This document shows, in pieces, positions 1-64,000 of a DNA stretch of 64,000 bases. The translations under genes were made by a program, and so were the position numbers. Where the stretch lies: positions 2,941 through 66,940 of the forward strand of contig JAQGGW010000005.1 in NCBI GenBank assembly GCA_028289135.1. The letters are read 5' to 3'. Origin of the DNA: Candidatus Saccharimonadota bacterium (GTDB lineage Bacteria; Patescibacteriota; Saccharimonadia; Saccharimonadales; JACDBH01). How positions within the stretch are numbered: the stretch's first letter is position 1; every line of letters begins with the position of its first letter. A model generated the notes under the pieces. The model searched no databases. It was not told the DNA's origin and was given only the letters and a program-made list of their open reading frames with translations.

Positions 1-459
1 GGCGCCGTTTTTTCGGCGGAGCTTGAGGCGTTTGCTGCGGAAACAGGCAGAAAAATATCTTTGGAACTAGAACCAGGAACCTGGTTGGTCGCGCACGCAG
101 GTACGCTTGTGGCGCAAGTTGCGGACATTGTAGATACAGGTCCTCATGGCCGTACATTTTTACGCCTTAACACAGGGATGAATGACCTTATCCGGCCAAC
201 CATGTACGGCGCACAGCACCAGATTGAAGTGCTGAACAACAGCGAGGAAACTAAAAGTTACGTAGTAGTTGGACACAACTGCGAATCTGGCGATATATTA
301 ACACCAGCTCCAGGCAACCCAGAAGAAATTGCCGAACGCGTTTTACATAAAGCAACAATTGGTGATGTTGTCGCCATCTACGACACTGGTGCCTACGGCC
401 GCTACTTTGCAGTAGCCGGCTACAACTCATTCCCATCTGCTAAAGAAATCACCGTTTAG
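1..459 (+). CDS. 3' part of a fold-type III PLP-dependent decarboxylase (diaminopimelate decarboxylase LysA-like); 5' end lies outside the window
   Basis: Frame 1 is open from base 1. C-terminal motifs GHNCESGDIL and YDTGAYG..YNSFP are typical of the LysA/ornithine decarboxylase beta-barrel domain. Confidence 0.7.
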   Translation, partial: GAVFSAELEAFAAETGRKISLELEPGTWLVAHAGTLVAQVADIVDTGPHGRTFLRLNTGMNDLIRPTMYGAQHQIEVLNNSEETKSYVVVGHNCESGDILTPAPGNPEEIAERVLHKATIGDVVAIYDTGAYGRYFAVAGYNSFPSAKEITV

Positions 460-460
460 C

Positions 461-1210
461 TTATTCCTGGATAATAACTGTGTCACCAATATCCAAGACA
501 CCTGCCGCAATAAGTGCGTCCTGAAAAGAAGGGTTAGTGCGGGCACAGCCATGACTGTCTTTTCTCCCGAGATGGCTTACGACTCTTGTACCATGCACGG
601 CTACCTTGCCGTTAACATATCTTGGCCTGTAAAGTTGAGGTTCCGCGCCATTCGCTTCCAAGTCTGAGTGCACCCAGCCCGACTCGCTCGTACGGCTGCG
701 CTGCACGACAAAGCTGCCGTCTGCCGTTTCGCGGTCTTGGTAAGAGGTAGATTTACCGGTTGAAGTAAGATCGGCAAGCAACACTTTTCCATATCTGTAG
801 GCAACAATTGTCTGGTCGGACTTATCAATGACGACTGCATTATTTCTTTTATCTTTTGCGCTATTCATTTTGGCTATGCCGGCACCGCTCATAATCGATG
901 AGTATGTAGCTGGGCCAATGTTTCCAAAGCCTGATTGATTTTGGGAAGTTATACCTGCCTCAATCTGAAACGCGCCAACTGCATACGCAATGGTTGGGTC
1001 AACAAAGCCGTCGGCTCGCAAAAGTGCTTGTGCGGCCTTCATGCAGGTAGGTGTAACTTCGCCAAGATTTTTGACACTGGTTGGACAATCCGTGGCAGTT
1101 TCGGTTCCTGGATAGTAATTAGTTGGAGCGGCTTCAGCTAACCCAGGAGCGCCAAATGCCATACTGGTTGAAAGAGCTGCGCCTAAGAGTTGATTACGTA
1201 ATCCCATCAT
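461..1210 (-). CDS. Secreted L,D-transpeptidase (YkuD fold)
   Basis: Hydrophobic N-terminus ending AEA. C-terminal HG..(14 aa)..SHGCARTN matches the His/Cys catalytic motif of YkuD domains. Confidence 0.8.
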   Translation of the reverse strand: MMGLRNQLLGAALSTSMAFGAPGLAEAAPTNYYPGTETATDCPTSVKNLGEVTPTCMKAAQALLRADGFVDPTIAYAVGAFQIEAGITSQNQSGFGNIGPATYSSIMSGAGIAKMNSAKDKRNNAVVIDKSDQTIVAYRYGKVLLADLTSTGKSTSYQDRETADGSFVVQRSRTSESGWVHSDLEANGAEPQLYRPRYVNGKVAVHGTRVVSHLGRKDSHGCARTNPSFQDALIAAGVLDIGDTVIIQE

Positions 1211-1236
1211 TTAATTATATCAAAAAACAAAGCGTC

Positions 1237-3168
1237 TTAGGAGATCTTAACAGCGATCAGCTCGGCGTTAAGACGTGAATCTTCGCCCATACCGTAGTAC
1301 TCGTACGAAGGCGTCGCATTGTTGACCAGAAGGCTGTAGAGAATGGTGCGAAGGCGCAGCAGCAGGTTCGACTGCTTGGCGATAACGCGCTCGCGGGCGA
1401 CACTAATAATCCAGTCTTTCATATTGTCGTTTGGCGTCAGGTCTTGGCGCGAGGCAATGTCTTTAATGACCTGTTCAACATCGGTTTGCTCCAAGAAGCC
1501 AAAGTTGGCTGCAATTGAAAGCAAACTTGTGCCTTTGACGGGGTCATTCTCAAACTGTGTGATGTTATAGCGCTCTTTAGGGTCAACATATGGTGTCCGG
1601 CTGCGCACAATCGTCAGGCTAATAATGTGCTCCGGCAGTGTGTGGTAGCGGTTGATAAAAAGCTCGAGCAGCGGCGGGACTTTGTCGGTGAGCTTGGTGG
1701 CATGGTGGTTGGTTAGGATCAGCAGACTTCGTTCAGACGGATGGCTTTGGTGTTGTTTAAGCTCCAGTGCATCGGCCATCGTAATGGTCGAAAAGTCGTC
1801 CAGCGTGGCGTTCCAGTAGCGTTTGCCCCAGCGCCAAGTGACCATAATAATATAGAGTATCAGGCCGATGCTAAGCGGCACGTAACCGCCATCCAAAAAT
1901 TTTAGGCTGTTGGCAGTTAAGAACATAAAGTCGAGCGCCAGCAGCGGCACAAATAAAATAATGCTTGTGGCCTTGGACCAGTTCCAGAGTTTCTGCGCAA
2001 TCAAAATCATGCTGAGGGTAGTAATGACCATTACGCCCGAGACGGCTAGGCCGTAGGCGCTGGCCAGCTTGGCGCTGCTGCCAAAAGTAATAACCAAAAT
2101 GACGCAACCAATATAAAGTGCCCAGTTAACAAACGAAATGTAAATCTGCCCAGCGTGGTGTTCGTGCGTGTGCTGGATCCTCAGACGCGGCAAAAGACCA
2201 AGGTTGACGCCCTGCGCGGCCAAACTGAACGCGCCAGAAATTAAAGCCTGACTGGCAATGACAGTGGCCATGGCAGCCAGCAGCACAACCGGGACCAAAA
2301 TGGCAGAAGGCACCAGGCTATAAAATAAGTTGCCGCCAACGACAGTTTTGCCCTGGAGCAAAAAAGCGCCTTGTCCAAGGTAGTTAAGCATTAAGCAAGG
2401 CATGACCACCACAAACCAGCTGAGGCGGATTGGCAGCCGGCCAAAGTGTCCCATGTCGGCATACAGTGCTTCGCCCCCGGTAATGACCAGCATGACTGAA
2501 CCCAGTACAATAAGCAGCTTTGAAAAAGAAAAAAGCGTAAAGGCGTGGACGGCATAATATGGGTCAAAGGCTTTTAAAATTCCCGGTGCCGAAACAATCT
2601 GGTGAAGGCCCAAAAGCGCGATGGTTATAAACCAAATAAAAATAACCGGCCCGAATAGCTTGCCGATTTTTGATGTCCCACGAGACTGGATTGCAAACAG
2701 GCCGGTTAGGATTGCGAGCGTAATGGGAATGATAAAGGGCGCAAGACCGGGGCTCACAACCTTAAGTCCTTCAACCGCCGAAAGCACGCTAATGGCCGGT
2801 GTGATAATACCGTCGCCAAAAAGCAGGCCGGCGGCAATAATTAACAGGGAAGAAACGGTCAAAATTACCTTGGTTTTATGAGCCTTTAAGAGTGCAAAAA
2901 GTGCAAAAACACCGCCTTCGCCTTCATTGTCTGCCCTCAGAACCCAAAAAACGTACTTGAAGGCCACGACTAAAATCAATGACCATAAAACTAAAGAGAT
3001 AAGACTTAAAATGTTGCTAGCGGATTGGGCTGGATGGGCGCGCCCGAAGAAGATTTCATTTACCGAGTACAGCGGGCTGGTGCCGATATCGCCAAAAACA
3101 ATGCCTAAGGCACCGAATGAAAGGCCGGCTATGCCAGCTTTTGAACGTTTACTAAGAGCGGACGACAT
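1237..3168 (-). CDS. kup: KUP/HAK/KT potassium uptake transporter
   Basis: 643 aa with the GDIGTSPLY signature near the N-terminus, many hydrophobic segments and a soluble C-terminal domain. Confidence 0.93.
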   Translation of the reverse strand: MSSALSKRSKAGIAGLSFGALGIVFGDIGTSPLYSVNEIFFGRAHPAQSASNILSLISLVLWSLILVVAFKYVFWVLRADNEGEGGVFALFALLKAHKTKVILTVSSLLIIAAGLLFGDGIITPAISVLSAVEGLKVVSPGLAPFIIPITLAILTGLFAIQSRGTSKIGKLFGPVIFIWFITIALLGLHQIVSAPGILKAFDPYYAVHAFTLFSFSKLLIVLGSVMLVITGGEALYADMGHFGRLPIRLSWFVVVMPCLMLNYLGQGAFLLQGKTVVGGNLFYSLVPSAILVPVVLLAAMATVIASQALISGAFSLAAQGVNLGLLPRLRIQHTHEHHAGQIYISFVNWALYIGCVILVITFGSSAKLASAYGLAVSGVMVITTLSMILIAQKLWNWSKATSIILFVPLLALDFMFLTANSLKFLDGGYVPLSIGLILYIIMVTWRWGKRYWNATLDDFSTITMADALELKQHQSHPSERSLLILTNHHATKLTDKVPPLLELFINRYHTLPEHIISLTIVRSRTPYVDPKERYNITQFENDPVKGTSLLSIAANFGFLEQTDVEQVIKDIASRQDLTPNDNMKDWIISVARERVIAKQSNLLLRLRTILYSLLVNNATPSYEYYGMGEDSRLNAELIAVKIS

Positions 3169-3233
3169 GCCTATAGAGTACCTTTAACCCTTATGTTTTT
3201 GCAAAAAAATATGCCATGAAAAGTAAGCATTCA

Positions 3234-3262
3234 TTGTTGATCTTAAGACAAGCAGTTATAAT
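3234..3262 (+). promoter_or_regulatory. Sigma70-like promoter for tRNA-Cys
   Basis: TTGTTG (3234-3239), 17-nt spacer, TATAAT (3257-3262), about 16 nt upstream of the tRNA. Confidence 0.5.
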
Positions 3263-3278
3263 TGTCCCTGTTCTTTAA

Positions 3279-3352
3279 GGCGCCTTGGCCGAGTGGTTAG
3301 GCAGAGCTCTGCAAAAGCTCGTACACCGGTTCGAATCCGGTAGGTGCCTCCA
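3279..3352 (+). tRNA. tRNA-Cys (GCA), CCA encoded
   Basis: Hand-folded cloverleaf: acceptor GGCGCCT/AGGTGCC, anticodon arm GAGCT-CTGCAAA-AGCTC, T arm ACCGG-TTCGAAT-CCGGT, terminal TCCA. Confidence 0.9.
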
Positions 3353-3448
3353 TACCCCACAAAGCAGGCTTTGCGGGGACCCCAGTTGAAACCTTATTTT
3401 ATGCTAATGTATGACACGCGGTTACAGTTGGCTTACGTAGGGATAAAC

Positions 3449-3533
3449 GCGAGAGTGGCGGAATGGTATACGCGACAGACTTAAAATCTGTTTCCCACAA
3501 GGATTGAGGGTTCAAGTCCCTCCTCTCGCACCA
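3449..3533 (+). tRNA. tRNA-Leu (UAA), long variable arm, CCA encoded
   Basis: Acceptor GCGAGAG/CTCTCGC, anticodon arm ACAGA-CTTAAAA-TCTGT, T arm GAGGG-TTCAAGT-CCCTC, ACCA end. Confidence 0.9.
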
Positions 3534-3535
3534 AC

Positions 3536-3570
3536 TAAAAAAGCCATGCCGCAAGGTATGGCTTTTTTAG
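3536..3570. terminator. Bidirectional intrinsic terminator
   Basis: 9-bp stem AGCCATGCC/GGTATGGCT with GCAA loop, flanked by an A-run on the left and a T-run on the right. Confidence 0.75.
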
Positions 3571-3580
3571 TTGGCTGCAG

Positions 3581-3685
3581 GCTGGGACTTGAACGGGAGC
3601 GCCAGTGGCGCTCCCCGACCCGAAGCCCGAGAACTCGTTCGAGGGTCGCTAGTTTACTAGCGAGGCAAGTCCATGAGTCACCAGC
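3581..3685 (-). ncRNA. Unassigned, strongly structured element (closed four-way junction); candidate small RNA; strand uncertain
   Basis: Closing helices GCTG(3581-84)/CAGC(3682-85) and GGACTTG(3585-91)/CAAGTCC(3666-72). Three internal hairpins: GGGAGCGCC/GGCGCTCCC, GACCC/GGGTC, CGCTAG/CTAGCG. It abuts the bidirectional terminator. Both overlapping ORFs are implausible. Confidence 0.3.
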
Positions 3686-3762
3686 TTTATAAAACACGTA
3701 AATTCTCAGCTTTCTCTCAAGTAAAGTGCTATACTATTTATATAAACTAAAGCGGAGTTAAA

Positions 3763-4326
3763 ATGATGATTTTTGTTATTATCGCTATCGTTGTTGTCTT
3801 GGTGGCAGTATTTGCCGGCATGTATAACGGCCTTATTAAGCTAAATGTCCGTGCCGAAGAGGCCTGGAGCGACATTACCGTCCAAATGAAGCGCCGTTTG
3901 GATCTTATCCCAAACCTCGTAAACACCGTTAAAGGTTATGCAACTCACGAAAAGACCGTTTTTGAAGACGTAACCGCTGCCCGCAGCGCCATGGTTAACG
4001 CATCGGGTCCAGCCGACACTGCCAAGGCCGAAAACCAGTTCCAGACAGCCATGAAGAGCATCTTTGCTGTTGCCGAAGCTTACCCAGAGCTTAAAGCCAA
4101 CGAAAACTTCAAAGAACTCCAGGCCGAGCTTGTTGACACCGAAGACAAAATCCAGGCTTCACGCCGCTTTTATAACGGTGTTGTCCGTGACTTTAACACC
4201 AAGCGCAAAGTTTTCCCGACCAGCATTTTTGCCGGCATGCTTGGCTTTAACAAAGACCGTGAATTCTTTGATGTTGCAGAATCAGACCGTGCAGCCGTAG
4301 ACGCACCAGTAGCCGTTAATTTCTAG
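3763..4326 (+). CDS. lemA: LemA family membrane protein
   Basis: 187 aa with an N-terminal TM helix. Residues YNGLIKL..E.AWSDI....KRR.DLIPNLV match the LemA family pattern. Confidence 0.9.
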   Translation: MMIFVIIAIVVVLVAVFAGMYNGLIKLNVRAEEAWSDITVQMKRRLDLIPNLVNTVKGYATHEKTVFEDVTAARSAMVNASGPADTAKAENQFQTAMKSIFAVAEAYPELKANENFKELQAELVDTEDKIQASRRFYNGVVRDFNTKRKVFPTSIFAGMLGFNKDREFFDVAESDRAAVDAPVAVNF

Positions 4327-4352
4327 CACCTACCTAATTCCTGGAGACGTGA

Positions 4353-5231
4353 ATGTATAGCGCCATAGCCGAAAACAAACGACGGACAGTCATTATTATG
4401 GCTTTCTTCATCCTTATTGTTGGTGGCTTGGGCTGGGTGTTTAGCAAGGTTTATGGCGGCGGGCGTCCAAGCATTACCATCGGCGTATTAGTCGGCGCGC
4501 TGATTTATACCGTCATTAGTTACTACACTGGCTCAAAAGTCGCTTTGGCAGTTAACGGCGCCCAGCCCGTTGCCAAGGCCGACAATCCACGGCTTTATCG
4601 GATTGTTGAAAACCTGGCAATTACCGACGGCCTCCCAACACCAGCGATATATATGATGGACGACCCCAGCCCAAACGCCTTTGCCACCGGACGTGACCCG
4701 GAGCATTCGGCCGTTTGTGTCACGAGCGGGCTGATGGATATTATGGACGACGCGGAGCTCCAGGGTGTGATTGCCCACGAAATGGGCCATATTAAAAATT
4801 ACGACATCCGGGTAAACATTATTGCCTTTGCGCTGACGGCCGTCATTGGCCTGCTGGCAGACATAATGCTGCGTATGGCGTGGTTTGGTGATGGTGACGA
4901 CGATAGCAACCAGATCTTTTTTATCCTTGGGATTATTGCCGCTATCTTAGCACCAGTGATTGCGACGCTAATCCAGCTTGCGGTTTCACGTCAACGCGAA
5001 TATCTGGCCGACGCGACCAGCGCAATCACAACCCGTTATCCAGAAGGCCTCGAAAGCGCGCTGGCAAAAATAGGCCAATCTGGTTCGGCTTTAAAAAAGC
5101 AAAACACCTCCACCTCGCATTTGTTTTTTGCTAACCCGCTTAAAAAACACGGCATCACAAACCTGTTTAGTACCCACCCGCCAATCGAAGACCGGATTAA
5201 CCGCTTGCGCGAAATGGGCCGGAAAGCCTAA
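4353..5231 (+). CDS. htpX: M48-family zinc metalloprotease HtpX
   Basis: HEMGHIKNYD zinc motif, four hydrophobic segments, and the usual lemA-htpX pairing. Confidence 0.92.
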   Translation: MYSAIAENKRRTVIIMAFFILIVGGLGWVFSKVYGGGRPSITIGVLVGALIYTVISYYTGSKVALAVNGAQPVAKADNPRLYRIVENLAITDGLPTPAIYMMDDPSPNAFATGRDPEHSAVCVTSGLMDIMDDAELQGVIAHEMGHIKNYDIRVNIIAFALTAVIGLLADIMLRMAWFGDGDDDSNQIFFILGIIAAILAPVIATLIQLAVSRQREYLADATSAITTRYPEGLESALAKIGQSGSALKKQNTSTSHLFFANPLKKHGITNLFSTHPPIEDRINRLREMGRKA

Positions 5232-5237
5232 CAAATT

Positions 5238-6254
5238 ATGCCGGCAAAAAAGGCTCCCAAAAAAGACACGGCTGTTTCTAAAAAAGTTGTAAAAAAACCA
5301 GTTGCAAAACAAGCGCGCATAATAAAGTCTGACAATGGCGCCAGGCTAAAAAAACTCGGTCGTAAGCAAAAACGCAAACAGCGCGCCGCAAAACTTAAAG
5401 CCGCCCAAAAGCTAAAAACTTTGCCAACAGCGTGGGTTGTACTTGGCAGATCAGTCCGCCACCTGTACAGGCATAAAAAACTTTTCTTAGGCATCTTGCT
5501 GGTCTATGCAATTTTATACGTAATATTTATTAAAGGTTTTAGTGCCAACTTTAAGCTTGGAGACCTGCGCGCCAATCTAAACTCTACCTTCAAAGGCAAA
5601 CAGAATAGTTTCAGCTCGGGCGTGGCATTGTTCGGCCTGCTGCTTGGGACGGCCGGCACAACAAGCAGCGAAACTGGCGGTGTCTACCAAATGCTACTTA
5701 TTACCCTAACCAGTCTTGCGCTCATTTGGGCACTACGAAATACTTTCGGGAAATATCCAAAGGCAGGAATTAAGGAGAGTTTTTATAAAAGTACCGGACA
5801 GCTCGTGCCGTTTTTGGGCGTTGCATTGCTTATGATCGTGCAGCTTTTACCGGCGTTAATTGTGGCATCGCTTTACAGCAGCGTGCAGACAAATGGGCTC
5901 TTGGTTGGATATTTTCAAAGAGGCGTAGGCATTGCGATATTGCTGGCTGGACTGGCATGGACACTGTATATGCTCAGCAGCACGATGTTTGCGCTTTATA
6001 TTGTGACCCTGCCAAATGCCAAGCCGTGGGAGTCGCTCCGGGCTGCTAAAGACCTGGTGCGTTTCCGCCGGGTGCTGGTTATGAGAAAAGTTTTGTTTCT
6101 GCCAGTTGCACTGCTAGTTGCGGCAGCGGTGGTTTTGTTGCCGCTGATAATTTATATCCCAATTGCCGCGGAAGTGATATTTTTAGTTTTTACTATTTTA
6201 ATCCTGGGCGTAGTTCATAGTTACCTTTATACTTTGTACAGGAGCCTAATATAA
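5238..6254 (+). CDS. Membrane protein with a Lys-rich N-terminal tail; function unknown
   Basis: 338-aa ORF with a K/A-rich first 60 aa, then at least 5 hydrophobic helices. I recognise no family motif. Confidence 0.7.
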   Translation: MPAKKAPKKDTAVSKKVVKKPVAKQARIIKSDNGARLKKLGRKQKRKQRAAKLKAAQKLKTLPTAWVVLGRSVRHLYRHKKLFLGILLVYAILYVIFIKGFSANFKLGDLRANLNSTFKGKQNSFSSGVALFGLLLGTAGTTSSETGGVYQMLLITLTSLALIWALRNTFGKYPKAGIKESFYKSTGQLVPFLGVALLMIVQLLPALIVASLYSSVQTNGLLVGYFQRGVGIAILLAGLAWTLYMLSSTMFALYIVTLPNAKPWESLRAAKDLVRFRRVLVMRKVLFLPVALLVAAAVVLLPLIIYIPIAAEVIFLVFTILILGVVHSYLYTLYRSLI

Positions 6255-6276
6255 AAGTATTGAGGTATATTAATTA

Positions 6277-8295
6277 ATGACTAAATTAGAAGCTGAAGAG
6301 CGTATAAAAAAGCTCCGTATTTTAATTTCGGACTACCGCTACCATTATCATGTCCTGGATCAATCGACCATGAGCGAAGCAGCGGCAGACAGCCTAAAGC
6401 ACGAGCTTTCACAGCTAGAAGAACAATTCCCGGACCTTATAACGCCCGACTCCCCAACCCAGCGTGTGGCGGGTGTGGCGCTGGATAAGTTTGTAAAAGT
6501 CGAACATCTTTTCCCTATGATTAGCCTAAATGATGTCTTTAGCCGTGAAGAAGTTGAGGCATGGATTGTACGCACCGACAAATTGGCACCCGGCCAAACA
6601 CCAGAGTATTTTGTGGATATTAAAATGGACGGTTTGGCGTGTTCAATTATTTATCAAAATGGAATGCTGTCCCAAGCTGTAACCCGTGGCGATGGGCGGG
6701 TTGGCGAAGACGTAACAATGAATATCCGCACCATCGAAAACGTGCCGCTGATGCTGCGCCCGGCAAAAGGATACGAATATTTACTGCAGGGCCGCACTGA
6801 AGTCCGCGGCGAAATTGTGATGTATAAAACTGATTTTGAAGCGCTTAACAAAAAACGCGCTGATGCAAATTTGCCGCTGTTTATGAACCCGCGTAACCTT
6901 GCCGCTGGCACCATCCGCCAGCTTGACCCAAAGTTAGTTGCCGAACGTCCGCTGCATTTTAGGGCATATGATCTACTTCGCGAAAACCCGTCCGAAGTTC
7001 CTACAAACGCAAATGCATACGAAGCATTGTTGGCCGCTGGCGTCACCGCCAACCGCGAGGCAAAAGTTTTTCATACTGTTGATGATGTTATGAATTTTGT
7101 AAAAGAATGGGACGAAAAACGCAAGACGCTGCAGTTTAACACCGATGGGCTGGTGATTAAACTAAATGACCGCGCGCTTTATGCATCACTTGGCGTAGTC
7201 GGCAAAACTCCGCGCGGAGCAGTAGCTTACAAATACGCTGCCGAAGAAGCCACAACCGTTGTACGCGATATTGCCATTAGCATTGGCCGCACTGGCGCGG
7301 CAACACCAGTGGCAGTTTTTGACCCGGTTGTTGTAGCGGGCACAACAGTACAGCATGCCAGCCTGCACAATGCCGACGAAATTGCCCGCAAAGACATCCG
7401 CGTTGGTGACACTGTAATTATCTTTAAAGCCGGTGATATTATCCCCCAAGTTCAATCGGTTTTAACTGAACTTAGGCCAAAAGACACCTTAGTGTTTGAC
7501 TACAAAGCCGAGCTTGCCAAACAGTTTCCAGACCTTGAATTTGAACGCCCAGCCGGTGAGGCTGTCTACCGCGTAAAAGGCAACGCCGGCACAATTTTGC
7601 TTAAAAAAGAGCTGGAGCATTTTGCGAGCCGGGCAGCGCTGGATATTGACGGTTTGGGCGAAAAAAACGTCATCGCACTCATTGACGCACAGCTGGTGTT
7701 GGATATTGCCGATATCTATACCATCCGCAAACAGGATTTGCTGGAGCTTGATCGTTTTGCCGAAATTTCGGCAAGTAAACTCATTGCCGCCATCGCCGAC
7801 AAAAACCACCCCCAGCTGAGCCGTTTTTTATACGGCCTGGGAATCCGGCACATTGGGTCGCAAACGGCCATCGACCTAGCACGCGCTTTCAAAAGCCTGG
7901 ATAGGATCGGCACAGCTTCATACAAAGAACTTATGAGCATCGAAGGCGTCGGCGAGATCGTGGCAGATTCAATTTTAATGTGGTTTGAAGACGACGAACA
8001 CCAAAAACTTTTGGCCAAATTCCGAGCCATTGACGTCTGGCCAGAAGACGACAAAGGCTTGGTTGGCAAACTTGTCGGCGTAAGTATCGTAATTACCGGC
8101 AGCTTAGAAAGCATGAGCCGCGACGAAGCTGCCGACAAAATCCGGGCGCACGGCGGCACTTTCCAAAGCTCAGTCGCCAAAGGCACGACCTATCTTGTCA
8201 TGGGTGCAAAAGCCGGTGAATCCAAGGCCGACAAAGCTCGCAAACTTGGTACGGAAGTTATTGACGAAGCAAAACTTATTGAGCTAATTTCATGA
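6277..8295 (+). CDS. ligA: NAD-dependent DNA ligase
   Basis: 672 aa with the adenylation motif IKMDG, OB/Zn/HhH region and a C-terminal BRCT-like segment (VITGSL...RDEA...GG). Confidence 0.96.
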   Translation: MTKLEAEERIKKLRILISDYRYHYHVLDQSTMSEAAADSLKHELSQLEEQFPDLITPDSPTQRVAGVALDKFVKVEHLFPMISLNDVFSREEVEAWIVRTDKLAPGQTPEYFVDIKMDGLACSIIYQNGMLSQAVTRGDGRVGEDVTMNIRTIENVPLMLRPAKGYEYLLQGRTEVRGEIVMYKTDFEALNKKRADANLPLFMNPRNLAAGTIRQLDPKLVAERPLHFRAYDLLRENPSEVPTNANAYEALLAAGVTANREAKVFHTVDDVMNFVKEWDEKRKTLQFNTDGLVIKLNDRALYASLGVVGKTPRGAVAYKYAAEEATTVVRDIAISIGRTGAATPVAVFDPVVVAGTTVQHASLHNADEIARKDIRVGDTVIIFKAGDIIPQVQSVLTELRPKDTLVFDYKAELAKQFPDLEFERPAGEAVYRVKGNAGTILLKKELEHFASRAALDIDGLGEKNVIALIDAQLVLDIADIYTIRKQDLLELDRFAEISASKLIAAIADKNHPQLSRFLYGLGIRHIGSQTAIDLARAFKSLDRIGTASYKELMSIEGVGEIVADSILMWFEDDEHQKLLAKFRAIDVWPEDDKGLVGKLVGVSIVITGSLESMSRDEAADKIRAHGGTFQSSVAKGTTYLVMGAKAGESKADKARKLGTEVIDEAKLIELIS

Positions 8296-8840
8296 TCCCT
8301 ATTTTTGTGACTGGCAACAAAGGAAAAGTTGATGCTGTTAAAAAATGGCTTGGCTATGAACTGCCGCATGAGGATATAGACCTTGAGGAGCTACAGGAGC
8401 TTGATGCAAGGGTGGTGGTTGAACATAAAGCGCGCCAAGCTTACGAAATATTGAAAAAGCCGGTGTTGATTGACGATACTTCTCTTATTTTTAATGCACT
8501 CGGTAGGCTACCAGGCACTCTTATCAAATGGTTTTTAAGCGAACTTGACCTGGAAAAGTGCTGCCGTTTATTAGACAGTTTTGATGACAGGACGGCAACC
8601 GCGCGTGTGATGCTCGGATTGTTCGACGGCCATGAAATGCATATTTTTGATGCCGAAGTGCCTGGAAGTATTGCCCAGCATCCAAAAGGGGACGGCGGCT
8701 TTGGTTGGAATAGTATCTTCATCCCAAAAGGCAGCGAAAAAACCTACGCCGAAATGGACGACAAAGATCTTGATATCTATGCAGTAAGAAAAAAGACAGT
8801 GACCCAGCTAAAAACCTACCTTGACAAATTAGAAGCATAA
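8292..8840 (+). CDS. rdgB: Non-canonical purine NTP pyrophosphatase (HAM1/RdgB family)
   Basis: N-terminal FVTGNKGK motif, 182 aa, and a 4-nt overlap with the ligA stop. Confidence 0.8.
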   Translation: MIPIFVTGNKGKVDAVKKWLGYELPHEDIDLEELQELDARVVVEHKARQAYEILKKPVLIDDTSLIFNALGRLPGTLIKWFLSELDLEKCCRLLDSFDDRTATARVMLGLFDGHEMHIFDAEVPGSIAQHPKGDGGFGWNSIFIPKGSEKTYAEMDDKDLDIYAVRKKTVTQLKTYLDKLEA

Positions 8841-8935
8841 GCGTGTAATAGAAGAGTTCCCGTTCGAGCGGAAATCTCTTTAAGATTTTAAAACAAAAAC
8901 AAAAAGAGCATAGGGTGCAACCCGCTTGAAGCCAT

Positions 8936-8966
8936 AAAAAAGACCAAAGCGTATTGGTCTTTTTTA
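8936..8966. terminator. Intrinsic terminator after rdgB
   Basis: Stem AGACCAA/TTGGTCT with a 6-nt loop, an A-run before it and TTTTTT after it. Confidence 0.7.
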
Positions 8967-8973
8967 TAACCTT

Positions 8974-9002
8974 TTGACAGGGGTTAAATGGCTATGTAAA
9001 AT
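8974..9002 (+). promoter_or_regulatory. Consensus-like sigma70 promoter for tRNA-Ala
   Basis: TTGACA (8974-8979), 17-nt spacer, TAAAAT (8997-9002), 14 nt before the tRNA 5' end. Confidence 0.6.
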
Positions 9003-9015
9003 ACAGTGACGTTAA

Positions 9016-9092
9016 GGGGATGTAGCTCAGCTGATTAGAGCGCCGCGCTGGCAGTGCGGAGGCCCAGGGTTTGAATCCCTGTATCTCCACCA
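9016..9092 (+). tRNA. tRNA-Ala (GGC), CCA encoded
   Basis: GGGGATG/TATCTCC acceptor with a G3:U70 pair, anticodon loop CTGGCAG, T arm CAGGG-TTTGAAT-CCCTG. Confidence 0.9.
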
Positions 9093-9095
9093 ATT

Positions 9096-9127
9096 AAAAA
9101 GCCGTATCGTAAGATAGGGCTTTTTAA
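9096..9127. terminator. Bidirectional intrinsic terminator (tRNA-Ala and the convergent small ORF)
   Basis: Stem AGCCGTATC/GATAGGGCT (one mismatch) with GTAA loop, flanked by A-run and T-run. Confidence 0.65.
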
Positions 9128-9146
9128 TTTTAAAAGTGAGCTAAGA

Positions 9147-9413
9147 TTAGAGAGCTAAACGTGCGCGTTCTTCATCGGTGAAAGGGCGGCCAAGTGTACC
9201 GAGTCTCTCCGTAAAATCTTCAGGTAGTGAGCTCATGTGTGGCAAGGGGCCATAGGTATGCATGGTCTTAACAAGTCCAGCGATGTCTTCGGGATCAAGA
9301 CTAATTACATCCCAAGGTTGATCGGAAAAAACCTCGACATAGCCACCCTTAAGCGGTATGCCAGCTAGTGGTTCTAGAATTTTGCCTGACTCCTGGTTAC
9401 TACCTGTGGCCAT
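9147..9413 (-). CDS. Hypothetical small protein (88 aa)
   Basis: Intact ORF between a terminator and an AT-rich upstream region. No motif recognised. Confidence 0.5.
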   Translation of the reverse strand: MATGSNQESGKILEPLAGIPLKGGYVEVFSDQPWDVISLDPEDIAGLVKTMHTYGPLPHMSSLPEDFTERLGTLGRPFTDEERARLAL

Positions 9414-9569
9414 AATGTTATCATCCTAATTAATAAACAAACTGTATCATCTTTGTTATTTTTTGTCAGTCTGTAACATTTTGTTTATATATTCCTCAGG
9501 TTGTTCAGAGTAACCAAAAGCGGTATAGTATGTTCCATAAGATTTTAAGTAAAAAATAGGAACAAATTC

Positions 9570-11183
9570 ATGGAAAACCCACCACAGCCGGGCGGCATTA
9601 TTAGTCCAACGCAGCCTCCGGCAGGTCAGCCTGCCCCTACGCCAAACACTCAGCCTGCACCTGCGCCAAACGTACCTCCTGCCCCAGCGCAGCCTCAAAT
9701 GCAGCCCGCGCCTCAGGCAGCTTTTCAGCAAGCTCCAATGAACCCTGCGGCACCAAGTACGCAGCAGCCAATGGCTCCAGCTCAAGCGGCACCAGCGCAA
9801 CCAATGCCAGCTTTTATGAACGCGCCAAGTGCCGCACCAGTAAGTGCGTCTCAGATGCAGGGACAGAAGAAAAGCATTAAAAAGAAAATGGTTCTGCCGC
9901 TCGTAATAATTGGCGCGCTGCTTATTATCGGCGGTGGTTCGGCCGCAGCCTACTTTGGCTACGTTGTGCCAAATAAGCCAGAAAACAAGCTCCTCAGCGC
10001 AATATCTAATCTTGCCACACACAAGAGTGTGACAATTGACGGTACGGTAGATTATTCTCCAAAAAGCGGAGGAACTGGTGTCGCTGTGGACTATAAGCTA
10101 GCACTAAATAGCGAAACATCTCAAGTCGGCCTGTCTGGGACAGTTGGTGTTGGCGGGGCAAAAGTACCTTACGAAATCCGCTACATCGACAAAGACCTGT
10201 ATTTTAAAGCCAGCGATCTGAACGGTTTGACAAGCCTAATTCCTTCGTCGGGCGCTGACCTGGACTTTAGCTCTATAATTAAGCAAGTTGACGGCCAGTG
10301 GTTTGTTGTCGACCGCAGCTTTACCGATTCGCTCGGGCTTAAAACCTCTTGTGTAACCGACAGCTCGTTTGCTCTGAATGATGCCGACGTCACACTCATT
10401 AAGAAAGCTTACAAACAGCATCCGCTCTTTACCGTTAAGAGCAGCTCAAGCCAAACTGTTGACGGTGAAGCTACGACTAAATACTTAGTTGACCCTGCAA
10501 GCGACTCAGAAGCGTCCGCGTTTGCCAGCAATCTTAAAGGCCTCAGCCTGTATAAAAAGGCGATGGAATGTTCTGGCAGCTCTTCAAACAGTTCAGATTC
10601 AAGCTCACCAAGCACGAGCGCCAAAAACACCACAACTGGCACGGTTTCGATATATGTAACAAAAGACAACCAGCTTAAGAAGATTGAAATAAACGGCAGT
10701 GATGACAGCAGCAGCATGAAAATTGCCGCGACATTCTCATACGCGGAAGTTAAGCTCGACAAGCCAGCTGGCGCCAAGTCTGTGCAGGATCTCTACACCA
10801 GTGTTCTTGGAGGCCTTGGCTTTGGACCAACCGCATTTACGGATATACAATCAAGCGCTAAAGATGTTGAGCGCAAGGCCGACATTAACGCCCTGCATGG
10901 ACAGCTGGAAGCTTACTGGGCCCAAAAAGGTTATTATCCAAGCCTTAAGGACATGAACAGCGCAGCATTCATTTCGGCAAACTTTAAAGGTTTGGACCAA
11001 GAAGCCCTTACTGACCCGGATGGCAGTGGCACAACATTTACCGTAGCGCCGCAAAAAAACGCTTACACCTATACCGTCCAGCCAAGCGGGTGCGATAATG
11101 CCACAAAAACGCAGTGTGTGTCCTATGTTCTCTCAGCAATGAATACCGACGGGACGCTTTACAGCAAACAAAGCCTTAACTAG
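9570..11183 (+). CDS. Membrane-anchored surface protein with a P/Q/A-rich N-terminus and a C-terminal pilin-like motif
   Basis: 537 aa. About 100 aa of PAPxQP-type low complexity, then one TM helix (LPLVIIGALLIIGGGSAAAYFGYVV). The C-terminus ERKADINALHGQLEAYWAQKGYYPS resembles the segment that follows the N-terminal helix in type IV pilin-like proteins. Confidence 0.75.
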   Translation: MENPPQPGGIISPTQPPAGQPAPTPNTQPAPAPNVPPAPAQPQMQPAPQAAFQQAPMNPAAPSTQQPMAPAQAAPAQPMPAFMNAPSAAPVSASQMQGQKKSIKKKMVLPLVIIGALLIIGGGSAAAYFGYVVPNKPENKLLSAISNLATHKSVTIDGTVDYSPKSGGTGVAVDYKLALNSETSQVGLSGTVGVGGAKVPYEIRYIDKDLYFKASDLNGLTSLIPSSGADLDFSSIIKQVDGQWFVVDRSFTDSLGLKTSCVTDSSFALNDADVTLIKKAYKQHPLFTVKSSSSQTVDGEATTKYLVDPASDSEASAFASNLKGLSLYKKAMECSGSSSNSSDSSSPSTSAKNTTTGTVSIYVTKDNQLKKIEINGSDDSSSMKIAATFSYAEVKLDKPAGAKSVQDLYTSVLGGLGFGPTAFTDIQSSAKDVERKADINALHGQLEAYWAQKGYYPSLKDMNSAAFISANFKGLDQEALTDPDGSGTTFTVAPQKNAYTYTVQPSGCDNATKTQCVSYVLSAMNTDGTLYSKQSLN

Positions 11184-11252
11184 TAACGGTTTCTAGACCT
11201 GTAAAAAGCATCTTAAAACGGTTATACTTCGATCAGTGAAAAGAACACACCT

Positions 11253-11987
11253 ATGCAAGTAGTCGTTAACGATACGCTCGTCAATTACACCGACACAGGT
11301 TCGGGTCCGATTTTGCTTTGTGTGCATGGCTGGATGCATGATGTTAGCTCATACGCCCAGCTTACTGAGCAGTTAAAAGCAGATTTTAGGATCATAAGCT
11401 TGGACTTACCAAACTTTGGCGCTAGCCAGATGACTGACAAGGTTGAAACGGTAGAAGAATACGCGCATTTTTTGCAGGCTTTTGTAAACAAGCTTGGCCT
11501 TAAGGACTACAGTCTGGTTGGGCATTCGATGGGCTGCCAGATTGGTATTTATGGGGTTGGAAACGGCATTTTGAGCCCTGATAAACTAGTTTTGATATCT
11601 GCTGCCGGGATTCGATCTCACAGAAAGTCATACAAAAAGGCTCTTAAATACGCCTCGGTTGCGCTGCGCAATTTCGTACCTAAAAAATACAAAAAGAAGT
11701 TTTATAAGATGATTGGTTCCGACTATAATCCAGACTTTTCTAAGGTGCATAAAGCCATTATTAGCAAAGTCCTAAGCGCCGATATCCAAGCTGATGCCAA
11801 AAAAATCAACATCCCGACGCTAATTATCAACGGGAACGCCGACCACGAAACTCCGCTCTGGATGGCCGAAACGCTAAACCGTGAAATTAGCCATTCTACG
11901 CTGGAAATTATCAAAAACGGCGACCACTGGATCCATCAAAAACACGCAGATGTTGTTGCAAATTCAATCCGGATTTTTATTTCATGA
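11253..11987 (+). CDS. Alpha/beta-fold hydrolase
   Basis: Nucleophile elbow GHSMG, an HGW oxyanion region near the N-terminus and a late His (GDHW). Confidence 0.8.
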   Translation: MQVVVNDTLVNYTDTGSGPILLCVHGWMHDVSSYAQLTEQLKADFRIISLDLPNFGASQMTDKVETVEEYAHFLQAFVNKLGLKDYSLVGHSMGCQIGIYGVGNGILSPDKLVLISAAGIRSHRKSYKKALKYASVALRNFVPKKYKKKFYKMIGSDYNPDFSKVHKAIISKVLSADIQADAKKINIPTLIINGNADHETPLWMAETLNREISHSTLEIIKNGDHWIHQKHADVVANSIRIFIS

Positions 11988-13417
11988 GCGCCAAAAAAGC
12001 AGAGCTAAAAAACTACCTTAGTATTTATCTGCCAACGGTACCATATGTGTTTGTTTACATGCTTCAGCAGGTAGAAAATAACGCGGACGAGTTTTTAAAA
12101 TGGGTAAACCGCCTGCCCAACTACCAACGCGTAATCAAGCGCAAAAAACTGGTTTTAACTAAAAAAGCACTGGTTTTACTTGTCTTGGCGTATGGTATGG
12201 CAGCATTAATTCTTGCGGGTGTTGTTTTGCTGTTCGCTAAAGGTCTTTATCCATATGCTGTTGGCCTGTTTGTGGTTCAGCCCGCAGTTGTCATCTTGTT
12301 TTTAGCCTATCTAAACAAACTGGGCGTTAAACTTATTGCCTTTAAGCGCCGTAAGGACTACGCCGTTGCCAGCGCCAAACTGATGGCCCACAAAGCTACT
12401 AAAATCGTAGTCCTGGGAAGCTACGGCAAAACCACCGCCAAAGAACTACTTTCAACCGTACTGGCCGAAGGAAAAATCGTTGCCTCAACGCCTGGGAATA
12501 AAAACGTACCGATCAGCCATGCCCGCTGGATAATAAACAAGCTAACGGGCGAAGAAGAAGTGCTCATCTTTGAACTAGGCGAAGGAGAGCCGGGAGATAT
12601 CAAAAGGTTTTGCGAGCTTTTACACCCAGACATTGCGGTTTTAACAGGCTACGCGCCCAACCATCTTGACGGCTACGGCACAGTTGAAGCGTTGAAGGCC
12701 GACCTTAGTTCGATCCAGGATTTTGTAAAGCCCGAGAATTTATATGTGGCAGAACAAGCCGCAGAAGCATTGGATTTTAAAGATAAAGTCCAGGTTTTTG
12801 GCACCAAAAGCAGCGACGGCTGGGTTATAAAAAATATTGAAGTAGCAATTACGGGCACGTCGTTTGACATGAATAAAGGCTCAGCAAAAGCACATTTACA
12901 CAGCAGTTTAATCGGCGAACATAACGTCGCGCCGTTGGCACTGAGCTTTACGCTCGGGCAAAAACTGGGCCTCAGCCAAAAAGAAGCCGAAGCTGGTATT
13001 GCCAAAACATTGCCGTTTGACCACCGCATGCAGGCCCGCGAAATTAATGGCGCCTGGCTGATTGACGACACATACAACGGCAACCTTGAAGGCATTCGTG
13101 CTGGGCTTGAACTTTTGCATAGTGTTACAGCCACTCGCAAAATGTACGTTACGCCCGGGCTTGTAGAACAGGGAACCGAAACCGAAAAAGTCCACACAGA
13201 AATCGGACATTTGATTGCCAAATCCAACCCTGACGTCGTGGTGTTTATGCATAACAGCGTCAGCCACATTATGAAGGCGGCTTTAGAGGCAAAAGGCTTT
13301 AAAGGCATTATCCGGGTAGAATCCGACCCGCTGGCGTTCTATACTAATATCCAATACGAATTAGCTGGTGGAGATATGGTATTAATGCAAAATGACTGGA
13401 CCGACAACTACGCCTGA
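11984..13417 (+). CDS. murF: Mur ligase, MurF-like (UDP-MurNAc-peptide--D-Ala-D-Ala ligase), with a hydrophobic N-terminal extension
   Basis: P-loop VLGSYGKTT and C-terminal IDDTYNGN, typical of MurF. It lies directly upstream of ddl and alr. The first 130 aa or so contain two predicted TM helices. Confidence 0.8.
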   Translation: MSAKKAELKNYLSIYLPTVPYVFVYMLQQVENNADEFLKWVNRLPNYQRVIKRKKLVLTKKALVLLVLAYGMAALILAGVVLLFAKGLYPYAVGLFVVQPAVVILFLAYLNKLGVKLIAFKRRKDYAVASAKLMAHKATKIVVLGSYGKTTAKELLSTVLAEGKIVASTPGNKNVPISHARWIINKLTGEEEVLIFELGEGEPGDIKRFCELLHPDIAVLTGYAPNHLDGYGTVEALKADLSSIQDFVKPENLYVAEQAAEALDFKDKVQVFGTKSSDGWVIKNIEVAITGTSFDMNKGSAKAHLHSSLIGEHNVAPLALSFTLGQKLGLSQKEAEAGIAKTLPFDHRMQAREINGAWLIDDTYNGNLEGIRAGLELLHSVTATRKMYVTPGLVEQGTETEKVHTEIGHLIAKSNPDVVVFMHNSVSHIMKAALEAKGFKGIIRVESDPLAFYTNIQYELAGGDMVLMQNDWTDNYA

Positions 13418-13943
13418 AAGAGCCCCAACTAGGTCGCTAAGAGTCGAACTTACCAGCCTGGATGGGGTTGATACCTCACTTGTACTTGTACGTGAAGGCT
13501 TTATGGCTGGAGTGGGTGAATATAATCCGGTACAGCTTCATCCGTTTGAATACACACTGCTTAACCATCTCGCTACCTATCCCGATGCTGCTTTCAAGCC
13601 GGCAATGCTCAGGCGCGCGATGCCAGTGTTTGCAGATAAATACGCCCCACAGCCAAGTGAGCTGATGAAAGAGCTAATACGGTTGTTGCCAGTGCTTGAG
13701 CCGCATCTTATTTCGGTCGTAAATGGTCAGACACAATTTTTTGGTTTATTGGATACTGCTGGTGCGCCGGAGTCGTTTCACGAAAACGTAAAGCGACTTA
13801 TCGAAAGAGACACGGAAGCATACGCGAACCCAAGGCGGCGCGCAAAAACTCTCGGAGTTGTTGCTGCGGCGGTGACGGCGTTTACGACTACCGTAGGCGT
13901 AGCAGGATATTTACATCGAAAACATACAAATACTAACGATTAA
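13392..13943 (+). CDS. Hypothetical protein with a C-terminal TM anchor
   Basis: 183-aa ORF overlapping the murF 3' end by 26 nt. An alternative start is M38 at 13503. C-terminal hydrophobic segment LGVVAAAVTAFTTTVGVAGYL. Confidence 0.55.
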   Translation: MTGPTTTPERAPTRSLRVELTSLDGVDTSLVLVREGFMAGVGEYNPVQLHPFEYTLLNHLATYPDAAFKPAMLRRAMPVFADKYAPQPSELMKELIRLLPVLEPHLISVVNGQTQFFGLLDTAGAPESFHENVKRLIERDTEAYANPRRRAKTLGVVAAAVTAFTTTVGVAGYLHRKHTNTND

Positions 13944-13978
13944 TTGTAGCTTGTAATTGTAAATACAAATGGCGTATA

Positions 13979-15148
13979 ATGATGCTTATGAAAACAATAG
14001 CAGTCATTTTTGGTGGGCGTTCAACCGAGCACGATGTTTCAATTATCACCGCACTCAGCAGCATTATTAAGCCGCTAGAAGCCAGCCGGCAGTACCAAGT
14101 GGAAGCTGTTTACATCTCTAAAGACGGTGCCTGGTTTTGGGACAATAAACTTAAAGACATTGCACTGTATCAATCTGGCGAAATAGAAGATTTTATGCGA
14201 AAAGCGCCAAAAGTACAACTCTCTCTAGACGACGGCTTGACCCTTGTTAAATCAAGCCAGTTTGCCGGTCGCAAGGCTTATAAAAAAATCGACATCGTCT
14301 TCCCAGCCATGCACGGTACGCACGGCGAAGACGGTGAATTGATGGGGATTTTTGAAATGGCTAACGTGGCCTATGTTGGCTGTGGTGTTGCAGCAAGCGC
14401 AATATCTATGGACAAAGTTTTGGCCAAGCAAGTTACTACCAGCGCGGACATTCCAACCACGCCATGGGTATGGTTTACCTCTGCTGACTTAGCCCGAGAC
14501 CACGAAGCCGTCATCGCAAAGACTAAAGGCCTGGAGTATCCATTGTTTGTAAAACCAGCCCACCTGGGCTCCAGCATCGGTATTTCCCGCGTTACCAAGC
14601 CCGAAGAACTGGTGAACGCACTTGAAGTTGCCGCGCATTATGATGACAAAATTATCGTAGAACAAGCCGTCCAAAACCTGGCTGAAGTTACGCTCCCGAT
14701 TATGGGAAACGAAGAGCCGCGCCCAGCGATGTTGGAACAGCCAAACGTAAAGCCCGAAGATTTCTTTGACTTTGAAACTAAATATATGCAGGGCGGCAAA
14801 AAAGGCGGCGGCAAAGGCAAGGGCGGCGCGCAGGGCTACAGCACCATCCCGGCCGACCTTCCAAAAGATCTATATGACCAAGCAATGCAAGTGGGCGTAA
14901 ATGTCTATAAAACCGTTGGCTGCGCAGGAATTGCCCGCGTTGATATGCTCATCGACACCAAAGCCAAAACCGTTTTCTTTAACGAAATTAACCCTTTGCC
15001 AGGCGGGCTGTATTCGCACAACTGGAACAAAGCCGGCATTTCGTCCATCGACCTTGTAACCAAGCTTGTAGACTACGCCGAAGAGCGCTGGCACAACCAG
15101 CAAAAAAATACTGTCACCTTCAGTACGAATTACTTAAAACAGTTTTAG
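13979..15148 (+). CDS. ddl: D-alanine--D-alanine ligase
   Basis: GGRSTEHDVS N-terminus, HGTHGEDG motif and ATP-grasp core. An alternative start MKTIAV lies at 13988. Confidence 0.93.
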   Translation: MMLMKTIAVIFGGRSTEHDVSIITALSSIIKPLEASRQYQVEAVYISKDGAWFWDNKLKDIALYQSGEIEDFMRKAPKVQLSLDDGLTLVKSSQFAGRKAYKKIDIVFPAMHGTHGEDGELMGIFEMANVAYVGCGVAASAISMDKVLAKQVTTSADIPTTPWVWFTSADLARDHEAVIAKTKGLEYPLFVKPAHLGSSIGISRVTKPEELVNALEVAAHYDDKIIVEQAVQNLAEVTLPIMGNEEPRPAMLEQPNVKPEDFFDFETKYMQGGKKGGGKGKGGAQGYSTIPADLPKDLYDQAMQVGVNVYKTVGCAGIARVDMLIDTKAKTVFFNEINPLPGGLYSHNWNKAGISSIDLVTKLVDYAEERWHNQQKNTVTFSTNYLKQF

Positions 15149-15155
15149 GATAAAA

Positions 15156-16316
15156 ATGTCGCTCAGATATGCGCTTGGCAGGAGTTTAGGAAAACTCGAA
15201 AAACCGTTTGAAGTTTATAACCACATTACCGTTTCGCGTTCGGCGCTTTTGAGCAACTTTGACATTTTACGCTCACTAACACCTATAAAAACTATCTTTC
15301 CAGTACTTAAAGCCAACGCCTATGGACACGGCCTAACAGAGGTGGCGACCATTCTCAAAGACCGCTCTTTCCCATACATTGCCGTCGATGGATTTTATGA
15401 GAGCATGGCCATACATAACGTTTCAAAACAGCCGGTTTTGGTAATGGGCGCCATAAAACCAAGTAACTTTAAGCAGATGAGTTTTAAGCGTCTGGCTTTT
15501 GTGGTACATGACAATGACACGGTAAAAGCCCTTGGCGCTACAAAACGGCAAGTAAATGTGCATGTTGAAATTGACACCGGAATGACCCGCCACGGTGTTG
15601 CAGCGTCTGATCTGCCAGAGTTTCTAGATTTGCTTAAAAAATATCCCAAGATCAAAGTCGAAGGTGTTATGACGCACTTGGCAGACGCAGAAAATATAAA
15701 AACAGCAAACTTTACTAACTCTCAAGCAGAGCGCTTTGACGCCGCGGTGGAGATTATCTTGAGCAATGGCTTTAAACCAAAGCACTTCCATATCGCCCAG
15801 TCTGCAGGCAGCACAAAGGTTCATTCAAAATATGCCAACGCGCTACGAATTGGTATAGCGCTTTATGGGGTTAGCCCTCTTGATATAAAAGACAAAAACT
15901 ACGCCCTTTTTAAGCCGCTCAAACCCGCATTAGCATTAACATCAACAATTACCAAAGTTGTAAAAGTCCACGCTGGCACAACGGTGAGCTATGATAGGAC
16001 GTTTACAGCAAAAGAAGATACTAAAATTGGCGTTTTGCCGATTGGTTACTACGAAGGCGTCAGCCGCTCACTAAGCAATGTTGGCTTGGTGCAATTTAAG
16101 AGTGAATACCTACCGATCGTAGGAAGAGTCTGCATGAACCACACCATGGTAGATATTGGGAAGTCGAGCGCTAAAGTTGGAGACGAAGTAATAATTATTA
16201 GCAGCGACAGAGACAGCAAGGTTTCGGCAGATTACCTCCGCCAAAACTTTCATCAATTTAACTACGGTTTACTCACCGCCTTAAATCCAAACATACGCCG
16301 CAGGATTGTGGCCTAA
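15156..16316 (+). CDS. alr: Alanine racemase
   Basis: PLP-lysine motif VLKANAYGHG; 386 aa; adjacent to ddl. Confidence 0.92.
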   Translation: MSLRYALGRSLGKLEKPFEVYNHITVSRSALLSNFDILRSLTPIKTIFPVLKANAYGHGLTEVATILKDRSFPYIAVDGFYESMAIHNVSKQPVLVMGAIKPSNFKQMSFKRLAFVVHDNDTVKALGATKRQVNVHVEIDTGMTRHGVAASDLPEFLDLLKKYPKIKVEGVMTHLADAENIKTANFTNSQAERFDAAVEIILSNGFKPKHFHIAQSAGSTKVHSKYANALRIGIALYGVSPLDIKDKNYALFKPLKPALALTSTITKVVKVHAGTTVSYDRTFTAKEDTKIGVLPIGYYEGVSRSLSNVGLVQFKSEYLPIVGRVCMNHTMVDIGKSSAKVGDEVIIISSDRDSKVSADYLRQNFHQFNYGLLTALNPNIRRRIVA

Positions 16317-16514
16317 AAATAAAAATCCAGCTGATAATTCGGCATTTTCTACCGCTTCAGCTGGACCCCTCCACTTATCTAAGCCTAGTGTACATCTATA
16401 ATTCGAAAATTAGTATTAAAAAATAAAGTGATTTTGACTACGGTGCAACACCGTGTTTATGCTTGCATATAGCGTCTAAAAAGTTTACATTACACCACAC
16501 ATGGAGTTTATGTT

Positions 16515-18110
16515 ATGAGTTCAGAGAAAGGGCTTTTTTTACCTGAAGACCCTAATATTACCCGTTTTAGTACTGGTCATAATGTACAACGCCTTACCAT
16601 AAATGAAACATATATTTTAATTGAAGAACCGTGGCTCGGGGACAGGGTTATTAATGATCCGTTTGCTATAGATTTCTTTACAACTCCAAGTTTTTTACGC
16701 TCATTAGGCCTTGCTCAGCTTTTAAAAAGTAAAGAAAGCAGCACACTTCCAAATGTTTGGAGTTTTAACCGCGGCTGGGGGTTAATAGATCAGTACACTA
16801 TGGTTGAACATTTTGGAAAAATGTCAGAACTATCAAAGGACGAAATAAATTCCATACATATATATTGCGAAGGAGATGACCAAGCTCATTATGCTTTTTC
16901 TCACAAGCTGGAGTTTGCGTCTCAAAAATGGGGTGGCCCAGAGAACCAGCATGAGAAAAATTGGCCAATGATTGCACATATTGGCGGGACGACGGCTGTA
17001 CTTGATAAATATGGTGTACATTACGACGAAAAGATTAGGGTAGTAGGTTCAAAAATTCCAGAATGGGCTGCCGCCTCGTCTCAAAACGATCTTGACGTAG
17101 ACAGGTTGCAATATATAGCGACCGAAGCATTGTTATGGTTTGATAATGATGAAGTTGCACCTGAAGTCCGTGAACTTGTAAAACAATCCGTTGATATTAA
17201 TCAGTTTGAGATTACGCCGGATGGCAAAATGGCATGTAAAGATCCAAAACTAGGACTAGTGCTATCAAAGCTCCTTTTATTATTTGCGAGTGAACATTAT
17301 AACGACCCATTGGCCCGTGCCCAACTACATCTTGATGTTCATGGGGTACAGCGTGCGATATCCACGCGACGCATTCCTTATATGCAGGATATTGACCAGG
17401 GGCAGATGCGTGGGGCTACAAATTATTTTTATTTCATTGATCAGGATTTTACGGATGCTTTGCGAACGGGTCCTGGTAACGTTGACCCATTTATCTACCT
17501 AATATCAAACACGCTAAATGCCAGCGGCATGGAAGAACGACGACGATTTATTGATTATCGACTTAGACCTTATTCCGATTTTTTGCTTGATGAGAATGCA
17601 GAAAACTACCCTTCTGAATATCTTGAACCAAAGCGAGTTAATTTTGGACCGCGCTCTTCTACTGTGCATACCGAAGTTGTAGAACTTAGCGATGAACAGC
17701 GTAATGAGCTCGATGAGGTAAAAATCCCGCGGTTAGTAGATGAAGGTTCTGATGCATTGTCATATCTTGCCGGTCCGCTCAAAAACCGCTTTATCAATCC
17801 TCTTGTTAGGCAGGGTGATTCGTATGTTCGATTAAGCGAAATTAAATCGCTACCTTACGCCAAGCTCCTAGCAGAGCATCAGTATTTACAAACCCTTGGA
17901 GTAAAAGTGACGTTTGCCTTTACGCCTGAATACAGCAATGAATTTCGTGAAGGAATGAAGAAAAATGATGAAGCTTTTAATACCATACTTGAGGGTCATA
18001 CAATGACTACTGACCAAAAACGAAAAATGATAGAAGGGGGTGCAAGGCGTGCGGTTGATGCACACGTTAAAGCTGGAACATTGATATTAAAACGTGAACT
18101 GGATGTGTAG
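16515..18110 (+). CDS. Divergent HD-superfamily (dNTP triphosphohydrolase/SAMHD1-like) protein with degenerate metal-binding residues
   Basis: FLRSLGLAQL resembles the F.RL..I.QLG element. GDDQAHYAFSH aligns by eye with HD(I/L)GH.PFSH, but the HD dyad reads DD. The gene is visibly AT-richer than its neighbours. Confidence 0.6.
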   Translation: MSSEKGLFLPEDPNITRFSTGHNVQRLTINETYILIEEPWLGDRVINDPFAIDFFTTPSFLRSLGLAQLLKSKESSTLPNVWSFNRGWGLIDQYTMVEHFGKMSELSKDEINSIHIYCEGDDQAHYAFSHKLEFASQKWGGPENQHEKNWPMIAHIGGTTAVLDKYGVHYDEKIRVVGSKIPEWAAASSQNDLDVDRLQYIATEALLWFDNDEVAPEVRELVKQSVDINQFEITPDGKMACKDPKLGLVLSKLLLLFASEHYNDPLARAQLHLDVHGVQRAISTRRIPYMQDIDQGQMRGATNYFYFIDQDFTDALRTGPGNVDPFIYLISNTLNASGMEERRRFIDYRLRPYSDFLLDENAENYPSEYLEPKRVNFGPRSSTVHTEVVELSDEQRNELDEVKIPRLVDEGSDALSYLAGPLKNRFINPLVRQGDSYVRLSEIKSLPYAKLLAEHQYLQTLGVKVTFAFTPEYSNEFREGMKKNDEAFNTILEGHTMTTDQKRKMIEGGARRAVDAHVKAGTLILKRELDV

Positions 18111-18282
18111 TAGGATCTAAGTATGCAGCGAAGCAAAAATATGGTATTTTGTTCGTTATGAAAACGCTGACTATTTTAAGTCGCACTCTCGCTCTACTCG
18201 CTTAGGCGAGCAACTCTTCTTATTATCTTAAAACTCCTGTAAAATTAATCTGAATTACACCCTGAGCAAGGAATTATTACCC

Positions 18283-20730
18283 GTGAAGCGCTACAGCCCA
18301 AAAGACATTGAATCCAAATGGCAAAAATACTGGGACGACAACCAGACTTATAAAGCCGACTTAAACAGCTCAAAGCCAAAATATATCGGCATGAGCATGT
18401 TCAACTACCCAAGCGGCGCCGGCATCCATATTGGGCACGCCATGAACTACACCATTTCTGATGTTATGGCACGTTTTAAGCGCCAGCAAGGTTTTGAGAG
18501 CTATCATCCAGTGGGCTGGGACGCTTTTGGTTTGCCGGCCGAAAACTACGCTATTAAAGCTGGAGTTTCGCCGCAAGAAAGCATGGCCAAGATTATCCCG
18601 GATTATCATAAGCAATATAAGGCCATGGGCTGGAGCAACGATTGGTCCAAAGAGATTGCCACGCACGAGCCTAAGTACTACAAATGGAGCCAGTGGATTT
18701 TTACTCAAATGCACAAACACGGCTTGGCCTACCAAGACAGCCGTATGCAATGGTGGTGCGAAAAGGACAATACGGTGCTTGCCAACGAACAGGTGATTGA
18801 CGGCAAATGCTGGCGCCACGATGGCCCAGAAGACCCTTTGGTCGAAAAAAAAGAAATTAAACAGTGGTTTTTTAAGATTACCGACTATGCTGATGAACTT
18901 TTGGAAGCAACTGATGCCTTGGACTGGACTCCATCAGTAAAGTTGGCCCAGAAAAACTGGATTGGAAGAAGTGAGGGAGCTGAAGTTACTTACAAAGTGC
19001 AAGATTCAGAGCATTCAATAACTGTGTTTACCACAGCCTATGACACAATGTACGGCACGACATTCTTGGTTGTGGCGCCAGAGCATGAACTTGTACCGTT
19101 TTTGACCGACCCAGAACACTTGGCAGAAGTTGAAGCTTATCAAAAAGCAACATTCTTAAAATCCGAACTTGAACGCCAAGCCGAAAAAGAAAAAACCGGT
19201 GTCTTTACCGGTGCATACGCAATTAATCCTTTGAGCGGAAGACCTGTGCCTGTGTGGATTGCAGATTATGTTCTGGTAGGTTATGGAACGGGTGCTGTTA
19301 TGGGCGTGCCTGGCGAAGACGAGCGCGATTACGAATTTGCTCAGAAATTTGGTTTGGATATTATCTACACCACCAAGCAGCAAGAATTTGTTTCTGACAC
19401 TGATATTAAGGCAAATCCTGAGAAATACATCATTGCTAACTCAGAAGAGTTTGACGGCATGACATTTTTGGAAGGCCGCCCAAAAATTCTCGCAAAATTA
19501 GTGTCTGTAGGTGCTGGAGTTGCAAAAGTAAACTACCGTCTCCGTGACTGGAGTGTTGGCCGCCAGCGCTACTGGGGCGCGCCGATCCCGATAATCAACT
19601 GCGAAAAGTGCGGACAGGTTTTGGTGCCAGAAGAAGATTTGCCGGTGGTTTTGCCAGAGCTAAAAGACTTTCAGCCCAATGGCGACGGCCGAAGCGCTTT
19701 GGCGCGCGCAACCGAGTGGCTAAAAGTACCGTGCCCGCAGTGTGGCGGCGAGGGCGAGCGCGAAACTGACACGCTGGACACCTACATTTGCAGCAGCTGG
19801 TACATGCTCCGCTATCTTGACCCAGACAATGACCAAGCGCCCTTTGGTAGTGAAGTTGCCAACAAGTGGATGCCGGTAGACTTCTATAACGGCGCCGACC
19901 ACGCCACAGCGCATATGATCTACGCCCGTTTTGTAACGCGCTTTTTCCACAAGATTGGTTTGCTAGAAAACCCTGAGCCATTTAAGAAATTTTTGTATAA
20001 CGGCAAAGTAACGGCAGCAAACGGCGAAATGTTTAGTAAAAGCAAAGGCAATGGCGTTGACCCGCTAGAAATCATTGCCCAAGGCTACGGTGCCGACGCG
20101 CTAAGGACCTACCTGATGTTTGCCGCCCCACTAGACCTTTGGGTTAAATGGGACCCGCAGGGTGTCCCCGGAACCTTCCGGTTTATTAACCGTGTTTGGA
20201 ACATTACCCAAGACTTTTTAGAAGCAAAAACCACCGACGAGAATGATGAAAAAGTTTTGCAGGCCATCCACCCCGCCATCAAAAAGGTAACAGAAGACCT
20301 CGAAACCCAAAAATATAACACCGCCATCGCGACGCTCATGAAAGCCACCAATGACCTCTATGAATACAAGGCAAAAACTGGCATAAAGAGCGAAAAAGAC
20401 TGGCGTTTTGCCGCTGAGTCACTGGTTATGATGATGGGGCCGTTCGCGCCGCACGCCGCCGAAGAGTTGTGGCACGACCTTGGACACACAGACACGCTCC
20501 AGCGCGACCACTGGCCAGTTTATGAGGAAAAGTACCTCACGAGTAATACTATGACGATTGCCATCCAGGTAAACGGCAAACTCAGAGGTACCATTTCTGT
20601 AGCATCAGACGCATCCAAAGAAGATATCATTGCCGCCGCAAGCTCAGACGAAAAAGTAAAAACATACCTTGTCAGCGAGCCAAAAAAGACTATCTACGTC
20701 CCTGGCAAGCTCGTTAGCTTCGTTGTCTAA
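18283..20730 (+). CDS. leuS: Leucyl-tRNA synthetase (GTG start)
   Basis: 815 aa with the HIGH motif (GIHIGHAMNY), a KMSKS-like MFSKSKGN, and the CP1 editing domain. Confidence 0.96.
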   Translation: MKRYSPKDIESKWQKYWDDNQTYKADLNSSKPKYIGMSMFNYPSGAGIHIGHAMNYTISDVMARFKRQQGFESYHPVGWDAFGLPAENYAIKAGVSPQESMAKIIPDYHKQYKAMGWSNDWSKEIATHEPKYYKWSQWIFTQMHKHGLAYQDSRMQWWCEKDNTVLANEQVIDGKCWRHDGPEDPLVEKKEIKQWFFKITDYADELLEATDALDWTPSVKLAQKNWIGRSEGAEVTYKVQDSEHSITVFTTAYDTMYGTTFLVVAPEHELVPFLTDPEHLAEVEAYQKATFLKSELERQAEKEKTGVFTGAYAINPLSGRPVPVWIADYVLVGYGTGAVMGVPGEDERDYEFAQKFGLDIIYTTKQQEFVSDTDIKANPEKYIIANSEEFDGMTFLEGRPKILAKLVSVGAGVAKVNYRLRDWSVGRQRYWGAPIPIINCEKCGQVLVPEEDLPVVLPELKDFQPNGDGRSALARATEWLKVPCPQCGGEGERETDTLDTYICSSWYMLRYLDPDNDQAPFGSEVANKWMPVDFYNGADHATAHMIYARFVTRFFHKIGLLENPEPFKKFLYNGKVTAANGEMFSKSKGNGVDPLEIIAQGYGADALRTYLMFAAPLDLWVKWDPQGVPGTFRFINRVWNITQDFLEAKTTDENDEKVLQAIHPAIKKVTEDLETQKYNTAIATLMKATNDLYEYKAKTGIKSEKDWRFAAESLVMMMGPFAPHAAEELWHDLGHTDTLQRDHWPVYEEKYLTSNTMTIAIQVNGKLRGTISVASDASKEDIIAAASSDEKVKTYLVSEPKKTIYVPGKLVSFVV

Positions 20731-21227
20731 CCCCCTAGTATGTATCCTGCAAAACTCGGCCTTACCGTTACAGCGTCTGGAATAATGACATCTGTTGGGC
20801 CGCTCATTTGAACGTCGGGCTGTAGATCTAAAGCTGCGTTATCAGCTTGTATCACGGCCTCAGCTTCGATTAGACATGCGTTGCTGCCGTTCACGATACC
20901 TACAATTTGTCTGGCGGCTTTTTCTACATTCTGGCTGTAATCGATAGTAACTACCTCGGTGTTTGGCGAAAATGTACAATCTTGTAACTCATCATACCGA
21001 AGCTTCTTGACGCCAATATAACCACCCAAAGCTAGAATAGCTGTCATTGTAAGCATAACTACTCCCCGGCCTTCATGGCCACGGACATTCCGACTATCTT
21101 TACCTTTAATAGGCTGCAACTTTACGCCTGGGTCTAAATAATCCTTATTCGTACGAACATACGAATCCGAACTGTTACCTGAGGTATACATAGTAGATAT
21201 TATACACCTTAATGGTATATAAGTCAA
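20727..21227 (-). CDS. Hypothetical single-pass membrane protein
   Basis: 166-aa ORF convergent with leuS (4-nt overlap of stops). One TM helix (VVMLTMTAILALGGYIGV). Start uncertain; M13 is an alternative. Confidence 0.55.
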   Translation of the reverse strand: MTYIPLRCIISTMYTSGNSSDSYVRTNKDYLDPGVKLQPIKGKDSRNVRGHEGRGVVMLTMTAILALGGYIGVKKLRYDELQDCTFSPNTEVVTIDYSQNVEKAARQIVGIVNGSNACLIEAEAVIQADNAALDLQPDVQMSGPTDVIIPDAVTVRPSFAGYILGG

Positions 21228-21349
21228 GCATAAGCTCTAGCACAATACAGCCAATGATGTCCAAAGGGTTGTTTTATAGGAGTAAAACAGATATAATGCA
21301 AAAGAATTTACTACTTAACTAATGGTTAGAGAAGGAGCTTGTTTCAGAT

Positions 21350-21523
21350 ATGGGTAAGCCAAAGAAACGCACATCGCCCCGTCGAACGGGTACACGCCGC
21401 AGCCACCTTGTTATCAAGCTGGCTCGCAGTGTCAACGGCAAATCGCCGGTGAAAGCTTTTACGACACGCAAAGAATACGGCAAGAAAACTGCTGATTCCG
21501 CGTCTACGTCAAAGGCTGAATAG
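21350..21523 (+). CDS. rpmF: 50S ribosomal protein bL32
   Basis: 57-aa ORF below the ORF-track cutoff: MGKPKKRTSPRRTGTRRSH... matches the L32 N-terminal pattern PK.RTS..R...RRSH. GAAGGAG RBS at 21331-21337. Confidence 0.8.
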   Translation: MGKPKKRTSPRRTGTRRSHLVIKLARSVNGKSPVKAFTTRKEYGKKTADSASTSKAE

Positions 21524-21570
21524 GGTATACTGGTAACAATAGGTTACCTTAAGCGGAAATTAACAATTTT

Positions 21571-22038
21571 ATGGCATCGAATCGTCACTTAGGTCGCATT
21601 GTCGCACTGCAAACGCTGTACGAACAGGATTTTCGCTTAGAGGCGGGTGATATCTCGTTTGATCTTTTAGAGGTGTTGGATCGCAACATAGGCCGCTACA
21701 AAGAGACAATCGAAGACACCAAGTTCATCAAGAGCTTGGTAGAGGGTGTCACTAAAGAGGCTAAGAAGCTGGACGCCTTACTGCAGCCTCTGGCGCCAGA
21801 ATGGCCGATTGACCAGATTGCGCGTATGGACAGGGTGACGCTCCAGATGGGAGCCTACGAGCTGCTTCATAGCAAGGAAGTACCGCCAAAAGTGGTCATC
21901 AACGAAGCCGTGGAGCTTGCCAAAGCCTTTGGGGGTGATAACAGCTCCAAGTTCATCAATGGTGTGCTTGGGACGCTTCTCCGACAACAAGACGCCGACA
22001 AGGCCGCCAAGGCAGAGACACCGAAGCCTAAAAAATAA
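21571..22038 (+). CDS. nusB: Transcription antitermination factor NusB
   Basis: 155 aa. RIVALQTLYE start and the NEAVELAK..G......FINGVLG pattern are typical of NusB. Confidence 0.9.
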   Translation: MASNRHLGRIVALQTLYEQDFRLEAGDISFDLLEVLDRNIGRYKETIEDTKFIKSLVEGVTKEAKKLDALLQPLAPEWPIDQIARMDRVTLQMGAYELLHSKEVPPKVVINEAVELAKAFGGDNSSKFINGVLGTLLRQQDADKAAKAETPKPKK

Positions 22039-22099
22039 CCGTTTAACACTAGATAATCGTTCAACAACCAGCCCAAATTAATTCAGGCAGTTAGAAACT

Positions 22100-22597
22100 A
22101 TGAAAAGACCTAAACCAATCAGAGGAATCAAAACATTCGTTACCCGCCGCCGGCCGGCTATTAACGAAGTTGTCCGCGAACCGACTTCTGGCGGTATTGT
22201 ATTCCGCCATACAAAAAGCGGCGGCATTGAATTTTTGCTGATCCAAGACGCCAAAAACCGCTGGACCATCCCTAAAGGCCACATCGAAGAGGGCGAAGAG
22301 TCCAAGCAAACAGCCGCCCGCGAGATTACCGAAGAAACCGGCCTGCAGGAAATGGACGTTTTGAGCTGGCTGGGCAAAATCAGCTTCCGTTACCGCCGCG
22401 TCCAGAGCCTTGTGCTTATGACAACCGACATTTTCTTGGTCCGAGCCAAAGGCGACAGTGACAAACTGGTGCCAGAAGATTGGATGAATGATGTTAAGTG
22501 GCTCGACAGCAAAGATGCTTTGGACAAGATTGAGTACGAAGATATCGGTAAATTAATGCTGGTCGCTCTTAGTAAAATTCGAAAGGAAAAACTATAG
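22100..22597 (+). CDS. NUDIX hydrolase
   Basis: Nudix box GHIEEGEESKQTAAREITEETGL (G.5E.7REU.EE.GU). Confidence 0.88.
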   Translation: MKRPKPIRGIKTFVTRRRPAINEVVREPTSGGIVFRHTKSGGIEFLLIQDAKNRWTIPKGHIEEGEESKQTAAREITEETGLQEMDVLSWLGKISFRYRRVQSLVLMTTDIFLVRAKGDSDKLVPEDWMNDVKWLDSKDALDKIEYEDIGKLMLVALSKIRKEKL

Positions 22598-23296
22598 ATG
22601 GATAGCGCGCAATATATTGCGTTTGCAAAAGATGTTTTGGGGCTTGAATTCAACGATATCCAATACCTTATAACAGCTTTTACTCACCGCTCTTACTTAA
22701 ACGAACACCGTAAAACCGTATCTGAGCACAACGAACGGCTCGAATTTTTGGGTGACGCCGTGCTGGAGCTGGTCGTTACCGAGTATCTTTACAGCAACTA
22801 CGCCGAACCGGAAGGCATTTTGACCAACTGGCGCAGTTCACTCGTACGCACCGAGAGCATTAGTGCGGCGGCGCTTAAACTTGGCTATGAGCCGCTCCTG
22901 CGCCTTTCACGCGGCGAAAAGCGCGGAACCGACCGAGCACGCGCCCAGATTCTGGCCAACTGTTTTGAAGCCGTGATTGGCGCGATTTACCTTGACCTTG
23001 GCTACGACGCTGCCAAAGGCTTGATTGACAGCGCAATCTTAACGACTTTTGCCGAAATATTGTCCAGCGGTTCATGGCTGGATGCAAAGTCGCGGCTGCA
23101 GGAAGTTGCCCAAAGCCAGCTCGGCGCCACCCCTGTTTATAAGGTGGTCGAAGAAGTCGGCCCCGACCACGACAAAATCTTTACTATTGCCGCCGAAGTT
23201 GACGGCAAAATTTACGGCAGCGGCAAAGGCCCGTCCAAACAAGCCGCCCAGCAAGTTGCCGCCGAAGCCGCACTAAAAAAACTCGAAAAGAAATAG
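22598..23296 (+). CDS. rnc: Ribonuclease III
   Basis: ERLEFLGDAVL signature and a C-terminal dsRBD (GSGKGPSKQAAQQVAA). Confidence 0.95.
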   Translation: MDSAQYIAFAKDVLGLEFNDIQYLITAFTHRSYLNEHRKTVSEHNERLEFLGDAVLELVVTEYLYSNYAEPEGILTNWRSSLVRTESISAAALKLGYEPLLRLSRGEKRGTDRARAQILANCFEAVIGAIYLDLGYDAAKGLIDSAILTTFAEILSSGSWLDAKSRLQEVAQSQLGATPVYKVVEEVGPDHDKIFTIAAEVDGKIYGSGKGPSKQAAQQVAAEAALKKLEKK

Positions 23297-23338
23297 CCTA
23301 TTTGCAAAGTATCATAGGAAGAGTATGGTATTGGCAAT

Positions 23339-23650
23339 ATGACAAAAAAGGACATTGCCTTAATAATAAGTATTGGTCTTATCTCAAGTGGATTATATGT
23401 ATTTGAACACAGGGCAGCTAGTCGGACAGTCAATCAACCTACTCATCAAACAACTCCTTCAGTAACCTTGCCAAAAGAAGTGACTACTAATCTATCTGAG
23501 AATCCACATGTATCACCCGAATGTGAGGGATATTCAACAACCGATCCGTACAATATGCCTGCTTTTGACCAATTCAATGCACAATGCGATCTAGAACAAA
23601 AGTTAAATGAAGTAGCCCCATTAGCTACGCAATATCATGGCGTGCAATAA
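23339..23650 (+). CDS. Hypothetical small membrane-anchored protein
   Basis: 103 aa with an N-terminal TM helix (IALIISIGLISSGLYVF). Confidence 0.5.
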   Translation: MTKKDIALIISIGLISSGLYVFEHRAASRTVNQPTHQTTPSVTLPKEVTTNLSENPHVSPECEGYSTTDPYNMPAFDQFNAQCDLEQKLNEVAPLATQYHGVQ

Positions 23651-23787
23651 TGAATGAACGCAATAGAATTATTGGCAGTGTGATCTTCTGCATAATCTTG
23701 GCAATAGCTATCATTTGGTCATCTACCCAGCGAGACGCCCAACCAGATGCAGCACCAACAACCTGCGAACGGGTTGGCAGCTGTTAA
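23650..23787 (+). CDS. Possible 45-aa membrane peptide (below ORF cutoff)
   Basis: ATG overlaps the upstream stop (TAATG). Translation MNERNRIIGSVIFCIILAIAIIW... gives one TM helix. No other support. Confidence 0.3.
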   Translation: MNERNRIIGSVIFCIILAIAIIWSSTQRDAQPDAAPTTCERVGSC

Positions 23788-23871
23788 TATTTGTTAAGTC
23801 TTTGCATAAGTAAAGTTACAGTTACATTGGTACTAACTAACTAGCAGTTTTACACTCGCCTGTGGGGTATG

Positions 23872-23900
23872 TTGACAACAGGGGCGTATATCTGTAAAAT
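23872..23900 (+). promoter_or_regulatory. Sigma70-like promoter of rpsP
   Basis: TTGACA (23872-23877), 17-nt spacer, TAAAAT (23895-23900). Confidence 0.55.
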
Positions 23901-23948
23901 AGGATAAGATTATTTATTAAGTCTAAAGTGTTAGGAAAAGATCTACAT

Positions 23949-24527
23949 ATGCTCGCTATCCGCATGCAACGCACTGGCCGCAAAGGCCACGCCCAATTTC
24001 GTTTAATCGTCCAGGAATCCCGCCGTACTCCTTCAAGCGGTAATGTTGTTGCTGCGCTTGGTAGTTATGATCCGCACACCAAAGCCGTTATTTTGGATAA
24101 AGAAGTGGCTCAAAAATTCCTAGACAACGGCGCACAGCCATCACCTCGTATGGTTATGATCATGCAAAAAGAAGGCATCAAGCTTCCATCTTGGGTAAAA
24201 GTAGACGACAAGCGCACTAAGAGCATCAAACACACCGAAAAACTCCGCCGCAACCAGACTCCAGAACCAGTTGAAGAAGTAGCAGCCGAAGAAGTTGTTG
24301 CAGACGCTCCAGCCGAAGTTGTTGAAACTCCAGAAACCGCTGAAGCTGAAGCGCCACTAGCTGAGACTCCAGTTGAAGAAACTCCAGCAGCCGAAGAAGC
24401 TGCCCCAGAAGAAGCGGTAGAGACAGAAGCCGAAGCTGAAACCGAAGAAGTTACGGCCGAAGCAGAGTCCAGCACTTCTTCAGATAGTGCTGCGGAAACT
24501 ACTGAACCGACCGAAGAAAAAGCCTAA
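23949..24527 (+). CDS. rpsP: 30S ribosomal protein bS16 with a long acidic E/A/T-rich C-terminal extension
   Basis: MLAIRMQRTGRKGHAQFRLIV... is the S16 N-terminus. The track ORF begins 21 nt upstream at a GTG; the ATG at 23949 fits the family start. About 110 aa of low-complexity tail. Confidence 0.9.
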   Translation: MLAIRMQRTGRKGHAQFRLIVQESRRTPSSGNVVAALGSYDPHTKAVILDKEVAQKFLDNGAQPSPRMVMIMQKEGIKLPSWVKVDDKRTKSIKHTEKLRRNQTPEPVEEVAAEEVVADAPAEVVETPETAEAEAPLAETPVEETPAAEEAAPEEAVETEAEAETEEVTAEAESSTSSDSAAETTEPTEEKA

Positions 24528-24614
24528 AAAACGTCATATTTCCGTGTAATAAACCAATAGCGTTTTGTGGGACGGCTCTGTATAATAATTTCCAGAAACC
24601 TGAGGAGGCACTCC

Positions 24615-25172
24615 ATGAGCAGTATCGACCAACAATTCATTGAATATATTGTAAAATCATTAGTCGGCAATCCAGAAGAGGTCAAAATTGACCGCCGGAT
24701 CGACGAAAAGGGCGTTCTTTTGGAGCTTACCGTTGATCCAGAAGACCTTGGACGAGTTATTGGTAAGCGCGGCGCCACCGCCCAAAGCTTAAGAACACTG
24801 CTTCGCGCGCTTGGCACCAAGAACGAAGCCCGTTATAACCTCAAGATTATCGACAACGGCGAACCACGTCCACCGCGCGATGACGCCGGCAACTCAGACG
24901 ACCACAACAGCTCAAGCGATGACCATCAAAGCAATGATTCTACGAGCAGCGACGACAGTGCAGCTGTAGCCTCAAACGATGACTCCAGTGCAGCAACTGA
25001 CGATTCTTCTAGCTCAAGCGACAGCGGTGACTCATGGTCCAGCTCTCCAGCGCCAAAGTCCAAAGCCTCTGATGACCTAGAACTGGACGATGAAGACGAA
25101 ATAAAAAGCAACAGTGACAAGATGAGCAAAACCCGCGAAGAGCTAAACGACCTCGATGACCTAGATATATAA
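24615..25172 (+). CDS. KH-domain RNA-binding protein (KhpA/YlqC-like) with a Ser/Asp-rich C-terminal extension
   Basis: The KH core contains RVIGKRGATAQSLRTLL. GAGGAGG RBS lies 8 nt before the ATG at 24615. The track ORF starts upstream at 24567. Confidence 0.85.
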   Translation: MSSIDQQFIEYIVKSLVGNPEEVKIDRRIDEKGVLLELTVDPEDLGRVIGKRGATAQSLRTLLRALGTKNEARYNLKIIDNGEPRPPRDDAGNSDDHNSSSDDHQSNDSTSSDDSAAVASNDDSSAATDDSSSSSDSGDSWSSSPAPKSKASDDLELDDEDEIKSNSDKMSKTREELNDLDDLDI

Positions 25173-25209
25173 CCTGGCCACACATCTTGGCACATACGCC
25201 CTCTTGAAA

Positions 25210-25746
25210 CTAAGCAAACGCTTCAAAAAAAACCTTTTGATCGCCTTCGTACAGAGGTGCAGCGGAATGTGCTTGGTCGAGCATATTGAATGATGCTAAC
25301 TGCCCACTTTTAGGCTGCGCCCAATCAAACTCAAATGGTAAACCTGGTTGCACAATAAGAGCATCTTCTTGCAACTGAAATACATCCTCTGCTCGGTATT
25401 CTAATAACTCTGGAGGATAATTTGAATAGAATATTGGCGTTACCCGGTCCTTATTAGCAACTATTAATACATATTTAGTTAGCTTGGCGGCTGCCGAGGT
25501 TTTTTCCTCGATTTCATAATGTATATCACTAAATAGAGTTTTGCCATTTCCTGCATATCCTCGGAATCTATCTTGCGCACTACGATCGCATGGACTACCA
25601 CTTGCTTTAGTAACAAGAGTACGAAAAATGTTCTGGGCGTTTAGGTACACAGGATTATCAATAGGGCGTCTAATAATGGCCTCAAAATTACCTAACAATT
25701 CTTGTTGGATGTCGGCAGGCAAGAAAATATCATGAAACCTGTACAT
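25210..25746 (-). CDS. Hypothetical protein (178 aa) on the opposite strand inside the rpsP-trmD cluster
   Basis: Intact ORF, no recognisable motif. It occupies the position where rimM usually sits but does not resemble RimM. Confidence 0.55.
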   Translation of the reverse strand: MYRFHDIFLPADIQQELLGNFEAIIRRPIDNPVYLNAQNIFRTLVTKASGSPCDRSAQDRFRGYAGNGKTLFSDIHYEIEEKTSAAAKLTKYVLIVANKDRVTPIFYSNYPPELLEYRAEDVFQLQEDALIVQPGLPFEFDWAQPKSGQLASFNMLDQAHSAAPLYEGDQKVFFEAFA

Positions 25747-25758
25747 AATTTATGCATA

Positions 25759-25767
25759 TGATATAAT
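25759..25767 (+). promoter_or_regulatory. Extended -10 element (TGATATAAT) 7 nt upstream of the trmD ATG
   Basis: TG-n-TATAAT at 25759-25767; ATG at 25775; no RBS in between. This fits a leaderless transcript. Confidence 0.4.
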
Positions 25768-25774
25768 AAAAACA

Positions 25775-26413
25775 ATGAAAATACAAGTTATAACACTTTT
25801 CCCCGAGATGTTCACAGGTGTATGGGGTGCTAGCATGCTCTGGAAGGCCCAGGACCGCGGTATAGTGCAATATAGCACAATTGACCTCCGCACTTTTGGC
25901 CTCGGCTCTAGGCGCACTGTAGACGACACACCATACGGCGGCGGAGACGGTATGCTGCTCAAGCCAGAGCCTGTTGTGGCCGCAATCGAAGCGGCGAAAA
26001 AGAATGATCCTGATGCCTTAGTACTGCTGCCAACGCCACGCGGAAAGCTTTATAAACAGTCAGACGCCAAGCGCCTAGCTGCCGGCGGCAAAGGGCTAAT
26101 CATCGTTTGCCCGCGCTACGAAGGCTATGACGAACGCATTACTGCCTGGGTTGACGAACAAGTCTGCATTGGCAACTATGTGCTAACTGGCGGTGAACTG
26201 CCAGCCATGACCATTATCGACAGCGTTGTGCGCCTTCTGCCAGGAGTTCTGGGCGGCGAACATTCGGCCGAGATTGAATCTTTCCAGGATGACGACGAAA
26301 CGGTGGAGTACCCGCAGTATACCCGCCCTGTTGAATTCAGAGGCATGAAAGTGCCTGAAGTATTGCAAAACGGACATCACGGCGAAATCGCCAAATGGCG
26401 CAAGGACCAATAA
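25775..26413 (+). CDS. trmD: tRNA (guanine37-N1)-methyltransferase
   Basis: 212 aa. ITLFPEMF start, DDTPYGGG and YVLTGGELPAM motifs of TrmD. Confidence 0.94.
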   Translation: MKIQVITLFPEMFTGVWGASMLWKAQDRGIVQYSTIDLRTFGLGSRRTVDDTPYGGGDGMLLKPEPVVAAIEAAKKNDPDALVLLPTPRGKLYKQSDAKRLAAGGKGLIIVCPRYEGYDERITAWVDEQVCIGNYVLTGGELPAMTIIDSVVRLLPGVLGGEHSAEIESFQDDDETVEYPQYTRPVEFRGMKVPEVLQNGHHGEIAKWRKDQ

Positions 26414-27129
26414 TGAACAAGATTGGTGATCTTGCAAAAAAACGCGCGCAAAAAGATGCTGCACAGATCCAAACCGAAATTCCAACGCCAGTAATTCACG
26501 AAAATATAAAGCGAGCGCCATTCAATACTCTTGACTTAGATTATCTGATAAAAAAAGAAAGTTTTACTGCCCGTGTACAAAAGGTCATGGATGCAACGTT
26601 TTCACGAACACAAATACCCGGTCAACGGGTTGAGGTTACCGAGCCGAATGTAGGTTTGGAGGAAAGTTCAGTAATCGGTGGTTTACTTTATCCTTTATCT
26701 ACGTCTGAAGAAGTTATGACAAGTATGGGTTTTCCAACTTATATCTGGGATGTTTTAGCGATTAAACCAAAAAAGGCTATGGAACTTGCCGCATCATCAA
26801 CCATTGCTTTTGCGAGTATGCATAAATGGTTTAGAACACTAAGAAATGCTCAACACGAAGCAGTTACAAAACAACTCAAAAGAGCAGATATGAGCATAGC
26901 TAAGCCACAGCTTTGGATGCCAGAAGCATTTTCAGATGGTATCTCAGTTCAAACAGAAATGACTGCAATTCATCGTACGGCAGCACGAGTTGCGCTGACT
27001 GTGTGCGGCATGAGCCCGCTGTCTGTGCCGTCAAATGAGGGCTATCCTCCGCTTCATTTAGCAGCTCTTGCTGATCCATTTACAAACAACCAGGCAGTCC
27101 GCCTGCATGACACAATTGTTCTAGCCTAG
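26413..27129 (+). CDS. Hypothetical protein
   Basis: ATG overlaps the trmD stop (TAATG). The track ORF begins 18 nt earlier, inside trmD. No motif recognised. Confidence 0.55.
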   Translation: MNKIGDLAKKRAQKDAAQIQTEIPTPVIHENIKRAPFNTLDLDYLIKKESFTARVQKVMDATFSRTQIPGQRVEVTEPNVGLEESSVIGGLLYPLSTSEEVMTSMGFPTYIWDVLAIKPKKAMELAASSTIAFASMHKWFRTLRNAQHEAVTKQLKRADMSIAKPQLWMPEAFSDGISVQTEMTAIHRTAARVALTVCGMSPLSVPSNEGYPPLHLAALADPFTNNQAVRLHDTIVLA

Positions 27130-27780
27130 AATATTAACGGCGCGGGCGGCAACCAGGGCGATAGTGAGCAGTGAAGTAATTGACTGCAAAGTCATCAGCA
27201 GTTTTGACCGGTGTGTGAGCGGCAAAGTGTCGGTTGGGCTAAAAGCAGTCGCATTAGTAACCGAGACGTATAGATAATCAAAAAAGGTTGGGTTCCAATC
27301 GGCCGATTTGTCCATACTCATCTGCGGAAACAAAAAATCCACAGGTTTTACGGCGGCAGATTGGCCTTGGACGCCGTTGCTGTCAAGTTCCCAATACCAC
27401 AAGCCAAAGATAATTATATTGGTAAGGTAGATGGCCAGGCCAGAAACAATCAACTGGCGTCCCGTCACATCGCTTTTGGTAAATAAACTGTCGATTACTA
27501 AAATAAGAGATGTAATGTTGGACAAAGAAATAATAGCTATCAAGACAACAGCCAGCGTCCGGCGAAGGTGCGAGGAAAGCTGTTTTCTAAAAGGTCCAAA
27601 CACAGCAAGAGCCAGCAAAAGCAAAACCTCCAGCCCAACAATCAGATAGCGCGGGCCAACAACAAGCTTACTGCTCAGAAGCAGCTGCAAAACAATAGCC
27701 ACCAAAACGGCAACTTGCACATGCCAAACAGGCTCTTTTTTATCACGATGCTGCAAGCTAGCAAGTTTCATCACCATCAT
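27121..27780 (-). CDS. DUF1345-like integral membrane protein
   Basis: 219 aa with 5-6 TM helices. LWYWELD ... FLFPQM ... FDYLYVSVTNATAFSPTD ... ARAVNIL matches my memory of the DUF1345 pattern. Confidence 0.7.
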   Translation of the reverse strand: MMVMKLASLQHRDKKEPVWHVQVAVLVAIVLQLLLSSKLVVGPRYLIVGLEVLLLLALAVFGPFRKQLSSHLRRTLAVVLIAIISLSNITSLILVIDSLFTKSDVTGRQLIVSGLAIYLTNIIIFGLWYWELDSNGVQGQSAAVKPVDFLFPQMSMDKSADWNPTFFDYLYVSVTNATAFSPTDTLPLTHRSKLLMTLQSITSLLTIALVAARAVNILG

Positions 27781-27854
27781 AGTAATACAAATTTCTTACA
27801 ATAGACAGAAGATGCACGGTGTAGAATAAAAGTAGCACTAATCAGGAGGAAATT

Positions 27855-28427
27855 ATGACCATCCAAGAGCTATTTATTATGGCGAACCAAGAGCTAGAGA
27901 AGGTAATTTTACAGATAAAAGATGACCAGTGGAGCATGATGATGCCGCCTGGCATGTCACGCAGTCCAGGCAATCTTGAACTGGCTGTACGCTACCATAC
28001 CTATGACGATGCTTGGGTGCCGGATGTATTGGCCGGCAAGACGGCAGAAGAAGTCGGCGATAAATATGACTATGTTAAAACCGAAGGCGATATTTTAAAA
28101 AATTACAAAAAGTATAACTACTTGGCGGTGGACGCGGTTGCGGGTTTTACGGACCTAGATAAGCAAACACATCTTAGTTACGGCGATTATCCTGCTAAGG
28201 ATTATTTGCAGCACATCATAAGTTTTAGGGCGTTCCGCAGTTATGATATTGCCAAGATGATCGGGATTGACTCCACCATGAAGCCCGATTTTGTTGAAGC
28301 TTTGACAGAGGAATACACTCCTGTTATTGGTTTTTACCGACAGATCGGCGTTTTCCCTGAGCCGCTTGAAGTTGCTGAAAATGCCTCCGCGCAGGAAAAG
28401 CTTTTGGCAATGGTCGGCCGCAGTTAA
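27855..28427 (+). CDS. Hypothetical protein, possibly DinB/MDMPI-like
   Basis: 190 aa with an AGGAGG RBS. The family guess rests only on the N-terminal helical pattern and is weak. Confidence 0.6.
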   Translation: MTIQELFIMANQELEKVILQIKDDQWSMMMPPGMSRSPGNLELAVRYHTYDDAWVPDVLAGKTAEEVGDKYDYVKTEGDILKNYKKYNYLAVDAVAGFTDLDKQTHLSYGDYPAKDYLQHIISFRAFRSYDIAKMIGIDSTMKPDFVEALTEEYTPVIGFYRQIGVFPEPLEVAENASAQEKLLAMVGRS

Positions 28428-28450
28428 ATTAATAAATAAAGGAGATAATT

Positions 28451-28936
28451 ATGAATAAAATGGCAGTTTGTTTATGGATGGACGGCACGGCAGAGGAAGC
28501 GGCAGATTTTTATATGTCCGTATTTAAGGATTCAAAAATCTTAAGGACTTCACGTTATCCAGATGCCGGACAGGAGATTACAGGTCAAAAACCGGGAAGC
28601 GTAATGACGGTCGAGTTTGAAGTTAACGGTATGCAAATCTTACTGTTAAATGGCGGGCCGCTTTTTAAATTTAATGAAGCCGCATCAATTGTAGTTTATT
28701 GCGACACACAAGAAGAGATAGATGAATACTGGGACAAGCTTTCGGCCGTTCCCGAAAATGAACAGTGCGGTTGGCTAAAGGACAAATATGGATTTTCGTG
28801 GCAAATCACCCCGCCAATGCTGGACGAGATGATAGCGAATCCAAACAGCACAAAATCCAACGCGGCAATGAACGCTATGCTAAAGATGAAAAAGATTGAT
28901 ATCGCGGAACTGCAAAAAGCCTACGACGAAGCTTAA
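28451..28936 (+). CDS. VOC-superfamily protein of the PhnB / 3-demethylubiquinone-9 3-methyltransferase-domain type
   Basis: Residues [22 protein letters not shown]....Y........[10 protein letters not shown]......NGGP.F.FNEA and [13 protein letters not shown] are typical of this family. Confidence 0.8.
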
Positions 28937-30228
28937 TAGCGGTAGAGCTCGCCCTTGAATGGGCCGTTTTCTGGCAGGTTGAGGTACTCGGCTTGATCGG
29001 CGCTGAGCTTGGTGACGTGGCCGTCAAGTGCGGCAACGTGGATGGCGGCAACTTTTTCGTCGAGAGCTTTTGGCAGGTGGTGAACGCCCAATTCGTATTC
29101 TTTGGTATAGAGTTCAATCTGCGCCAATACTTGGTTTGAGAACGAACACGACATGACAAATGATGAGTGTCCAGTGGCATTGCCAAGGTTAACCAAGCGG
29201 CCTTCTGACAAGACAATTAAGCGGCGGCCGGATGGCATGGTATAGAGGTCAACAAGCGGCTTAACCTCTTCCTTTTTAATACCTGCAAGCTCGTTAAGCT
29301 CGTGGATCTGGATTTCGTGGTCAAAATGGCCGATGTTACAGACAATCGCGGTATCTTTCATGGCTTGCATATGCTGAAGGGTAATAATGTCTTTGCAGCC
29401 TGTTGCGGTTACAAAAATATCGCCCTGCGGAGCCGCTTCTTCCATCGTAACGACTTCGTAGCCTTCCATTAAAGCTTGGAGCGCACAGATCGGGTCAATT
29501 TCGGTAACTAGTACACGGGCGCCAAAAGCACGCAGTGACTGGGCGCTGCCTTTGCCGACGTCGCCGTAGCCAGCGACAACAGCAACTTTGCCGGCAATCA
29601 TTACATCGGTCGCGCGTTTGATGCCGTCCATGAGTGATTCACGGCAGCCGTAGAGGTTGTCAAACTTGGACTTGGTAACAGAGTCATTTACATTGATCGC
29701 TGGGATTTTAAGGCCATTATCTTCAAACAGTTTGTTTAACGCTTTCACGCCGGTTGTGGTTTCTTCGGACACGCCTTTTATTTCGGTTAAAAGTTCAGGA
29801 TGCTTGTCATGCACGAGGGCAGTCAAATCACCGCCATCATCTAGCAGCATGTTTGGCCCCTGGCCATCTTTAAATAGCAGTGTTTGTTCAACGCACCACC
29901 AATATTCTTCTTCGCTCTCGCCCTTCCAGGCAAAGACTGGCGTGCCAACTGCTGCCAATGCGGCTGCGGCCTGGTCTTGGGTCGAGAAAATGTTACATGA
30001 AGACCAGCGGACTTCGGCGCCAAGCGCCTGCAAAGTTTCAACCAACACCGCGGTTTGGATAGTCATGTGGATCGAGCCAGAAATGCGGGCGCCTTTTAGC
30101 GGCTGGGCATGGCCGTATTCTTCGCGCAGTGACATCAGGCCGGGCATTTCGCTTTCGGCCAAATTAATTTCTTTGCGTCCCCATTCGGCCAGGCTAATAT
30201 CTTTTACTTTGTAGTCGTTTTCATCCAT
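28933..30228 (-). CDS. ahcY: Adenosylhomocysteinase
   Basis: 431 aa. [20 protein letters not shown] start and NAD-binding GYGDVGKG. Confidence 0.96.
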
Positions 30229-30230
30229 TT

Positions 30231-31178
30231 TTAAAGCTCAATTTCTTGGTTAAAGGTTTGTTGATAGCGTTGTGTAATTAATTCTTTTGTAAAATTTGCT
30301 TGCGGGCCATGTTGTTCAAGCGCAAACGACGCTGTTACAGCCGCTAGCTGCCCACACTTAACGAGCTCCCATTGTCGCAAATATCCATACAAAAATCCAG
30401 CCCGGTAGGCATCCCCAGCGCCAGTCGGGTCAACAATTTTATCTGGTTTTGCAATGCCCACTTTAACCGGATCGTTATTCATCTGGTCATAAATAATCGA
30501 ACCATTTTCACCGTACGTGATAATTAATTTTGCTTTTGCCTTAAGATCTTCTTCGCTAAGGCCGGTTTTATTGACCAATACGCCAAGCTCATATTCATTC
30601 ACAATTAATATTTCGGCGGCATCGATGCCAACCTTTAAATCTTCGCCAGAAATGTTGCTGACTTGTTGGCCTGGGTCGTAAAAAAGGCGGATGTTGTGTT
30701 CGGCGCACTCCTCGGTTTGGCGTCGCATGGCAATGGGGTCGTGGGCAGAAATGCAGGCAATAACCGGCTGTCCAGCCCAAGGAGTAAAACTTAGTGATGT
30801 GGCGTCGGCCATGGCTCCAGGATAAAATCCGCCTACCTGGTTGCCCACGCTGTCTGTTAGGACGTTAAACGTAGCGGTAGGGGATTGGCTGCTGTGAACA
30901 TGTGATATGTCTACGCCGTCACCTTCAAGTCGCTTTAGATAGCTTTCCGCATCTGCGCCAGCCGAACCCATAAGAACTGGCTGCTCGCCCAAAAGGGCAA
31001 TGTTATGGGCAATATTGGCACCAATACCACCCTGGGCTTCATCAAAAGATTGCACCAGTACACTAATAGACAAAACGTCCAACTGTGCGGGATTAATGAA
31101 GTCTTTATATTGGCCAGAAAAGGTCATTATCCTGTCGATCGCAATTGAACCACACACCACAAGCTTTTGAGTATTCAT
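30231..31178 (-). CDS. PfkB-family carbohydrate/nucleoside kinase (adenosine kinase plausible from context)
   Basis: [13 protein letters not shown] motif. It lies 2 nt downstream of ahcY on the same strand. Confidence 0.85.
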
Positions 31179-31200
31179 AAGGTTTATTATAACCTATCAG

Positions 31201-31833
31201 CTAGCCGCGGTGGGGATTAATAAAATCATCCCAAGACTGCATTTTAGTATCAGCCATACCTCCAGGCTTAAATGTGACCTTGTTATTCTCGTAAACATAT
31301 TTTAGCCGCTGGTAGCCAATGTAGCTTAGGATAATTCCTGTGCTTGTGCCGAGGTTAAGGCTTTCGACAATTCCTCCCATCGGGATCTGGATGCACATAT
31401 CTGCCTGCGCTGTGGCTTCATCCGAAATACCCTTTGACTCATTGCCAAACCATACGGCCAGCCGTTTTTGGGTAAAAGTCTCATCGTACAAACAGACATT
31501 TTCTTTGCCTTTAATGTGAGATGAAGTAACGGCAATCGTGTAGCGCTCTTTGCGCAGGTGGGCGATGCATCCGGCCGTGGTGTCAAACTGTTTAACAAAC
31601 ACCCATTTATTGGACCCAACGCTCAAGTTTGCGAGCCGTTTGTGTGTGCGTGATGTTTCAAAGTCTTTGACAATTGCATTGTTGCCAATTACATACAGTT
31701 TTTCAACGCCAAATGCCGAGATGTTGCGTATCGTCGAGGCAATGTTTACGATATCCATCGGGTTTTCTAACACGCAAATAAAATACTTGTTTTGTAAGTG
31801 TTTAATTTCCCTGATCTTGTCCCGTACTGCCAT
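31201..31833 (-). CDS. SpoU/TrmH-family RNA 2'-O-methyltransferase
   Basis: NIASTIRN..AFG, FGNESKGIS and ESLNLGTSTGI motifs. Confidence 0.85.
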   Translation of the reverse strand: MAVRDKIREIKHLQNKYFICVLENPMDIVNIASTIRNISAFGVEKLYVIGNNAIVKDFETSRTHKRLANLSVGSNKWVFVKQFDTTAGCIAHLRKERYTIAVTSSHIKGKENVCLYDETFTQKRLAVWFGNESKGISDEATAQADMCIQIPMGGIVESLNLGTSTGIILSYIGYQRLKYVYENNKVTFKPGGMADTKMQSWDDFINPHRG

Positions 31834-31876
31834 AATGCCTAAATTATAGCGCAGTTTACTTCTTTAAGATGGGCTA

Positions 31877-32233
31877 TTATTTACTAATTGCTTGCTTAAT
31901 CAAATCCTCAAGCGCCGCCCTGTCTATGTTTTCCCCTTCTTGGAGGTCGATACTTCGTGACTTTTTAGATTCTAGCCCGTTATTAAAAAGGTTCTTGCTA
32001 TCTGTAAGCTGGGCGCCGTTTTGCATAAAATTATATTTGGTATGGGATTTAAAGCACGCCATCGCAAACAGCGCTTTTTTGCCTAAAATAAAAACGGGCA
32101 CGCCCCATTTGATCTCTTCGGTAATATCCGGGCAAATCTCGTGTATCATCTCGCGGTAAAGCGTTAGGTTGCCCCGCTGCCACAGAGGCAAATCCTTTAT
32201 ATATTCATCGGTGTTAGCTGCGTTTCCATTCAT
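31877..32233 (-). CDS. DUF1801 (YdhG-like) domain protein
   Basis: 118 aa with the E.IKWG.PVF pattern. Confidence 0.7.
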   Translation of the reverse strand: MNGNAANTDEYIKDLPLWQRGNLTLYREMIHEICPDITEEIKWGVPVFILGKKALFAMACFKSHTKYNFMQNGAQLTDSKNLFNNGLESKKSRSIDLQEGENIDRAALEDLIKQAISK

Positions 32234-32342
32234 TTTTTAGGCCTCCAGTTTAGCTAAAGTATAGCAAATCTTTAAAACAATCCTCTTTATAAGCATCCGT
32301 TCAGCTTTTTGTTTATGGTTAGCTGTAGTACAGTCTTATTAT

Positions 32343-33839
32343 ATGGAAGAACATCAAGAACCAGTAGAATCATCGTCCTCTGAGCCGGTAGTAATCACTC
32401 AAGAAAATCAAATAAACGAAGTAAAAAAACAAGGACCGAATAAAATTGTAATTGGTGCCTTACTCGTAGTCCTTATCGCTGCGGGCTCTGCAATGTTTAT
32501 GTATATACATAAGAAAAAGCCGGTGACGGTAAGCAACGTTACGCCCGTGATTACCTATTACTACAACGACGGCAAAACTGTGATGTGGCAGGACAAAGAT
32601 CCGGCAAAATCACTCGCTATCTCACAGGCGCCGGTGGCTCCTCACTTTTTGAATGCTGTATATCTGGAGCTTGAGCAAAAATATGGCGGCGGTTTTTATA
32701 AACAAGGTGCGTGGGATGTTGTAACAACGCTGGATAAAAATCTTCAAACCTCGGCCGAGAAATATGTCTTGGCACAGGAACCATCACTTTTAAAACACAC
32801 AGCAAATGCTGCGGGGTTCGTTGGCGAAGACGTTGTAACCGGTAAAATAGTGTCTTTAGTTGGCAATCTACCAAGCCAGTTAACCCAGCCCCATGATTAT
32901 GCCAATTATATGATCGAACCAGGTTCAAGCATCAAGCCGTTTGTCTACGCAACGTTATTTGACCAGACAACAAACTACGGTGCAGGCAGCAATATTGAAG
33001 ACACTCAGGGTCCTCTTGAGGGCTATCCGTGCACAGTGTCCACGCCGCTCAGTGCCAGCAACTGTTTGTATAATTATGACAGGCAGTATTATGGTAATTT
33101 GCCAATCCGGTACTCGCTTGCTTACAGCCGCAATATTCCCGCGGTCAAAGCGGCAAGCATAGTGGGAATTAAAAAAATTGCAGAAACCGTTAAGAAGTTG
33201 GGGGCCACAAAGGGATACAACTGCTACCCAGGTGGTGTTCAAGCAAGTAAGCCAATCGACTGTTTTAGCGCGGCGGCAATTGGAGACGGGGCATATATTA
33301 ATTTTTCAGAGGAAGTAAATGCCTATGCTTCCCTATCGCGTAATGGCGTTTACATCCCGTCTGTCATGACAGACAAAGTAAGTCTTAATGGCAAAGTAAA
33401 AAGTGAATGGTCGGCACCAAAAGGAGAGCAGGTGATTAAAGCTGACGCGGCCTATATTGTCTCTGACATACTTTCCGATCCAAACGCAGGTTTCCTTTCT
33501 AAGGGGTTTAAGCCCAGCTTTATGTCTGGTAACTTCAAAACGAGCATTATGACCGGAGTAACGAACGATCTTAATACATTTTCTTCTTTTGCTTACACCA
33601 CCCAGTATGTTGCCGGATTCTGGTTTGGCAAGCCGGGCAACGCTGGCTATACCTATGAAGCAGATACCATACCAGTTATAAGTGGCTGGCTTTCGGATGC
33701 TGAAGCAGGCAAAACAGCAGTTGAGCGCGTAATGCCCGCTGGCCTTCAAACACTGCCTGCCCAGGTTGCTGATCCGAGCGCTCCGGGTATCCTGCCAAGA
33801 CCAACAACCGATATTTACCCTAGCTACTACAAGCCGTAG
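32343..33839 (+). CDS. Membrane-anchored penicillin-binding protein, transpeptidase domain only
   Basis: N-terminal TM helix, SxxK (GSSIKPF) and SxN (YSRNIPA) motifs. I see no glycosyltransferase (ED..F..H.G) motif. Confidence 0.8.
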   Translation: MEEHQEPVESSSSEPVVITQENQINEVKKQGPNKIVIGALLVVLIAAGSAMFMYIHKKKPVTVSNVTPVITYYYNDGKTVMWQDKDPAKSLAISQAPVAPHFLNAVYLELEQKYGGGFYKQGAWDVVTTLDKNLQTSAEKYVLAQEPSLLKHTANAAGFVGEDVVTGKIVSLVGNLPSQLTQPHDYANYMIEPGSSIKPFVYATLFDQTTNYGAGSNIEDTQGPLEGYPCTVSTPLSASNCLYNYDRQYYGNLPIRYSLAYSRNIPAVKAASIVGIKKIAETVKKLGATKGYNCYPGGVQASKPIDCFSAAAIGDGAYINFSEEVNAYASLSRNGVYIPSVMTDKVSLNGKVKSEWSAPKGEQVIKADAAYIVSDILSDPNAGFLSKGFKPSFMSGNFKTSIMTGVTNDLNTFSSFAYTTQYVAGFWFGKPGNAGYTYEADTIPVISGWLSDAEAGKTAVERVMPAGLQTLPAQVADPSAPGILPRPTTDIYPSYYKP

Positions 33840-33848
33840 AATAAAACT

Positions 33849-34001
33849 ATGAACAAGAAGCTTTTGCCAATTCTGGTATCTCTCATGGCTATTGTTATAT
33901 TTTTTGGTGGTTTTTATTATTTTTACCACAGATCTCACCAATCTTGCGTGTCTTACTACGACAAAGACGGTAAACAACTGCTGTTTAAAGATTGCCGATA
34001 G
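33849..34001 (+). CDS. Possible 50-aa membrane peptide (below ORF cutoff)
   Basis: MNKKLLPILVSLMAIVIFFGGFYYFY... begins 10 nt after the PBP stop. No other support. Confidence 0.3.
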   Translation: MNKKLLPILVSLMAIVIFFGGFYYFYHRSHQSCVSYYDKDGKQLLFKDCR

Positions 34002-34037
34002 AATTTATGTTAAGAGAGTAGAGTTTCTGACAGCTTA

Positions 34038-34065
34038 TAAAACAAAAAACACCTCGGAAGGTGTT
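34038..34065 (-). terminator. Intrinsic terminator for minus-strand transcription from the FAD oxidoreductase gene
   Basis: Stem AACACC/GGTGTT with a 6-nt loop. On the minus strand it is followed by TTTTTTGTTTT. Confidence 0.65.
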
Positions 34066-34275
34066 CGCGGTACTAGCTGGCTCGGCACGATTGTGGGCTT
34101 CTTTAGCAATGAATCCGCTTCTTTCGAAGTCGTCCTGTTATTTGCTAGTACATAAACATTATAAACCATAACCAGGCTGGTGTCAAACACTTTTTTAAAA
34201 ACTGAATGTGCTTCCGGTTTGAATATTTGAATGTTTACTTATATCAACATTATAGCTAAACAGCACAGTTTGACT

Positions 34276-35676
34276 TTAATCGACTATCCTTAATTTAGCG
34301 ATTCCTAAAACAGTTTTTATAACCCCGCGTCTTTTTTGAACTTTATATTTTTCATTGACTCGCGTTCTGTTGAAGATATCCGGTAAAGATGTAGCTTTAT
34401 ATTTTTTGCGGAGCTTGTCATACCAAGTTTTGTCATAGACTTTCCAGAATTCCTCATAAGAATAGTAGTTATGAGAGTAAAACCATTTTTTGCCACCTAG
34501 TTCGTTGGTTTTTGCTTCAATCTGACGGTTAGCAGCAACGAATTTTTCATAGGGCTCCACTCGAAGGCCGTAGACACCAAGATTAAATACTATGTCAGCA
34601 TCAATGCCATTACACTGTAGTGGCGAACGAGGTTCAGGCTTTATTGGGCAACCACCAAGCGGGTACATATTAAACTCTTTATCCATATAATCAAGGAATG
34701 GCACCATGCCACTTTCAGGTAGCATAATATCCTGGCATATGTAGGATTGGCTCGCCGCGCTTTCTTGCAATACCTGATATAGCTTTCTTGTTCGCAGCAA
34801 CGGATCAAATAGAAAGCGCATAATTCGATTGAAGGGAATATTATAATCTTTGAATCCAATTTCTGCTGCCCAAAACGCACCCCGATTAAACCGAAAGAGG
34901 TAGTCTTTAAGGGGAATGCTATCTGTTATTTGCATACCAGTGGCTGCAACTTCTTTAATATATAAAAAGTACCAATTATCTTGAGGGCGGCTAAATCGTA
35001 ATAATCGTCCCTGAATTTTATTTGTCATAGTACCGACAACAACAGCACCTCGGTCTTTGCTAAACATGTACCACTCAACAAAGTCAGTACCTAAATTGGC
35101 ATAATGCTTCATCATTTTTATACCTTCGGCGAAACTAGTGATTTGATAATGAGTAACGCTGACATATTTAGTTGCTGGTATGAGTTGTATTTCTGTAGCT
35201 GTAATTAATCCAAGCGAGCCATATGATCCAGCTGCACCATAAAATAGATCTGCGTGTTCTTGCGGAGAAGCCTTTACTAGTGAACCGTCTCCCAATATGT
35301 ACTCGATCCAGTTAGCTGTTTGGCTTACGCAGCCGTACTTATGGGATGATGTTTCGGCAGCTGCTCCTTGGATAGCGCCACCAATGGTAATACCCGGGAA
35401 CTCAGGCACAACTGGTGGTACGAGCCCGTGTTTGAGAGTAGCTTTTACGAGCTTGTCCATGGGGACGTTGGGCTCTACGATAACGGTTTGCTTCTCAATG
35501 TCTACAGAAATAACATTATTTAAATCGCTTACATCTACCATCTCGCTTCGTTTAAACGTGAGTACGCGTGTAGAGTTAGTCGAACCATGATAAACACGAA
35601 ATGGTGTTTTTTGAGAATAGTACTTTGCTACTTGGTTTTGTAAATTTTTAACCACGATCGCGTGTTTAGAAGTCAT
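34276..35676 (-). CDS. FAD-dependent oxidoreductase of the DHCR24 / DIMINUTO (sterol delta-24 reductase-like) family
   Basis: 466 aa. [50 protein letters not shown] and [20 protein letters not shown] line up with recalled DHCR24 segments. The gene is AT-rich. Confidence 0.85.
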   Translation of the reverse strand: [466 protein letters not shown]

Positions 35677-35690
35677 AACCTAATGATACC

Positions 35691-35719
35691 AAACAAAAAG
35701 ACTTGGTAAGAAGTCTTTT
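35691..35719. terminator. Intrinsic terminator downstream of tRNA-Gln (minus strand)
   Basis: 7-bp stem AAGACTT/AAGTCTT with a 6-nt loop. The minus strand is followed by TTTTTGTTT. Confidence 0.6.
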
Positions 35720-35730
35720 AAACATATGAG

Positions 35731-35754
35731 CTTGGTTGGGTATGAGGGATTCAG
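35731..35754 (-). repeat. Degenerate copy of the tRNA-Gln 3' end
   Basis: On the minus strand, GAATCCCTCATACCCAACCAAG versus the tRNA 3' end GAATCCCTCATCCCCAGCCAAG (20/22 identical). It lies immediately 3' of the intact tRNA. Confidence 0.6.
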
Positions 35755-35765
35755 TGCATTTCTCT

Positions 35766-35839
35766 TGGCTGGGGATGAGGGATTCGAACCCCCGATCTCG
35801 GAACCAGAATCCGATGCCTTACCACTTGGCCAATCCCCA
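35766..35839 (-). tRNA. tRNA-Gln (CUG), CCA encoded
   Basis: Reverse complement folds as acceptor TGGGGAT/ATCCCCA, anticodon arm TCGGA-TTCTGGT-TCCGA, T arm GGGGG-TTCGAAT-CCCTC, GCCA end. Confidence 0.9.
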
Positions 35840-35871
35840 AAGAATTGCCAAGAGAGATGAACTGAATCTAA

Positions 35872-36027
35872 ATTATTAAGAAGGGATTCGACCGACGTTC
35901 CGCCGGCCCGGAGCTTCTGCTTTGGTAACATGTTACCAAGTGAAGACTCCCTTGCAAAATGCCACAGGCATTTTTCACCCCGATCATGGAACCAGAATCC
36001 GATGCCTTACCACTTGGCCAATCCCCA
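35872..36027 (-). pseudogene. Disrupted second tRNA-Gln copy: intact 5' 50 nt, an ~84-nt structured insert at the T-arm, and a non-pairing 3' end
   Basis: 36027-35988 is identical to tRNA-Gln positions 1-40, and GATCGGGG is then shared. The insert carries hairpins at 35910-35950 and 35956-35974. A T-loop remnant GTCGAATCCCT sits at 35892-35882. The 3' sequence TCTTAAT cannot pair with TGGGGAT. Confidence 0.65.
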
Positions 36028-36131
36028 ATAAAAGCGGAAAACTCAAGTGATTGTAACAGATTAGGGGGCATTTTAACAGAGCTAAATGTTTATATACTTG
36101 ACGAACGGCTTTTGTAGTATATAATACAATA

Positions 36132-36416
36132 ATGCACGAATTTCAGCCAGTAACAGAAACAGCAGTTTTTATACGGACTGCCAATATAGCCTGTGCTGTC
36201 GGCCCACTAGCGTCTACAATACTTGCGCCAAGGCCAGGCACCGTAAGCTTTACCGACACATCAAACTGTTGCGAAGATTGCCCGGATATTAATGACAATC
36301 CGCCAAGCCAAAGCGAATGCCCAAATTTTGAGCTGGAAGCGGGCAGGTGGCCTATTTGTAAGCGCGAAGGCAACAGCGATGACATGATCGGCAAGTTTTT
36401 TGGATTTGGGAAGTAA
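36132..36416 (+). CDS. Hypothetical small Cys-rich protein (94 aa)
   Basis: ORF preceded by TTGACG-16 nt-TATAAT (36098-36125), with the ATG 6 nt after the -10 element. An antisense ORF of similar size exists, so coding status is uncertain. Confidence 0.4.
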   Translation: MHEFQPVTETAVFIRTANIACAVGPLASTILAPRPGTVSFTDTSNCCEDCPDINDNPPSQSECPNFELEAGRWPICKREGNSDDMIGKFFGFGK

Positions 36417-36488
36417 CCTACAACTACATTAGGGTAATCTAAATAAATATGGTATAATAAAAAAGATAATTAATCAGGATCTTTTATT

Positions 36489-36740
36489 ATGAGTATGGAC
36501 TTACGTTGTTTCAATGGTCAGCCTTCAGCAGATTCATCGTTTGTGGTAGAGCCTCATCCTAGTATTTACGGAGGGAAAGTGACGCGTGAAAGTATGCGTG
36601 CATTCAGAGTCGCAAACGGGCAACCCGAATCCCTTGGCTCACGCTCAGTAGATCTTGGCGCCATAGGTCAAGTTGCTGGAATGGATGCTGCTCCACAAAT
36701 TATAATCCCAGAAACTCCTCCAGCCCCTGAAATTGGCTAA
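36489..36740 (+). CDS. Hypothetical small protein (83 aa)
   Basis: ORF with an upstream TATAAT at about 36451 and a palindrome TTGGCTAATTTTAGCCAA across its stop. No homology recognised. Confidence 0.4.
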   Translation: MSMDLRCFNGQPSADSSFVVEPHPSIYGGKVTRESMRAFRVANGQPESLGSRSVDLGAIGQVAGMDAAPQIIIPETPPAPEIG

Positions 36741-36755
36741 TTTTAGCCAAGATAT

Positions 36756-36783
36756 TTGACAAGACAAAAATTAGGCGTACATT
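36756..36783 (+). promoter_or_regulatory. Sigma70-like promoter
   Basis: TTGACA (36756-36761), 16-nt spacer, TACATT (36778-36783). Confidence 0.45.
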
Positions 36784-36892
36784 GAAATATGTGAACAACC
36801 TAAACACAACACTAAAGGCGCTCGCGATTATTGTGGCCCCAAAGGGGAGTGTTTCTGGTTTGTAGCAAATAATTAATCAAGACAAACCAATC

Positions 36893-36925
36893 ACTTCCCG
36901 AGAGAAATCCGGGGAGTTTTTATTT
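36893..36925 (+). terminator. Intrinsic terminator or attenuator within the leader of the 36948 ORF
   Basis: 8-bp stem ACTTCCCG/CGGGGAGT (one G-U pair) with a 9-nt loop, followed by TTTTTATTT. The AAGGAG RBS and ATG follow directly. Confidence 0.5.
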
Positions 36926-36947
36926 GTCACAAAAGGAGATAAAAGAA

Positions 36948-37163
36948 ATGACAACAGCAGAAATGGGAACAGTAGGCGGAGTTGAACAAGCAGGTGCACA
37001 AAGAACAAGTGCCGTAAGTGCGGTATTACATTTCGCTGCGCGATTATTAAGCCCGCTTCCCGATGTCGCACCTGCGCCTGGTCAAAGTGAGCATTTTGGT
37101 CATTCTGATAAGAGAAATGATACGAACCCCCAATGGTCAACTCAGAATGGATATGTCGGTTAA
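36948..37163 (+). CDS. Hypothetical small protein (71 aa)
   Basis: AAAGGAG RBS lies 8 nt before the ATG at 36948. The track ORF begins 24 nt upstream. No homology recognised. Confidence 0.45.
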   Translation: MTTAEMGTVGGVEQAGAQRTSAVSAVLHFAARLLSPLPDVAPAPGQSEHFGHSDKRNDTNPQWSTQNGYVG

Positions 37164-37210
37164 GTAAAAGTAATTTACATTACTACTAATCGCTGATATT
37201 TTTTCTTGTA

Positions 37211-37296
37211 AATTGCTACTAGCATTAAGAATGCTATAGCTTATAGTTAATACTGCAAGGGTAGCAAAGCATTGCTAGTATTCTAATGCTAGTAAT
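37211..37296. promoter_or_regulatory. Cluster of TAGCA/TGCTA half-site repeats (candidate operator array) upstream of the VOC gene
   Basis: At least six occurrences of TTGCTA/ATGCTA or their complement TAGCAT/TAGCAA within 86 nt. These include the palindromes TAGCATTAAGAATGCTA and TAGCAAAGCATTGCTA. Confidence 0.4.
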
Positions 37297-37314
37297 GAAT
37301 TAACAGAGGAGAAA

Positions 37315-37704
37315 ATGATTATGCTTCACGATTCACCAACATTCAGCGGGTTTTCAGTAAAAGATCAAAATGAAGCACTTGAGTTCTACAAAGACGTTTT
37401 AGGATTAGAAGTTGAAGATACCGGGATGGGCTTAAAGCTTAAAACTGCCGGCGGCAATGACGTATTTGTCTACGCCAAAGAAAACCACGAACCAGCGACT
37501 TTTACGATTTTAAACTTCCAGGTTGAAGATATTGACGCTGCGGTGGACGGTCTGACAGAAAAAGGCGTTAAGTTTGAAGTTTATGAAGGTATGCACCAGG
37601 ATGAAAAGGGCATTGCCCGCGGTATTGCGGCCAAAATGGGCCCAGATATTGCCTGGTTTAAAGACCCAAGCGGCAACATTTTATCGGTTTTGCACGGCGA
37701 GTAG
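37315..37704 (+). CDS. VOC/glyoxalase-family protein
   Basis: 129 aa with the beta-alpha-beta-beta-beta pattern and [10 protein letters not shown] motif. The ATG at 37321 is better spaced from the GAGGAG RBS. Confidence 0.8.
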
Positions 37705-38271
37705 GTCAAGCTGGGTTTTTGAAACCGCGCCTTCGCGGAGGACGATAATTTTGCCATTATTAAAGTCAACGATTGTAGACGGTTCACGACCAGACAAGTC
37801 TCCGCCGTCTACATAAAAGTCTACCGCTTCACCAAAATAATCATAGGCCATGGCTATGGTTGTGGAGCTTGGATCACCAGTGGTATTGGCGCTAGACGTC
37901 ATTAGCGGGCCAGTTTGCTGGAGTAAGTTTCTAACTTCTTCATTAGCGGTAATCCTTACCGAAAACTCGTTGAGCCCTTGGTGAAGATAGTAAAGCTCTG
38001 TCATGTGCATGACTACGCCTATCGGGTTTGGCCACAAGTAGGCGACTGCTCTTAAATCTTTTTCGGACATGCCAAGCTCAACGAGCTGCTCTATATTAGC
38101 AGCCACCATGGTTCCTGGCTTATTCTCGCGGTGTTTTAGGGCGTACAGCCTTTTTACTGCTGCAGGGTCGCCGGCGCGTGCCACCAAACCATAAAGCGTA
38201 TCGGTCGGCATAACACCAACATTACCATTTTTGAGCATTTCCACTGCGTCAGAGAGCGATGTAAGATTCAT
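37681..38271 (-). CDS. tsaC: L-threonylcarbamoyladenylate synthase (YrdC/TsaC family)
   Basis: 196 aa with [13 protein letters not shown] and SSANTTG motifs. Confidence 0.88.
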
Positions 38272-38327
38272 TGGCCTTTTAGTATAGCGGAGGTGGTAGT
38301 ATATGTGTAGTAATCAAGGAGGGTTCC

Positions 38328-38567
38328 ATGGTGCAGCAACTTGAAGATCAAGCAGTGGCAAAGAAATCTTGGAAGCTAAAAATGAGCTGGCTGGCACCTG
38401 TTTTGCTGATCGTTTCGGTGGCCACAACGTTGGTAGCAATTTTGGCGATAACTTCTTGGGTTGAGCTTTCCGGCTGGCATCACGCCCTTCAGCACGTCAT
38501 GATTTTTGTCTCTGGCACAGTAGCCGGCGGGTCATTGTTAAGTATGCATAAGAAAAAGGAGCAATAA
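38328..38567 (+). CDS. Small two-TM membrane protein with a His cluster
   Basis: 79 aa with a GGAGGG RBS and WHHALQH between the two helices. Its stop lies 1 nt before the sodC ATG. Confidence 0.55.
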   Translation: MVQQLEDQAVAKKSWKLKMSWLAPVLLIVSVATTLVAILAITSWVELSGWHHALQHVMIFVSGTVAGGSLLSMHKKKEQ

Positions 38568-38568
38568 A

Positions 38569-39093
38569 ATGAAGGTAGATTTGAATGCTGAAAATAAAAC
38601 AGTGTCCGCACGGGCAAAAGCAGACGTCGCAGGGCCTGGTAACCTAACTGGAACGGCGACCTTTACGGAATACGACGTTGACGGCTGGAAATATGTGCAT
38701 CTTAACCTAAGCGTAAAAGGCGACCCAAAAACACTAAAGCTGGGCAAACACGCTGTGCACATCCACGAAAAGGGTGACTGTGAATGCGACGGTTTTAAGT
38801 GCGCTGGCGGCCACTTTGACCCAGGACCATCAGGCAACAGCGACCCGGACGTTAACCACGGCTTTCATGCTGGCGACCTGCCAAGCATTACTATCGACGA
38901 AAACGGCGAGGGCGAGCTAGAAACCATCACCACACGCGTAACACTCAGCGATGGCCCAGTTTCGATATTGCAGCCCGAAGAAGGCACATCCATTATGATC
39001 CATGCCAACGTTGACCCATACGCACCTGGCGAGGCGGGGTCTGGAATTAGCGGCGGGCCAAGATTGGGATGTGGCAAGATAGAAAGAGTATAG
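38569..39093 (+). CDS. sodC: Cu/Zn superoxide dismutase family protein without a recognisable signal peptide
   Basis: HAVHIHEKGDC, GGHFDP and HAGDLP motifs. The N-terminus MKVDLNAENKTVSARAKADVAG is hydrophilic. Confidence 0.88.
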   Translation: MKVDLNAENKTVSARAKADVAGPGNLTGTATFTEYDVDGWKYVHLNLSVKGDPKTLKLGKHAVHIHEKGDCECDGFKCAGGHFDPGPSGNSDPDVNHGFHAGDLPSITIDENGEGELETITTRVTLSDGPVSILQPEEGTSIMIHANVDPYAPGEAGSGISGGPRLGCGKIERV

Positions 39094-39242
39094 CCAAGAT
39101 AGTTTTAGCCGCAAAAGTAATCTGTGACAAATATCACACTCTTTTATCACACCCGTAGAAGTTAGCACTAGTATTAAAGCACAAGAAAGCGTATAATCGC
39201 CGAAGTTAGTGTTGTAAATTATGTTCGCTCTTATGAGGTAAT

Positions 39243-40541
39243 ATGTTTTTAAACAGATTCGGTGTACGCGCATCGCAACTGAAAGCCGTGTTTGAAAACG
39301 GAGTTTCGCTTTCTACTTATTTTCCTAGTGGAACCCAGTTTTATTATGGTTACCCAGCGGGCGAGGATTCGGGCTTTTTAAATAAGGTTACTCCATCTGT
39401 TGAGGAGCTTGTGGCGGCGCGTCCAAACTGTTGCGCCGGGCCGGATATTTCGGTAATAAACTTTGCGGCAACAACCTCAGCTTCTATAAACCAAAAAGTA
39501 ATTGACCTGTTCAACATCCCGCAAGTTGCCAAAGATCGTGCAATTGTCCTGCCAAGTGAAATTGATCTCAGCGTCGAAGGTAACCACCGCAACGAAGCCG
39601 TCAAAAGCGCCCTAAAGAAGCTTATTACACCCGGCAGTCTCGTAATGGCCCAGCCATATACCGACGATGACCTGGCGGATTTATACCAAATCCCCGCACA
39701 GACCACCGCTTGGCTCAACGACAAGAGCAATATGGGTAGCTACGTTAACGCCGATATGATGCCAAAAAGCTTCGGGATCTTCGCAAACGGTTCCGAATTT
39801 TTTAAAGCGCACGAATCCATGCCAGTGCCTGTTGTTGTTAAGGCGTCATTGTCCAGCTCGGGTGATGGCGTTTTTTTATGCGATACCGAAGAAGACATTA
39901 AAGAAGCCGCGCACAAGTTCGAACATCTGGAAGGCAAAATTTTGGTTGAGCAGTATATAAAGACGGTGACTAACTACGGCGTTCATTTTGGCGTGCCGAG
40001 TGACAAAAAAATGCCGATCGACATCATTGGTGTTAACGAGCAGCTTACAACTCCAAAAGGTGAGTTTATTGGCGGTATTATCCGCAGCGCAGAAATTCCA
40101 AAAGAGCTTATTAAGGCCGTTACACACCTTAAAAATGACATTTTGCCAAAAGTACGCGACATGGGCTGGTACGGCATTGGTGGTTTTGATGTACTGGTGG
40201 ACGACACTGGCAAGGCCTATTTTATTGACTGCAATTTCCGCATGACAGGCATGTCGGCCTACCATTTTATGATCGCGAACCAAAAGCTAAAGCGCCCTGT
40301 TGCGGGTTTTAGCGGTGAATTTATAGGCAAATCAGAAGACCTTATAAAAAAATTGTCAGAATATGGCGGCAAAGATGCCAATGGTAAGTTCTTGCAGATT
40401 ATTACAATGAGCCGCCATGATGACACTTGGCGTTTTAACGGCACCATATCTTTTAAAAACGATAAAGAATTAAAAGAGTATGCTTCGCTGCTCCTGTTTG
40501 CAGATGTTGAGTCCCAGGCTCTCCGTTTTTTAGCCGACTAA
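39243..40541 (+). CDS. ATP-grasp domain protein; substrate unknown
   Basis: 432 aa with the VVVKASLSSSGDGVF and GIGGFDVLVDD..KAYFIDCNFR patterns of the ATP-grasp fold. Confidence 0.75.
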   Translation: MFLNRFGVRASQLKAVFENGVSLSTYFPSGTQFYYGYPAGEDSGFLNKVTPSVEELVAARPNCCAGPDISVINFAATTSASINQKVIDLFNIPQVAKDRAIVLPSEIDLSVEGNHRNEAVKSALKKLITPGSLVMAQPYTDDDLADLYQIPAQTTAWLNDKSNMGSYVNADMMPKSFGIFANGSEFFKAHESMPVPVVVKASLSSSGDGVFLCDTEEDIKEAAHKFEHLEGKILVEQYIKTVTNYGVHFGVPSDKKMPIDIIGVNEQLTTPKGEFIGGIIRSAEIPKELIKAVTHLKNDILPKVRDMGWYGIGGFDVLVDDTGKAYFIDCNFRMTGMSAYHFMIANQKLKRPVAGFSGEFIGKSEDLIKKLSEYGGKDANGKFLQIITMSRHDDTWRFNGTISFKNDKELKEYASLLLFADVESQALRFLAD

Positions 40542-41167
40542 GTTAGTTTTGGCGGGGTTTTACGAAAGTAGCCGTGCGTGCCGAAAACAATCAGCCACAG
40601 CGTTTGCGGGTAGGCCGTTAGGCGTTCCATTCCGCCCGTGCCAAGCCCGAGGTAATGGTGGGTGGTAAACAAGACTAAGGCTGTCAAAGCCAGCGCGCCG
40701 GAAAGAAATGTATAAACTCTTAGCGGACGCGGGATGTCGAGCGAGTAGCTAAGCAGCACCATGCCCGCGTTACCTACCAAAAACGGCATTGCAGCCCCAA
40801 AAACATGTAGCGCGCTAATGGTGTTTTCGGGAAAAGCCCCAACTAGCACTGTACCAATACCTGCTAAACCAAGAGTTGTGAATCCTAGCCAGTTTAAGCG
40901 CGATGGTTTAAAGATTTTATAGTGGAAAATGGCGCCCAAAAACATGGTGATGCCAAGGATAATGAACGAAATGTTCATGAGCGTATGCAGCGGCGAGCAA
41001 ACTGAACGGCCGTCATAAATACCGCACATGGTGTTGCCAAGGTCGCTGATGGTGTTAAAACGCATGCTATAGCGGGGCATAAACCGAAGCATGACAATTA
41101 CTTGCACCGCAAAATACTGCAAACTAACTATCCAGAGCCATGGGCCGCTTTTTTTGTGCTTAACCAT
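40538..41167 (-). CDS. DUF998-like integral membrane protein
   Basis: 209 aa with 6 hydrophobic helices and the N.ISDLG motif. Confidence 0.7.
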   Translation of the reverse strand: MVKHKKSGPWLWIVSLQYFAVQVIVMLRFMPRYSMRFNTISDLGNTMCGIYDGRSVCSPLHTLMNISFIILGITMFLGAIFHYKIFKPSRLNWLGFTTLGLAGIGTVLVGAFPENTISALHVFGAAMPFLVGNAGMVLLSYSLDIPRPLRVYTFLSGALALTALVLFTTHHYLGLGTGGMERLTAYPQTLWLIVFGTHGYFRKTPPKLT

Positions 41168-41220
41168 TATGCTTATAAGCGTATCACAGCAGGTATATAT
41201 GGTGTATTATGTAAATAACA

Positions 41221-41616
41221 ATGGGAACGACAGCAGATAAGAATAAAGCCGAAAATGAAGTGGTATTCCGCAACTTCAATGAACGTATGAATAAAGGTAT
41301 TCATAGTCTAAAAAAAATCGCTACCGAAGAAGGCCAGTTTACCGATGTGCCTGACCTTAAGAAGTCGCTTTATTACTGCTGTGAATGCGCCGACGAAAAC
41401 TGCAGGGATCGTATAAAGATTAGCTCAAGTACTTATGCAAAGCTGCATGGTAAGAATAACTCTTTTGTAATTATTCCTGGGCATAATGTAAAAGAAATTG
41501 AACGCGTAGTCCTTAGACGGCCAAATTACGAAGTTGTAGAAAAATATATTGAACCGTCAAAGTCTGTTAAAGGGCTTCATATTACTGATTTTGATGTCAA
41601 AAAGCTTAGGTCTTAA
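41221..41616 (+). CDS. Hypothetical protein with a CC.C....C cluster
   Basis: 131-aa ORF with cysteines in YYCCECADENC. No family recognised. Confidence 0.55.
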   Translation: MGTTADKNKAENEVVFRNFNERMNKGIHSLKKIATEEGQFTDVPDLKKSLYYCCECADENCRDRIKISSSTYAKLHGKNNSFVIIPGHNVKEIERVVLRRPNYEVVEKYIEPSKSVKGLHITDFDVKKLRS

Positions 41617-42494
41617 GCACTTATTGGTTTTTTTGCTGTAGTTTTTAACTCGCGACGTTTCCAATAATAGCGCACAGCCGCATAGCCGCCAACTGCGTAC
41701 AGCGCGCCGATGATTTCGTCGATTGCATAATGTTCGCCCATATAGACAGTGCCAAAAAAGATCAGTAACGGATAAATGCTGGCCGCGAGAGCCCATTTTT
41801 TACCGTATAGCTTATAGACAAACAATACCAAAAGCGTGGCATAGGCGGCGTGCAGTGAAGGCATGGCGGCAACCGGGTTGGGCGAAATTTTGTTGTAAAC
41901 ACTCGGGAAATCGTGGATGCCAAGCGCAAACCAAACATTGCTGGAAACACGCGTAATTGGAGCAATCAGTCCATTTTGGGCTGCCAGCCATGGCGGTGCG
42001 GCCGGGAAGAATAAAAAAGTAATAAAGCCGGCAAACGAAACTGTCAGGTAGGTGGTTATAAAGCGCCAATAGTGCTTTTCGCGGGTTTTCCAGATTAATA
42101 ACGCCAGGCCAATCGGCAGCACAAAATGGAGCATATAAGCCAGATAAAACACAAAGTCATACCACTGCACATGGCCGTGCCATAAGACGTTTTGCAGCAT
42201 CGCGGTTGGCAAACGTCCGCCAAACAAAAACTTGTCGGTGTTAATCAGGCTACCGTAATGCACGTGTTTGTTAAGTGTTGGCACAAGCCCGCGGAATGAT
42301 TCGTAGACCAACAATATTGCCACAAAAGGCACAAGTCTTTTTAAAGCCTGCAAACCTTGGCTAAAAGCCATAAAAATTAGTGTTACAAAAACGAGTAGTT
42401 TGTCGGGGGTGGGGAAGCTTGGTTCATGAATAAAAATACCAAGGCAAACAAGCGTGCCAATAATACCTATAATCTGGGATATTTTACGTTGCAT
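41613..42494 (-). CDS. PAP2-superfamily membrane protein (PAP2_3 / inositol-phosphorylceramide-synthase-like type)
   Basis: 293 aa, polytopic, with FPAAPPW and AAMPSLHAAYA motifs. Confidence 0.75.
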   Translation of the reverse strand: MQRKISQIIGIIGTLVCLGIFIHEPSFPTPDKLLVFVTLIFMAFSQGLQALKRLVPFVAILLVYESFRGLVPTLNKHVHYGSLINTDKFLFGGRLPTAMLQNVLWHGHVQWYDFVFYLAYMLHFVLPIGLALLIWKTREKHYWRFITTYLTVSFAGFITFLFFPAAPPWLAAQNGLIAPITRVSSNVWFALGIHDFPSVYNKISPNPVAAMPSLHAAYATLLVLFVYKLYGKKWALAASIYPLLIFFGTVYMGEHYAIDEIIGALYAVGGYAAVRYYWKRRELKTTAKKPISA

Positions 42495-42546
42495 AAATCG
42501 GCTTATATCTTACCACGCGAGGTAAGTATTAATTTAGGATGCTTTT

Positions 42547-43728
42547 TTAAAACAAATGCAGGTCCTTAAGCTCGTCGGGCAAAAAGCCGCCTTCGTGTTT
42601 AAAGTTGGCTTTCCATTCGTAGCCTTTGTTGTAGCCCAGGTCTTTCATAAGCTTGGTTGGCGCGTTTCTTAAATGTAGTGGGACTTTGGCGTCAGGATAT
42701 TGTTTGGCGGCTGCAAGTGCGGCGCTCATGGCATCTGCCACCACCCGGGACTTTTCGCACTTGGCCATAACAGTAGCGCAGTGAAACAGGTTGTACTGGC
42801 ATTCTGGCATACCGATTCGCTCAACTGCTTGAAAGGTTGAAACAGCCAAATTTAGCGCCGCGGGCGCGGCGATCCCAATGTCTTCAGACGCAAAAATCAC
42901 CATCCGCCGCGCGATAAACTTTGGATCTTCGCCTGCGTCAAGCATAAGGGCCATGTAATAAAGCGAGGCGTTTGGATCGCTAACGCGCATGGATTTAATG
43001 AAGGCACTGATGATGTTGTAATGCATTTCGCCGGCCTTGTCGTAGCCCGGCAAATGCCTCTGGGCGGCGCTGGTGATGCTTTCGGAGTTTATAACTTTGC
43101 CACTAGCGAGGCTAATCGCCAGCTCCAGTGTGCCAAGTGCCACACGCGCATCGCCGCCAGAAAGTTCAGCCAGCAGATCCACGCTTTTATCCGGCAAGTT
43201 TTTGGCCTTAACACCTTCTGACTTGGCAGCACGTTTTAAAAGCAAAATAATGTCTTCTTTGCTGAGCGGCTCCAAAACAATTACCCGGCTGCGGGATAAC
43301 AGCGGCGTAATAACCTCAAAGCTTGGGTTTTCAGTTGTGGCACCGATCAAGGTCAAAAGGCCGCTTTCGACATGCGGCAAAAAAGCGTCCTGCTGGGCTT
43401 TGTTAAAACGATGGATTTCGTCGACAAACAGCACGGTGCGCAACTGAAGGCGCTGGTTTTCTTCAGCTTGTTTAACAACCCGGACAACGTCCGCCTTCAT
43501 GGCATTGACGGCACTGATCTCAATAAAATCGGCTTCCATTTCGCTAGCTATAATCCGCGCCAAGGTTGTCTTGCCGCTGCCTGGCGGCCCCCAGAAAATC
43601 ACGCTGAAAGGTTGCCCAGATTTAACCAGCTGCTGCAAGAGTTTACCTTCGCCCAAGACATGCGCCTGCCCAACGACTTCGTCGAGCGTCTTTGGCCGCA
43701 TTTTCTCCGCCAGTGGAACATATGCCAT
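42547..43728 (-). CDS. rarA: Replication-associated recombination protein A (MgsA/RarA AAA+ ATPase)
   Basis: LAEKMRP..LDEVVGQ, Walker A GPPGSGKTT, Walker B FVDEIHRFNK and the MgsA C-terminal domain. Confidence 0.94.
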   Translation of the reverse strand: MAYVPLAEKMRPKTLDEVVGQAHVLGEGKLLQQLVKSGQPFSVIFWGPPGSGKTTLARIIASEMEADFIEISAVNAMKADVVRVVKQAEENQRLQLRTVLFVDEIHRFNKAQQDAFLPHVESGLLTLIGATTENPSFEVITPLLSRSRVIVLEPLSKEDIILLLKRAAKSEGVKAKNLPDKSVDLLAELSGGDARVALGTLELAISLASGKVINSESITSAAQRHLPGYDKAGEMHYNIISAFIKSMRVSDPNASLYYMALMLDAGEDPKFIARRMVIFASEDIGIAAPAALNLAVSTFQAVERIGMPECQYNLFHCATVMAKCEKSRVVADAMSAALAAAKQYPDAKVPLHLRNAPTKLMKDLGYNKGYEWKANFKHEGGFLPDELKDLHLF

Positions 43729-43767
43729 ATACCTATTATACGACTTTTATCCAGGCGGGGAGTTTAG

Positions 43768-44613
43768 TTAGTTAGAGTTGCTGTCATCTGTCGAGTCTGT
43801 AGTAGACGAACCCATTGCTTTCATGGCGTCTTCCATCTGCTTTTGAGCATCGGCTGCGCTTTGGCTAGAGCTTGTGGATGATTTAACGGGTGTAGGCGCG
43901 CTTACGCTAATGTTGCCGTAGGCGATAACCATATCCGAAGTTCCATCGGCCGACTTGGTAGTTGTCCGGCGAAGCAAAAAGTCTTTGGTGTCAAACCATA
44001 CAAACTGTTCGGTAGCGGTGTCGGCGCTGTCAATTATCTGGTATTTGTAGCAGGTAAGGCTCTGGCAAGCTTCTTTGCCGATCTTTTTGTACTGGGTTTT
44101 TGATGCTTCGGCCGTATCTTTAAAGTCAGATACTTTTACTTCACCCTTAACATCGGCATTTACTGGTTTTGTAGTGCTGTCATCTGTAAACTTGGTCCAT
44201 GAGCCGTCTGCTTCGTCTTTGGTATAGAAATCCTTGCCTATATTTACATAAGCCGCAACTTCTTTGCCGTTACTACTAGTTACTACCCTGGACTTGTCGG
44301 CATTTTCTGTCTCTGCGACAATTGTGCTTGTGCCTTCGGCTGAAGTGCTCGTGATAGTGGTTTTATAGTTTTTTAAATCTGACCAGTTGGCGGCAAATTT
44401 ACAAAAGTCTTTATCGTTGAGCTCTTTGTTGCATGCGTCTGCTATTGCTTTATCGCTGGCGGCTTGTTCTTTACTAACACCTTTAGTTGGTGATGAATCT
44501 TTATTTTTTGTGGTTACATAGTAGCCAACACCACCGACAGCGGCCAGTATAACCACTACCATGATAATCATAATGTGGGCCATTCCACTTTGGTTTTTAT
44601 TGATTTTCAACAC
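43768..44613 (-). CDS. Hypothetical membrane-anchored or secreted protein (GTG start)
   Basis: 281 aa. AGGAGA RBS lies 6 nt before the GTG at 44613. N-terminal TM helix; T/S/D-rich ectodomain. Confidence 0.65.
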   Translation of the reverse strand: MLKINKNQSGMAHIMIIMVVVILAAVGGVGYYVTTKNKDSSPTKGVSKEQAASDKAIADACNKELNDKDFCKFAANWSDLKNYKTTITSTSAEGTSTIVAETENADKSRVVTSSNGKEVAAYVNIGKDFYTKDEADGSWTKFTDDSTTKPVNADVKGEVKVSDFKDTAEASKTQYKKIGKEACQSLTCYKYQIIDSADTATEQFVWFDTKDFLLRRTTTKSADGTSDMVIAYGNISVSAPTPVKSSTSSSQSAADAQKQMEDAMKAMGSSTTDSTDDSNSN

Positions 44614-44694
44614 TTATTTTCTCCTAGTTTAATAATGCTTATGCTTTGATTATTATCTTTCTCTCAGGAAAGTCAATAACACTTTAGAAAGCGC

Positions 44695-44723
44695 TTGGTA
44701 ACAGATAGTACTTATGATATAAT
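44695..44723 (+). promoter_or_regulatory. Sigma70-like promoter of typA
   Basis: TTGGTA (44695-44700), 17-nt spacer, TATAAT (44718-44723). Confidence 0.5.
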
Positions 44724-44801
44724 TACAACAAATTCACAATTGTTACGTCACTGATTAGTTCATGGTCGTGCAGCGAAAGTTAAGAAAGGTTCTAGATCAC
44801 T

Positions 44802-46634
44802 ATGCCAAGTCTCATTCAAGATCCGACTAAAATCCGGAATATTGCAATTATTGCCCATGTCGACCATGGCAAAACTACTCTTGTTGACGGCCTTTTAAAA
44901 CAGAGCCAGACTTTCCGCGACAACCAAGCCGAAATGAGCCAGGATCTTATCATGGACAGCGGCGACCAAGAAAAAGAGCGCGGCATTACTATTACCGCCA
45001 AGATTACTGCCGTCCAGCACGGCGACTACCGCATTAACATTATCGACACCCCCGGACACGCCGACTTTTCTGGTGAAGTTGAACGCACGCTAAACATGGC
45101 TGATGGTTGTTTGCTGATTGTGGACGCCCAAGAAGGCCCAATGCCTCAGACGAAGTTTGTTTTAACTAAGGCGCTTGCCAACGGACTTAAGCCAATTGTA
45201 GTCATTAACAAGATCGACAAAGATGGCCGCCGTTTGGGCGAAGTCGAAGATGAACTTGCTGATCTGTTCTTGGAGCTGGCAGTGCACGAAGACCAGCTGC
45301 ATTATCCTGTTTACTATGCCATTGGCCGTGCCGGAAAAGCTTGGAAAGAAGTTCCTGAAGACATGGAAGCCGATGGTTCTTTGGACGTTTTGTTTGACGC
45401 CATCATCAGCGACATTCCCGCACCATCTATTGAAGTTGAAAAGCCCTTCCAGATGCTTATTAACGCCTTGGCATGGGACTCATTCAAGGGCAAGTACGCC
45501 ATTGGCCGCATTACCCGCGGGCAAGTAAAGGCCGGCGACACAGTTACGCTTTGCAAAAAAGACGGCACCTTCACGAAGTCAAAAGTTGATAATGTTTATA
45601 TGAGCCACGGCGTCTCACGCTTCGAAGTCCCTGGCGGTGTAGCGGGCGATATTGTCCAGCTAACCGGCATTTCTGATGTCCAGATTGGCGAAACCATTGC
45701 CGACGCCGACCAGCCAGAAGCTTTGCCGGTGCTCGAAGTTGAAGCACCAACCCTTCGTATTTATATGGGTCCAAACACGAGCCCATTCAAAGGCTTGGAA
45801 GGCGAATTTTCTACCTCCCGCCAGATCAAAGAACGCCTGGACAAAGAGCTTGAAACAAACGTTGGCCTGCGCGTTTCTGAAGACGGCATTGGCTTTACCG
45901 TTTCTGGCCGTGGCGAGCTCCACCTCAGTGTTTTGATCGAAACCATGCGCCGCGAAGGCTTTGAATTTGAAATTGGCCGCCCCCAGGTGGTAACGCACCA
46001 AGAAAACGGCAAGACAATGGAGCCGCTTGAAGAAGTTATTATCGAAGTCCCAGCCGAGCACGTTGGTGCTGTACAGATGGAGCTTGGCACCCGCCGGGCA
46101 GAGCTAAAAGAACAGTTTAGCAGCACCAAAGGTGGCACAAAGTTGGTTTACGAAATGCCGACCCGTACGCTTCTTGGTATGCGCAACATCCTCATGACCA
46201 ACACCAAAGGCACGCTGATTATGAACACCTTGCCGCTTGGCTTCCAAGAAATGGGAACCGCCATGCAGCAACTCCGCGCTGGTGTGTTGATTGCCTTCGA
46301 AACCGGCGTTACAACTCCTTATGCACTCCAAAACGTTGAAGAACGCGGCGTTTGTTTTGTCGGCCCGGCTGTTAAGGTTTATGCCGGGCAGATCATTGGG
46401 CTCAACACCCGCTCTGACGACATGGAAATCAACGTTTGCCGCGCCAAGCAGCTGACCAACATGCGCTCTAAGTCATCCGACGGTACTGTGCAGCTAACTC
46501 CCGCGACTATTTTTAGCCTCGAACAATGCCTGGACTTTATTGAAAACGACGAACTCTTGGAAGTTACACCAAAAGCGCTCCGGATGCGCAAAAAAGAGCT
46601 TAACCCCAATCTCCGCAAACGTTCTAAAAACTAA
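44802..46634 (+). CDS. typA: Translational GTPase TypA/BipA
   Basis: 610 aa. [20 protein letters not shown]1 motif, [13 protein letters not shown]. Confidence 0.96.
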
Positions 46635-46835
46635 CTCCGCGGCGCACTGCGTGATTTTTGCCTTGCGTTGCTCGCGCAGCGTATTTTTGGATACGCTTTG
46701 CTGCGCTACGCGGCAAGAAATCCCACATTGCATCCACGGACTTAGCTTTTAGCCGTCAGCCATAAAACTTAGCTATTAAGTATAAGAAACCCTAAGCATT
46801 AACGCTTGAGTGGGGGAGAGTGCTAAAATTATATT

Positions 46836-47219
46836 ATGTTGAGTATTTCTGACGATGAATTTTCCAAACTCATAGGTGAATGTATGGACGAGCTGCCAGA
46901 ACAATATGTTTTGGGGATGAAAAATGTGCTTGTTACATATGAGGATGATCCTTCGGAAGAACAGCGCCGTAAACAAAAGCTCCAGGCTTACCAAACTCTT
47001 TTTGGGCTGTATGAAGGCGTGCCATTGACCAAGCGTAACGCTGGCTATCAGTTTGTATTACCAGACAGAATTACGATTTTTAAAAACCCGATTTTGCAGC
47101 AGTCGGCGGACATGGTGCAGCTTAAAGCCAAGGTAAAGCACACGCTTTGGCACGAGATTGCTCATTACTACGGCTTGGATCATGACCGGATTCATGAGAT
47201 TGAGCGTAATTGGCAATAG
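46836..47219 (+). CDS. Zincin-like metallopeptidase family protein (DUF1025-type)
   Basis: 127 aa with a C-terminal HEIAHYYG motif. Confidence 0.75.
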   Translation: MLSISDDEFSKLIGECMDELPEQYVLGMKNVLVTYEDDPSEEQRRKQKLQAYQTLFGLYEGVPLTKRNAGYQFVLPDRITIFKNPILQQSADMVQLKAKVKHTLWHEIAHYYGLDHDRIHEIERNWQ

Positions 47220-47237
47220 CCGGCGTACAATAAACAT

Positions 47238-48008
47238 ATGCTCTTAGCTATGTTTTTGGCGGCCGTCGGATTGAATCTTATTTTGTTTGTGCCGGCTTAT
47301 AGGTACAAGACTGATAAACTTACTGATATCTCCTATGCACTGTCTTTTGTTGTGCTCATTACGCTGGCGCTGGGCCAAAGCCGTTTTAAATGGGAAGATT
47401 TTTTGCTGGCGTTGATGATTTTCTGGTGGGTGGTGCGATTGGGCGGATTTTTGCTATTTCGTATCTGGAAAAAGGGCAAAGATAAGCGATTTGACGGCAT
47501 GCGTGAAAACCCCGTGAAATTTTTGCGTTTTTGGTTTTTTCAGGGAGTTACAGTTTTTGTTGTGTTGATCGGCGCGCTGGAATTTATGCATACAAACCGT
47601 CCGGTTTTTAACGTGCTCTCGGCCATTGGATTAGTTATATTTCTAAAAGGCTTAATAATCGAAGCGGTAGCGGATCTCCAAAAGTGGCAATTCTCCCAAG
47701 ACCCTAAAAACAAAGGTAAATGGATTGAAGCTGGGCTGTGGGGCATGTCGCGCCACCCGAACTATTTAGGCGAAATGCTGGTGTGGCTTGGGGTTTATCT
47801 ATATATTCTGCCAAGCCTGCATGGTTTGCAGTGGCTGATCGCGCTCATAAGCCCGGCCTATATTATTATTTTGCTAATGTATGTTAGCGGCATTCCGATC
47901 CTAGAAAAGTCAGCCGACAAAAAATGGGGGAGTAATAAAGATTACAACGCTTACAAAAAACGTGTGCCATTATTAGTGCCATGGACAAATCAACTTCGCA
48001 GCAAATAA
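47238..48008 (+). CDS. DUF1295 membrane protein (steroid 5-alpha-reductase / ICMT-like superfamily)
   Basis: 256 aa, polytopic, with the GLWGMSRHPNYLGE motif. Confidence 0.8.
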   Translation: MLLAMFLAAVGLNLILFVPAYRYKTDKLTDISYALSFVVLITLALGQSRFKWEDFLLALMIFWWVVRLGGFLLFRIWKKGKDKRFDGMRENPVKFLRFWFFQGVTVFVVLIGALEFMHTNRPVFNVLSAIGLVIFLKGLIIEAVADLQKWQFSQDPKNKGKWIEAGLWGMSRHPNYLGEMLVWLGVYLYILPSLHGLQWLIALISPAYIIILLMYVSGIPILEKSADKKWGSNKDYNAYKKRVPLLVPWTNQLRSK

Positions 48009-48271
48009 CATTTATAGACAAAGCTTTTAAGAATAAAGATGGCCATTTTGCCATCTGGCAAATGCCTAACATTCCACTATTCACCTGGCTGATAGCAACT
48101 ATTCTCGCAAAAGTTGTACAGAACGGTAAAACGCATGATTTGGTTACGACTGCCGCATTTGGCGCGCTGTTTGCATGGGCTCTAATGGAAATATTAACTG
48201 GGGTTAATTATTTTAGGCGGATACTTGGTTTAGTAGTACTGGTTATGTTGATTTTAAGTAAGGTAAAATAA
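47981..48271 (+). CDS. Hypothetical small membrane protein
   Basis: 96 aa with three hydrophobic segments. It overlaps the upstream gene by 28 nt. Confidence 0.5.
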   Translation: MDKSTSQQITFIDKAFKNKDGHFAIWQMPNIPLFTWLIATILAKVVQNGKTHDLVTTAAFGALFAWALMEILTGVNYFRRILGLVVLVMLILSKVK

Positions 48272-48330
48272 ACAATACCGCTTGTGTATTGCACCTTTTC
48301 CGGGGTATTATGCTCAGGCACATTAATTAA

Positions 48331-48460
48331 CGAACGTATCAAGAGCGCAGCGAGAGATCTAGCTTTACGACCTGCCGGCAACCACCTATGTATTTCTTTT
48401 ATATAGCGAAGGTGCTCCCTCTAGCCTTGGCGAATGCCGAAGGAAAGATGTAACCGTTTT
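48331..48460 (+). promoter_or_regulatory. SAM-I (S-box) riboswitch aptamer
   Basis: TATCAAGAG...GAGAGA...GGCAACC...GAAGGTGCT...GAAAGATG core elements appear in the canonical order, directly upstream of metK. Confidence 0.85.
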
Positions 48461-48471
48461 AGACATAAAAC

Positions 48472-48524
48472 AAACTCCTTTTCTGACGCAGGCGCTAGGC
48501 CGATACAAAAAGGAGTTTTATTTT
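48472..48524 (+). terminator. Riboswitch expression platform: a hairpin that contains the metK RBS and is followed by a T-run
   Basis: 11-bp stem AAACTCCTTTT (48472-82) / AAAAGGAGTTT (48508-18), then TTATTTT and the ATG at 48525. The AGGAG RBS lies in the 3' arm. Confidence 0.6.
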
Positions 48525-49493
48525 ATGTCAAACTACAAATCAGCCGAGAGTGTTTCACCAAAACACCCAGACAAATTGTGTGATCAAGTTTCGGATGCAA
48601 TCTTGGACGCATACTTGGCAGTAGATCCAAAGTCCCGCGTTGCTGTCGAAACCATGGGCGGGCACGGCAAGGTATGGATTGTCGGCGAAGTTACATCCAC
48701 AGCCGAAATTGACGTGGCGCCAATCGTAAAGCGTATTTGTGGGGATATCGAACTAGAAGTCCGTTTAGTCCACCAAAGCCCAGAAATCTCCCAGGGTGTT
48801 GATACTGGCGGTGCTGGTGACCAAGGAATCATGGTTGGCTATGCATGCAACCAAACCCCACAACTTTTGCCACTAGAAACCGTTCTTTCGCGACTTTTAA
48901 ACCAGCATTTGTATAAACTCTTTCCATTTGACGGCAAAACCCAAGTAACTCTTAAAGACGGCATTATCCAATCTGTTGTGAGCAGTTTCCAAAACGCTCC
49001 AAACAGCGAACTTGAAGCAGCGGTTAAAGATTGGTTGGCAACTGAGCCACTTGCCAAAAGCGAAGCCGACGTTAAGCTGCACATTAACCCAGCGGGGGAA
49101 TGGAACCAAGGCGGTTTTGACGCCGACACCGGCCTAACAGGCCGCAAGCTGGTCGTGGACAACTACGGCCCAAGCATTCCAATTGGCGGCGGCTGCTTTA
49201 GCGGCAAAGATCCAAGCAAAGTTGACCGCTCTGCAGCATATATGGCGCGCCGCATTGCTGTTGACTACCTTAAGAAAAAGAACGCAAAAGAAGTATTTTG
49301 CTACCTTGCATACGCAATTGGTTATGCCGAACCTCTAGAAGCAACCGTTATCATCGACGGTGTGCCAGAAGTGATTGAAGGCTACGACCTAACGCCAAAC
49401 GGCATCATTAAGTTTTTAGACCTGCGCAAACCACAATACGAAGAAACTGCCCAATACGGCCACTTTGGCCACGCCCGCGCTTGGGACAATTAG
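48525..49493 (+). CDS. metK: S-adenosylmethionine synthetase, compact form (322 aa)
   Basis: SESVS.KHPDK, GAGDQG, GLTGRK..VD.YG and GG.FSGKDPSKVDRSAAY motifs. Confidence 0.93.
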   Translation: MSNYKSAESVSPKHPDKLCDQVSDAILDAYLAVDPKSRVAVETMGGHGKVWIVGEVTSTAEIDVAPIVKRICGDIELEVRLVHQSPEISQGVDTGGAGDQGIMVGYACNQTPQLLPLETVLSRLLNQHLYKLFPFDGKTQVTLKDGIIQSVVSSFQNAPNSELEAAVKDWLATEPLAKSEADVKLHINPAGEWNQGGFDADTGLTGRKLVVDNYGPSIPIGGGCFSGKDPSKVDRSAAYMARRIAVDYLKKKNAKEVFCYLAYAIGYAEPLEATVIIDGVPEVIEGYDLTPNGIIKFLDLRKPQYEETAQYGHFGHARAWDN

Positions 49494-49560
49494 TTTTTGC
49501 TGGTTTTTTAAGCACAAATCAAACTCGCTTAAGCTGTAAGTTGACGGTATTATAGGTGCA

Positions 49561-50556
49561 ATGATCAAAACTTTTGTTTTATGTATTTTGGGGGTAGGGA
49601 TTATTTACCTGCTCCAGCAATGGCTGCGGTTAAAGATAAACGGCAAAAGCCAGGTTGATAATAAAGCCGGTCTGTTGTTGGCGTTTTACACCCGCGGCAA
49701 TGCCATTTTTCGGCTTGTTAGCGGCGAACAAAACGGCACCAGCTTTAAGATTTTTGAAACTGCACCCGACCCATATGCTTCCAGCCAGCTGTCAACTCTT
49801 ACACCCGGGGCGGTAATTTATGCAATTGACCTGGACTTTAACACCCAGGCGCACATTATTGGCGTTGGCAAAACCAGCCCAGGAGACAACATTGGAGTCA
49901 AGCAGGCGCTGCATGATTTTGACATGGAAAAAGTGGATCTAGAGGGCGATTTTAGTCAGTATTTTGATGTGTTTTGCGCGCTGGGCCAGCAGGTGCAGAC
50001 CCGCTATGTGCTAAACCCAAAAGGCATGCAGGATTTTATAAAATACATTCAGAACAACTGCTGGGAAATTGTTGGCGACCAAATGTATGTAGTGGGCCAG
50101 CTGCTGGATGCATTAGCAGGCGCTGATATTATCGAAGACAGCAGCGTGTTTATAAAGTCCATCAGCCCAAGCATTAAAAGTTCAATCCCAGGTGGCGACC
50201 CGGTGCACCACGAAAAGGCCTACGGCGAATACGACGGGCCTGTTTTAAACTGTCCAATCTGTAGCAAACCTATGACTTTAACAAACAACATTCACCTGTG
50301 TCCTGAAGGCCACGGTGTGCTAATAAATGGTCGTGAACTTTTGGATATACACGCTGGTAAACTAGATTTTGTGATTAATAATCCAAATCCTCAAGCGCAC
50401 AGTTCTTTAACCTGCCCGTTCTGCAAAAACACCTTGATTGCATCTAACTACTTAGAAGGCAAAACGGTGATTGATTCGTGCCCGCACTGCGCGTTCCGCT
50501 GGCTGGACGCGGATGAAGTCCAGGCCGTCATGCCGCCCACAAAAATAACAAAATAG
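49561..50556 (+). CDS. Membrane-anchored protein with two C-terminal zinc-ribbon modules
   Basis: N-terminal TM helix. CPICSKPM...CPEGHG and CPFCKNTL...CPHCAFRWLDADEV resemble the TFIIB-type zinc ribbon (C..C ... C..C.G.WLD..E). Confidence 0.65.
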   Translation: MIKTFVLCILGVGIIYLLQQWLRLKINGKSQVDNKAGLLLAFYTRGNAIFRLVSGEQNGTSFKIFETAPDPYASSQLSTLTPGAVIYAIDLDFNTQAHIIGVGKTSPGDNIGVKQALHDFDMEKVDLEGDFSQYFDVFCALGQQVQTRYVLNPKGMQDFIKYIQNNCWEIVGDQMYVVGQLLDALAGADIIEDSSVFIKSISPSIKSSIPGGDPVHHEKAYGEYDGPVLNCPICSKPMTLTNNIHLCPEGHGVLINGRELLDIHAGKLDFVINNPNPQAHSSLTCPFCKNTLIASNYLEGKTVIDSCPHCAFRWLDADEVQAVMPPTKITK

Positions 50557-50611
50557 TAAAATATATATTTTTATTGTATAATAAATACAATCTTAAAACT
50601 GGAGTAATAAA

Positions 50612-50908
50612 GTGGATACTACTAATTCATCACCTGCACTGCAGGGCGGCCTGCATTATTGCGATATTTGCCGCCAGCCAGGCAATGTGCGCTATCTGCT
50701 TTTAACGCAAAGAACCGGCATGTTAGTAAGCCGCGAAACCAGAACTTTCCGCGGAAATATGTGCCAAGACTGCGCAGCAAGGCTGCATAAAAAAGTCCAG
50801 ATCCACAACCTGTTTTTGGCATGGTGGGGGACTATTAGTTTTTGCTTGGCGCCATTTACGTTGATTGCTAATACCGCTCGGTACGTTCAGTTTAGACGTT
50901 CTCTATAA
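50612..50908 (+). CDS. Small zinc-ribbon protein with a C-terminal TM helix (GTG start)
   Basis: 98 aa with CDIC...CQDC and a hydrophobic C-terminus. Confidence 0.5.
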   Translation: MDTTNSSPALQGGLHYCDICRQPGNVRYLLLTQRTGMLVSRETRTFRGNMCQDCAARLHKKVQIHNLFLAWWGTISFCLAPFTLIANTARYVQFRRSL

Positions 50909-51689
50909 GTTGATAGTAAGCTTGTTTACGACGATCACCATGTTTAGTTAAGCGATTGCCAATATTAACAAAAAACTGCGCGTATTCAAGGTTGGTAAAA
51001 ATTGGTTCTGTACTGTCGGTTTCTTTTAAGACCATAAGTTCGTATATGGCATCCATATGACTATCGTATGCTTCTGTGGCAGGATAGTTAGCCGCTGTAA
51101 GGGTTTCGTTAATTACCGAATGTCTTAGTGTGTCTATTGGCAAACGAATTGGGCGTGCCCAAAATGTGCCGCCTTCCTTTGTTTGGCTTAATGCACGCTC
51201 CATTGCTGCCAATGGGTCACCAAACCAACGAAGTCCAAGCTGGGAAAACACGATATCAAATCTTTCATCTGGCCTGACTACGCGTTCCCAGAAGTCTGCA
51301 TTACCTACACGTAGGTCAACGCCGCTTGCTCTAATGCGATTAAGCTGGCCAGGTTTTAGCAGCCCAGCCGGATGGCCTGTTATACCCACCACTGCAACAT
51401 CATCTCCAAATTTTTCTTTGAGCTGTATCATTTGAGTGCAGGCACCAGCTCCAATATCAAGCACGGAAACTTGCTGGCCGCCATTAAATTCGAGTGCCTC
51501 ACTCACTAAGGTTACGGAGTTTACATCAGGGTCGCCAATTTGCTCATATAACTCTTCTTCGCCCTTGTGTGTATAGCGTTTATACTGCAGGGAAGATGCT
51601 TCAGCGGCGTAGCCTTTATGTAGCATTGTAATAAGTCCCGGCACATCACCGCGGCGTTGGTCTAAAAATAACTGTACCTGAGCACTCAT
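50892..51689 (-). CDS. Class I SAM-dependent methyltransferase
   Basis: Motif I VLDIGAGAC; 265 aa. Confidence 0.8.
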   Translation of the reverse strand: MSAQVQLFLDQRRGDVPGLITMLHKGYAAEASSLQYKRYTHKGEEELYEQIGDPDVNSVTLVSEALEFNGGQQVSVLDIGAGACTQMIQLKEKFGDDVAVVGITGHPAGLLKPGQLNRIRASGVDLRVGNADFWERVVRPDERFDIVFSQLGLRWFGDPLAAMERALSQTKEGGTFWARPIRLPIDTLRHSVINETLTAANYPATEAYDSHMDAIYELMVLKETDSTEPIFTNLEYAQFFVNIGNRLTKHGDRRKQAYYQLIENV

Positions 51690-52608
51690 TAGTATATATT
51701 ATAACATTAAAATAATTAGACGACAAACACCACGAATACCGGAGTACTCGTGGTTAATGTGTTCTCTTTGTGCGCGTAAAGGTGCAATGTCTCATTAGGA
51801 GGAGAACATATTGTCTCGGGCCATGCCCGCGCACTAGCTATGGTTTCGTATGCATACGGCCGTATGTACGATGTTTTGCATTATTGTTTGATAACAGCTC
51901 TTTATACTCTGTACGTCCCAAGGCTTAATGCGCCTGAATGAGGGATCTTTACACGTTCTTGCTAGGCAAAAAGGAGCGTATCATTTGTTTTCAGCAAACA
52001 GGTGCCGGGTAGGCGGTGGACCGCACCATGCTGCCATTCCATCCAGTGGCCGTTCCAGATTTCTCCAGATTGGCTTAGAAGGTCAAGCGAGCACCATGCG
52101 ACCGGACCGCATCGGCCACCCTCCGCAGTCTTCTTATAGCAAAAGACTTGGGTGGTTTCACATAATCATGATTTTTTGTCACCCGCACACCTGGTTTTGA
52201 TTATTGCCCGATGCGCATACCTCTCTCGAGGCGATCCTGCGGCTTTAGTCCTGCGTAGCGGCTTATTAAGCTACTAACCGGCATCTGCCTGCTGCTAAAA
52301 CATTTGTGATACGGCTATTTTGCGCTTTTGCTCTCCGATGCTCCCTCGATGTATTTCTGTATACACCTTCGGTCCGCTTCTCGAGCAAAAGCACAAACTA
52401 GCTCGTTCAAAATGTTTTAGACATACGTCTGCAAAAGACGTAAAAACGAAAATTTCTTAAATTATTTATATTTAAACTATTGTAGAAGAGAATACGTTTG
52501 TAGCTCCAGTGTAGCACAGATTATTGATTTTGTCAAGAGCAATCTTCTTTATAGTGCTTTTGTTTAGTCAACATTTATGGTTTATAGTGGTCATCCAAAG
52601 AGGTAATT
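51690..52608. other. Unassigned ~0.9-kb interval without a credible ORF; candidate large structured RNA or decayed sequence
   Basis: The only ORF of 60 aa or more (51928-52200) has non-protein-like composition. Many strong local helices, for example 51731-51756 and the 10-bp stem 52324-33/52383-92. Confidence 0.5.
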
Positions 52609-52611
52609 ATG
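52601..52611 (+). repeat. Left copy of an 11-nt direct repeat, AGGTAATTATG
   Basis: Identical 11-mer at 63248-63258. It overlaps the radC RBS and start codon. Confidence 0.3.
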
Positions 52612-53256
52612 AAGATATCAGAACTTGAGTTAATAGATCGCCCGCGCGAAAAACTTGCAGCAAAAGGTGTGAAGAATTTGTCGGACTTTGAGTTGCTCCA
52701 GTTAATTATCGGGAGCGGCGTATTTGGGGCAGATGTAACAGTTATTGCAAAAGAAATTAAAAAACTTCTAGATAAATATGGTTATTTAGTTACCCTAGAT
52801 CAGCTGAAGGATATTAAAGGCGTCAGCCTTGCAAGCGCAAGTAAAATTCTTGCTACTTTTGAACTAAGTCAGCGATATACAGTGCAAGATGGGGTTCAAG
52901 TTAAATCCGTTGAAGATGTTTTGCCGCTCTTAAGCTACATAAGAGATAAAAAGCAGGAATATTTTGTTTGCATAACACTCGATGGTGCAAATAGAGTTAT
53001 TGCAACTCGCACTATTACAATTGGCACACTTACTAATTCGCTAGTCCATCCGCGTGAAGTTTTTGCCGACGCTATAACTGATCGTGCGGCGAGCATAATA
53101 ATTGCCCATAATCATCCAGGTGGAAGCCTGAACCCAAGTGACGCAGATGACGATGTCACCATAAGCATAAAATCTGCAGGAAGCATTCTTGGCATTCAAC
53201 TTTTAGATCATCTTATAATTACGAAGCTTGACTACAAAAGCATTATAAATGGTTAA
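52609..53256 (+). CDS. radC: RadC-like JAB/MPN domain protein
   Basis: 215 aa with the HNHPGG JAMM motif and an N-terminal HhH-like region. Confidence 0.88.
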   Translation: MKISELELIDRPREKLAAKGVKNLSDFELLQLIIGSGVFGADVTVIAKEIKKLLDKYGYLVTLDQLKDIKGVSLASASKILATFELSQRYTVQDGVQVKSVEDVLPLLSYIRDKKQEYFVCITLDGANRVIATRTITIGTLTNSLVHPREVFADAITDRAASIIIAHNHPGGSLNPSDADDDVTISIKSAGSILGIQLLDHLIITKLDYKSIING

Positions 53257-53300
53257 ATCATAAGCTATATTACACTGTCAAAAAGTGTTATAATTAAAGC

Positions 53301-53495
53301 ATGAAAGCGCCATCCAGCACTCGTAGAAAGAAAGCAGTTTCTGCTGCTGTTTGGTCTGTTAAAGCAGAGGGCCTTCGGCCTACAAAGGCAGCCTCAAAGA
53401 GCCTTGGATCTTACGCATCAGGCAAAATCTCTGCCAAACAATTACGTGCGGAAACAGCACGCAACGTAAAGAACCTGCTTCGAACATCCAAATAG
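53301..53495 (+). CDS. VbhA-type antitoxin of the Fic toxin
   Basis: 64 aa containing SVKAEG, which fits the (S/T)xxxE(G/N) inhibitory motif. Its stop lies 1 nt before the fic ATG. Confidence 0.75.
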   Translation: MKAPSSTRRKKAVSAAVWSVKAEGLRPTKAASKSLGSYASGKISAKQLRAETARNVKNLLRTSK

Positions 53496-53496
53496 T

Positions 53497-54117
53497 ATGG
53501 CCTATATAATAAAGAACGATCCGTATATTGATCCGGAGTTTGGGGTGCTGCGCAACAAATTGGGTATTATTAGTCAGAAAACTCTCGATGAGGTGGAATT
53601 TACAATTACTTCAACTGAGATCGCGATTTTAGAAGAGAATATTATTAGGGGTGAATTCGATTTAAATCATTTAAAAGCAGTGCACAAAAAGATATTTGGT
53701 GATCTGTATGAGTGGGCTGGCGAAATACGGACAGTGGATATGGGCAAAGATGATACGCTTTTTGCTCATGCAGAATATATTGTGCCGAGTGCAAATGTAT
53801 TATTTGCAGAACTCAAAAATGAAAATTTTTTAAAGGGTCTTAAAAATCCAGAATTTGTAGAGCGGTTTGCGCACTATTATTCTGAAGTTAACATCCTGCA
53901 TCCTTTTCGGGAGGGCAATGGCCGAGCCCAGCGAGCGTTCTTTACACTTTTGGCAAGATATTCTGGCTGGCACGTAGCATGGGACCAAATGATTCAGGAC
54001 GACAATATAGCCGCTAGTGTTGCGGCATATAATGGCGACGAAGAGCCATTGGTTGAGATTTTACTTCCTTTGTTCGAATGGGTAGATGAGGACTATTGGA
54101 ATCTTGGCTTGGCATAG
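53497..54117 (+). CDS. fic: Fic-domain protein (AMPylase-type toxin)
   Basis: Intact HPFREGNGRAQR active-site motif; 206 aa. Confidence 0.9.
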   Translation: MAYIIKNDPYIDPEFGVLRNKLGIISQKTLDEVEFTITSTEIAILEENIIRGEFDLNHLKAVHKKIFGDLYEWAGEIRTVDMGKDDTLFAHAEYIVPSANVLFAELKNENFLKGLKNPEFVERFAHYYSEVNILHPFREGNGRAQRAFFTLLARYSGWHVAWDQMIQDDNIAASVAAYNGDEEPLVEILLPLFEWVDEDYWNLGLA

Positions 54118-54164
54118 TAATGAGTTCCACTATAGGGGTGAAGAGAGTATAATTCTCAGTAAGT

Positions 54165-56573
54165 ATGACCAAAAAAGAAGCTTATTCCCGGGTGGTGATT
54201 GATCGCAAGCTGCGTGAAGCTGGTTGGGATATTGAAGACGAAGAGCAAGTTGTCTTTGAAGATCATAGCACCGCCGGCAGAGCTGACTATGTATTAAAAG
54301 ATTCAAAGGGCATGCCCATAGCGCTTATTGAGGCAAAAGCACCTGAGATTGACCCATATAATGCTAAAAAACAGGCTCGTGATTACGTTGACCTTCAATA
54401 CAAACAGATTGATTTTATATATTTGGCCAACGATCAAAAAATATATTTTTGGGATCTGGGGCATGGCGATGCAGTGCCGTCAGACAGCGGCTTTTTCTCG
54501 CAAAGCGATTTAGAACGAAGACGCGCATCCGGCCGCGTAAATAATGTTAGCCCATTGCTCCAAGAAGCTATAGATACAGATTATTTTAAAGATATTACCG
54601 ATCAGATAAAACTTCGTGATTACCAACTAGACGCATGGAATGCTATTGCAACCAATTATGACGAAAAGCAAAAACGTGCCTTCTTGCTTGAGATGGCAAC
54701 CGGCACGGGCAAAACCGTTCTGGCAGCCTTAATTATTAGCAGATTCTTGCGTACTAATAATGCAAGCCGAGTACTATTTATTGTTGATAGACAGTCATTG
54801 GCAAACCAAACAAAAGGTACTTTTGAACAGCTTCTTCGTAATATTTCCACAGTTGGGGTTTATTGGGGCGGCAAAAGGCAAAACCTTACAGGCAGCAATG
54901 TAGTTATCGCAACTATTCAGTCCCTCGGGCTACATGGTAAAAAAGACTTTACGCCAGGGGCGTTTGATTTAATTATTCACGACGAAGCTCACAGAAGTAT
55001 TTATACGCCTGAGGCGAGGGCAGCGGTTGATCATTTTGTGGGTGCGACAAAAATCGGTCTTACGGCCACGCCTCGTGATTTCTTAAAAAATATTGATATT
55101 GAACAGCTTAGCAATGACGACCCACGTGCTTTAGAGCGCCGCATTCAACGCGATACATATCGTTACTTTGGCTGTGAAAATGGTGTGCCAACATTTCGAT
55201 ATACAATTCAGGACGGCTCAAAAGCTGGCTATTTAATTGAGCCGGTTTACCGTAAGGCAAACACCTCGCTTACGTACCAAGCCCTGAGTGATCAAGGCAT
55301 AACAAAGTTAGATGATGTAGAGCTAGAAGAAGGCACAAGCCTTAAGATTCGTGACTTAGAGCGAAAAGTATTCTTTCCGAAGCGCAATCGTGCAATGATG
55401 CAAGAGTTTTTAGACTACGCAGATTATGCGCCAAACGGTGAAGTAGGCAAGACTTTGATATTTGCAGTTTCGCAGAATCACGCACTTGCTTTAACAAAAA
55501 TTCTGAACGAATTAACGCCAGAATATAACGGCCGCTTTGCCGAAGTTATTACAAGCCGCGTGCATGGGGCACATGAGATAGCCAAAGATTTTGCAAACCT
55601 TAATAACAAACTGCCACGCGTTGCCGTTACTGTTGATATGCTTGCGACAGGCTTTGACGCGCCAGAAATTCTGAACCTTGTCATGGCACGTGCAATTTAT
55701 GACCCTACAACCTATCAACAAATGAAGGGCCGCGGTACACGGCTATGTCCAGAAGTTAAAAAGGAGCGCTTCGTAATTCATGACTTTGCCGGTGTCATTG
55801 ATTACTTTGCTGAAAAGCATGACTGGGATGTTCCGCTGAATGCTCCAGCTAATAAAGTTTACGGTACGGCTGTAGAATCAGTAGAAGAAACAATGCCTAT
55901 GATTCGTGGATCTGCAATTGGTGAGCCGATACAAGAGTATGTTCGTGCGAGTGATATACCTACAAGCAATATGCAAGATTTTATCGCTACACGTGACGTG
56001 GTGCAGTACGGTCTTGGCGAGGGCGATGTTGTTGACAGGAATATGTACCAGGACGAATGGACCAAAGCGGTTCATAACTATGTAAAAGAAAATCGAGAAA
56101 AAGTCGAGCAAGTTATTGACGATCCAGAGCAACTAGACGAGCTCATGGTAGATATTAACCGCGAACTTTTGGACCGACCAAAATATTACTTTAATGAAGA
56201 GACCTTACAGCAAAGTCACCGAGTTATAGCTGGCGTAAGAGATTTTTTCTTGGCGGCACTCGGTAAGACAAAATTACCAACACGTGATGAACAGCTAGCG
56301 GAGTTTAAGCAAGGCCTCGTGAATAAATTTGCCGACAGCGAAGGTGGCGCATCACAGCGTCGCACGCAAATGGTCAAATATTTGGCGGATCACCTTATGG
56401 GTGACCATAAACTTGTTTTAGCAATACGGCTGGAGGGTAACTTATCATTTTTAGCTAAACCAGAATTTGCACAGGCATATACAACCCGCGACTGGCTTGC
56501 AGAATTTAAAGACAAAGATGAACTTTTGGAATTAATTAGTGATATAGCTGTAAACCCGCTACTAAAGGTTTAA
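54165..56573 (+). CDS. hsdR: Type I restriction enzyme R subunit
   Basis: N-terminal PD-(D/E)xK-like GRADYVL...IALIEAKA, helicase motif I MATGTGKT and motif II HDEAH; 802 aa. Confidence 0.9.
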   Translation: MTKKEAYSRVVIDRKLREAGWDIEDEEQVVFEDHSTAGRADYVLKDSKGMPIALIEAKAPEIDPYNAKKQARDYVDLQYKQIDFIYLANDQKIYFWDLGHGDAVPSDSGFFSQSDLERRRASGRVNNVSPLLQEAIDTDYFKDITDQIKLRDYQLDAWNAIATNYDEKQKRAFLLEMATGTGKTVLAALIISRFLRTNNASRVLFIVDRQSLANQTKGTFEQLLRNISTVGVYWGGKRQNLTGSNVVIATIQSLGLHGKKDFTPGAFDLIIHDEAHRSIYTPEARAAVDHFVGATKIGLTATPRDFLKNIDIEQLSNDDPRALERRIQRDTYRYFGCENGVPTFRYTIQDGSKAGYLIEPVYRKANTSLTYQALSDQGITKLDDVELEEGTSLKIRDLERKVFFPKRNRAMMQEFLDYADYAPNGEVGKTLIFAVSQNHALALTKILNELTPEYNGRFAEVITSRVHGAHEIAKDFANLNNKLPRVAVTVDMLATGFDAPEILNLVMARAIYDPTTYQQMKGRGTRLCPEVKKERFVIHDFAGVIDYFAEKHDWDVPLNAPANKVYGTAVESVEETMPMIRGSAIGEPIQEYVRASDIPTSNMQDFIATRDVVQYGLGEGDVVDRNMYQDEWTKAVHNYVKENREKVEQVIDDPEQLDELMVDINRELLDRPKYYFNEETLQQSHRVIAGVRDFFLAALGKTKLPTRDEQLAEFKQGLVNKFADSEGGASQRRTQMVKYLADHLMGDHKLVLAIRLEGNLSFLAKPEFAQAYTTRDWLAEFKDKDELLELISDIAVNPLLKV

Positions 56574-56577
56574 AACA

Positions 56578-59043
56578 ATGGCAGAATTTAATACCGCAGA
56601 CCTACACAAACAAGTTGACCGTCTTATGGATATTTTCTTTGGGGCGGGTGTTGCAAGCCACCCAACAATTATTGAACAGATTAACTACCTGCTATTTATG
56701 CGCGCACTTTCTTATAAGGATGACGAATATCTTGCACTTGGCATTAATGATGCCGACACGATTGTTTTTGACGGTGAGCTTGAAAAATATCGCTGGGAAA
56801 ACTTACTGAGTCTAAATGCTGAAGCATTGTTTGTAGCGCTTGAAGATTGCTTTCGTAAAATTCCAGAAAGCACAAACAATAAAACGGTTCGTTTAGTTTT
56901 TCGAAATGCGCATATAAAACTGTTTGATAAGCCGAGTCTGCGGGTTGTAGTGCATGAAATTGATGCCTTTGCCAAACTGATGGACGAAGGAGAACATGAA
57001 GGTAAACACGATATTTTCGGTGATACATATGAATACTTGTTGAGTAAGCTTGCGCAAGCCGGTACTTCTGGCCAGTTCAGAACGCCGCGCCACATTATTG
57101 AGTTTCTTGTAGCAGTAGTCGCGCCTAAAAAAGGCGAAACTATTCTCGACCCAGCCGTCGGCACGGCTGGTTTTTTAGTGAAAGCTTTTGAATATTTGCG
57201 AAAAGAATACACATCGCCGGAACAGGCAGCCACGGGTGGTGCATTCGATAAGCTAAGCTCCAAAGAACATACATTTTTGTACGAACATACCTTTACTGGC
57301 TTTGACAGCGACGAAGACATGATTAAATTTGGCATGATGAACCTGTACCTTCACGGCTTGCAGAATGCGCATCTTGTGCGCCAAAACACACTTACCGACA
57401 CTGCTGGTAATCGCGATAAATACGATATTATTCTGGCCAACCCGCCTTTTAGTGGCAAGATTGACCGCGACAGCGTGGCTCAAGAGCTGCAAATGAATAC
57501 AGGAGCAACGGAAGTTCTATTTTTGCGTTATATGCTAGAGCATTTGACCGACAGTGGCCGTATGGGTGTGATAGTGCCAGAGGGCGTGATTTTTAATGGC
57601 TCAAGTGCACATGTTAAAATTCGCAAAATGCTTATTGAAAGTGGGCTTTGGTGTGTAGTGAGCCTCCCAGCGGGGGTCTTTAACCCATATGCGGGTGTTA
57701 AAACATCTATAGTTTTTATAGACAAATCCCTAAACAAAAATACTGAAATATTATTTGCCAAAGCTGAATCTGATGGTCTTAGTTTTGGTGCGCAGCGTCG
57801 CCCTATAATAAGAAACGATATACCGGGTATTTTGAGTGGTATAAAAAACCTTAAAGCGGGTATACCTTCAGAGTCTATCCATGTGCATAGTGTTAACAGA
57901 GATATGATTATAAATAGCAAAGACTATAACCTAAATGGTGATCGCTATAAAACTGTTGGCACTAACATGCTTTCGCAATGGACGCATACCGAGCTTAGTA
58001 ATGTGGCAAGAATTGAAAAGGGGAAATCATCTTCTACTAAAACTGAGCCTGGAGAGTACCCCCTAGTTCTTACAGCAAAAAATAGTAAAACTTCTAAAAA
58101 TTATGATTTTGAGGGCGAAGCAGTTCTTGTGCCACTTATCTCTGCGACAGGCCACGGTAAATCTGATATTAAAACAATTCATTATCAGAAGGGTAAGTTT
58201 GCTGCAGCAAATTTACTAGCAGTAGTTATGCCAGATCCTAATAAATGTGATGCAAAATATCTGCGTTTGTATTTAGATTATAAGAAAGATTACATCGCTA
58301 AAACTAAAATGTCTGGAGCAGCTAACAGGAGTATGAAGTTAGAGGATTTACACGATGTTCCTATCCCTCTACCGACTTTAGACATTCAGCATCAAATTGT
58401 ATCTGAAATTGATGGTTATCAAAAAATTATTGATGCTGCTAAAATAATTGTCAAATTTTATAAACCAGCTGTCAAAATGAATCCAGACTGGGATATCTCT
58501 AGCCTCGAGGATGTCTTTGATATGGTAAATGGCAGAGCTTTTAAAACATCGGAATGGTCGGATGCAGGAATTCCTATAATCCGGATCGCTAACCTAAACG
58601 GGGAATCCGCGAAGTATAACTATTACTCCGGTAATTATGACGACAAAACGCTTGTAGAACCTGGCCAACTGCTATTTTCTTGGTCTGGTACAAAAGGCAC
58701 ATCCTTCGGACCACATCTATGGCAGAGAAAAGCTGGGCTTTTAAATCAGCACATATTCAAGCTTAATCCAAAAGGAATTCCTATTGATTTGACGTTCGCC
58801 TACCACTATTTGAAAGCAATCGTGCCTGAAATAGAAGCAAAAGCACATGGATCAGGCGGCTTAGTACATATTACGAAGGGAGAACTTGGCAAGTTTAAAA
58901 TCCCTACTCCTGAGATTAGTGAACAAAGAAAAATAGTTGCCGCACTCGAAACAGAGCAGCAACTTATAAATGCAAACAAAACACTAATCGAAACATTCCA
59001 GCAAAAAATTAAAGATAAAATCGCAGAAATTTGGGGTGAATAA
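56578..59043 (+). CDS. hsdM: Fused Type I methyltransferase-specificity polypeptide (HsdM domain plus a complete two-TRD HsdS domain)
   Basis: N-terminal HsdM_N-like region, SAM motif ILDPAVGTAGFL and catalytic NPPF. Residues from about 470 to 821 contain two TRD-like blocks, each followed by a helical spacer (LDIQHQIVSEID..., ISEQRKIVAALE...). Confidence 0.85.
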   Translation: MAEFNTADLHKQVDRLMDIFFGAGVASHPTIIEQINYLLFMRALSYKDDEYLALGINDADTIVFDGELEKYRWENLLSLNAEALFVALEDCFRKIPESTNNKTVRLVFRNAHIKLFDKPSLRVVVHEIDAFAKLMDEGEHEGKHDIFGDTYEYLLSKLAQAGTSGQFRTPRHIIEFLVAVVAPKKGETILDPAVGTAGFLVKAFEYLRKEYTSPEQAATGGAFDKLSSKEHTFLYEHTFTGFDSDEDMIKFGMMNLYLHGLQNAHLVRQNTLTDTAGNRDKYDIILANPPFSGKIDRDSVAQELQMNTGATEVLFLRYMLEHLTDSGRMGVIVPEGVIFNGSSAHVKIRKMLIESGLWCVVSLPAGVFNPYAGVKTSIVFIDKSLNKNTEILFAKAESDGLSFGAQRRPIIRNDIPGILSGIKNLKAGIPSESIHVHSVNRDMIINSKDYNLNGDRYKTVGTNMLSQWTHTELSNVARIEKGKSSSTKTEPGEYPLVLTAKNSKTSKNYDFEGEAVLVPLISATGHGKSDIKTIHYQKGKFAAANLLAVVMPDPNKCDAKYLRLYLDYKKDYIAKTKMSGAANRSMKLEDLHDVPIPLPTLDIQHQIVSEIDGYQKIIDAAKIIVKFYKPAVKMNPDWDISSLEDVFDMVNGRAFKTSEWSDAGIPIIRIANLNGESAKYNYYSGNYDDKTLVEPGQLLFSWSGTKGTSFGPHLWQRKAGLLNQHIFKLNPKGIPIDLTFAYHYLKAIVPEIEAKAHGSGGLVHITKGELGKFKIPTPEISEQRKIVAALETEQQLINANKTLIETFQQKIKDKIAEIWGE

Positions 59044-59045
59044 AC

Positions 59046-60710
59046 ATGAGAATAACTAGAATTTGCATCAAAAATTTTCGATCTATAGAGGATGTAACTA
59101 TTGAAACAAATAATTTGAATGTACTCGTAGGTCAAAATAATCATGGCAAAACTAATTTTTTAACTGCGATTAATTGGTTTTTTTATGGCGGAAGTACTGA
59201 ACTTCACAAGAGAAAGGGTACTGGATCAGGTAACCCATATATTGAGATATGTTTCGACGATGTGCAGGGGGCATTGAAGAAGATGAAGAACGAGAAAAAT
59301 AGCAAAACCCTATCTTCAAAATTAGAAAATGTAGAAGAAGTTTCTCTGGTAAGGACTGTAGACGAGGAGGGTAAAACCAATCGAAGAATTGTTAATAGAG
59401 AAACTCGTGAACTTAGTGACCCAGGTACGGGATTTGACAAGGCCCTAAACGATTTCTTGCCTAACCTAGAGTTTGTACAAACTGAAAATAATTTACGAGA
59501 TATTTTAAAATACGGTAAAACTACTCAAATTGGTACCATGCTTTCGGGAGTCTTGAACGAGATACTGGCTAGCGGCGATCCAGCTTACAAAAGATTTGTA
59601 GATGAATTTTATACCTTATTTGGATCAAAAGAATCAAAAATTTACGATGAACTTAGAAAACTTGCTGAGAGCGTGGAGCTATATTTAAAAAAGCAGTTTC
59701 CTGAAACCACAAAAGTTGAGTTTGAGGTCAAGAATCCTGAACTTACAGATCTGTTCAAAAATTTTTCCGCGAAAGTAGATGATGGGGTTGTGACTGAAGC
59801 TTATGAAAAAGGCGATGGAATGCAACGAGCTTTAATGCTTGCGATAATTCAAACCTTTGCAGATTACAGGAGAAAAAATGCAGATATAAAGAACTTTATT
59901 TTTCTAATTGATGAGGGTGAGCTGCATCTTCACCCTGGTGCACAAAGGCATTTAAAGTCTGCACTTGAAGATCTTGCAAAGGATGGAGATCAGATATTTT
60001 TGACTACCCACTCCTCTGTGCTTATATCTGACGATAGCTCAGGTGACAAACAAAGTACTTTCAAAGTTGAAAAGTTCGAGGACGGAGTAACGAATATTGA
60101 TATACAAAATGAATACGCTAAGAAAAACATTATATACGAACTTCTTGGAGGTAGCCCTACCGATTTGCTAATGCCGTCGAATTTTATAATTGTTGAAGGC
60201 TCTTCAGAAGTTGATTTTTTAAGCAAGGTAATCGAACGACATTATCCAGAGAAAAAGTCCCTTAAGATCCTTCCCGCAAGAGGAGACTTTTATCAATCAG
60301 TACAACTCATGAATTCATTAGAGAAATTATTTACACCGCTGTCAGAGAGTATATATAAAGGTCATTTTCAAGTTCTTATTGATAAAAGTAAGCTCACAGA
60401 TGCGCAATTTCAAGAACTCCTTACTAAAGTCCCTAATTTCGATAAGGACTCCCAGTTTCATGAGCTTAGTCTTGGATCCCTTGAAGAATATTATCCTATC
60501 AAAAAAGCTGACCAATGTGCGGACTCATCAAATAGCAGATTATTTATGGAAAAATGGAAACTGTCATCAGCCGAAGTCTCCGCGCTTAGTTCTAAACAGA
60601 AGAGCCGTATGTCAAAAATTATTGGTGATAATATCACTAAAGATCAATTTGAAAACGAAATGCCATTAATGTTAAAGGTTTTAAATATGGCCTACGAGAA
60701 GAAATTATGA
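59046..60710 (+). CDS. ABC-type ATPase with a C-terminal Toprim/DUF4435-like region (OLD-family nuclease or fused PARIS AriA-AriB-like)
   Basis: MRITRICIKNFRSIED..., Walker A GQNNHGKTN, Walker B FLIDEGELHLHP, and a C-terminal IIVEGSSEVDFL motif. Confidence 0.8.
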   Translation: MRITRICIKNFRSIEDVTIETNNLNVLVGQNNHGKTNFLTAINWFFYGGSTELHKRKGTGSGNPYIEICFDDVQGALKKMKNEKNSKTLSSKLENVEEVSLVRTVDEEGKTNRRIVNRETRELSDPGTGFDKALNDFLPNLEFVQTENNLRDILKYGKTTQIGTMLSGVLNEILASGDPAYKRFVDEFYTLFGSKESKIYDELRKLAESVELYLKKQFPETTKVEFEVKNPELTDLFKNFSAKVDDGVVTEAYEKGDGMQRALMLAIIQTFADYRRKNADIKNFIFLIDEGELHLHPGAQRHLKSALEDLAKDGDQIFLTTHSSVLISDDSSGDKQSTFKVEKFEDGVTNIDIQNEYAKKNIIYELLGGSPTDLLMPSNFIIVEGSSEVDFLSKVIERHYPEKKSLKILPARGDFYQSVQLMNSLEKLFTPLSESIYKGHFQVLIDKSKLTDAQFQELLTKVPNFDKDSQFHELSLGSLEEYYPIKKADQCADSSNSRLFMEKWKLSSAEVSALSSKQKSRMSKIIGDNITKDQFENEMPLMLKVLNMAYEKKL

Positions 60711-61900
60711 ATGAAATTATATGTCCACACTGTAAAAAAGCCTTTAAAGTTGATGAGGCAGGCTTTGCTGATATTTTGAAGCAGGTGCGTGACCACAAGT
60801 TTGAGGAAGAGTTGCTTGAGCGCGTGCAAATGCTGGAGAGAGATAAAGAAAATGCCGTTAAGCTGGCGGAGGCTACTACTAAAAACGAACTTCAAGCCGA
60901 AGCGGCAAAAAAAGATGCGGAAGTCGCTGAGCTTAAGGCAAAACTTCAGGCTACAGAAACTGAAAAAAAGCTGGCTGTTACTGAAGCGGTAAATATAGTC
61001 GAAAAACAGCGCGATGAGCTTGTTGGGAAACTTCAAAGTAAAGATACGGAAAAACAGTTGCTTGAAGCTTCGCTGAAAGATAAGTATGAATCCGAACTTA
61101 AGTCTAAAGACGAAATGATTGCCTACTACAAAGACATGAAGGCTAAGCTTTCTACAAAAATGGTAGGCGAGACACTAGAACAGCACTGTGAGATAGAATT
61201 TAACAAACTGCGTGCAACGGCTTTTCAAAACGCATACTTCGAGAAAGACAATGATGCAAGCAGCGGCAGCAAGGGCGATTATATTTACAAAGAAACTGAT
61301 GAAAATGGTACCGAAATTATCTCTATCATGTTTGAGATGAAGAACGAAGGTGATGAAACGGCAACAAAAAAGAAAAATGAAGATTTCCTGCGTGAGCTAG
61401 ACAAAGATCGAAGCGAGAAAAATTGCGAGTTTGCAGTACTTGTATCTCTACTTGAAGCCGATAACGAACTATATAACTCGGGCATTGTTGATGTGTCGCA
61501 TAAACATTCGAAGATGTATGTCATACGGCCCCAATTCTTTATACCAATAATTACTTTACTTCGTAATGCCGCAATGACCTCAATGCAGTACAAATCCGAA
61601 CTTGCCCTAGTTAAATCACAGAATATTGATGTTACGAACTTCGAGGATCAGTTAAATGATTTTCGTGACTCTTTTGGTAAAAGCTACCGTCTGGCATCCG
61701 AGCGTTTTCAAGATGCAGTAGCGAGTATTGATAAGTCGATAGCTCAGCTCCAAAAAACTAAAGAGAACTTGCTGAAGTCAGAAGATCACTATCGAATCGC
61801 AAACAATAAGGCAGATGAGCTATCGGTCAAGAAACTTATACGCGGAAACCCTACTATGTCTGCTAGGTTTGCAAATTTAGATGATAAGAAGACTAGATAA
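60707..61900 (+). CDS. DUF2130 family protein (N-terminal zinc ribbon, coiled coil, conserved C-terminal domain)
   Basis: MNEIICPHCKKAFKVDEAGFADILKQVRD start and a long E/K-rich coiled coil. ATGA overlap with the upstream gene. Confidence 0.75.
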   Translation: MNEIICPHCKKAFKVDEAGFADILKQVRDHKFEEELLERVQMLERDKENAVKLAEATTKNELQAEAAKKDAEVAELKAKLQATETEKKLAVTEAVNIVEKQRDELVGKLQSKDTEKQLLEASLKDKYESELKSKDEMIAYYKDMKAKLSTKMVGETLEQHCEIEFNKLRATAFQNAYFEKDNDASSGSKGDYIYKETDENGTEIISIMFEMKNEGDETATKKKNEDFLRELDKDRSEKNCEFAVLVSLLEADNELYNSGIVDVSHKHSKMYVIRPQFFIPIITLLRNAAMTSMQYKSELALVKSQNIDVTNFEDQLNDFRDSFGKSYRLASERFQDAVASIDKSIAQLQKTKENLLKSEDHYRIANNKADELSVKKLIRGNPTMSARFANLDDKKTR

Positions 61901-61942
61901 GTCAGTTTGACAGTATACGGACTCTCATGATCTACTTAAGGC

Positions 61943-62779
61943 ATGTCACCGAAGTTAATTTCTATATTTTTGCCTGATGGTAACCCAAATGCTTTAAAGA
62001 TTGCAGAAATATCGAACCGTAATATACGGGCACTTTTAATTCCTCGCCCAAAACTTACAGATGCAATAGCAAGAGTTGAGCTAAATCAGCCCGCGCTTTA
62101 TGTGCTTACGGATAGAGATGCAAGTGAAATTTATATCGGTGAATGCGAAAACTTTTTGCACAGAGTAAAATCACATGACCAAAAGAAAGATTTTTGGGAT
62201 GTTGCATTAGTGTTTGTAGCCAAAGACAGTTCGCTTGAAAAAGGGGATGTAAAATATCTAGAATCCTTAGCCGTAGAAATAGCAAAGGACGCTGAACGTA
62301 CTAAAGTTACTAATCTCACTGTACCGGCACGTAATAATTTACATGAATTTAAAGCTCAAACTATATTAGAATTTTTTGACGATCTCAAGCTACTTATTTC
62401 TGCACTCGGTTATCCTGTGTTTGACAAAATAAAAATTGAAGAAAAAAATGAATCTGAATTTTGGTATTGTGATAGACGTCTCACGAAGGCTAAAGCTATT
62501 TATGACGAAAACGGTTTCACGGTGATTAAGGGCTCGATTATAGATGCTACTGTCCAGCCATCATTATTAAAGTATTATCCATATGCTGTCAAAGAGCGAG
62601 AAGAACTTATATCACAAAAGGCATCCCTGAATCACGATAAAGTTTCATATACACTAAAAGAGAATATTACTTTCAGCAGCGCAAATAAGGCAGGCGGCTT
62701 TGTTGTCGGTGCCAATATAAATGCTTGGACAAACTGGAAAAATAAGGCCGGTAAAACAATGGACGAGGTTTTGCGTTAA
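61943..62779 (+). CDS. GIY-YIG-like nuclease family protein with a DUF4357-like C-terminal domain
   Basis: ALYVLTD....EIYIGECENFLHRVKSH...KDFWD...VF pattern. The C-terminus FTVIKGS...S.ANKAGGFV.G resembles DUF4357. Confidence 0.7.
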   Translation: MSPKLISIFLPDGNPNALKIAEISNRNIRALLIPRPKLTDAIARVELNQPALYVLTDRDASEIYIGECENFLHRVKSHDQKKDFWDVALVFVAKDSSLEKGDVKYLESLAVEIAKDAERTKVTNLTVPARNNLHEFKAQTILEFFDDLKLLISALGYPVFDKIKIEEKNESEFWYCDRRLTKAKAIYDENGFTVIKGSIIDATVQPSLLKYYPYAVKEREELISQKASLNHDKVSYTLKENITFSSANKAGGFVVGANINAWTNWKNKAGKTMDEVLR

Positions 62780-62783
62780 AATT

Positions 62784-63200
62784 ATGGAAGAAAATGTAAA
62801 GAAAAACTTCTGGCTCTATACTTTAGCTTTAAGCGATGGAAAATATTATGTGGGTATTACTGCGCAACGAAACCCATACGTACGTATCAATCAACATGGA
62901 AAATTTGCGAGCGCTGCATGGACTCATAAACATAAACCGCTAAAAGAACCACTTATTGAACTTAAAAAACTCGGATATATGACATATGTAGACGCCAAAA
63001 AGTTAGAGTCTGAGACGATGATGGAGTATGTGAAAAAATATGGGCAAAATAATGTACGTGGTGGTAACGTGAACTTTACTGAAGATTCTATAAAAATAGG
63101 TAACAGATTTTGGCTAAAAGATGATTTTAGTACAACAATATTAGTAACAACCCTTTGTTTAATGATTATATTTTTGAGCATAGCTTACCAGCTAAAATGA
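62784..63200 (+). CDS. Small GIY-YIG domain protein with a C-terminal TM helix
   Basis: FWLYTLALSDGKYYVGITAQ...R..QH and VRGG motifs. The C-terminus ILVTTLCLMIIFLSIAY is hydrophobic. The ATG at 62784 lies 4 nt after the upstream stop; the track ORF starts earlier, inside the upstream gene. Confidence 0.65.
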   Translation: MEENVKKNFWLYTLALSDGKYYVGITAQRNPYVRINQHGKFASAAWTHKHKPLKEPLIELKKLGYMTYVDAKKLESETMMEYVKKYGQNNVRGGNVNFTEDSIKIGNRFWLKDDFSTTILVTTLCLMIIFLSIAYQLK

Positions 63201-63247
63201 ACCCCTACCTAGACATAGAAGGCGTAATATGTCGAATGAACTATAAA

Positions 63248-63258
63248 AGGTAATTATG
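63248..63258 (+). repeat. Right copy of the 11-nt direct repeat AGGTAATTATG
   Basis: Identical to 52601-52611. It lies in the intergenic region after the last island gene. Confidence 0.3.
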
Positions 63259-63310
63259 GCAAAAGGTATGTAATTTCTATTCCTCTCTCAGTTCAGATAA
63301 ACTTATAGCT

Positions 63311-63982
63311 ATGGTCCGACATCACATCCAAAATGAAATTTTGTACCGGCTGAGTTTTGATGAGTCTTTGCGGTTTAGCGAGCTGAAGCCGACGGAGCTT
63401 GAAAACAAGCTTTTTGATTACCATTTGAAGCAGCTTATTAAAGACGGTTTGGTGCAAAAAAGTGAGGATGGAGCTTACACACTAACACCAGATGGCAAGA
63501 GAATGGGCGTGACTGTTTTTGATGACCAGCTGAGCAAGGCCAAAATGCCACGGTCGGTTTTGTTTTTGGTCATACGGCGCAAAAGCGACAATGCTTGGCT
63601 TTTGTACAAACGCTCCACTCATCCGCTAAAAGACTTGGCAGGATTTATGCACCTAACGGCCGAAGCAGACAAAACGTTGAATGACGGCGCGCACGAGCAA
63701 GTAAAAGAACGCACCGGTCTGGACTGCAGCTTTACGCCGCTTGGCGGAGGATTCTTTAAAACCTTTAGAGGCGACAAGCTCGAAAGCTTTACTAACTTTA
63801 CGCTTCTGGTTTGTGAAGATGCAAAAGGGGAATTAGTTCCCAACGACGACAGGGCAGAGTATTTTTGGGCTACCGACCCTGACTTCGCCGCGCCGGATAT
63901 GCTGCCAAACATGGTGACGTTGGTGGACCATTATCAAGCAGGCAAGCCGTTTTTTATTGAGGAAGTTTTTAATATTTCTTAG
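63311..63982 (+). CDS. Winged-helix DNA-binding domain fused to a NUDIX-like domain
   Basis: N-terminal wHTH pattern (LRFSEL...FDYHLKQLIKDGLV) and a C-terminal Nudix-fold-like region with a degenerate box. Confidence 0.65.
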   Translation: MVRHHIQNEILYRLSFDESLRFSELKPTELENKLFDYHLKQLIKDGLVQKSEDGAYTLTPDGKRMGVTVFDDQLSKAKMPRSVLFLVIRRKSDNAWLLYKRSTHPLKDLAGFMHLTAEADKTLNDGAHEQVKERTGLDCSFTPLGGGFFKTFRGDKLESFTNFTLLVCEDAKGELVPNDDRAEYFWATDPDFAAPDMLPNMVTLVDHYQAGKPFFIEEVFNIS

Positions 63983-64000
63983 GCCTCAACCGGTGGTTGA

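Follow-up and report, generated by a model that had tools for sequence, protein, structure and literature searches.

An anchorless DHCR24-family flavoenzyme, probably acting on a non-sterol isoprenoid, encoded by a resident gene of a Saccharimonadota bacterium

Introduction

The closest characterized relatives of the enzyme described here are the delta(24)-sterol reductases (EC 1.3.1.72), known as DHCR24 or seladin-1 in animals and as DWF1 or DIMINUTO in plants. They share with it an N-terminal FAD domain of the PCMH type, and the C-terminal substrate domains of the two are homologous. DHCR24 is an ER membrane protein with an N-terminal membrane anchor of ~60 residues. The nearest members of the VAO/PCMH superfamily with solved structures are cytokinin oxidase (CKX) and mycobacterial DprE1, which likewise have a two-domain fold. 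VAO-family enzymes are often oxidases. CKX and DprE1 both act on isoprenoid-bearing substrates; in cytokinins, the isopentenyl group is identical to the dimethylallyl unit at the delta-24 terminus of sterols.

Two further systems are relevant. Pezizomycotina fungi encode FAD-binding proteins named “Delta(24)-sterol reductase-like” (for example, Plectosphaerella KAH6666548.1, Aureobasidium THX05141.1 and Trichoderma PTB69308.1), and Desmond and Gribaldo reportedly noted the extra DHCR24 homologues of this group in 2009. Coxiella burnetii provides a parallel of a different kind, that of sterol-modifying enzymes in a host-associated bacterium that does not synthesize sterols. Its sterol reductases are an ERG4-type delta-24(28) reductase and a DHCR7-type enzyme, however, and these are polytopic ERG4/ERG24 membrane reductases unrelated to FAD/PCMH enzymes (PMC2817430).

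How does the Saccharimonadota locus compare with these systems? An earlier note on the 64,000-nucleotide stretch of DNA analysed here (the window) described its gene at 34276-35676 as a eukaryote-type sterol reductase homologue, acquired horizontally at a tRNA gene. The gene does encode a member of the DHCR24 family. It is an ordinary, resident, single-copy member of that family among housekeeping genes, and neither a recent island nor a recent import from eukaryotes.

The gene and its product

The gene is an open reading frame without interruption that starts with ATG, and it is the one copy of a DHCR24-like gene in the window. A homology search returned a metagenome-assembled genome (MAG) protein with 100% identity, [quoted passage not shown]. 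The gene and the parts of its product are laid out as follows.

34276..35676, minus strand: complete gene for the anchorless DHCR24/DIMINUTO-like FAD oxidoreductase, 466 aa (stop codon 34276-34278)
35269..35643, minus strand: N-terminal PCMH-type FAD-binding domain, residues 12-136 (Pfam FAD_binding_4, PF01565)
34345..35139, minus strand: C-terminal cap or substrate domain, approximately residues 180-444, from BLASTP and HHalign alignment to DHCR24
34279..34344, minus strand: conserved basic C-terminal tail, residues 445-466 (consensus RRGAxKTxLGRAKLRIxD in alignment A1)

FAD_binding_4 is the sole Pfam domain found in the protein (59.3 bits, cutoff 26.4, E 4.3e-16). It holds the loop H30-G31-S32-T33-x-S35-T36, whose residues occupy invariant columns of alignment A1. 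No Pfam model matches the C-terminal domain, which aligns by sequence only with proteins of the DHCR24 family.

The resemblance to DHCR24 is real and extends over the full length of the protein, including the C-terminal substrate domain, as BLASTP and profile-profile comparison agree. In BLASTP, the protein is 30% identical over 450 aa to the DHCR24 of Lycaon pictus (P0303; E 3e-62, 199 bits), with residues 5-437 paired with residues 67-509. When the Saccharibacteria family is compared with 11 metazoan DHCR24s in HHalign, the probability is 100% (E 6e-67, 426 columns), and residues 5-444 pair with residues 63-512. The three sequence blocks on which the earlier note had based the resemblance all appear in the BLASTP alignment to P0303, one of them paired with REEFWEMFDGSLYHRLRER of DHCR24. 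Motifs common to the two proteins include E-S/T-S-S-x-K-x-G, QD-x-x-x-P, YP...CP and EEFW...Y...LR. In the C-terminal domain, the shared invariant columns of alignments A1 and A2 are Q315-D316-x-x-L-P320, Y338-P339...C343-P344, Y400 and E409-F410-W411...Y419...R423. The human DHCR24 reference was confirmed by its 96-97% identity with mammalian DHCR24 clusters. It carries the expected wild-type residues at positions mutated in human desmosterolosis; three of these positions align with conserved residues here (R103/R37, E191/E125 and Y471/Y400, human/here).

There are also clear differences. Both alignments start at DHCR24 residue 63-67, and the ~60-residue membrane anchor is missing from the bacterial protein. 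Indeed, a Kyte-Doolittle scan found no transmembrane-grade hydrophobic stretch anywhere in the 466 residues, the maximum 19-residue score being 1.17 versus 1.99 for human DHCR24. The loop reads HGSTNSTR here and TGRPGWLTVSLR in DHCR24. Identity to DHCR24 is only 30%, against at least 64% between one metazoan DHCR24 and another. 

In the basic C-terminal tail, DSSP predicts a helix at residues 448-456 of the AlphaFold2 model. The tail may be a peripheral membrane-binding segment.

The AlphaFold2 model (mean pLDDT 89.7, pTM 0.89) has the two-domain fold of the VAO/PCMH flavoprotein superfamily, with an FAD-binding domain and a cap domain. Its top PDB fold matches in Foldseek are DprE1 and CKX at TM ~0.65, with the matches to the two enzymes at TM 0.6-0.7 over ~450-480 columns (E ~1e-20). 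No solved DHCR24 structure in the PDB matched the protein, either by sequence or by fold, so the active site is read from alignments.

Genomic context

The gene lies beside a tRNA gene, as the earlier note had observed. The tRNA gene is a same-strand upstream neighbour that belongs to the context rather than to the enzyme, and it is separated from the start codon by 89 nt. With permissive thresholds, tRNA was the only Rfam family detected between 33.8 and 37.3 kb. Two candidate signals were read from the sequence of the intervening DNA; a consensus scan reported neither.

35766..35839, minus strand: tRNA-Gln(CTG), found by ARAGORN (Rfam tRNA, 63.3 bits)
35717-35691, minus strand: candidate hairpin and T-run, AAGACTT-CTTACC-AAGTCTT-TTTTGTTT
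35691-35683, minus strand: TGgTATCAT, resembling an extended -10 element, 6 nt before the ATG

The hairpin is weak, but together with the T-run it probably ends the tRNA transcript. The TGgTATCAT element could mean that the mRNA of the gene is leaderless.

Is the gene part of an island? It had been described as AT-rich against core genes of about 50% GC, but this contrast did not hold up. Its GC content of 40.5% (z = -1.2) and GC3 of 36.1% (z = -1.15) compare with means of 45.8% (SD 4.2) and 46.0% (SD 8.7) for the 57 genes of the window, among which it has the eighth lowest GC. Thus, it is on the low side but is no outlier. The clearly low-GC block of the window is a defence island at ~54-63 kb. 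Between 28.9 and 51.7 kb, the genes with Pfam annotation are housekeeping genes or small hypotheticals, and there is no integrase or transposase among them. Two partial copies of tRNA-Gln are present. One, a 22-nt copy of its 3' end at 35731-35752, separates the tRNA from the gene; the other, a 51-nt copy from the 5' part at 35978-36028, is upstream of the tRNA. A search of the whole window found no copy distal to the gene, meaning that the repeats do not bracket it. Adjacency to tRNA-Gln was not seen in 15 homologous loci. Nor is the gene confined to this genome, since at least 37 GTDB loci labelled Saccharibacteria carry homologues. The proposal of a horizontally acquired island at the tRNA is therefore not supported, given the normal composition, the lack of a mobility gene and of bracketing repeats, and the place of the gene in a Saccharibacteria clade with a bootstrap of 85.

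The neighbouring genes have housekeeping functions (SAH hydrolase, PfkB, SpoU, a PBP transpeptidase, Sua5 and SodC). The earlier note was right that other lipid-modifying genes occur in the same genome. The gene at 41613-42494 matches PAP2_3 in Pfam (E 3e-31), and that at 47238-48008 matches DUF1295 (E 5e-61) with weak additional matches to Steroid_dh and ERG4_ERG24; it is the only gene of the window with any likeness to those two families. No window gene scanned against Pfam matched a sterol-synthesis family.

The gene has no conserved operon partner that points to a pathway. Among the 146 immediate neighbours at 75 GTDB loci, no more than five share any one Pfam family. All-versus-all clustering of 801 proteins encoded within ~5 kb at 84 loci recovered only generic recurrent families, namely ABC ATPases (10/84), two-component histidine kinases or response regulators (6/84) and EamA proteins (4/84). 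Synteny is absent with the locus of an 83%-identical homologue (L006) and with seven other loci (L007-L013). There is weak residual synteny with the locus of a 62%-identical homologue (L001), in the form of DUF1801 and glyoxalase genes within 6 kb. The contexts of two outgroup representatives (P0203 and P0264) gave no functional clue.

Family distribution and phylogeny

The earlier note had called the family eukaryote-type and sporadic in bacteria, and the distribution of its members speaks against this. There are more than 120 clusters (at 90% identity) of relatives 50-80% identical to the protein. At 50% identity, 561 clusters match at E<=1e-30, and the best 150 of these all score at least 225 bits, above the 199 bits that genuine DHCR24 gives in BLASTP. 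In GTDB species representatives, a scan limited by sequence pattern recovered 230 loci. By label, the best 80 of the 230 comprise 37 Saccharibacteria and 21 members of other CPR phyla, along with 11 unnamed bacteria, 2 archaea and 9 others. The anchorless branch has a broad but patchy distribution in Patescibacteria (CPR); with just 230 loci from this pattern-limited scan, the majority of CPR species may be without the gene. Besides many CPR phyla, the branch extends to MAGs labelled as DPANN and Asgard archaea, to Legionella and, in the form of an extra paralogue, to Pezizomycotina fungi. Homologues are automatically named “delta24-sterol reductase” in JGI and UniRef.

A neighbour-joining (NJ) tree with bootstrap, from our own numpy implementation, groups the protein with its 83%-identical homologue (bootstrap 100) within a clade of 27 Saccharibacteria sequences (bootstrap 85). 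Canonical DHCR24 stands apart from this protein, which branches with CPR, DPANN and fungal paralogues, but the deep nodes, on which the placement of the anchorless branch relative to canonical DHCR24 and the fungal clade depends, have supports of 0-50. The protein does not fall inside the canonical animal and plant DHCR24/DWF1 clade; the human sequence is far off in the same tree, whose deep topology is poorly supported. The earlier note had named in advance the findings that would count against it: a place in a broad bacterial clade, no special affinity to DHCR24, and normal composition. A broad bacterial clade and normal composition were indeed found, whereas affinity to DHCR24 exists.

Saccharibacteria sequences are split over several separate clades of the tree. 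Because of this, and because synteny is lacking even with the 83%-identical homologue, gene transfer between CPR lineages is likely, and the word “vertical” therefore applies only inside the local clade.

Both the HGSTNSTR loop and the C-terminal tail are also found in the fungal proteins, and their full-length identity of 42-45% places them nearer to the bacterial protein than any canonical DHCR24. They differ in being eukaryotic and in their length of ~490-540 aa with insertions; some are fused, reaching 1441 aa in Lineolata. A homologue on a 7.5-kb contig labelled “Propionibacteriales” (L070) was also used as a query, and its named matches were only CPR- and Asgard-labelled proteins. The Asgard-labelled MAG proteins are ~50% identical to this CPR-like family member. 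The contig may be a mis-binned CPR fragment.

Possible functions

What reaction might the enzyme catalyze? We estimate a probability of roughly 0.6 that it is a long-resident, stand-alone FAD flavoenzyme of an anchorless, prokaryote-centred branch of the DHCR24 family that likely reduces a C=C bond of a non-sterol isoprenoid. Judging from its sequence, the enzyme most likely performs FAD-dependent redox chemistry, probably the reduction of a C=C bond, at a prenyl-type terminus. The protein would be a soluble or peripheral cytoplasmic enzyme with the two-domain VAO/PCMH fold. Enzyme-bound FAD would be reduced by NAD(P)H, as in DHCR24, and the reduced FAD would pass a hydride to a trisubstituted C=C bond in a dimethylallyl-type prenyl group at the end of the substrate. 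Polyprenyl-phosphate carriers, isoprenoid lipids or quinones scavenged from a host, and other prenylated metabolites are candidate substrates. A non-sterol substrate is most likely because CPR bacteria are not known to make sterols and because no sterol-pathway gene was found among the scanned window genes. Reduction is favoured over oxidation only as a probability: VAO enzymes are often oxidases, so the sequence does not decide between the two.

A direct alternative is that the gene encodes a sterol delta-24 reductase of eukaryotic origin, obtained by horizontal transfer at a tRNA-Gln island, with desmosterol-type sterols from a host or the surroundings as its substrates. The full-length homology with its retained core motifs is consistent with this, as are the automatic names of homologues. 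The gene starts just 89 nt past the tRNA, the duplicated tRNA-Gln fragments record past recombination there, GC is somewhat low, and the nearest eukaryotic relatives, from Pezizomycotina, are 42-45% identical. The protein nevertheless sits inside a large CPR clade and not among eukaryotes, and more than 150 clusters (50% identity) outscore canonical DHCR24, which is only 30% identical. The locus shows neither an integrase nor bracketing repeats nor outlier composition, and the ER-type membrane anchor is missing. The Coxiella precedent, to which the earlier note had appealed, involves the wrong family, being of the ERG4/DHCR7 type. The ecology also fits poorly. Cultured Saccharibacteria grow on Actinobacteria, for which sterol synthesis is not known, and many members of the DHCR24-like family come from groundwater CPR. 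We consider this reading improbable.

Two other readings draw on the relatives with solved structures. In one, the enzyme is cytokinin-oxidase-like and would attack isopentenyladenine or similar prenylated purines, such as those from i6A-tRNA turnover, oxidizing their N6-isopentenyl side chain. Maize cytokinin oxidase 2 is indeed the best sequence match in the PDB (E 9.5e-17), the top fold matches include CKX structures, and the side chain of cytokinins has the dimethylallyl unit that also forms the sterol delta-24 terminus. There is also a possible precedent in Mycobacterium tuberculosis Rv3719, which is annotated as “diminuto-like”. CKX activity is the hypothesized function of Rv3719, a putative CKX homologue that adjoins a cytokinin-binding protein, but the recombinant protein could not be produced and the activity was not shown (PMC11925245). 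In the other reading, the enzyme resembles DprE1 or a sugar-lactone oxidase of envelope biogenesis; its target would not be a C=C bond, and it would oxidize a sugar lactone or a sugar linked to polyprenyl phosphate. DprE1 provides the best NCBIfam match (NF053785, 69.9 bits) and the top Foldseek PDB matches, and a PBP transpeptidase gene lies nearby. For both enzymes, however, the FAD domain is the sole part matched by sequence (E 1e-12 to 1e-16); identity in structural alignments is 15-18%, and the substrate domains cannot be aligned from their sequences. The resemblance to CKX is limited to residues 76-210, Pfam finds no Cytokin-bind domain, and HHalign shows the C-terminal domain to be of the DHCR24 type. 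A search from the actinobacterial-labelled homologue gave only CPR and archaeal named matches, and did not connect Rv3719 with the DHCR24-like family. We therefore regard a CKX-like role as unlikely. The NF053785 score compares with a cutoff of 500 and covers only residues 46-191, within the FAD domain; the substrate domain aligns with DHCR24 and not with DprE1, and no DprE2-like partner or arabinan genes recur beside homologues. A DprE1-like role is highly unlikely.

C=C reduction on a non-sterol isoprenoid thus stands as our preferred reading. Literature searches found nothing linking the DHCR24-like family to CPR bacteria and nothing joining “sterol reductase” with Saccharibacteria or Patescibacteria. 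The Southlakia genetics paper makes no mention of sterol, FAD, lipid, isoprenoid or oxidoreductase.

Implications

What does the finding mean for these organisms? For the locus at 34276-35676 itself, the message is modest, in that the gene is an ordinary resident family member and not an island. For the family, the consequences are broader. The anchorless CPR branch is large and unstudied, and its substrate is probably not a sterol. Two database habits are corrected: the naming of anchorless family proteins as delta24-sterol reductases, and the reading of the anchorless family as a eukaryote-to-bacterium transfer. The spread of the family over CPR, DPANN- and Asgard-labelled MAGs, Legionella and Pezizomycotina bears on the origin of eukaryotic DHCR24.

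CPR genomes are ~1 Mb in size, and the membrane lipids of these bacteria are thought to be host-derived. A well-conserved, anchorless DHCR24-like enzyme that keeps the active-site scaffold of a sterol side-chain reductase, in lineages with no known sterol synthesis, is a concrete, cloneable candidate for CPR lipid tailoring, and it shares the window with PAP2_3 and DUF1295 genes. A bolder proposal, which we still think doubtful, is that the anchorless branch represents an undescribed lipid-editing enzyme of ultra-small episymbionts (CPR, possibly DPANN). Such an enzyme would act on isoprenoids scavenged from a host, or on polyprenyl carriers made by the cell itself, by saturating or isomerizing their terminal prenyl unit, and the branch would also be the prokaryotic source of eukaryotic DHCR24 and of the Pezizomycotina paralogues.

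Relationship to DHCR24

We place the window protein, with a probability of about 0.9, in a DHCR24-like family of FAD oxidoreductases resident in the Candidate Phyla Radiation (CPR). The earlier note had recognized a likeness to DHCR24, and its observation as a whole was largely right. All three sequence blocks that it quoted are present in the BLASTP alignment with Lycaon pictus DHCR24 (P0303), which pairs window residues 5–437 with DHCR24 residues 67–509 at 30% identity over 450 aa (199 bits, E = 3e-62). With a human DHCR24 reference sequence, 449 aa align at 30% identity (E = 2e-63). This reference is 96–97% identical to delta(24)-sterol reductase clusters of other mammals, and has the expected wild-type residue at each of six desmosterolosis positions. 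Comparison of 26 Saccharibacteria homologues with 11 metazoan DHCR24s using HHalign gave a probability of 100% (E = 6e-67, 426 columns). Because the alignments run along the catalytic length, the homology takes in the C-terminal substrate domain, a region with no sequence match from Pfam or solved structures. The only Pfam domain is an N-terminal, PCMH-type FAD_binding_4 (residues 12–136), and PDB sequence matches are limited to residues ~46–210, the best being maize cytokinin oxidase 2 and DprE1. The protein is predicted to adopt a two-domain VAO/PCMH fold, based on a confident AlphaFold2 model (pLDDT 89.7, pTM 0.89).

Residues that are invariant in the family and shared with DHCR24 include E108, within an E-S/T-S-S-x-K-x-G motif; E125 (human E191); Q315-D316…P320; Y338-P339…C343-P344; Y400 (human Y471); and E409-F410-W411, Y419 and R423. 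There are also differences. The N-terminus of the window protein aligns at DHCR24 residue ~63–67, and its maximum 19-residue hydropathy is 1.17, whereas that of human DHCR24 is 1.99; the scan found no transmembrane-grade segment. With this late start and no such segment, the protein lacks the ER membrane anchor and is soluble or peripheral. A conserved HGSTNSTR loop stands where DHCR24 has TGRPGWLTVSLR, and there is a conserved basic C-terminal tail, containing a predicted helix, that could bind membranes.

Genomic context

The gene is intact and follows a tRNA gene flanked by partial copies of itself:

34276–35676 (−): DHCR24-like ORF, ATG start, 466 aa
35731–35752 (−): 22-nt copy of the tRNA-Gln 3' end, 2 mismatches, 13 nt downstream of the tRNA
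35766–35839 (−): tRNA-Gln(CTG), called by ARAGORN and Rfam
35978–36028 (−): 51-nt copy of the tRNA-Gln 5' part, 96% identical, 188 nt upstream of the tRNA
36132–37163 (+): three small ORFs of 94 aa (Cys-rich), 83 aa and 79 aa, between the tRNA-Gln scars and the glyoxalase gene
Low-coordinate neighbors: SAH hydrolase, PfkB kinase, SpoU methylase, DUF1801, PBP transpeptidase
High-coordinate neighbors: the three small ORFs, glyoxalase, Sua5/YrdC, SodC, ATP-grasp enzyme, DUF998, PAP2_3, MgsA, BipA, Zincin_1, DUF1295, MetK

The start codon lies 89 nt beyond the 3' end of the tRNA on the shared strand, a position that the earlier note had read, together with AT-richness, as that of an island. The evidence says otherwise: composition is ordinary, the neighbors are housekeeping genes, and no repeats bracket the gene. 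Its GC content is 40.5% (GC3 36.1%), as compared to means of 45.8% (SD 4.2) and 46.0% (SD 8.7) for the 57 window genes, which makes it the 8th lowest in GC (z ~ −1.2); the “about 50%” taken as the core norm holds only for the GC-richest housekeeping genes. A Pfam scan found no integrase or transposase among the neighbors. The upstream partial copy lacks the 3' acceptor strand and is followed by an ~85-nt insert with hairpins and a T-arm-like GGTCGAATCCCTTC (~35879–35892, −); only the intact tRNA was called by ARAGORN and Rfam. These recombination scars resemble what is left of a tandem duplicate after decay, or remnants of an old att site. Both are upstream of the DHCR24-like start, and there are no further copies in the window, leaving the gene unbracketed. 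tRNA-Gln adjacency was not seen at 15 homologous loci.

In contrast, a block at ~54–63 kb is clearly low in GC (36–43% per 1-kb bin) and is a defense island:

52609–53256: RadC, preceding the island
53497–54117: Fic, preceding the island
54165–56573: HsdR, type I restriction enzyme
56578–59043: HsdM-HsdS fusion, type I restriction-modification
59046–60710: OLD-family ATPase-nuclease
Between the OLD and PDC-S14 genes: 397-aa ORF, no family assigned
61943–62779: PDC-S14 candidate defense protein

It is this defense/accessory block (52609–62779), and not the DHCR24-like gene, whose composition is atypical for the window.

Two further features lie near the gene. Just downstream, at ~34040–34186 (−), is a perfect sigma-70 consensus (TTGACA-17-TATAAT, 12/12), after which come a ~105-nt stretch folding with a closing stem (z = −1.7) and a strong hairpin with a T-run (34066–34047). 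This element may be a small RNA or, alternatively, a bidirectional terminator that also serves a 50-aa membrane-peptide ORF picked out by eye on the + strand (~33847–34000). Rfam returned nothing for it, even at E ≤ 1, and the closest homologous locus does not conserve it. On the other side, the 94-aa ORF is preceded by a promoter-like TTGACG-16-TATAAT (36098–36125); none of the three small ORFs has a Pfam match.

The DHCR24-like gene has no operon partner. No Pfam family recurs more than five times among 146 immediate neighbors at 75 loci, and clustering of 801 neighbors from 84 loci returned only generic families. The two other lipid-modifying genes that had been named are real, PAP2_3 at 41613–42494 (−; E = 3e-31) and DUF1295 at 47238–48008 (+; E = 5e-61); they sit amid housekeeping genes and are normal in GC (45.8% and 43.6%). 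One Moraniibacteriota locus (L082) has a DUF1295 gene (4059–4784) 216 nt upstream of its DHCR24-like gene on the same strand, a possible linkage seen in this single case.

Distribution and phylogeny

Bacterial homologs had been described as sporadic, which is not so. The window protein is 100% identical to the MAG-derived [quoted passage not shown], which assigns the window to a CPR (Patescibacteria) member. More than 120 clusters (90% identity) of full-length relatives are each 50–80% identical to the protein; those with names belong to Saccharibacteria, Saccharimonadales or Patescibacteria, and many of them are called “delta24-sterol reductase” by JGI. Clustering the library at 50% identity left 561 representatives at E ≤ 1e-30, the best 150 scoring 225–547 bits, all above the 199 BLASTP bits of genuine DHCR24. 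Among the representatives that carry names are Vogelbacteria, a Patescibacteria MAG, a Nanohaloarchaea MAG, Legionella busanensis and, among fungi (Pezizomycotina), Aureobasidium, Plectosphaerella, Aplosporella, Trichoderma and Lineolata.

A scan of GTDB (one genome per species, two peptide patterns) found 230 loci, a lower bound. The best 80 comprise 37 labeled Saccharibacteria, 21 with other CPR labels (Paceibacterota, Doudna-, Kaiser-, Davies-, Lipton-, Magasanik-, Levy-, Nomura- and Berkelbacteria, Moraniibacteria, Parcubacteria, Minisyncoccia and unspecified “Patescibacteria group”), 11 unnamed bacteria, 2 archaea (including a Woesearchaeota MAG) and 9 others, the last labeled Gammaproteobacteria, Propionibacteriales, Solirubrobacteraceae, Myxococcota, Acidoferrum, Pristimantibacillus and FCPU426. 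Some of these nine MAGs are probably mis-binned. The “Propionibacteriales” locus (L070; JBBSHN010000104.1, 7.5 kb) may be CPR sequence that was binned into the genome of an actinobacterial host, rather than carrying an actinobacterial gene: searching with its CPR-like copy, the named matches were CPR proteins and two labeled Heimdallarchaeota/Hodarchaeales, 51–52% identical to it. Branch members also occur in Heimdallarchaeota-, Hodarchaeales-, Nanohaloarchaea- and Woesearchaeota-labeled MAGs (proteins P0515, P0534 and P0138; loci L072 and L084); these may be true archaeal genes, transfers or binning errors. The family is patchy, since 230 loci, even as a lower bound, is small relative to CPR diversity.

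In a neighbor-joining tree (191 sequences, 435 HMM-aligned columns, 100 bootstrap replicates), the window protein pairs with an 83% identical GTDB relative (L006; bootstrap 100), within a clade whose 27 members are without exception Saccharibacteria-labeled or unnamed (bootstrap 85). This nesting does not support the import from eukaryotes that had been suggested. Other Saccharibacteria copies form separate clades amid other CPR phyla, and some genomes have two paralogs (L012 and L060; L076 and L077). Synteny is absent from the 83% identical homolog and seven further close ones, with weak co-location of DUF1801 and glyoxalase at the locus of a 62% identical homolog only. Given the patchiness and missing synteny, we regard the family as a long-resident accessory CPR family rather than a core gene, and exchange among CPR lineages is probable.

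The fungal sequences fall next to one another, all on the same side of the tree. Five uncharacterized Pezizomycotina proteins (P0125, P0128, P0129, P0144, P0146) are 42–45% identical to the window protein, far closer than canonical DHCR24, and match the “additional DHCR24 homologues” that Desmond and Gribaldo noted (PMC2817430). Their similarity suggests an old inter-domain transfer, with no direction implied. The Lineolata paralog is fused into a larger protein of 1441 aa. Separately, metagenomic proteins of ~890–916 aa (P0122, P0133, P0136, P0140, P0180) consist of two complete tandem DHCR24-like units; in the tree, Legionella busanensis groups with the first copies, and the second copies cluster among themselves. 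Both groups are placed, weakly, near human DHCR24. Human DHCR24 itself is distant from the window protein and joins weakly with Legionella and these tandem proteins. Deep nodes have support of 0–50, and neither the root nor the fungus–bacterium direction is read from the tree.

Possible function

We found no literature linking the anchorless family to CPR bacteria; with no operon partner either, functional inference rests on homology. DHCR24 is an FAD enzyme in which NADPH reduces the terminal -CH2-CH=C(CH3)2 of the sterol side chain, and the window protein has the same active-site scaffold. Neither CPR bacteria nor the Actinobacteria that host cultured Saccharibacteria are known to make sterols. 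Given that scaffold and no known sterol synthesis in these organisms, we propose a non-sterol isoprenoid, whose terminal prenyl group would undergo flavin-mediated reduction; isomerization or oxidation there is possible. Reduction of a C=C bond in such a substrate is a tentative assignment, at less than even odds. A rival, a true sterol reductase acting on acquired sterols, is improbable.

The solved structures nearest to the model are DprE1 and cytokinin oxidases (TM 0.6–0.7), enzymes that also handle isoprenoid-bearing substrates. DprE1 is the top NCBIfam model, at 69.9 bits versus a cutoff of 500, and all NCBIfam matches are sub-threshold and restricted to the FAD domain; DprE1- or lactone-oxidase-like activity is very unlikely. 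Cytokinin-oxidase-like activity is unlikely too. By analogy, it would have a parallel in Mycobacterium tuberculosis, where Rv3719 was chosen as a cytokinin oxidase/dehydrogenase homolog and adjoins a cytokinin-binding protein (PMC11925245); the named matches in the L070 search, all CPR or Asgard-labeled, gave no link from Rv3719 to this branch. The precedent claimed from Coxiella belongs to other families, its sterol reductases being ERG4- and DHCR7-type (PMC2817430), polytopic membrane enzymes that share no relationship with FAD-dependent DHCR24 proteins. Where published work discusses DHCR24 in bacteria, the homolog concerned comes from Methylococcus and other sterol producers (PMC2817430; PMC4919349).

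Within the DHCR24 family, the gene belongs, as an ordinary member, to a CPR-centered variant that lacks an anchor and is uncharacterized. Experiments on how episymbionts tailor lipids or isoprenoids could reasonably target its product.

Follow-up and report, generated by a model that had tools for sequence, protein, structure and literature searches.

We find that the interval between a methyltransferase gene and radC in the 64,000-nt stretch of DNA analysed here (the window) is very probably a self-contained minus-strand gene for a large (0.6-0.8 kb), highly structured non-coding RNA that matches no known family. The methyltransferase gene begins at 51689 (minus strand) and radC at 52609; the 919 nt between them (51690-52608) form the largest ORF-free gap of the window, compared with 343 nt for the next largest and a median of 54 nt. 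This ranking was obtained by greedy ORF tiling; the sole ORF of at least 60 aa in the interval, a 90-aa frame at 51928-52200 (plus strand), would by itself split the interval into 408 and 238 nt of uncovered sequence. The GC content is 0.50-0.55 in the GC-rich centre (51900-52400) and 0.30-0.38 at 52400-52600. An initial annotation had singled out this ~0.9-kb ORF-free interval as unusual, which the gap sizes bear out, and had read it either as an unclassified large structured RNA or as a decayed gene such as an integrase. The first reading is now backed by nucleotide homologues, compensatory covariation, a kept promoter and terminator and a negative search of Rfam 15. Of the checks proposed with it, the Rfam 15 search gave no relevant match even at E≤10, and the search for pseudogene traces gave no Pfam match in the open segments and no frame preserved among the homologues; codon periodicity is absent as well, and the second reading falls.

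Homologues, covariation and the conserved core

An antisense open frame of the interval, taken as a protein query, led to five odd "proteins" in public sets, whose contigs show 71-82% nucleotide identity to the interval over 270-625 nt. Further copies were found by a DNA pattern scan and by look-ups via flanking genes, giving a family of ten homologue contigs together with the window, the window's Logan copy and two 3′-end fragments. The family looks rare, which may instead reflect the exact-pattern searches. Its homologues come from soil and rhizosphere metagenomes, have a core identity of 55-92%, and their contigs are probably from Saccharibacteria.

The core was aligned with MAFFT, on sequence only, from eight partly redundant sequences representing about six distinct lineages. 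Double compensatory changes were observed in 41 of 92 core pairs, compared with 17.0±2.8 in 500 shuffles, none of which reached 41, and with 3-11 pairs when the partners were slid by 1-3 columns, both being controls in which kinship among the sequences is not modelled. The covariation score of the core is 0.399, versus 0.05-0.09 in the controls; because there are eight sequences from about six lineages, three of them 91-98% identical to one another, these statistics rest on few independent events. Compensatory covariation in a structure-independent alignment is the generic mark of a conserved structured RNA, and the core displays it. Unpaired core positions are the less variable, with 42 of 106 varying compared with 104 of 181 paired ones. 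Helices H2, H3 and H9 are invariant and carry no covariation support.

The core common to all homologues, as defined by the MAFFT alignment, RNAalifold and pair counts, covers ~300 nt (51995-52291, minus strand) and is folded by RNAalifold into a five-way junction of H1, H2, H4, H8 and H9. The closing helix H1 has 17 bp (52291-52275 with 52011-51995). Hairpin H2 (52255-52274), GUAGC[UUAAUAAGYY]GCUAC, has a stem that is 100% identical in 8/8 sequences, with variation confined to the Y positions of its loop, and is connected to H4 by a single-stranded junction linker, GCAGGACUAAAGC (52242-52254), which is invariant in 8/8 sequences and served as the anchor of the DNA pattern search. The H4 domain (52159-52241) carries H5, a GAGA tetraloop hairpin (52232-52219), H6, whose loop contains the invariant AUAAUCAAAACC, and H7, with an A-rich loop; both sides change in 6 pairs of H4, 3 of H5, 4 of H6 and 3 of H7. 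In H8 (ACCACCC/GGGUGGC, 52115-52156), within which lie a variable hairpin and the invariant ACUGCGGAGG, CCACCC/GGGUGG swaps with CUAUCC/GGAUAG, with double changes in 3 pairs. The long arm H9-H12 (52013-52113) holds the invariant GACCUUCUAAGC and UGGAAYGGC and ends in a GAAA tetraloop (H12, 52074-52049), so the core arms bear two GNRA caps, GAGA and GAAA. With a covariance model of this arm (R1), all family members score 98-118 bits and nothing else in 606 kb is hit. The invariant unpaired blocks of the core are GCAGGACUAAAGC, AUAAUCAAAACCAGG, ACUGCGGAGG and GACCUUCUAAGC.

Folding energies also set the minus strand apart. Over 51725-52510 the MFE z-score is -8.3 on the minus strand vs -5.0 on the plus strand, which indicates folding beyond chance, and in 150-nt windows low z-scores occur only or mainly on the minus strand, at 52000-52149 (-4.3; -65.0 kcal/mol vs -45.2 on the plus strand) and at 52250-52449 (-6.4). 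All the helices listed in the initial annotation are present within 1 nt of the positions given there, including a hairpin (51729-51754), CGGGC-CAT-GCCCG (51817-51829), ATGCG-n7-CGCAT (52097-52113), GTAGC-n10-GCTAC, which is H2, and a 10-bp stem that belongs to a longer one (52314-52333 with 52383-52402); only the overlapping palindromes (51847-51866) had been placed ~10-20 nt too far along. The ATGCG/CGCAT hairpin is probably not native, since comparative data favour a long-range H9/H10 arrangement.

Strand, transcript ends and peripheral domains

Invariant G-U pairs establish that the RNA strand is the minus strand. Canonical pairs account for 95.9% of predicted core pairs when the alignment is read as minus and for 81.4% if it is read as plus, a drop caused by G-U pairs, which make up 16.6% of cells. 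Upstream lies a putative sigma-70-type promoter (52508-52536, minus strand) with 10/12 consensus matches plus TG, consisting of a TTGACA -35 box (52536-52531), a 17-nt spacer and a TG-extended -10 box, TACACT (52513-52508), that is, TTGACA-17-TGnTACACT. This predicted promoter is kept in five loci, the window and the homologous loci L108, L097, L102 and L096, and in the latter four TTGACAAAA...GTGCTAnnnT is found equally far from the conserved 5′ end. The RNA is predicted to start at about 52501-52499, at the conserved ACAAACG-UAUUCUCUU, and to end past a terminal hairpin, within GUUUGUCGUC. This hairpin (51729-51754, minus strand), ACCACGAG..CGUGGU followed by GUUUGUCGU, resembles an intrinsic terminator; it is kept in L093, L094, L098 and L099 with a variable loop and one covarying pair, and L096 has an analogous hairpin. 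The sequence shared with L093, L098 and L108 extends from the -35 box to ~14 nt past the terminal hairpin. From the promoter, the terminator and these homology limits we infer a transcript of about 770-785 nt (51716-52500, minus strand), its ends and its expression being read from the sequence. Outside the RNA, a separate promoter, TTGTCG-17-TGnTATAAT (51698-51726, minus strand), is predicted for the methyltransferase. The strand, the limits of the transcript and the choice of native helices among those listed were absent from the initial annotation.

The two ends of the RNA are predicted to pair through an inverted repeat, UUCUCUU (52486-52492) with AAGAGAA (51762-51768). Both strands of this terminal helix are kept in every homologue that reaches that far, and in L096 it is longer, with 13 bp (CAAACG..UUCUCUU / AAGAGAACGUUUG). 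Between the terminal helix and the core are peripheral domains that are swapped among subgroups. On the 5′ side, a variable hairpin domain (52295-52420, minus strand; z = -6.4), built of inverted repeats and including the 10-bp stem, is shared by the window, L098 and L108 and missing from L096; L095, L097 and L102 have a larger, different 5′ domain. The 3′ domain (51769-51994, minus strand) occurs in a subgroup only (the window, L093, L094, L098, L099 and L096), and L095, L097 and L102 are without it. It comprises a GCAUACGGCCGUAUGC hairpin, a GGGC-AUG-GCCC hairpin, a hairpin with loop CUCCUAAU and a GUGCGCG/CGCGCAC helix. In a separate alignment folded with RNAalifold it has 59 pairs, 15 of which show double changes, which is weaker support than that for the core.

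Alternative explanations and genomic neighbourhood

Could the interval instead hold a protein gene, either the decayed remains of, for example, an island integrase or a genuine gene for a small protein, the 90-aa ORF? The frame at 51895-52197 does have "protein" relatives in public sets, with E values down to 8e-32 and a kept core, GGGPHxAA[IV]PxRG..RF.Q..LEG. However, these relatives (P0012-15 and P0018) range from 62 to 160 aa, have unrelated ends, are rich in R, G, P, H and C and differ in frame, and one of them, P0013, spans three different frames of the window. The ten longest stop-to-stop segments (≥48 aa), like the 90-aa ORF itself, gave no Pfam match at E≤10. No codon position is favoured by the variable columns (21/46, 23/47 and 25/46), substitutions are compensatory across helices, and no gene is called in the interval of the Logan copy. 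All three stop types occur in all six frames, so recoding rescues no ORF. Frame conservation, third-position excess and family similarity are thus all lacking for a protein gene or pseudogene, and we give this explanation almost no credence; the 90-aa ORF is spurious, antisense to the RNA core. A separate candidate, the short reading frame that follows the invariant GGAGG-7 nt-AUG (52125-52110), is not conserved, as its products are 5, 9, ~45 and ~60 aa long among the homologues. It is also highly improbable that the RNA serves the methyltransferase as a cis-regulatory leader (a 5′ UTR of the riboswitch or attenuator type) or regulates the divergent radC, even though it lies directly upstream of the methyltransferase on the same strand and is followed by a same-strand gene in L093, L095/L102, L096 and L097 as well. 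Downstream genes differ between loci, which argues against a leader: we observed six unrelated 3′ neighbours (the methyltransferase, Lyase_1, a 173-aa unknown, Phd-like/Doc, GIY-YIG-like and a convergent 145-aa gene), and the gene that follows the RNA in L098/L099/L105 is convergent with it. The terminator-like hairpin and the separate predicted promoter stand between the RNA and the methyltransferase, whose only homologue (43% identity) has a 115-nt upstream spacer without the RNA. A synteny survey of 80 genome loci of radC, mostly from Saccharibacteria and at best 62% identical in amino acids, likewise revealed no element by blastn, nhmmer or covariance model.

The surroundings raise another explanation, that the RNA belongs to a mobile or defence element or travels as its cargo. 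It might be a partner, decoy or regulator of Fic/Doc toxins, might serve the replication or maintenance of an integrated element, or might mark a preferred site of island integration. Both flanks are known for 4 loci, and in 3 of these a Fic/Doc toxin-antitoxin module lies no more than ~1 kb away, each time arranged differently: VbhA-Fic in the window, VbhA-Fic ending 17 nt before the RNA promoter in L102, and Phd-like-Doc just downstream in L096. Restriction systems of Type I and Type ISP are encoded nearby, as is an IS1595 transposase, and closely related RNAs (92% identity) have different flanks. The initial annotation had the interval bordering the defence island, which does not hold as a simple border; the interval and the methyltransferase are both part of a segment that the nearest relatives of the window's genome lack at this position. 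Relatives at 54-66% identity in the Zn-ribbon gene keep TypA-MetK-Zn-ribbon and then have other genes, such as WhiB, in place of this segment, with WhiB, Pup and Pup ligase following in the 54% relative. Against this explanation stand a tiny sample of loci and the fact that the Fic proteins of the window and L102 are 46% identical, so that two of the three Fic/Doc cases may share ancestry. The 3′ side of L099/L105 is core-gene-like (TrxB, glutaredoxin, RND pump, FKBP, Nudix), the adjacent genes include no integrase, reverse transcriptase or replication gene, and blastn against phage and plasmid collections gave no match. Terminal inverted repeats or target duplications of the MITE type were sought and none was convincing. 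Three of four pattern scans of viral contigs were empty, and the fourth gave one 31-nt match (L101), which we reject as chance (nhmmer E 0.016 over 40 nt). A type III toxin-antitoxin RNA was rejected in its turn: the tandem or direct repeats of such antitoxin RNAs are missing, and the neighbouring toxins are Fic/Doc with protein antitoxins. We regard a mobile or defence component as fairly unlikely overall; as a lead only, its recurrence beside Fic/Doc and restriction genes hints that the RNA works in, or is carried by, variable defence or mobile regions.

Possible role and comparison with known RNAs

A self-contained structured RNA gene thus remains our preferred reading, and our best guess as to its type is a trans-acting scaffold or a ribozyme-type RNA. 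Such an RNA would act in trans and not as the leader of a neighbouring gene. By analogy with other 'ornate' large bacterial RNAs, its helices may form a rigid scaffold that holds the invariant junction and loop nucleotides and would offer a putative binding or catalytic site to a partner, which could be a protein, another RNA or its own copies. A further claim, that this is an undescribed ornate 0.6-0.8 kb RNA class of soil Saccharibacteria with a putative biochemical role of its own (as a new ribozyme, as a self-assembling RNA or linked to Fic/Doc), we consider unlikely at present. To our knowledge, densely structured bacterial RNAs of more than ~500 nt are very few, namely rRNAs, group I/II introns, OLE, GOLLD and ROOL, and each known very large bacterial RNA has led to unexpected biochemistry. 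Members of the candidate phyla radiation have tiny genomes and are thought to drop everything dispensable; that such a genome keeps ~0.8 kb of non-coding DNA behind a near-consensus promoter suggests an important job. The recurrent Fic/Doc neighbourhood provides a concrete testable hypothesis, and an RNA that works with or against Fido-fold (Fic/Doc) toxins would be the first RNA partner of that superfamily. The "hypothetical proteins" P0012-15 and P0018 are the mistranslated antisense strand of the RNA. Querying protein-only indexes with such phantom ORFs works well as a means of finding homologues of non-coding elements.

It is very unlikely that the RNA falls, as a strongly diverged member, within a known class of large RNA such as tmRNA, RNase P RNA, a group I/II intron or OLE/ROOL/GOLLD/raiA. 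The resemblances are superficial: the UAAUAA of the H2 loop presumably resembles tmRNA helix 5, GGACUAAAG is similar to what we take to be GGACUAAGC of tmRNA and GACUAAA, the 'R' element of group I introns, and the 5′ and 3′ ends pair. However, neither a T-arm/CCA end nor the P4 motifs GGAAAGUCC/ACAGAA nor a domain V was seen on inspection of the sequence and alignments, and the RNA has its own promoter with no host gene around it, unlike an intron. At gathering score, Rfam 15 (4227 covariance models) matched four tRNAs only in the window; at E≤10 it gave noise only on 51500-52800 (SNORD42, MIR5294 and BTnc005, 12-19 bits), and in six homologue contigs it matched nothing inside the RNA. As to single classes, we rejected tmRNA, for which ARAGORN and the Rfam tmRNA clan were negative and no tRNA-like domain was seen, and also a tmRNA-like tag ending at the H2 UAA, where the preceding codons vary (RLVA, GAVA, WVVA, LVVA, LLVA, PAVA) and the stretch forms the 5′ side of H1. 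For bacterial RNase P RNA, also rejected, the RNaseP_bact_a, RNaseP_bact_b and archaeal models gave no match at E≤10, and GGAAAGUCC and ACAGAA..GGCUUA are absent. Group I/II introns were rejected with no match to Intron_gpI, Intron_gpII or group-II-D1D4 and with a conserved predicted promoter and terminator of the RNA's own; the GUGUGCG at 52189 is not conserved, and likewise GUGYG. OLE, ROOL, GOLLD, HEARO and raiA were rejected with their family covariance models unmatched. Literature searches for the invariant sequences and for structured RNAs of Saccharibacteria found nothing, and the literature searched describes no lineage-specific structured RNA for the candidate phyla radiation.

Among known systems, tmRNA shares with this RNA a UAAUAA loop hairpin (H2), 5′/3′ end pairing, a hairpin before the 3′ strand and a gene with islands beside it. 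The RNA differs from tmRNA in having no T-loop, no CCA and no conserved tag frame and in being about twice its size. By sequence and predicted fold it is like RNase P RNA and self-splicing introns in its size class, closing terminal helix, junction-rich GNRA core, conserved single-stranded junctions and lineage-specific peripheral domains around a common core, whereas their signature sequences and pseudoknots, an Rfam match and a host gene are absent. The raiA motif RNA/ModT, ~200 nt long and found in Bacillota and Actinomycetota (PMC11706538), is similarly conserved, highly structured and independently transcribed (as predicted here), and is neither a riboswitch nor a classic base-pairing sRNA; unlike it, our RNA has no Rfam match. 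OLE, ROOL and GOLLD are 'ornate' large bacterial RNAs seen by cryo-EM to form RNA-only cages and dimers (PMC12286853). Our RNA shows no sequence or structure similarity to them, as their Rfam models are unmatched, and differs in its Saccharibacteria/CPR host and in lacking a tRNA or prophage neighbourhood and OapA-type partner genes. Like them, it is a stand-alone 0.6-0.8 kb RNA gene with many covariation-supported helices, multi-way junctions, GNRA loops, invariant unpaired nucleotides and a narrow taxonomic range, and ROOL and GOLLD are also found near mobile elements.

A covarying fold on the minus strand

The 919-nt gap described in the initial annotation is real, lying between the methyltransferase start at 51689 (minus strand) and the radC start at 52609. 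By greedy ORF tiling it is the largest uncovered stretch of the 64-kb window, where other gaps reach at most 343 nt (median 54 nt). GC content is 0.50-0.55 at its centre (51900-52400) and 0.30-0.38 in the AT-rich part on the radC side. All of the helices first noted by eye were found again, to within about 1 nt of the positions given. Over 51725-52510 the MFE z-score is -8.3 on the minus strand vs -5.0 on the plus strand, and the strongest folding signals in 150-nt windows lie on the minus strand, at 52000-52149 (-65.0 kcal/mol vs -45.2 for the opposite strand, z = -4.3) and 52250-52449 (z = -6.4).

We aligned a ~300-nt core from eight sequences with MAFFT, using sequence only, and RNAalifold predicted 92 pairs in which 95.9% of cells are canonical on the minus strand. 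Among these eight sequences, three of which are 91-98% identical to one another, and with statistics that ignore phylogeny, both sides changed in 41 of the 92 pairs, compared to 17.0±2.8 in 500 column shuffles, none of which reached 41. When, as a control, partners were shifted by 1-3 columns, 3-11 such pairs were counted, and the covariation score was 0.399 vs 0.05-0.09. G-U pairs account for 16.6% of cells, several of them invariant, and the opposite strand would pair only 81.4% of cells, which identifies minus as the strand of the RNA. Unpaired positions of the core are more conserved than paired ones. A covariance model of one arm (H9-H12) scored 98-118 bits on all family members and found no further copies in 606 kb of sequence including the whole window. 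That the minus strand encodes a true structured RNA we consider highly probable.

Rfam 15 returned only four tRNAs from the whole window at gathering thresholds, and only noise from the interval and six homologue contigs at E≤10. ARAGORN found no tmRNA, and blastn against plasmid and phage collections gave no match. The invariant sequences do not occur in the literature searched, and no described Saccharibacteria RNA fits. The suggestion of an unclassified large structured RNA is thus borne out by a conserved covarying fold and the lack of any Rfam 15 match: this is a new RNA family in the rare 'large, ornate' size class.

Homologues retrieved through antisense open frames

Synteny searches did not recover the element: it is absent from the radC loci of 80 genomes, the methyltransferase is nearly unique as a protein, and relatives reached via the Zn-ribbon gene (identity 54-66%) retain TypA-MetK-Zn-ribbon, beyond which they have other genes, WhiB among them, that the window does not contain. 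The successful route was a phmmer search of 1.84 billion representatives in which the longest open frame, on the plus strand at 51895-52197, served as query. It yielded five unusual 'proteins', 62-160 aa long and R/G/P/H-rich, each encoded on a single short contig from a metagenome. The DNA of those contigs is 71-82% identical to window positions 51715-52328 over 270-625 nt. These gene calls from ENA, JGI and Logan (P0012, P0013, P0014, P0015 and P0018, from loci L093-L097) are annotation artefacts, antisense translations of the RNA core. It was nevertheless through these phantom ORFs that protein indexes gave access to relatives of a non-coding element.

The competing suggestion, that the interval is a decayed gene remnant, is rejected. 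Pfam searches of the ten longest segments between stops (≥48 aa) gave no hit that reaches its cut-off, even at E≤10, and every one of the six frames has 13-17 stop codons, with all three types represented. Homologues do not preserve the reading frame: P0013 crosses three different window frames. Variable columns of the phantom ORF are spread evenly over codon positions (21/46, 23/47, 25/46).

A metagenome pattern scan with invariant blocks added two more contigs, and flanking-gene look-ups gave longer versions, two of them full-length loci (L102 and L108). The sources are metagenomes of soil or rhizosphere, and several of these samples also contain the closest relatives of the window (ERZ27252107, Ga0068858). 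One flanking gene has 59% identity to a Saccharibacteria MAG gene. The family comprises at least ten homologue contigs, the window, its identical copy in Logan SRR13312994 and two 3′-end fragments; its apparent rarity is a lower bound because the collection searches used exact patterns only.

Architecture and predicted boundaries of the RNA gene

The core is closed by the 17-bp helix H1 (52291-52275 with 52011-51995, minus strand), in which 14 of 17 pairs show both-side changes; H1, H2, H4, H8 and H9 meet in the five-way junction that H1 encloses. The invariant H2 hairpin, GUAGC[UUAAUAAGYY]GCUAC (52274-52255, minus), is directly followed by an invariant 13-nt linker, GCAGGACUAAAGC. The H4 domain holds H5 (a GAGA-capped hairpin), H6, whose loop AUAAUCAAAACC is invariant, and H7. 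H8 reads either CCACCC/GGGUGG or CUAUCC/GGAUAG depending on the sequence; inside it lie the invariant ACUGCGGAGG and a hairpin that varies. A GAAA tetraloop caps the long arm H9-H12. The initially proposed ATGCG-n7-CGCAT hairpin is present in the sequence; as a fold it competes with H9/H10, which the comparative data favour. Within H8/H9 (52110-52125, minus), an invariant GGAGG precedes an invariant AUG by 7 nt, and ribosomes may bind there. The ORF that follows has 5, 9, ~45 or ~60 codons depending on the homologue, so a conserved peptide is unlikely.

Domains outside the core divide the family into two subgroups. A ~210-nt 3′ domain (51769-51994), with double changes in 15 of 59 predicted pairs, occurs in the window, L093, L094, L098/L108, L099/L105 and L096; L095/L102 and L097 have a ~230-nt 5′ domain in its place. 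The 3′ domain includes a covarying hairpin at ~51785-51800 (minus; stem and loop UCUCCUCCUAAUGAGA), whose loop CUCCUAAU contains an anti-Shine-Dalgarno-like CCUCC and is kept in five of six subgroup members, L096 having GACCUUAU. The large 5′ hairpin of the window (52295-52420, minus) is a variable insertion, absent from L096. The molecule is closed by pairing of 5′ UUCUCUU (52492-52486) with AAGAGAA (51768-51762, minus).

The element has the makeup of a self-contained gene. A promoter, TTGACA-17-TG-TACACT, is predicted from the sequence at 52536-52508 (minus). In L108, L097, L102 and L096 the promoter TTGACAAAA...GTGCTAnnnT lies at an equal distance from the conserved 5′ sequence and is kept even where the neighbouring RNA sequence is unalignable. 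Between distant members this region is more conserved than the adjacent 5′ RNA domain, a hint that a further regulator binds here or that the level of expression is strongly constrained. The terminal hairpin (51754-51729, minus) is followed by GUUUGUCGU, past which the methyltransferase has a separate predicted TGnTATAAT promoter. Homology between close relatives begins at the -35 box and ends ~14 nt past the terminal hairpin. A cis-regulatory leader is ruled out, since the following gene is unlike in every locus type and convergent in one.

Variable surroundings and possible mode of action

The window is part of a Candidatus Saccharibacteria MAG. Its synteny with the nearest relatives ends after the Zn-ribbon gene (product JWO47_576, on a 214-kb contig). 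One relative continues with a 63-aa protein and WhiB and the other with Pup, Pup ligase, AAA_33 and WhiB, all absent from the window. The methyltransferase, the RNA and the RadC/VbhA-Fic/type I RM/AAA-ATPase (AAA_15)/DUF2130/GIY-YIG genes therefore look like a variable insertion, from ~50560 to at least 64000 (≥13 kb); no integrase was seen in the window. The methyltransferase (50892-51689) is a near-orphan, with one homologue (43% identity) among 5.8 billion clustered proteins and weak likeness to the PADLOC mad2 model. Directly after HsdR (54165-56573), a single 821-aa ORF (56578-59043) carries both N6_Mtase and Methylase_S domains, a fusion of the type I restriction methylase with the specificity subunit. 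At the far island end (61943-63200), two overlapping ORFs have GIY-YIG nuclease similarity, one also to DUF4357, and in L097 a weakly GIY-YIG-like 145-aa ORF (127-564) directly follows the RNA.

Of the four loci whose flanks are known on both sides, three have a Fido-fold toxin-antitoxin module within ~1 kb of the RNA: VbhA-Fic in the window (53301-54117), VbhA-Fic in L102 (3633-4460), ending 17 nt ahead of the RNA promoter, and Phd-like-Doc in L096 (365-951), directly downstream. Gene order and orientation differ in all three loci. Close by there are restriction systems and an IS1595 element as well. As a specific lead, this proximity could mean a functional link, which we consider unlikely, or could reflect only an RNA gene in or beside variable islands. 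The Fic proteins of the window and L102 share 46% identity and so may have common ancestry, and L099/L105 have core-like neighbours on the known side.

The analysis shows the gene structure, its conservation and the fold. GNRA loops are typical of tertiary docking. A trans-acting scaffold, RNP or ribozyme-type RNA is a tentative reading, to which we give somewhat less than even weight against some other mode of action. With certainty falling at each step, we infer that the RNA would act in trans, that its helices would form a rigid body with GNRA loops, and that this body might place the invariant unpaired blocks as a partner or catalytic site. Such a body positioning invariant unpaired blocks would be analogous to that of other ornate large RNAs (PMC12286853; raiA/ModT, PMC11706538).

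Follow-up and report, generated by a model that had tools for sequence, protein, structure and literature searches.

Our analysis indicates that the open reading frame at 56578..59043 very probably encodes a genuine, natural methyltransferase-specificity (M~S) subunit belonging to a compact Type I restriction-modification (R-M) system of two genes, the arrangement called Type IMS. The window, by which we mean the whole 64-kb stretch of DNA analysed, carries this gene (hsdMS) next to hsdR, and the two genes form an R-M operon. The hsdMS chain consists of a complete HsdM minus its C-terminal anchoring tail, a fixed linker of 8-9 residues, and a complete HsdS of the order TRD1-CR1-TRD2-CR2. The features of the locus, based on open reading frames, Pfam matches, an AlphaFold2 (AF2) model and the family alignment, are as follows.

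54165..56573, forward strand: hsdR, restriction/translocase subunit, 802 aa (Pfam HSDR_N, ResIII, Helicase_C)
56578..59043, forward strand: hsdMS, fused methyltransferase-specificity subunit, 821 aa plus stop (ORF, Pfam)
56578..56997, forward strand: HsdM N-terminal helical domain, residues 1-140 (Pfam HsdM_N 9-110; helical in AF2; family mean pairwise identity 0.58)
56998..57777, forward strand: catalytic gamma-class N6-adenine methyltransferase (MTase) domain, residues 141-400 (Pfam N6_Mtase; mean pairwise identity 0.69)
57148-57174, forward strand: motif I, DPAVGTAGF (invariant in 41 family members)
57439-57450, forward strand: motif IV, NPPF (invariant in 41 family members)
57778..57951, forward strand: HsdM C-terminal subdomain, residues 401-458, ending in the conserved DYNLNGDRYK with no tail helix after it (AF2, family alignment)
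57952..57978, forward strand: nine-residue M-S linker, residues 459-467 (pLDDT <50 at 459-466; 8-9 residues in 41/41 aligned members)
57979..58368, forward strand: TRD1, residues 468-597 (beta-rich in AF2; hypervariable, mean pairwise identity 0.20)
58369..58485, forward strand: CR1, central conserved helix, residues 598-636 (AF2 helix 601-627; mean pairwise identity 0.48)
58486..58911, forward strand: TRD2, residues 637-778 (Pfam Methylase_S 637-804; mean pairwise identity 0.20)
58912..59040, forward strand: CR2, C-terminal conserved helix, residues 779-821 (AF2 helix 780-819; mean pairwise identity 0.38)

Translation, Pfam and the AF2 model bore out the claim of the initial annotation that a single uninterrupted frame carries methyltransferase motifs and two TRD-helix blocks. 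The motifs DPAVGTAGF and NPPF lie at residues 191-199 and 288-291 of the 821-aa protein, and the helical-spacer sequences IPLPTLDIQHQIVSEIDGYQKII and IPTPEISEQRKIVAALETEQQLI at residues 596-618 and 775-797. Pfam matched HsdM_N (9-110), N6_Mtase (144-459, E 2.6e-55) and, in two stretches, Methylase_S (E 4.4e-39), and detected neither a nuclease nor a helicase domain in the chain. The AF2 model (pLDDT 84) contains beta-rich TRDs at 470-597 and 640-776, each followed by a long helix (601-627 and 780-819); its pTM of 0.55 leaves the orientation of M relative to S undefined. [quoted passage not shown] A full HsdM and a full two-TRD HsdS are thus present in one chain as had been proposed, with HsdR encoded separately and adjacently. 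A database protein identical to the chain (P0001) is encoded on a 214-kb contig and annotated as 'methylase [Candidatus Saccharibacteria bacterium]'; PGAP labels the family and its partners with nothing more specific than 'N-6 DNA methylase' and 'DEAD/DEAH box helicase family protein'.

The suggestion that no hsdS gene of its own lies nearby was likewise upheld. When all six-frame ORFs of the window were searched by phmmer, the M and S halves matched only the frame at 56578-59043, and it follows that no separate hsdM or hsdS is nearby; none was found within 6 kb of the fusion gene at the loci of 80 relatives either. A hidden second hsdM or hsdS was rejected on both counts.

The R subunit has intact nuclease (D41...E56-A-K58), QARDY, GTGKT (at 180) and DEAH (at 273) motifs. 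It matched the PADLOC REase_I model (2.8e-64), and among curated NCBIfam models it comes closest to that of the EcoAI/FtnUII-family R subunit. Only 4 nt separate the hsdR stop codon from the hsdMS ATG, upstream of which lies AAGG. The two genes abut or overlap in the window, at loci L001-L007, and at nearly every locus for which upstream DNA was available. At some loci the gap between R and MS contains four-helix-bundle/Zn-ribbon proteins, an IS200-like transposase, ORF6N, Abi or Fic proteins, or an AAA ATPase with a RloB-like protein; these are heterogeneous, unrelated hitchhikers.

On one point the initial annotation overstated its case: the architecture is not rare. A search with the hsdMS protein gave 7,999 scored relatives, the best 120 of which share 41-76% identity; N6_Mtase and Methylase_S were both present in all but four of these 120, and two of the four were truncated fragments. 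Among GTDB species genomes at least 593 relatives were found, and about 65 of the best 80 loci carry one fused M~S frame. Fused loci occur in Proteobacteria, Bacteroidota, Chloroflexota, Verrucomicrobiota, Acidobacteriota, Planctomycetota, Spirochaetota, Firmicutes and CPR bacteria, in independent assemblies that include complete isolate genomes and plasmids. Hosts of two-TRD members include Pelagibacterium halotolerans ABH-592 and Paracoccus zhejiangensis J6 (pPZ02). The M~S fusion is therefore ancient, conserved and widespread, with an adjacent hsdR nearly always, and the window gene is an ordinary one. As to whether the fusion is a common and characterised subtype, common proved correct and characterised did not: we found no experimental work on a natural two-TRD Type I M~S protein in the searchable literature, which yielded only engineered fusions and a citation of the Vibrio vulnificus M1S1/2 protein.

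Conservation across the family follows the classical HsdS profile, mean pairwise identity being 0.69 for M, 0.20 for TRD1, 0.48 for CR1, 0.20 for TRD2 and 0.38 for CR2. What the fused family lacks is the C-terminal tail of HsdM, the normal anchor of M to S. Stand-alone HsdM profiles run approximately 29 positions past the end of the hsdMS M region (TIGR00497 is matched to 486/515 and PDLC03021 to 462/491), and in the AF2 model the stretch from residue 446 to TRD1 contains no helix. The few split relatives, at L079 (M of 512 aa, S of 354 aa) and L083, possess a tail of approximately 35 aa beyond RYK.

One-TRD (M~half-S) members exist alongside the two-TRD forms, which are the majority of the family, and the two kinds are interleaved in a tree of the M domain. 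One-TRD/two-TRD sister pairs share 71-88% identity over their first 630-690 residues; P0074 and P0106, at 88% over 630 residues, are an example of sisters distinguished by TRD2-CR2 only. We also observed 81 cross-position TRD matches, with identities up to 70%. The TRD1 of hsdMS shares 68% identity with the TRD2 of P0003 and 64-66% with the TRD1 of two one-TRD proteins, P0007 and P0009, and of the two-TRD protein P0006; the TRD2 of hsdMS shares 70% with the TRD1 of P0005 and 63% with that of the one-TRD protein P0004. Judged from these sequence relationships, TRD types are exchanged between positions 1 and 2, and one-TRD and two-TRD forms evidently interconvert often. This movement of TRD types between positions, together with the conservation profile, makes both TRDs of hsdMS look functional.

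The puzzle of stoichiometry that had been raised for this protein is real, since the anchoring tail of M is absent from the family and a chain with one M and two TRDs cannot yield the classical M2S1 ratio without something extra. The same 1:2 ratio is termed 'a mystery' for AloI/CjeI in a passage of PMC3874165. By analogy with Type I enzymology, the S part would read a bipartite, asymmetric site, the covalently tethered M domain would methylate the adenine of the TRD1 half-site, and HsdR would dock on M, with ATP-driven translocation and distant cleavage of unmethylated DNA. How the adenine of the TRD2 half-site is served can be read in several ways. We place first, as a tentative reading that falls somewhat short of an even chance, an R2(MS)2 complex which the M of a second M~S chain would join in trans, chiefly by M-M and M-DNA contacts, with the S module of that second chain idle or bound elsewhere. 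For engineered M~S fusions, the question of where the second M comes from has already been raised, and gel-filtration results hinted at an (MSfus)2 species (PMC3510504; PMC6158711).

Several observations weigh against R2(MS)2. The tail helix of HsdM is absent from the fused family, and deletion of the HsdM C-terminus was reported to block assembly with HsdS (PMC6158711), so that an M acting in trans would be without a known anchor. Our geometric reasoning suggests that the nine-residue tether would put the TRD1 of the second chain onto the TRD2 position of the first. In addition, the EcoKI fusion required free HsdM in vitro, which argues against a simple (MS)2.

An unlikely alternative is that M1S1, with one HsdR, is the working unit, reading an asymmetric bipartite site and methylating only the adenine of the TRD1 half-site, on one strand. 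Each chain carries a single M, a further M occurs neither in the window nor at the 80 loci, the family lacks the tail helix by which a second M would be anchored, and M is tied to TRD1 by a short linker of fixed length. The 1:2 ratio is also clearly viable, given that most of the family has two TRDs, and passages in PMC2731913 (for MmeI) and PMC3874165 (for Type ISP) describe single-strand modification as sufficient. One-strand methylation would call for a logic of self-protection unlike that of classical Type I enzymes. Restriction could then resemble that of Type ISP or Type III enzymes, with one motor per complex; newly replicated DNA would then be protected by the orientation of sites or by convergent collision. 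Classical Type I restriction, however, is bidirectional, and one unmethylated daughter duplex would be at risk at each replication. With the engineered CC398-1 fusion, which has two TRDs, both strands of the bipartite site became methylated (PMC6158711), and the TRD types found beside M in one-TRD proteins recur at position 2, which suggests that an M domain serves position 2 too. The specific form in which a tail-less two-TRD M~S is an M1S1 protomer with a single HsdR, that is, a split analogue of Type ISP with a bipartite site and one-strand methylation, we consider improbable to a similar degree; in a variant of it, the 'idle' S of a second chain would bind a second site, giving an obligate two-site synapse like that of Type IIB enzymes. 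Were M1S1 or the two-site synapse true, the 1RM:2TRD puzzle of AloI/CjeI would be explained as well.

More doubtful again is the proposal that free M from the same gene, released by proteolysis of the linker or by stalled translation, acts as the second methyltransferase in a complex of R2 + M + MS, as proposed for the EcoKI fusion. In vitro that fusion depends on HsdM being supplied, and its preparations contain a trace of protein of the size of HsdM (PMC3510504); the CC398-1 fusion is active without added M, and a clipped 73-kDa fragment comprising M plus half of TRD1 co-purifies (PMC6158711). Residues 459-466 of the hsdMS linker also have a pLDDT <50. Against this, the linker is short and fixed in length and is not an obvious cleavage loop, and an M clipped from a member of this family would be without the tail helix needed for the S coiled coil. 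Nor is any internal start, slippery site or stop conserved at the M-S junction. Internal initiation or recoding there was rejected, as Met464 is not conserved and is not preceded by a Shine-Dalgarno sequence, and homopolymer runs are lacking.

It is very improbable that the protein is not a Type I core at all, being instead an orphan methyltransferase or part of a larger multi-gene defence system, either MADS-like or dependent on the downstream OLD ATPase and DUF2130 protein. The R, MS, OLD and DUF2130 genes are tightly spaced, and an AAA_13 ATPase and a DUF2130 protein occupy the same position at L003. The two DUF2130 + ATPase pairs are barely alignable, however, and among the 80 loci there was no DUF2130 relative and one marginal OLD match (L060, E 2.6e-06), with hsdR almost always present. 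OLD and DUF2130 were rejected as obligate partners on this lack of conservation. The NCBIfam matches to MAD2, MAD5 and MAD3 were weak, at 104 bits against a cut-off of 720, 24.7 against 400 and 35.8 against 420, respectively, and MADS membership was rejected on these scores. We also rejected assignment to the 'Type IIG-like' split systems of Blow et al. 2016, which are MmeI-type, single-TRD enzymes outside the hsdMS family.

That a sequencing or assembly artefact has joined separate hsdM and hsdS genes, which the initial annotation had asked to see excluded, can be dismissed for practical purposes: a few relatives (L079 and L083) are split, but these differ structurally by their extra tail of ~35 aa, more than 100 divergent homologues from independent assemblies share the same in-frame junction, and the frame at 56578-59043 contains no homopolymer of >=7 A/T or >=6 G/C that would invite an indel error.

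The window gene belongs, as an ordinary representative, to a very large, under-annotated family, and that family is of some interest as the natural counterpart of engineered Type IMS systems. In its evolution, M~half-S (1:1) and M~S (1:2) forms readily give way to each other while the same HsdR is kept. With the anchoring helix discarded, the family is a natural and clean setting in which to ask how a single methyltransferase domain can serve two TRDs, a question posed also by AloI/CjeI, and its one-TRD members on E. coli IncF plasmids could act as a manageable control in experiments. A compact Type I system of two genes may be a good fit for genomes as small as those of Saccharibacteria and other CPR bacteria.

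Comparison with known systems places hsdMS nearest to Type IMS, a name given by Roberts et al. (2012) to HsdM fused to a one- or two-TRD HsdS with a separate HsdR, and built artificially (PMC3510504); the window system has both the HsdM-HsdS fusion and the separate HsdR. The initial annotation had cited single-chain enzymes as precedents; an M~S with a separate HsdR had already been published as well (PMC3510504, PMC6158711; natural M~half-S 7EEW). The engineered EcoKI MSFusion and the CC398-1 MSfus and M-half-S proteins (Roberts et al. 2012; Bower et al. 2018) have the same in-frame HsdM fusion with HsdR apart, and the M~S fusions made from EcoKI and from S. aureus CC398-1 are active in restriction, with HsdR, and in modification (PMC3510504, PMC6158711). 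In these laboratory constructs the HsdM tail helix is complete and the HsdS N-terminus is the native one, whereas the natural family has lost the tail and has a fixed linker of 8-9 residues.

A natural M~half-S fusion, M1S1/2 of Vibrio vulnificus YJ016 (Seo et al. 2022), has a crystal structure, 7EEW, as cited in a passage of PMC12429846. This structure was the top Foldseek match of the hsdMS model (E 6e-29) and is collinear with M-TRD1-CR1 of the family (profile positions 251-629 against chain residues 224-607; 17% identity). It is a natural single chain of HsdM, TRD and CR helix, two of which rebuild an M2S1-like core; having one TRD, it poses no problem of stoichiometry. The window protein has two TRDs and does not share this homodimer-type organization, which fits its one-TRD relatives: by analogy with 7EEW, two chains of these are likely to rebuild an M2S1-like core. 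The V. vulnificus protein reportedly retains an 'M-tail helix'.

With classical Type I systems (R2M2S1) the window system shares an HsdR that combines a PD-(D/E)xK nuclease with an SF2 ATP-dependent translocase and is encoded beside the MTase gene, a gamma-class N6-adenine MTase that has the HsdM N-terminal domain as well as motif I and NPPF, and a TRD1-CR1-TRD2-CR2 module with variable TRDs, conserved helices and TRD shuffling. In the classical enzymes, translocation is ATP-dependent, cleavage falls far from the bipartite site and hemimethylated DNA is spared. The classical M and S are separate and assemble as M2S1, with the tail helix of HsdM on the HsdS coiled coil, whereas here M and S are one frame and the tail helix is missing. 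By its R subunit the nearest classical lineage is EcoAI/Type IB, with R scoring below the EcoAI equivalog cut-off (243.6 vs 550 bits). AloI, CjeI, PpiI and TstI (Type IIB/IIG) also have one methyltransferase domain followed by two functional TRDs per chain, but in these a PD-ExK nuclease stands at the N-terminus, a translocase partner is missing and cleavage falls at fixed positions to either side of the site; the window chain instead begins with HsdM_N, its nuclease and ATP motor residing on the separate, helicase-containing HsdR. Type ISP enzymes (LlaGI, LlaBIII) share the Type I lineage through fused domains, and an M:R ratio of 1:1, but combine nuclease, motor, MTase and a single TRD in one chain, whereas the window system has a separate R and two TRDs.

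The hsdMS gene (56578-59043, + strand) is an unbroken ORF for 821 residues, in which the initial annotation had recognised an HsdM methyltransferase module (M) fused to an HsdS specificity module (S) with two target-recognition domains (TRDs). The single-chain layout (M~S) was confirmed by ORF, Pfam, PADLOC and AlphaFold2 analysis, and all four quoted motifs were located in the translation. Pfam detected HsdM_N, N6_Mtase (E 2.6e-55) and, in two stretches, Methylase_S (E 4.4e-39); the PADLOC Type I methyltransferase model matched residues 6-468 (2e-107), with Type I specificity models covering the remainder. Domains delimited by the AlphaFold2 model, which was built on 41 relatives (mean pLDDT 84, pTM 0.55), and the quoted motifs fall at the following residues of hsdMS.

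1-458: M module (model)
191-199: motif DPAVGTAGF
288-291: motif NPPF
459-466: low-confidence linker (model)
470-597: TRD1 (model)
596-618: motif IPLPTLDIQHQIVSEIDGYQKII
601-627: conserved helix CR1 (model)
640-776: TRD2 (model)
775-797: motif IPTPEISEQRKIVAALETEQQLI
780-819: conserved helix CR2 (model)

A phmmer search of the M and S halves against all six-frame ORFs of the window matched hsdMS alone, with no second M or S gene, which bears out the claim that no separate hsdS lies nearby. A strong terminator-like hairpin within the gene (57151-57176; 8-bp stem with 6 G-C pairs, CCAGCCGTCGGCACGGCTGG, then T6) coincides exactly with codons of methyltransferase motif I (PAVGTAGFL), and is probably a chance product of codon choice.

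The initial annotation had also raised the concern of an assembly or sequencing artefact. A 214-kb contig in the databases carries an identical protein under the name 'methylase [Candidatus Saccharibacteria bacterium]'. Of 7,999 relatives scored, the best 120 come from independent assemblies and share 41-76% identity with the query; all but four of these 120 combine N6_Mtase and Methylase_S. A GTDB scan with one genome per species returned at least 593 relatives; of the best 80 loci, most cover residues ~1-821 as a single tblastn segment, and about 65 have M and S in one ORF by six-frame analysis. Their hosts belong to the Proteobacteria, Bacteroidota, Chloroflexota, Verrucomicrobiota, Acidobacteriota, Planctomycetota, Spirochaetota, Firmicutes and several CPR lineages. 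The M-S junction is of fixed length in a 41-member alignment ('DYNLSGDRYK', 8-9 residues, then '(K)WPxVxLG' at the start of TRD1), and the ORF contains no long homopolymer run. Since so many independently assembled relatives share this in-frame junction, the fusion is real and an artefact is excluded. One ancient fusion event is the simplest account of a junction that keeps its length in so many phyla. The architecture had been considered unusual; the search for similar fusions shows it to be common rather than exceptional.

The hsdR gene is intact and encodes 802 residues, its stop lying 4 nt 5' of the hsdMS ATG, which is preceded by AAGG. HsdR (R) contains the nuclease motif D41...E56xK58, QARDY, GTGKT and DEAH, with Pfam domains ResIII and Helicase_C; among curated models, the R subunit of the EcoAI/FtnUII family comes nearest, with a score under the cut-off. 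The hsdR-hsdMS pair, abutting or overlapping, recurs in seven loci of relatives (L001-L007), in nearly all genome loci having upstream DNA, and on a Paracoccus plasmid and E. coli IncF plasmids. No second M-only ORF was found within 6 kb of any fused locus among the best 80 GTDB loci. Judged by sequence, hsdR and hsdMS form a Type I system of two genes, R + M~S. Genes inserted between R and MS, where these are separated, are heterogeneous hitchhikers, and the junction looks like a hotspot for them (L010, L012, L016, L022, L024, L025, L027, L035, L038, L056 and L078). A four-helix-bundle protein with a topoisomerase-type Zn-ribbon occupies the gap of L010 and L025; other gap genes encode an IS200-like transposase, ORF6N/KilA-N, Abi-like, Fic and GxxExxY-type proteins, and an AAA ATPase with an RloB-like protein.

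Further genes flank the operon in the window.

52609-53256: RadC-family JAB protein, just 5' of the island
53301-54117: VbhA-like antitoxin (64 aa; Pfam VbhA 3e-08) and, directly 3', Fic/VbhT-like adenylyltransferase (206 aa; PADLOC PDC-S04 8e-74)
59046-61900: OLD-family ABC ATPase (554 aa; PADLOC Old 1e-63) and DUF2130 protein (397 aa, N-terminal Zn-ribbon), ORFs overlapping by 4 nt
61943-63200: PDC-S14-like protein (GIY-YIG + DUF4357; PADLOC 2e-81), then an overlapping second GIY-YIG ORF

The OLD ORF begins 2 nt past the hsdMS stop; given this tight spacing and the OLD/DUF2130 overlap, R-MS-OLD-DUF2130 look co-transcribed. PrrC rides on Type I loci, and by analogy the ATPase and DUF2130 pair may be a separate defence module doing likewise. 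In a Shapirobacteria relative, the equivalent position (L003, 10534-14153) is taken by an AAA_13 ATPase and a DUF2130 protein, which are barely alignable with the window pair; the pair was absent from the other 80 loci. The VbhA-like/Fic toxin-antitoxin pair stands directly 5' of hsdR. RadC homologues lie within 6 kb of the R + M~S operon in four unrelated genomes (L016, L061, L067, L076), and PDC-S14 homologues adjoin it in L028 and L053. GC content drops from ~0.46 to 0.37-0.42 over the defence-gene cluster (52000-64000), and within hsdMS it is lower in the half encoding S (0.37) than in the half encoding M (0.42), a pattern consistent with horizontal acquisition of the island and import of TRDs.

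In classical enzymes, assembly with HsdS requires the HsdM C-terminus (PMC6158711). Split relatives (L079, L083) have ~35 extra residues past the RYK motif, helical by composition, and stand-alone HsdM profiles continue ~29 positions past the end of the query match. The fusion family has the 8-9-residue linker alone in place of this tail, and the AlphaFold2 model has no helix there. The covalent M-S link has taken over from the non-covalent tail anchor in this family.

Mean pairwise identity among two-TRD proteins was 0.58 for HsdM_N, 0.69 for the methyltransferase core, 0.20 for TRD1, 0.48 for CR1, 0.20 for TRD2 and 0.38 for CR2, a profile that matches the textbook HsdS pattern. The query TRD2 shares 70% identity with TRD1 of the homologue P0005 and 63% with that of the one-TRD protein P0004, and the query TRD1 shares 68% with TRD2 of P0003; the family has 81 such cross-position matches in total. 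These matches show TRD types shifting between positions 1 and 2, and they make the query TRD2 a genuine TRD whose type works elsewhere right beside an M domain.

About two-thirds of the best matches have two TRDs (800-880 aa), and about one-third (630-690 aa) end after CR1, forming M~half-S. The two forms are interleaved in the M-domain tree, with sister pairs sharing 71-88% identity across the common 630-690 residues, so gain or loss of TRD2-CR2 is frequent. Four one-TRD proteins from different branches (P0009, P0015, P0025, P0053) have a common C-terminal helix ending '...AIDHAREIIK(S/T)LERERELILTQAL' that is absent from two-TRD members and may be a homodimerisation-specific variant of the conserved region. 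A one-TRD member is carried, at ≥ 99% identity, on plasmids of 78 of 5,426 complete E. coli genomes beside an HsdR-like helicase. On the IncF plasmid NZ_CP116482.1 (L088, region 2397-9945, between finO and repA) this is WP_000887497.1 (677 aa, 'N-6 DNA methylase'), neighboured by a TrlF-family AAA ATPase and by an HsdR-like protein of 849 aa annotated as 'DEAD/DEAH box helicase family protein'. Both the one-TRD gene and the helicase gene carry generic annotations alone, and the locus has apparently gone unnamed as an R-M system so far.

Beyond the domain content, operon, conservation, TRD exchange and tail loss observed directly for hsdMS, its action can be projected from Type I enzymology: the S module would read a bipartite site, the tethered M would methylate the TRD1 half-site, and HsdR would bind M, translocate DNA and cut unmodified DNA. 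The TRD2 half-site may be served in trans by the M of a second M~S chain, giving R2(MS)2. We hold this tentatively, at somewhat less than an even chance; the TRDs are interchangeable between positions and an engineered fusion methylated both strands, but the anchoring tail is missing and the donor chain's own TRD1 would likely clash sterically. It is unlikely, though of some weight, that an M1S1 assembly, perhaps with one R, methylates one strand. Supply of the second methyltransferase by clipped free M is improbable, the missing tail weakening this option. The leftover probability falls to arrangements that our analysis did not conceive of.

The initial annotation reasoned that a full S module on every M chain is at odds with the usual 2:1 M:S stoichiometry. 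That reasoning is sound, but the puzzle is not new, being already in the literature for engineered fusions and for AloI/CjeI, whose action, given a 1RM:2TRD ratio, is called 'a mystery' in a passage of the review by Loenen et al. (PMC3874165). Roberts et al. (2012) found that an EcoKI hsdM-hsdS fusion with HsdR restricted and modified in vivo but required added HsdM in vitro; they weighed R2 + M + MS against R2(MS)2 with an idle S, and coined 'Type IMS' for an M~S chain, of either one TRD or two, whose HsdR is a separate subunit (PMC3510504). Bower et al. (2018) built two fusions from S. aureus CC398-1, MSfus and an M-half-S form, each of which restricts together with HsdR; ACCN5RTGA was methylated by MSfus on both strands, and the purified MSfus was accompanied by a clipped 73-kDa fragment and migrated like a possible dimer (PMC6158711). 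The top Foldseek match to the hsdMS model was 7EEW (E 6e-29, 17% identity), the crystal structure of a naturally fused M~half-S chain of V. vulnificus YJ016, two copies of which rebuild M2S1 according to the account of it in PMC12429846; the 7EEW chain is collinear with M-TRD1-CR1 of the hsdMS family. In the searchable literature, with REBASE outside that search, we found no description of a natural system that pairs R with a two-TRD M~S. Tail loss, flipping between one-TRD and two-TRD forms and wide distribution are family features that open the old stoichiometry puzzle to experiment, and hsdMS is an uncharacterised natural member of the Type IMS systems.
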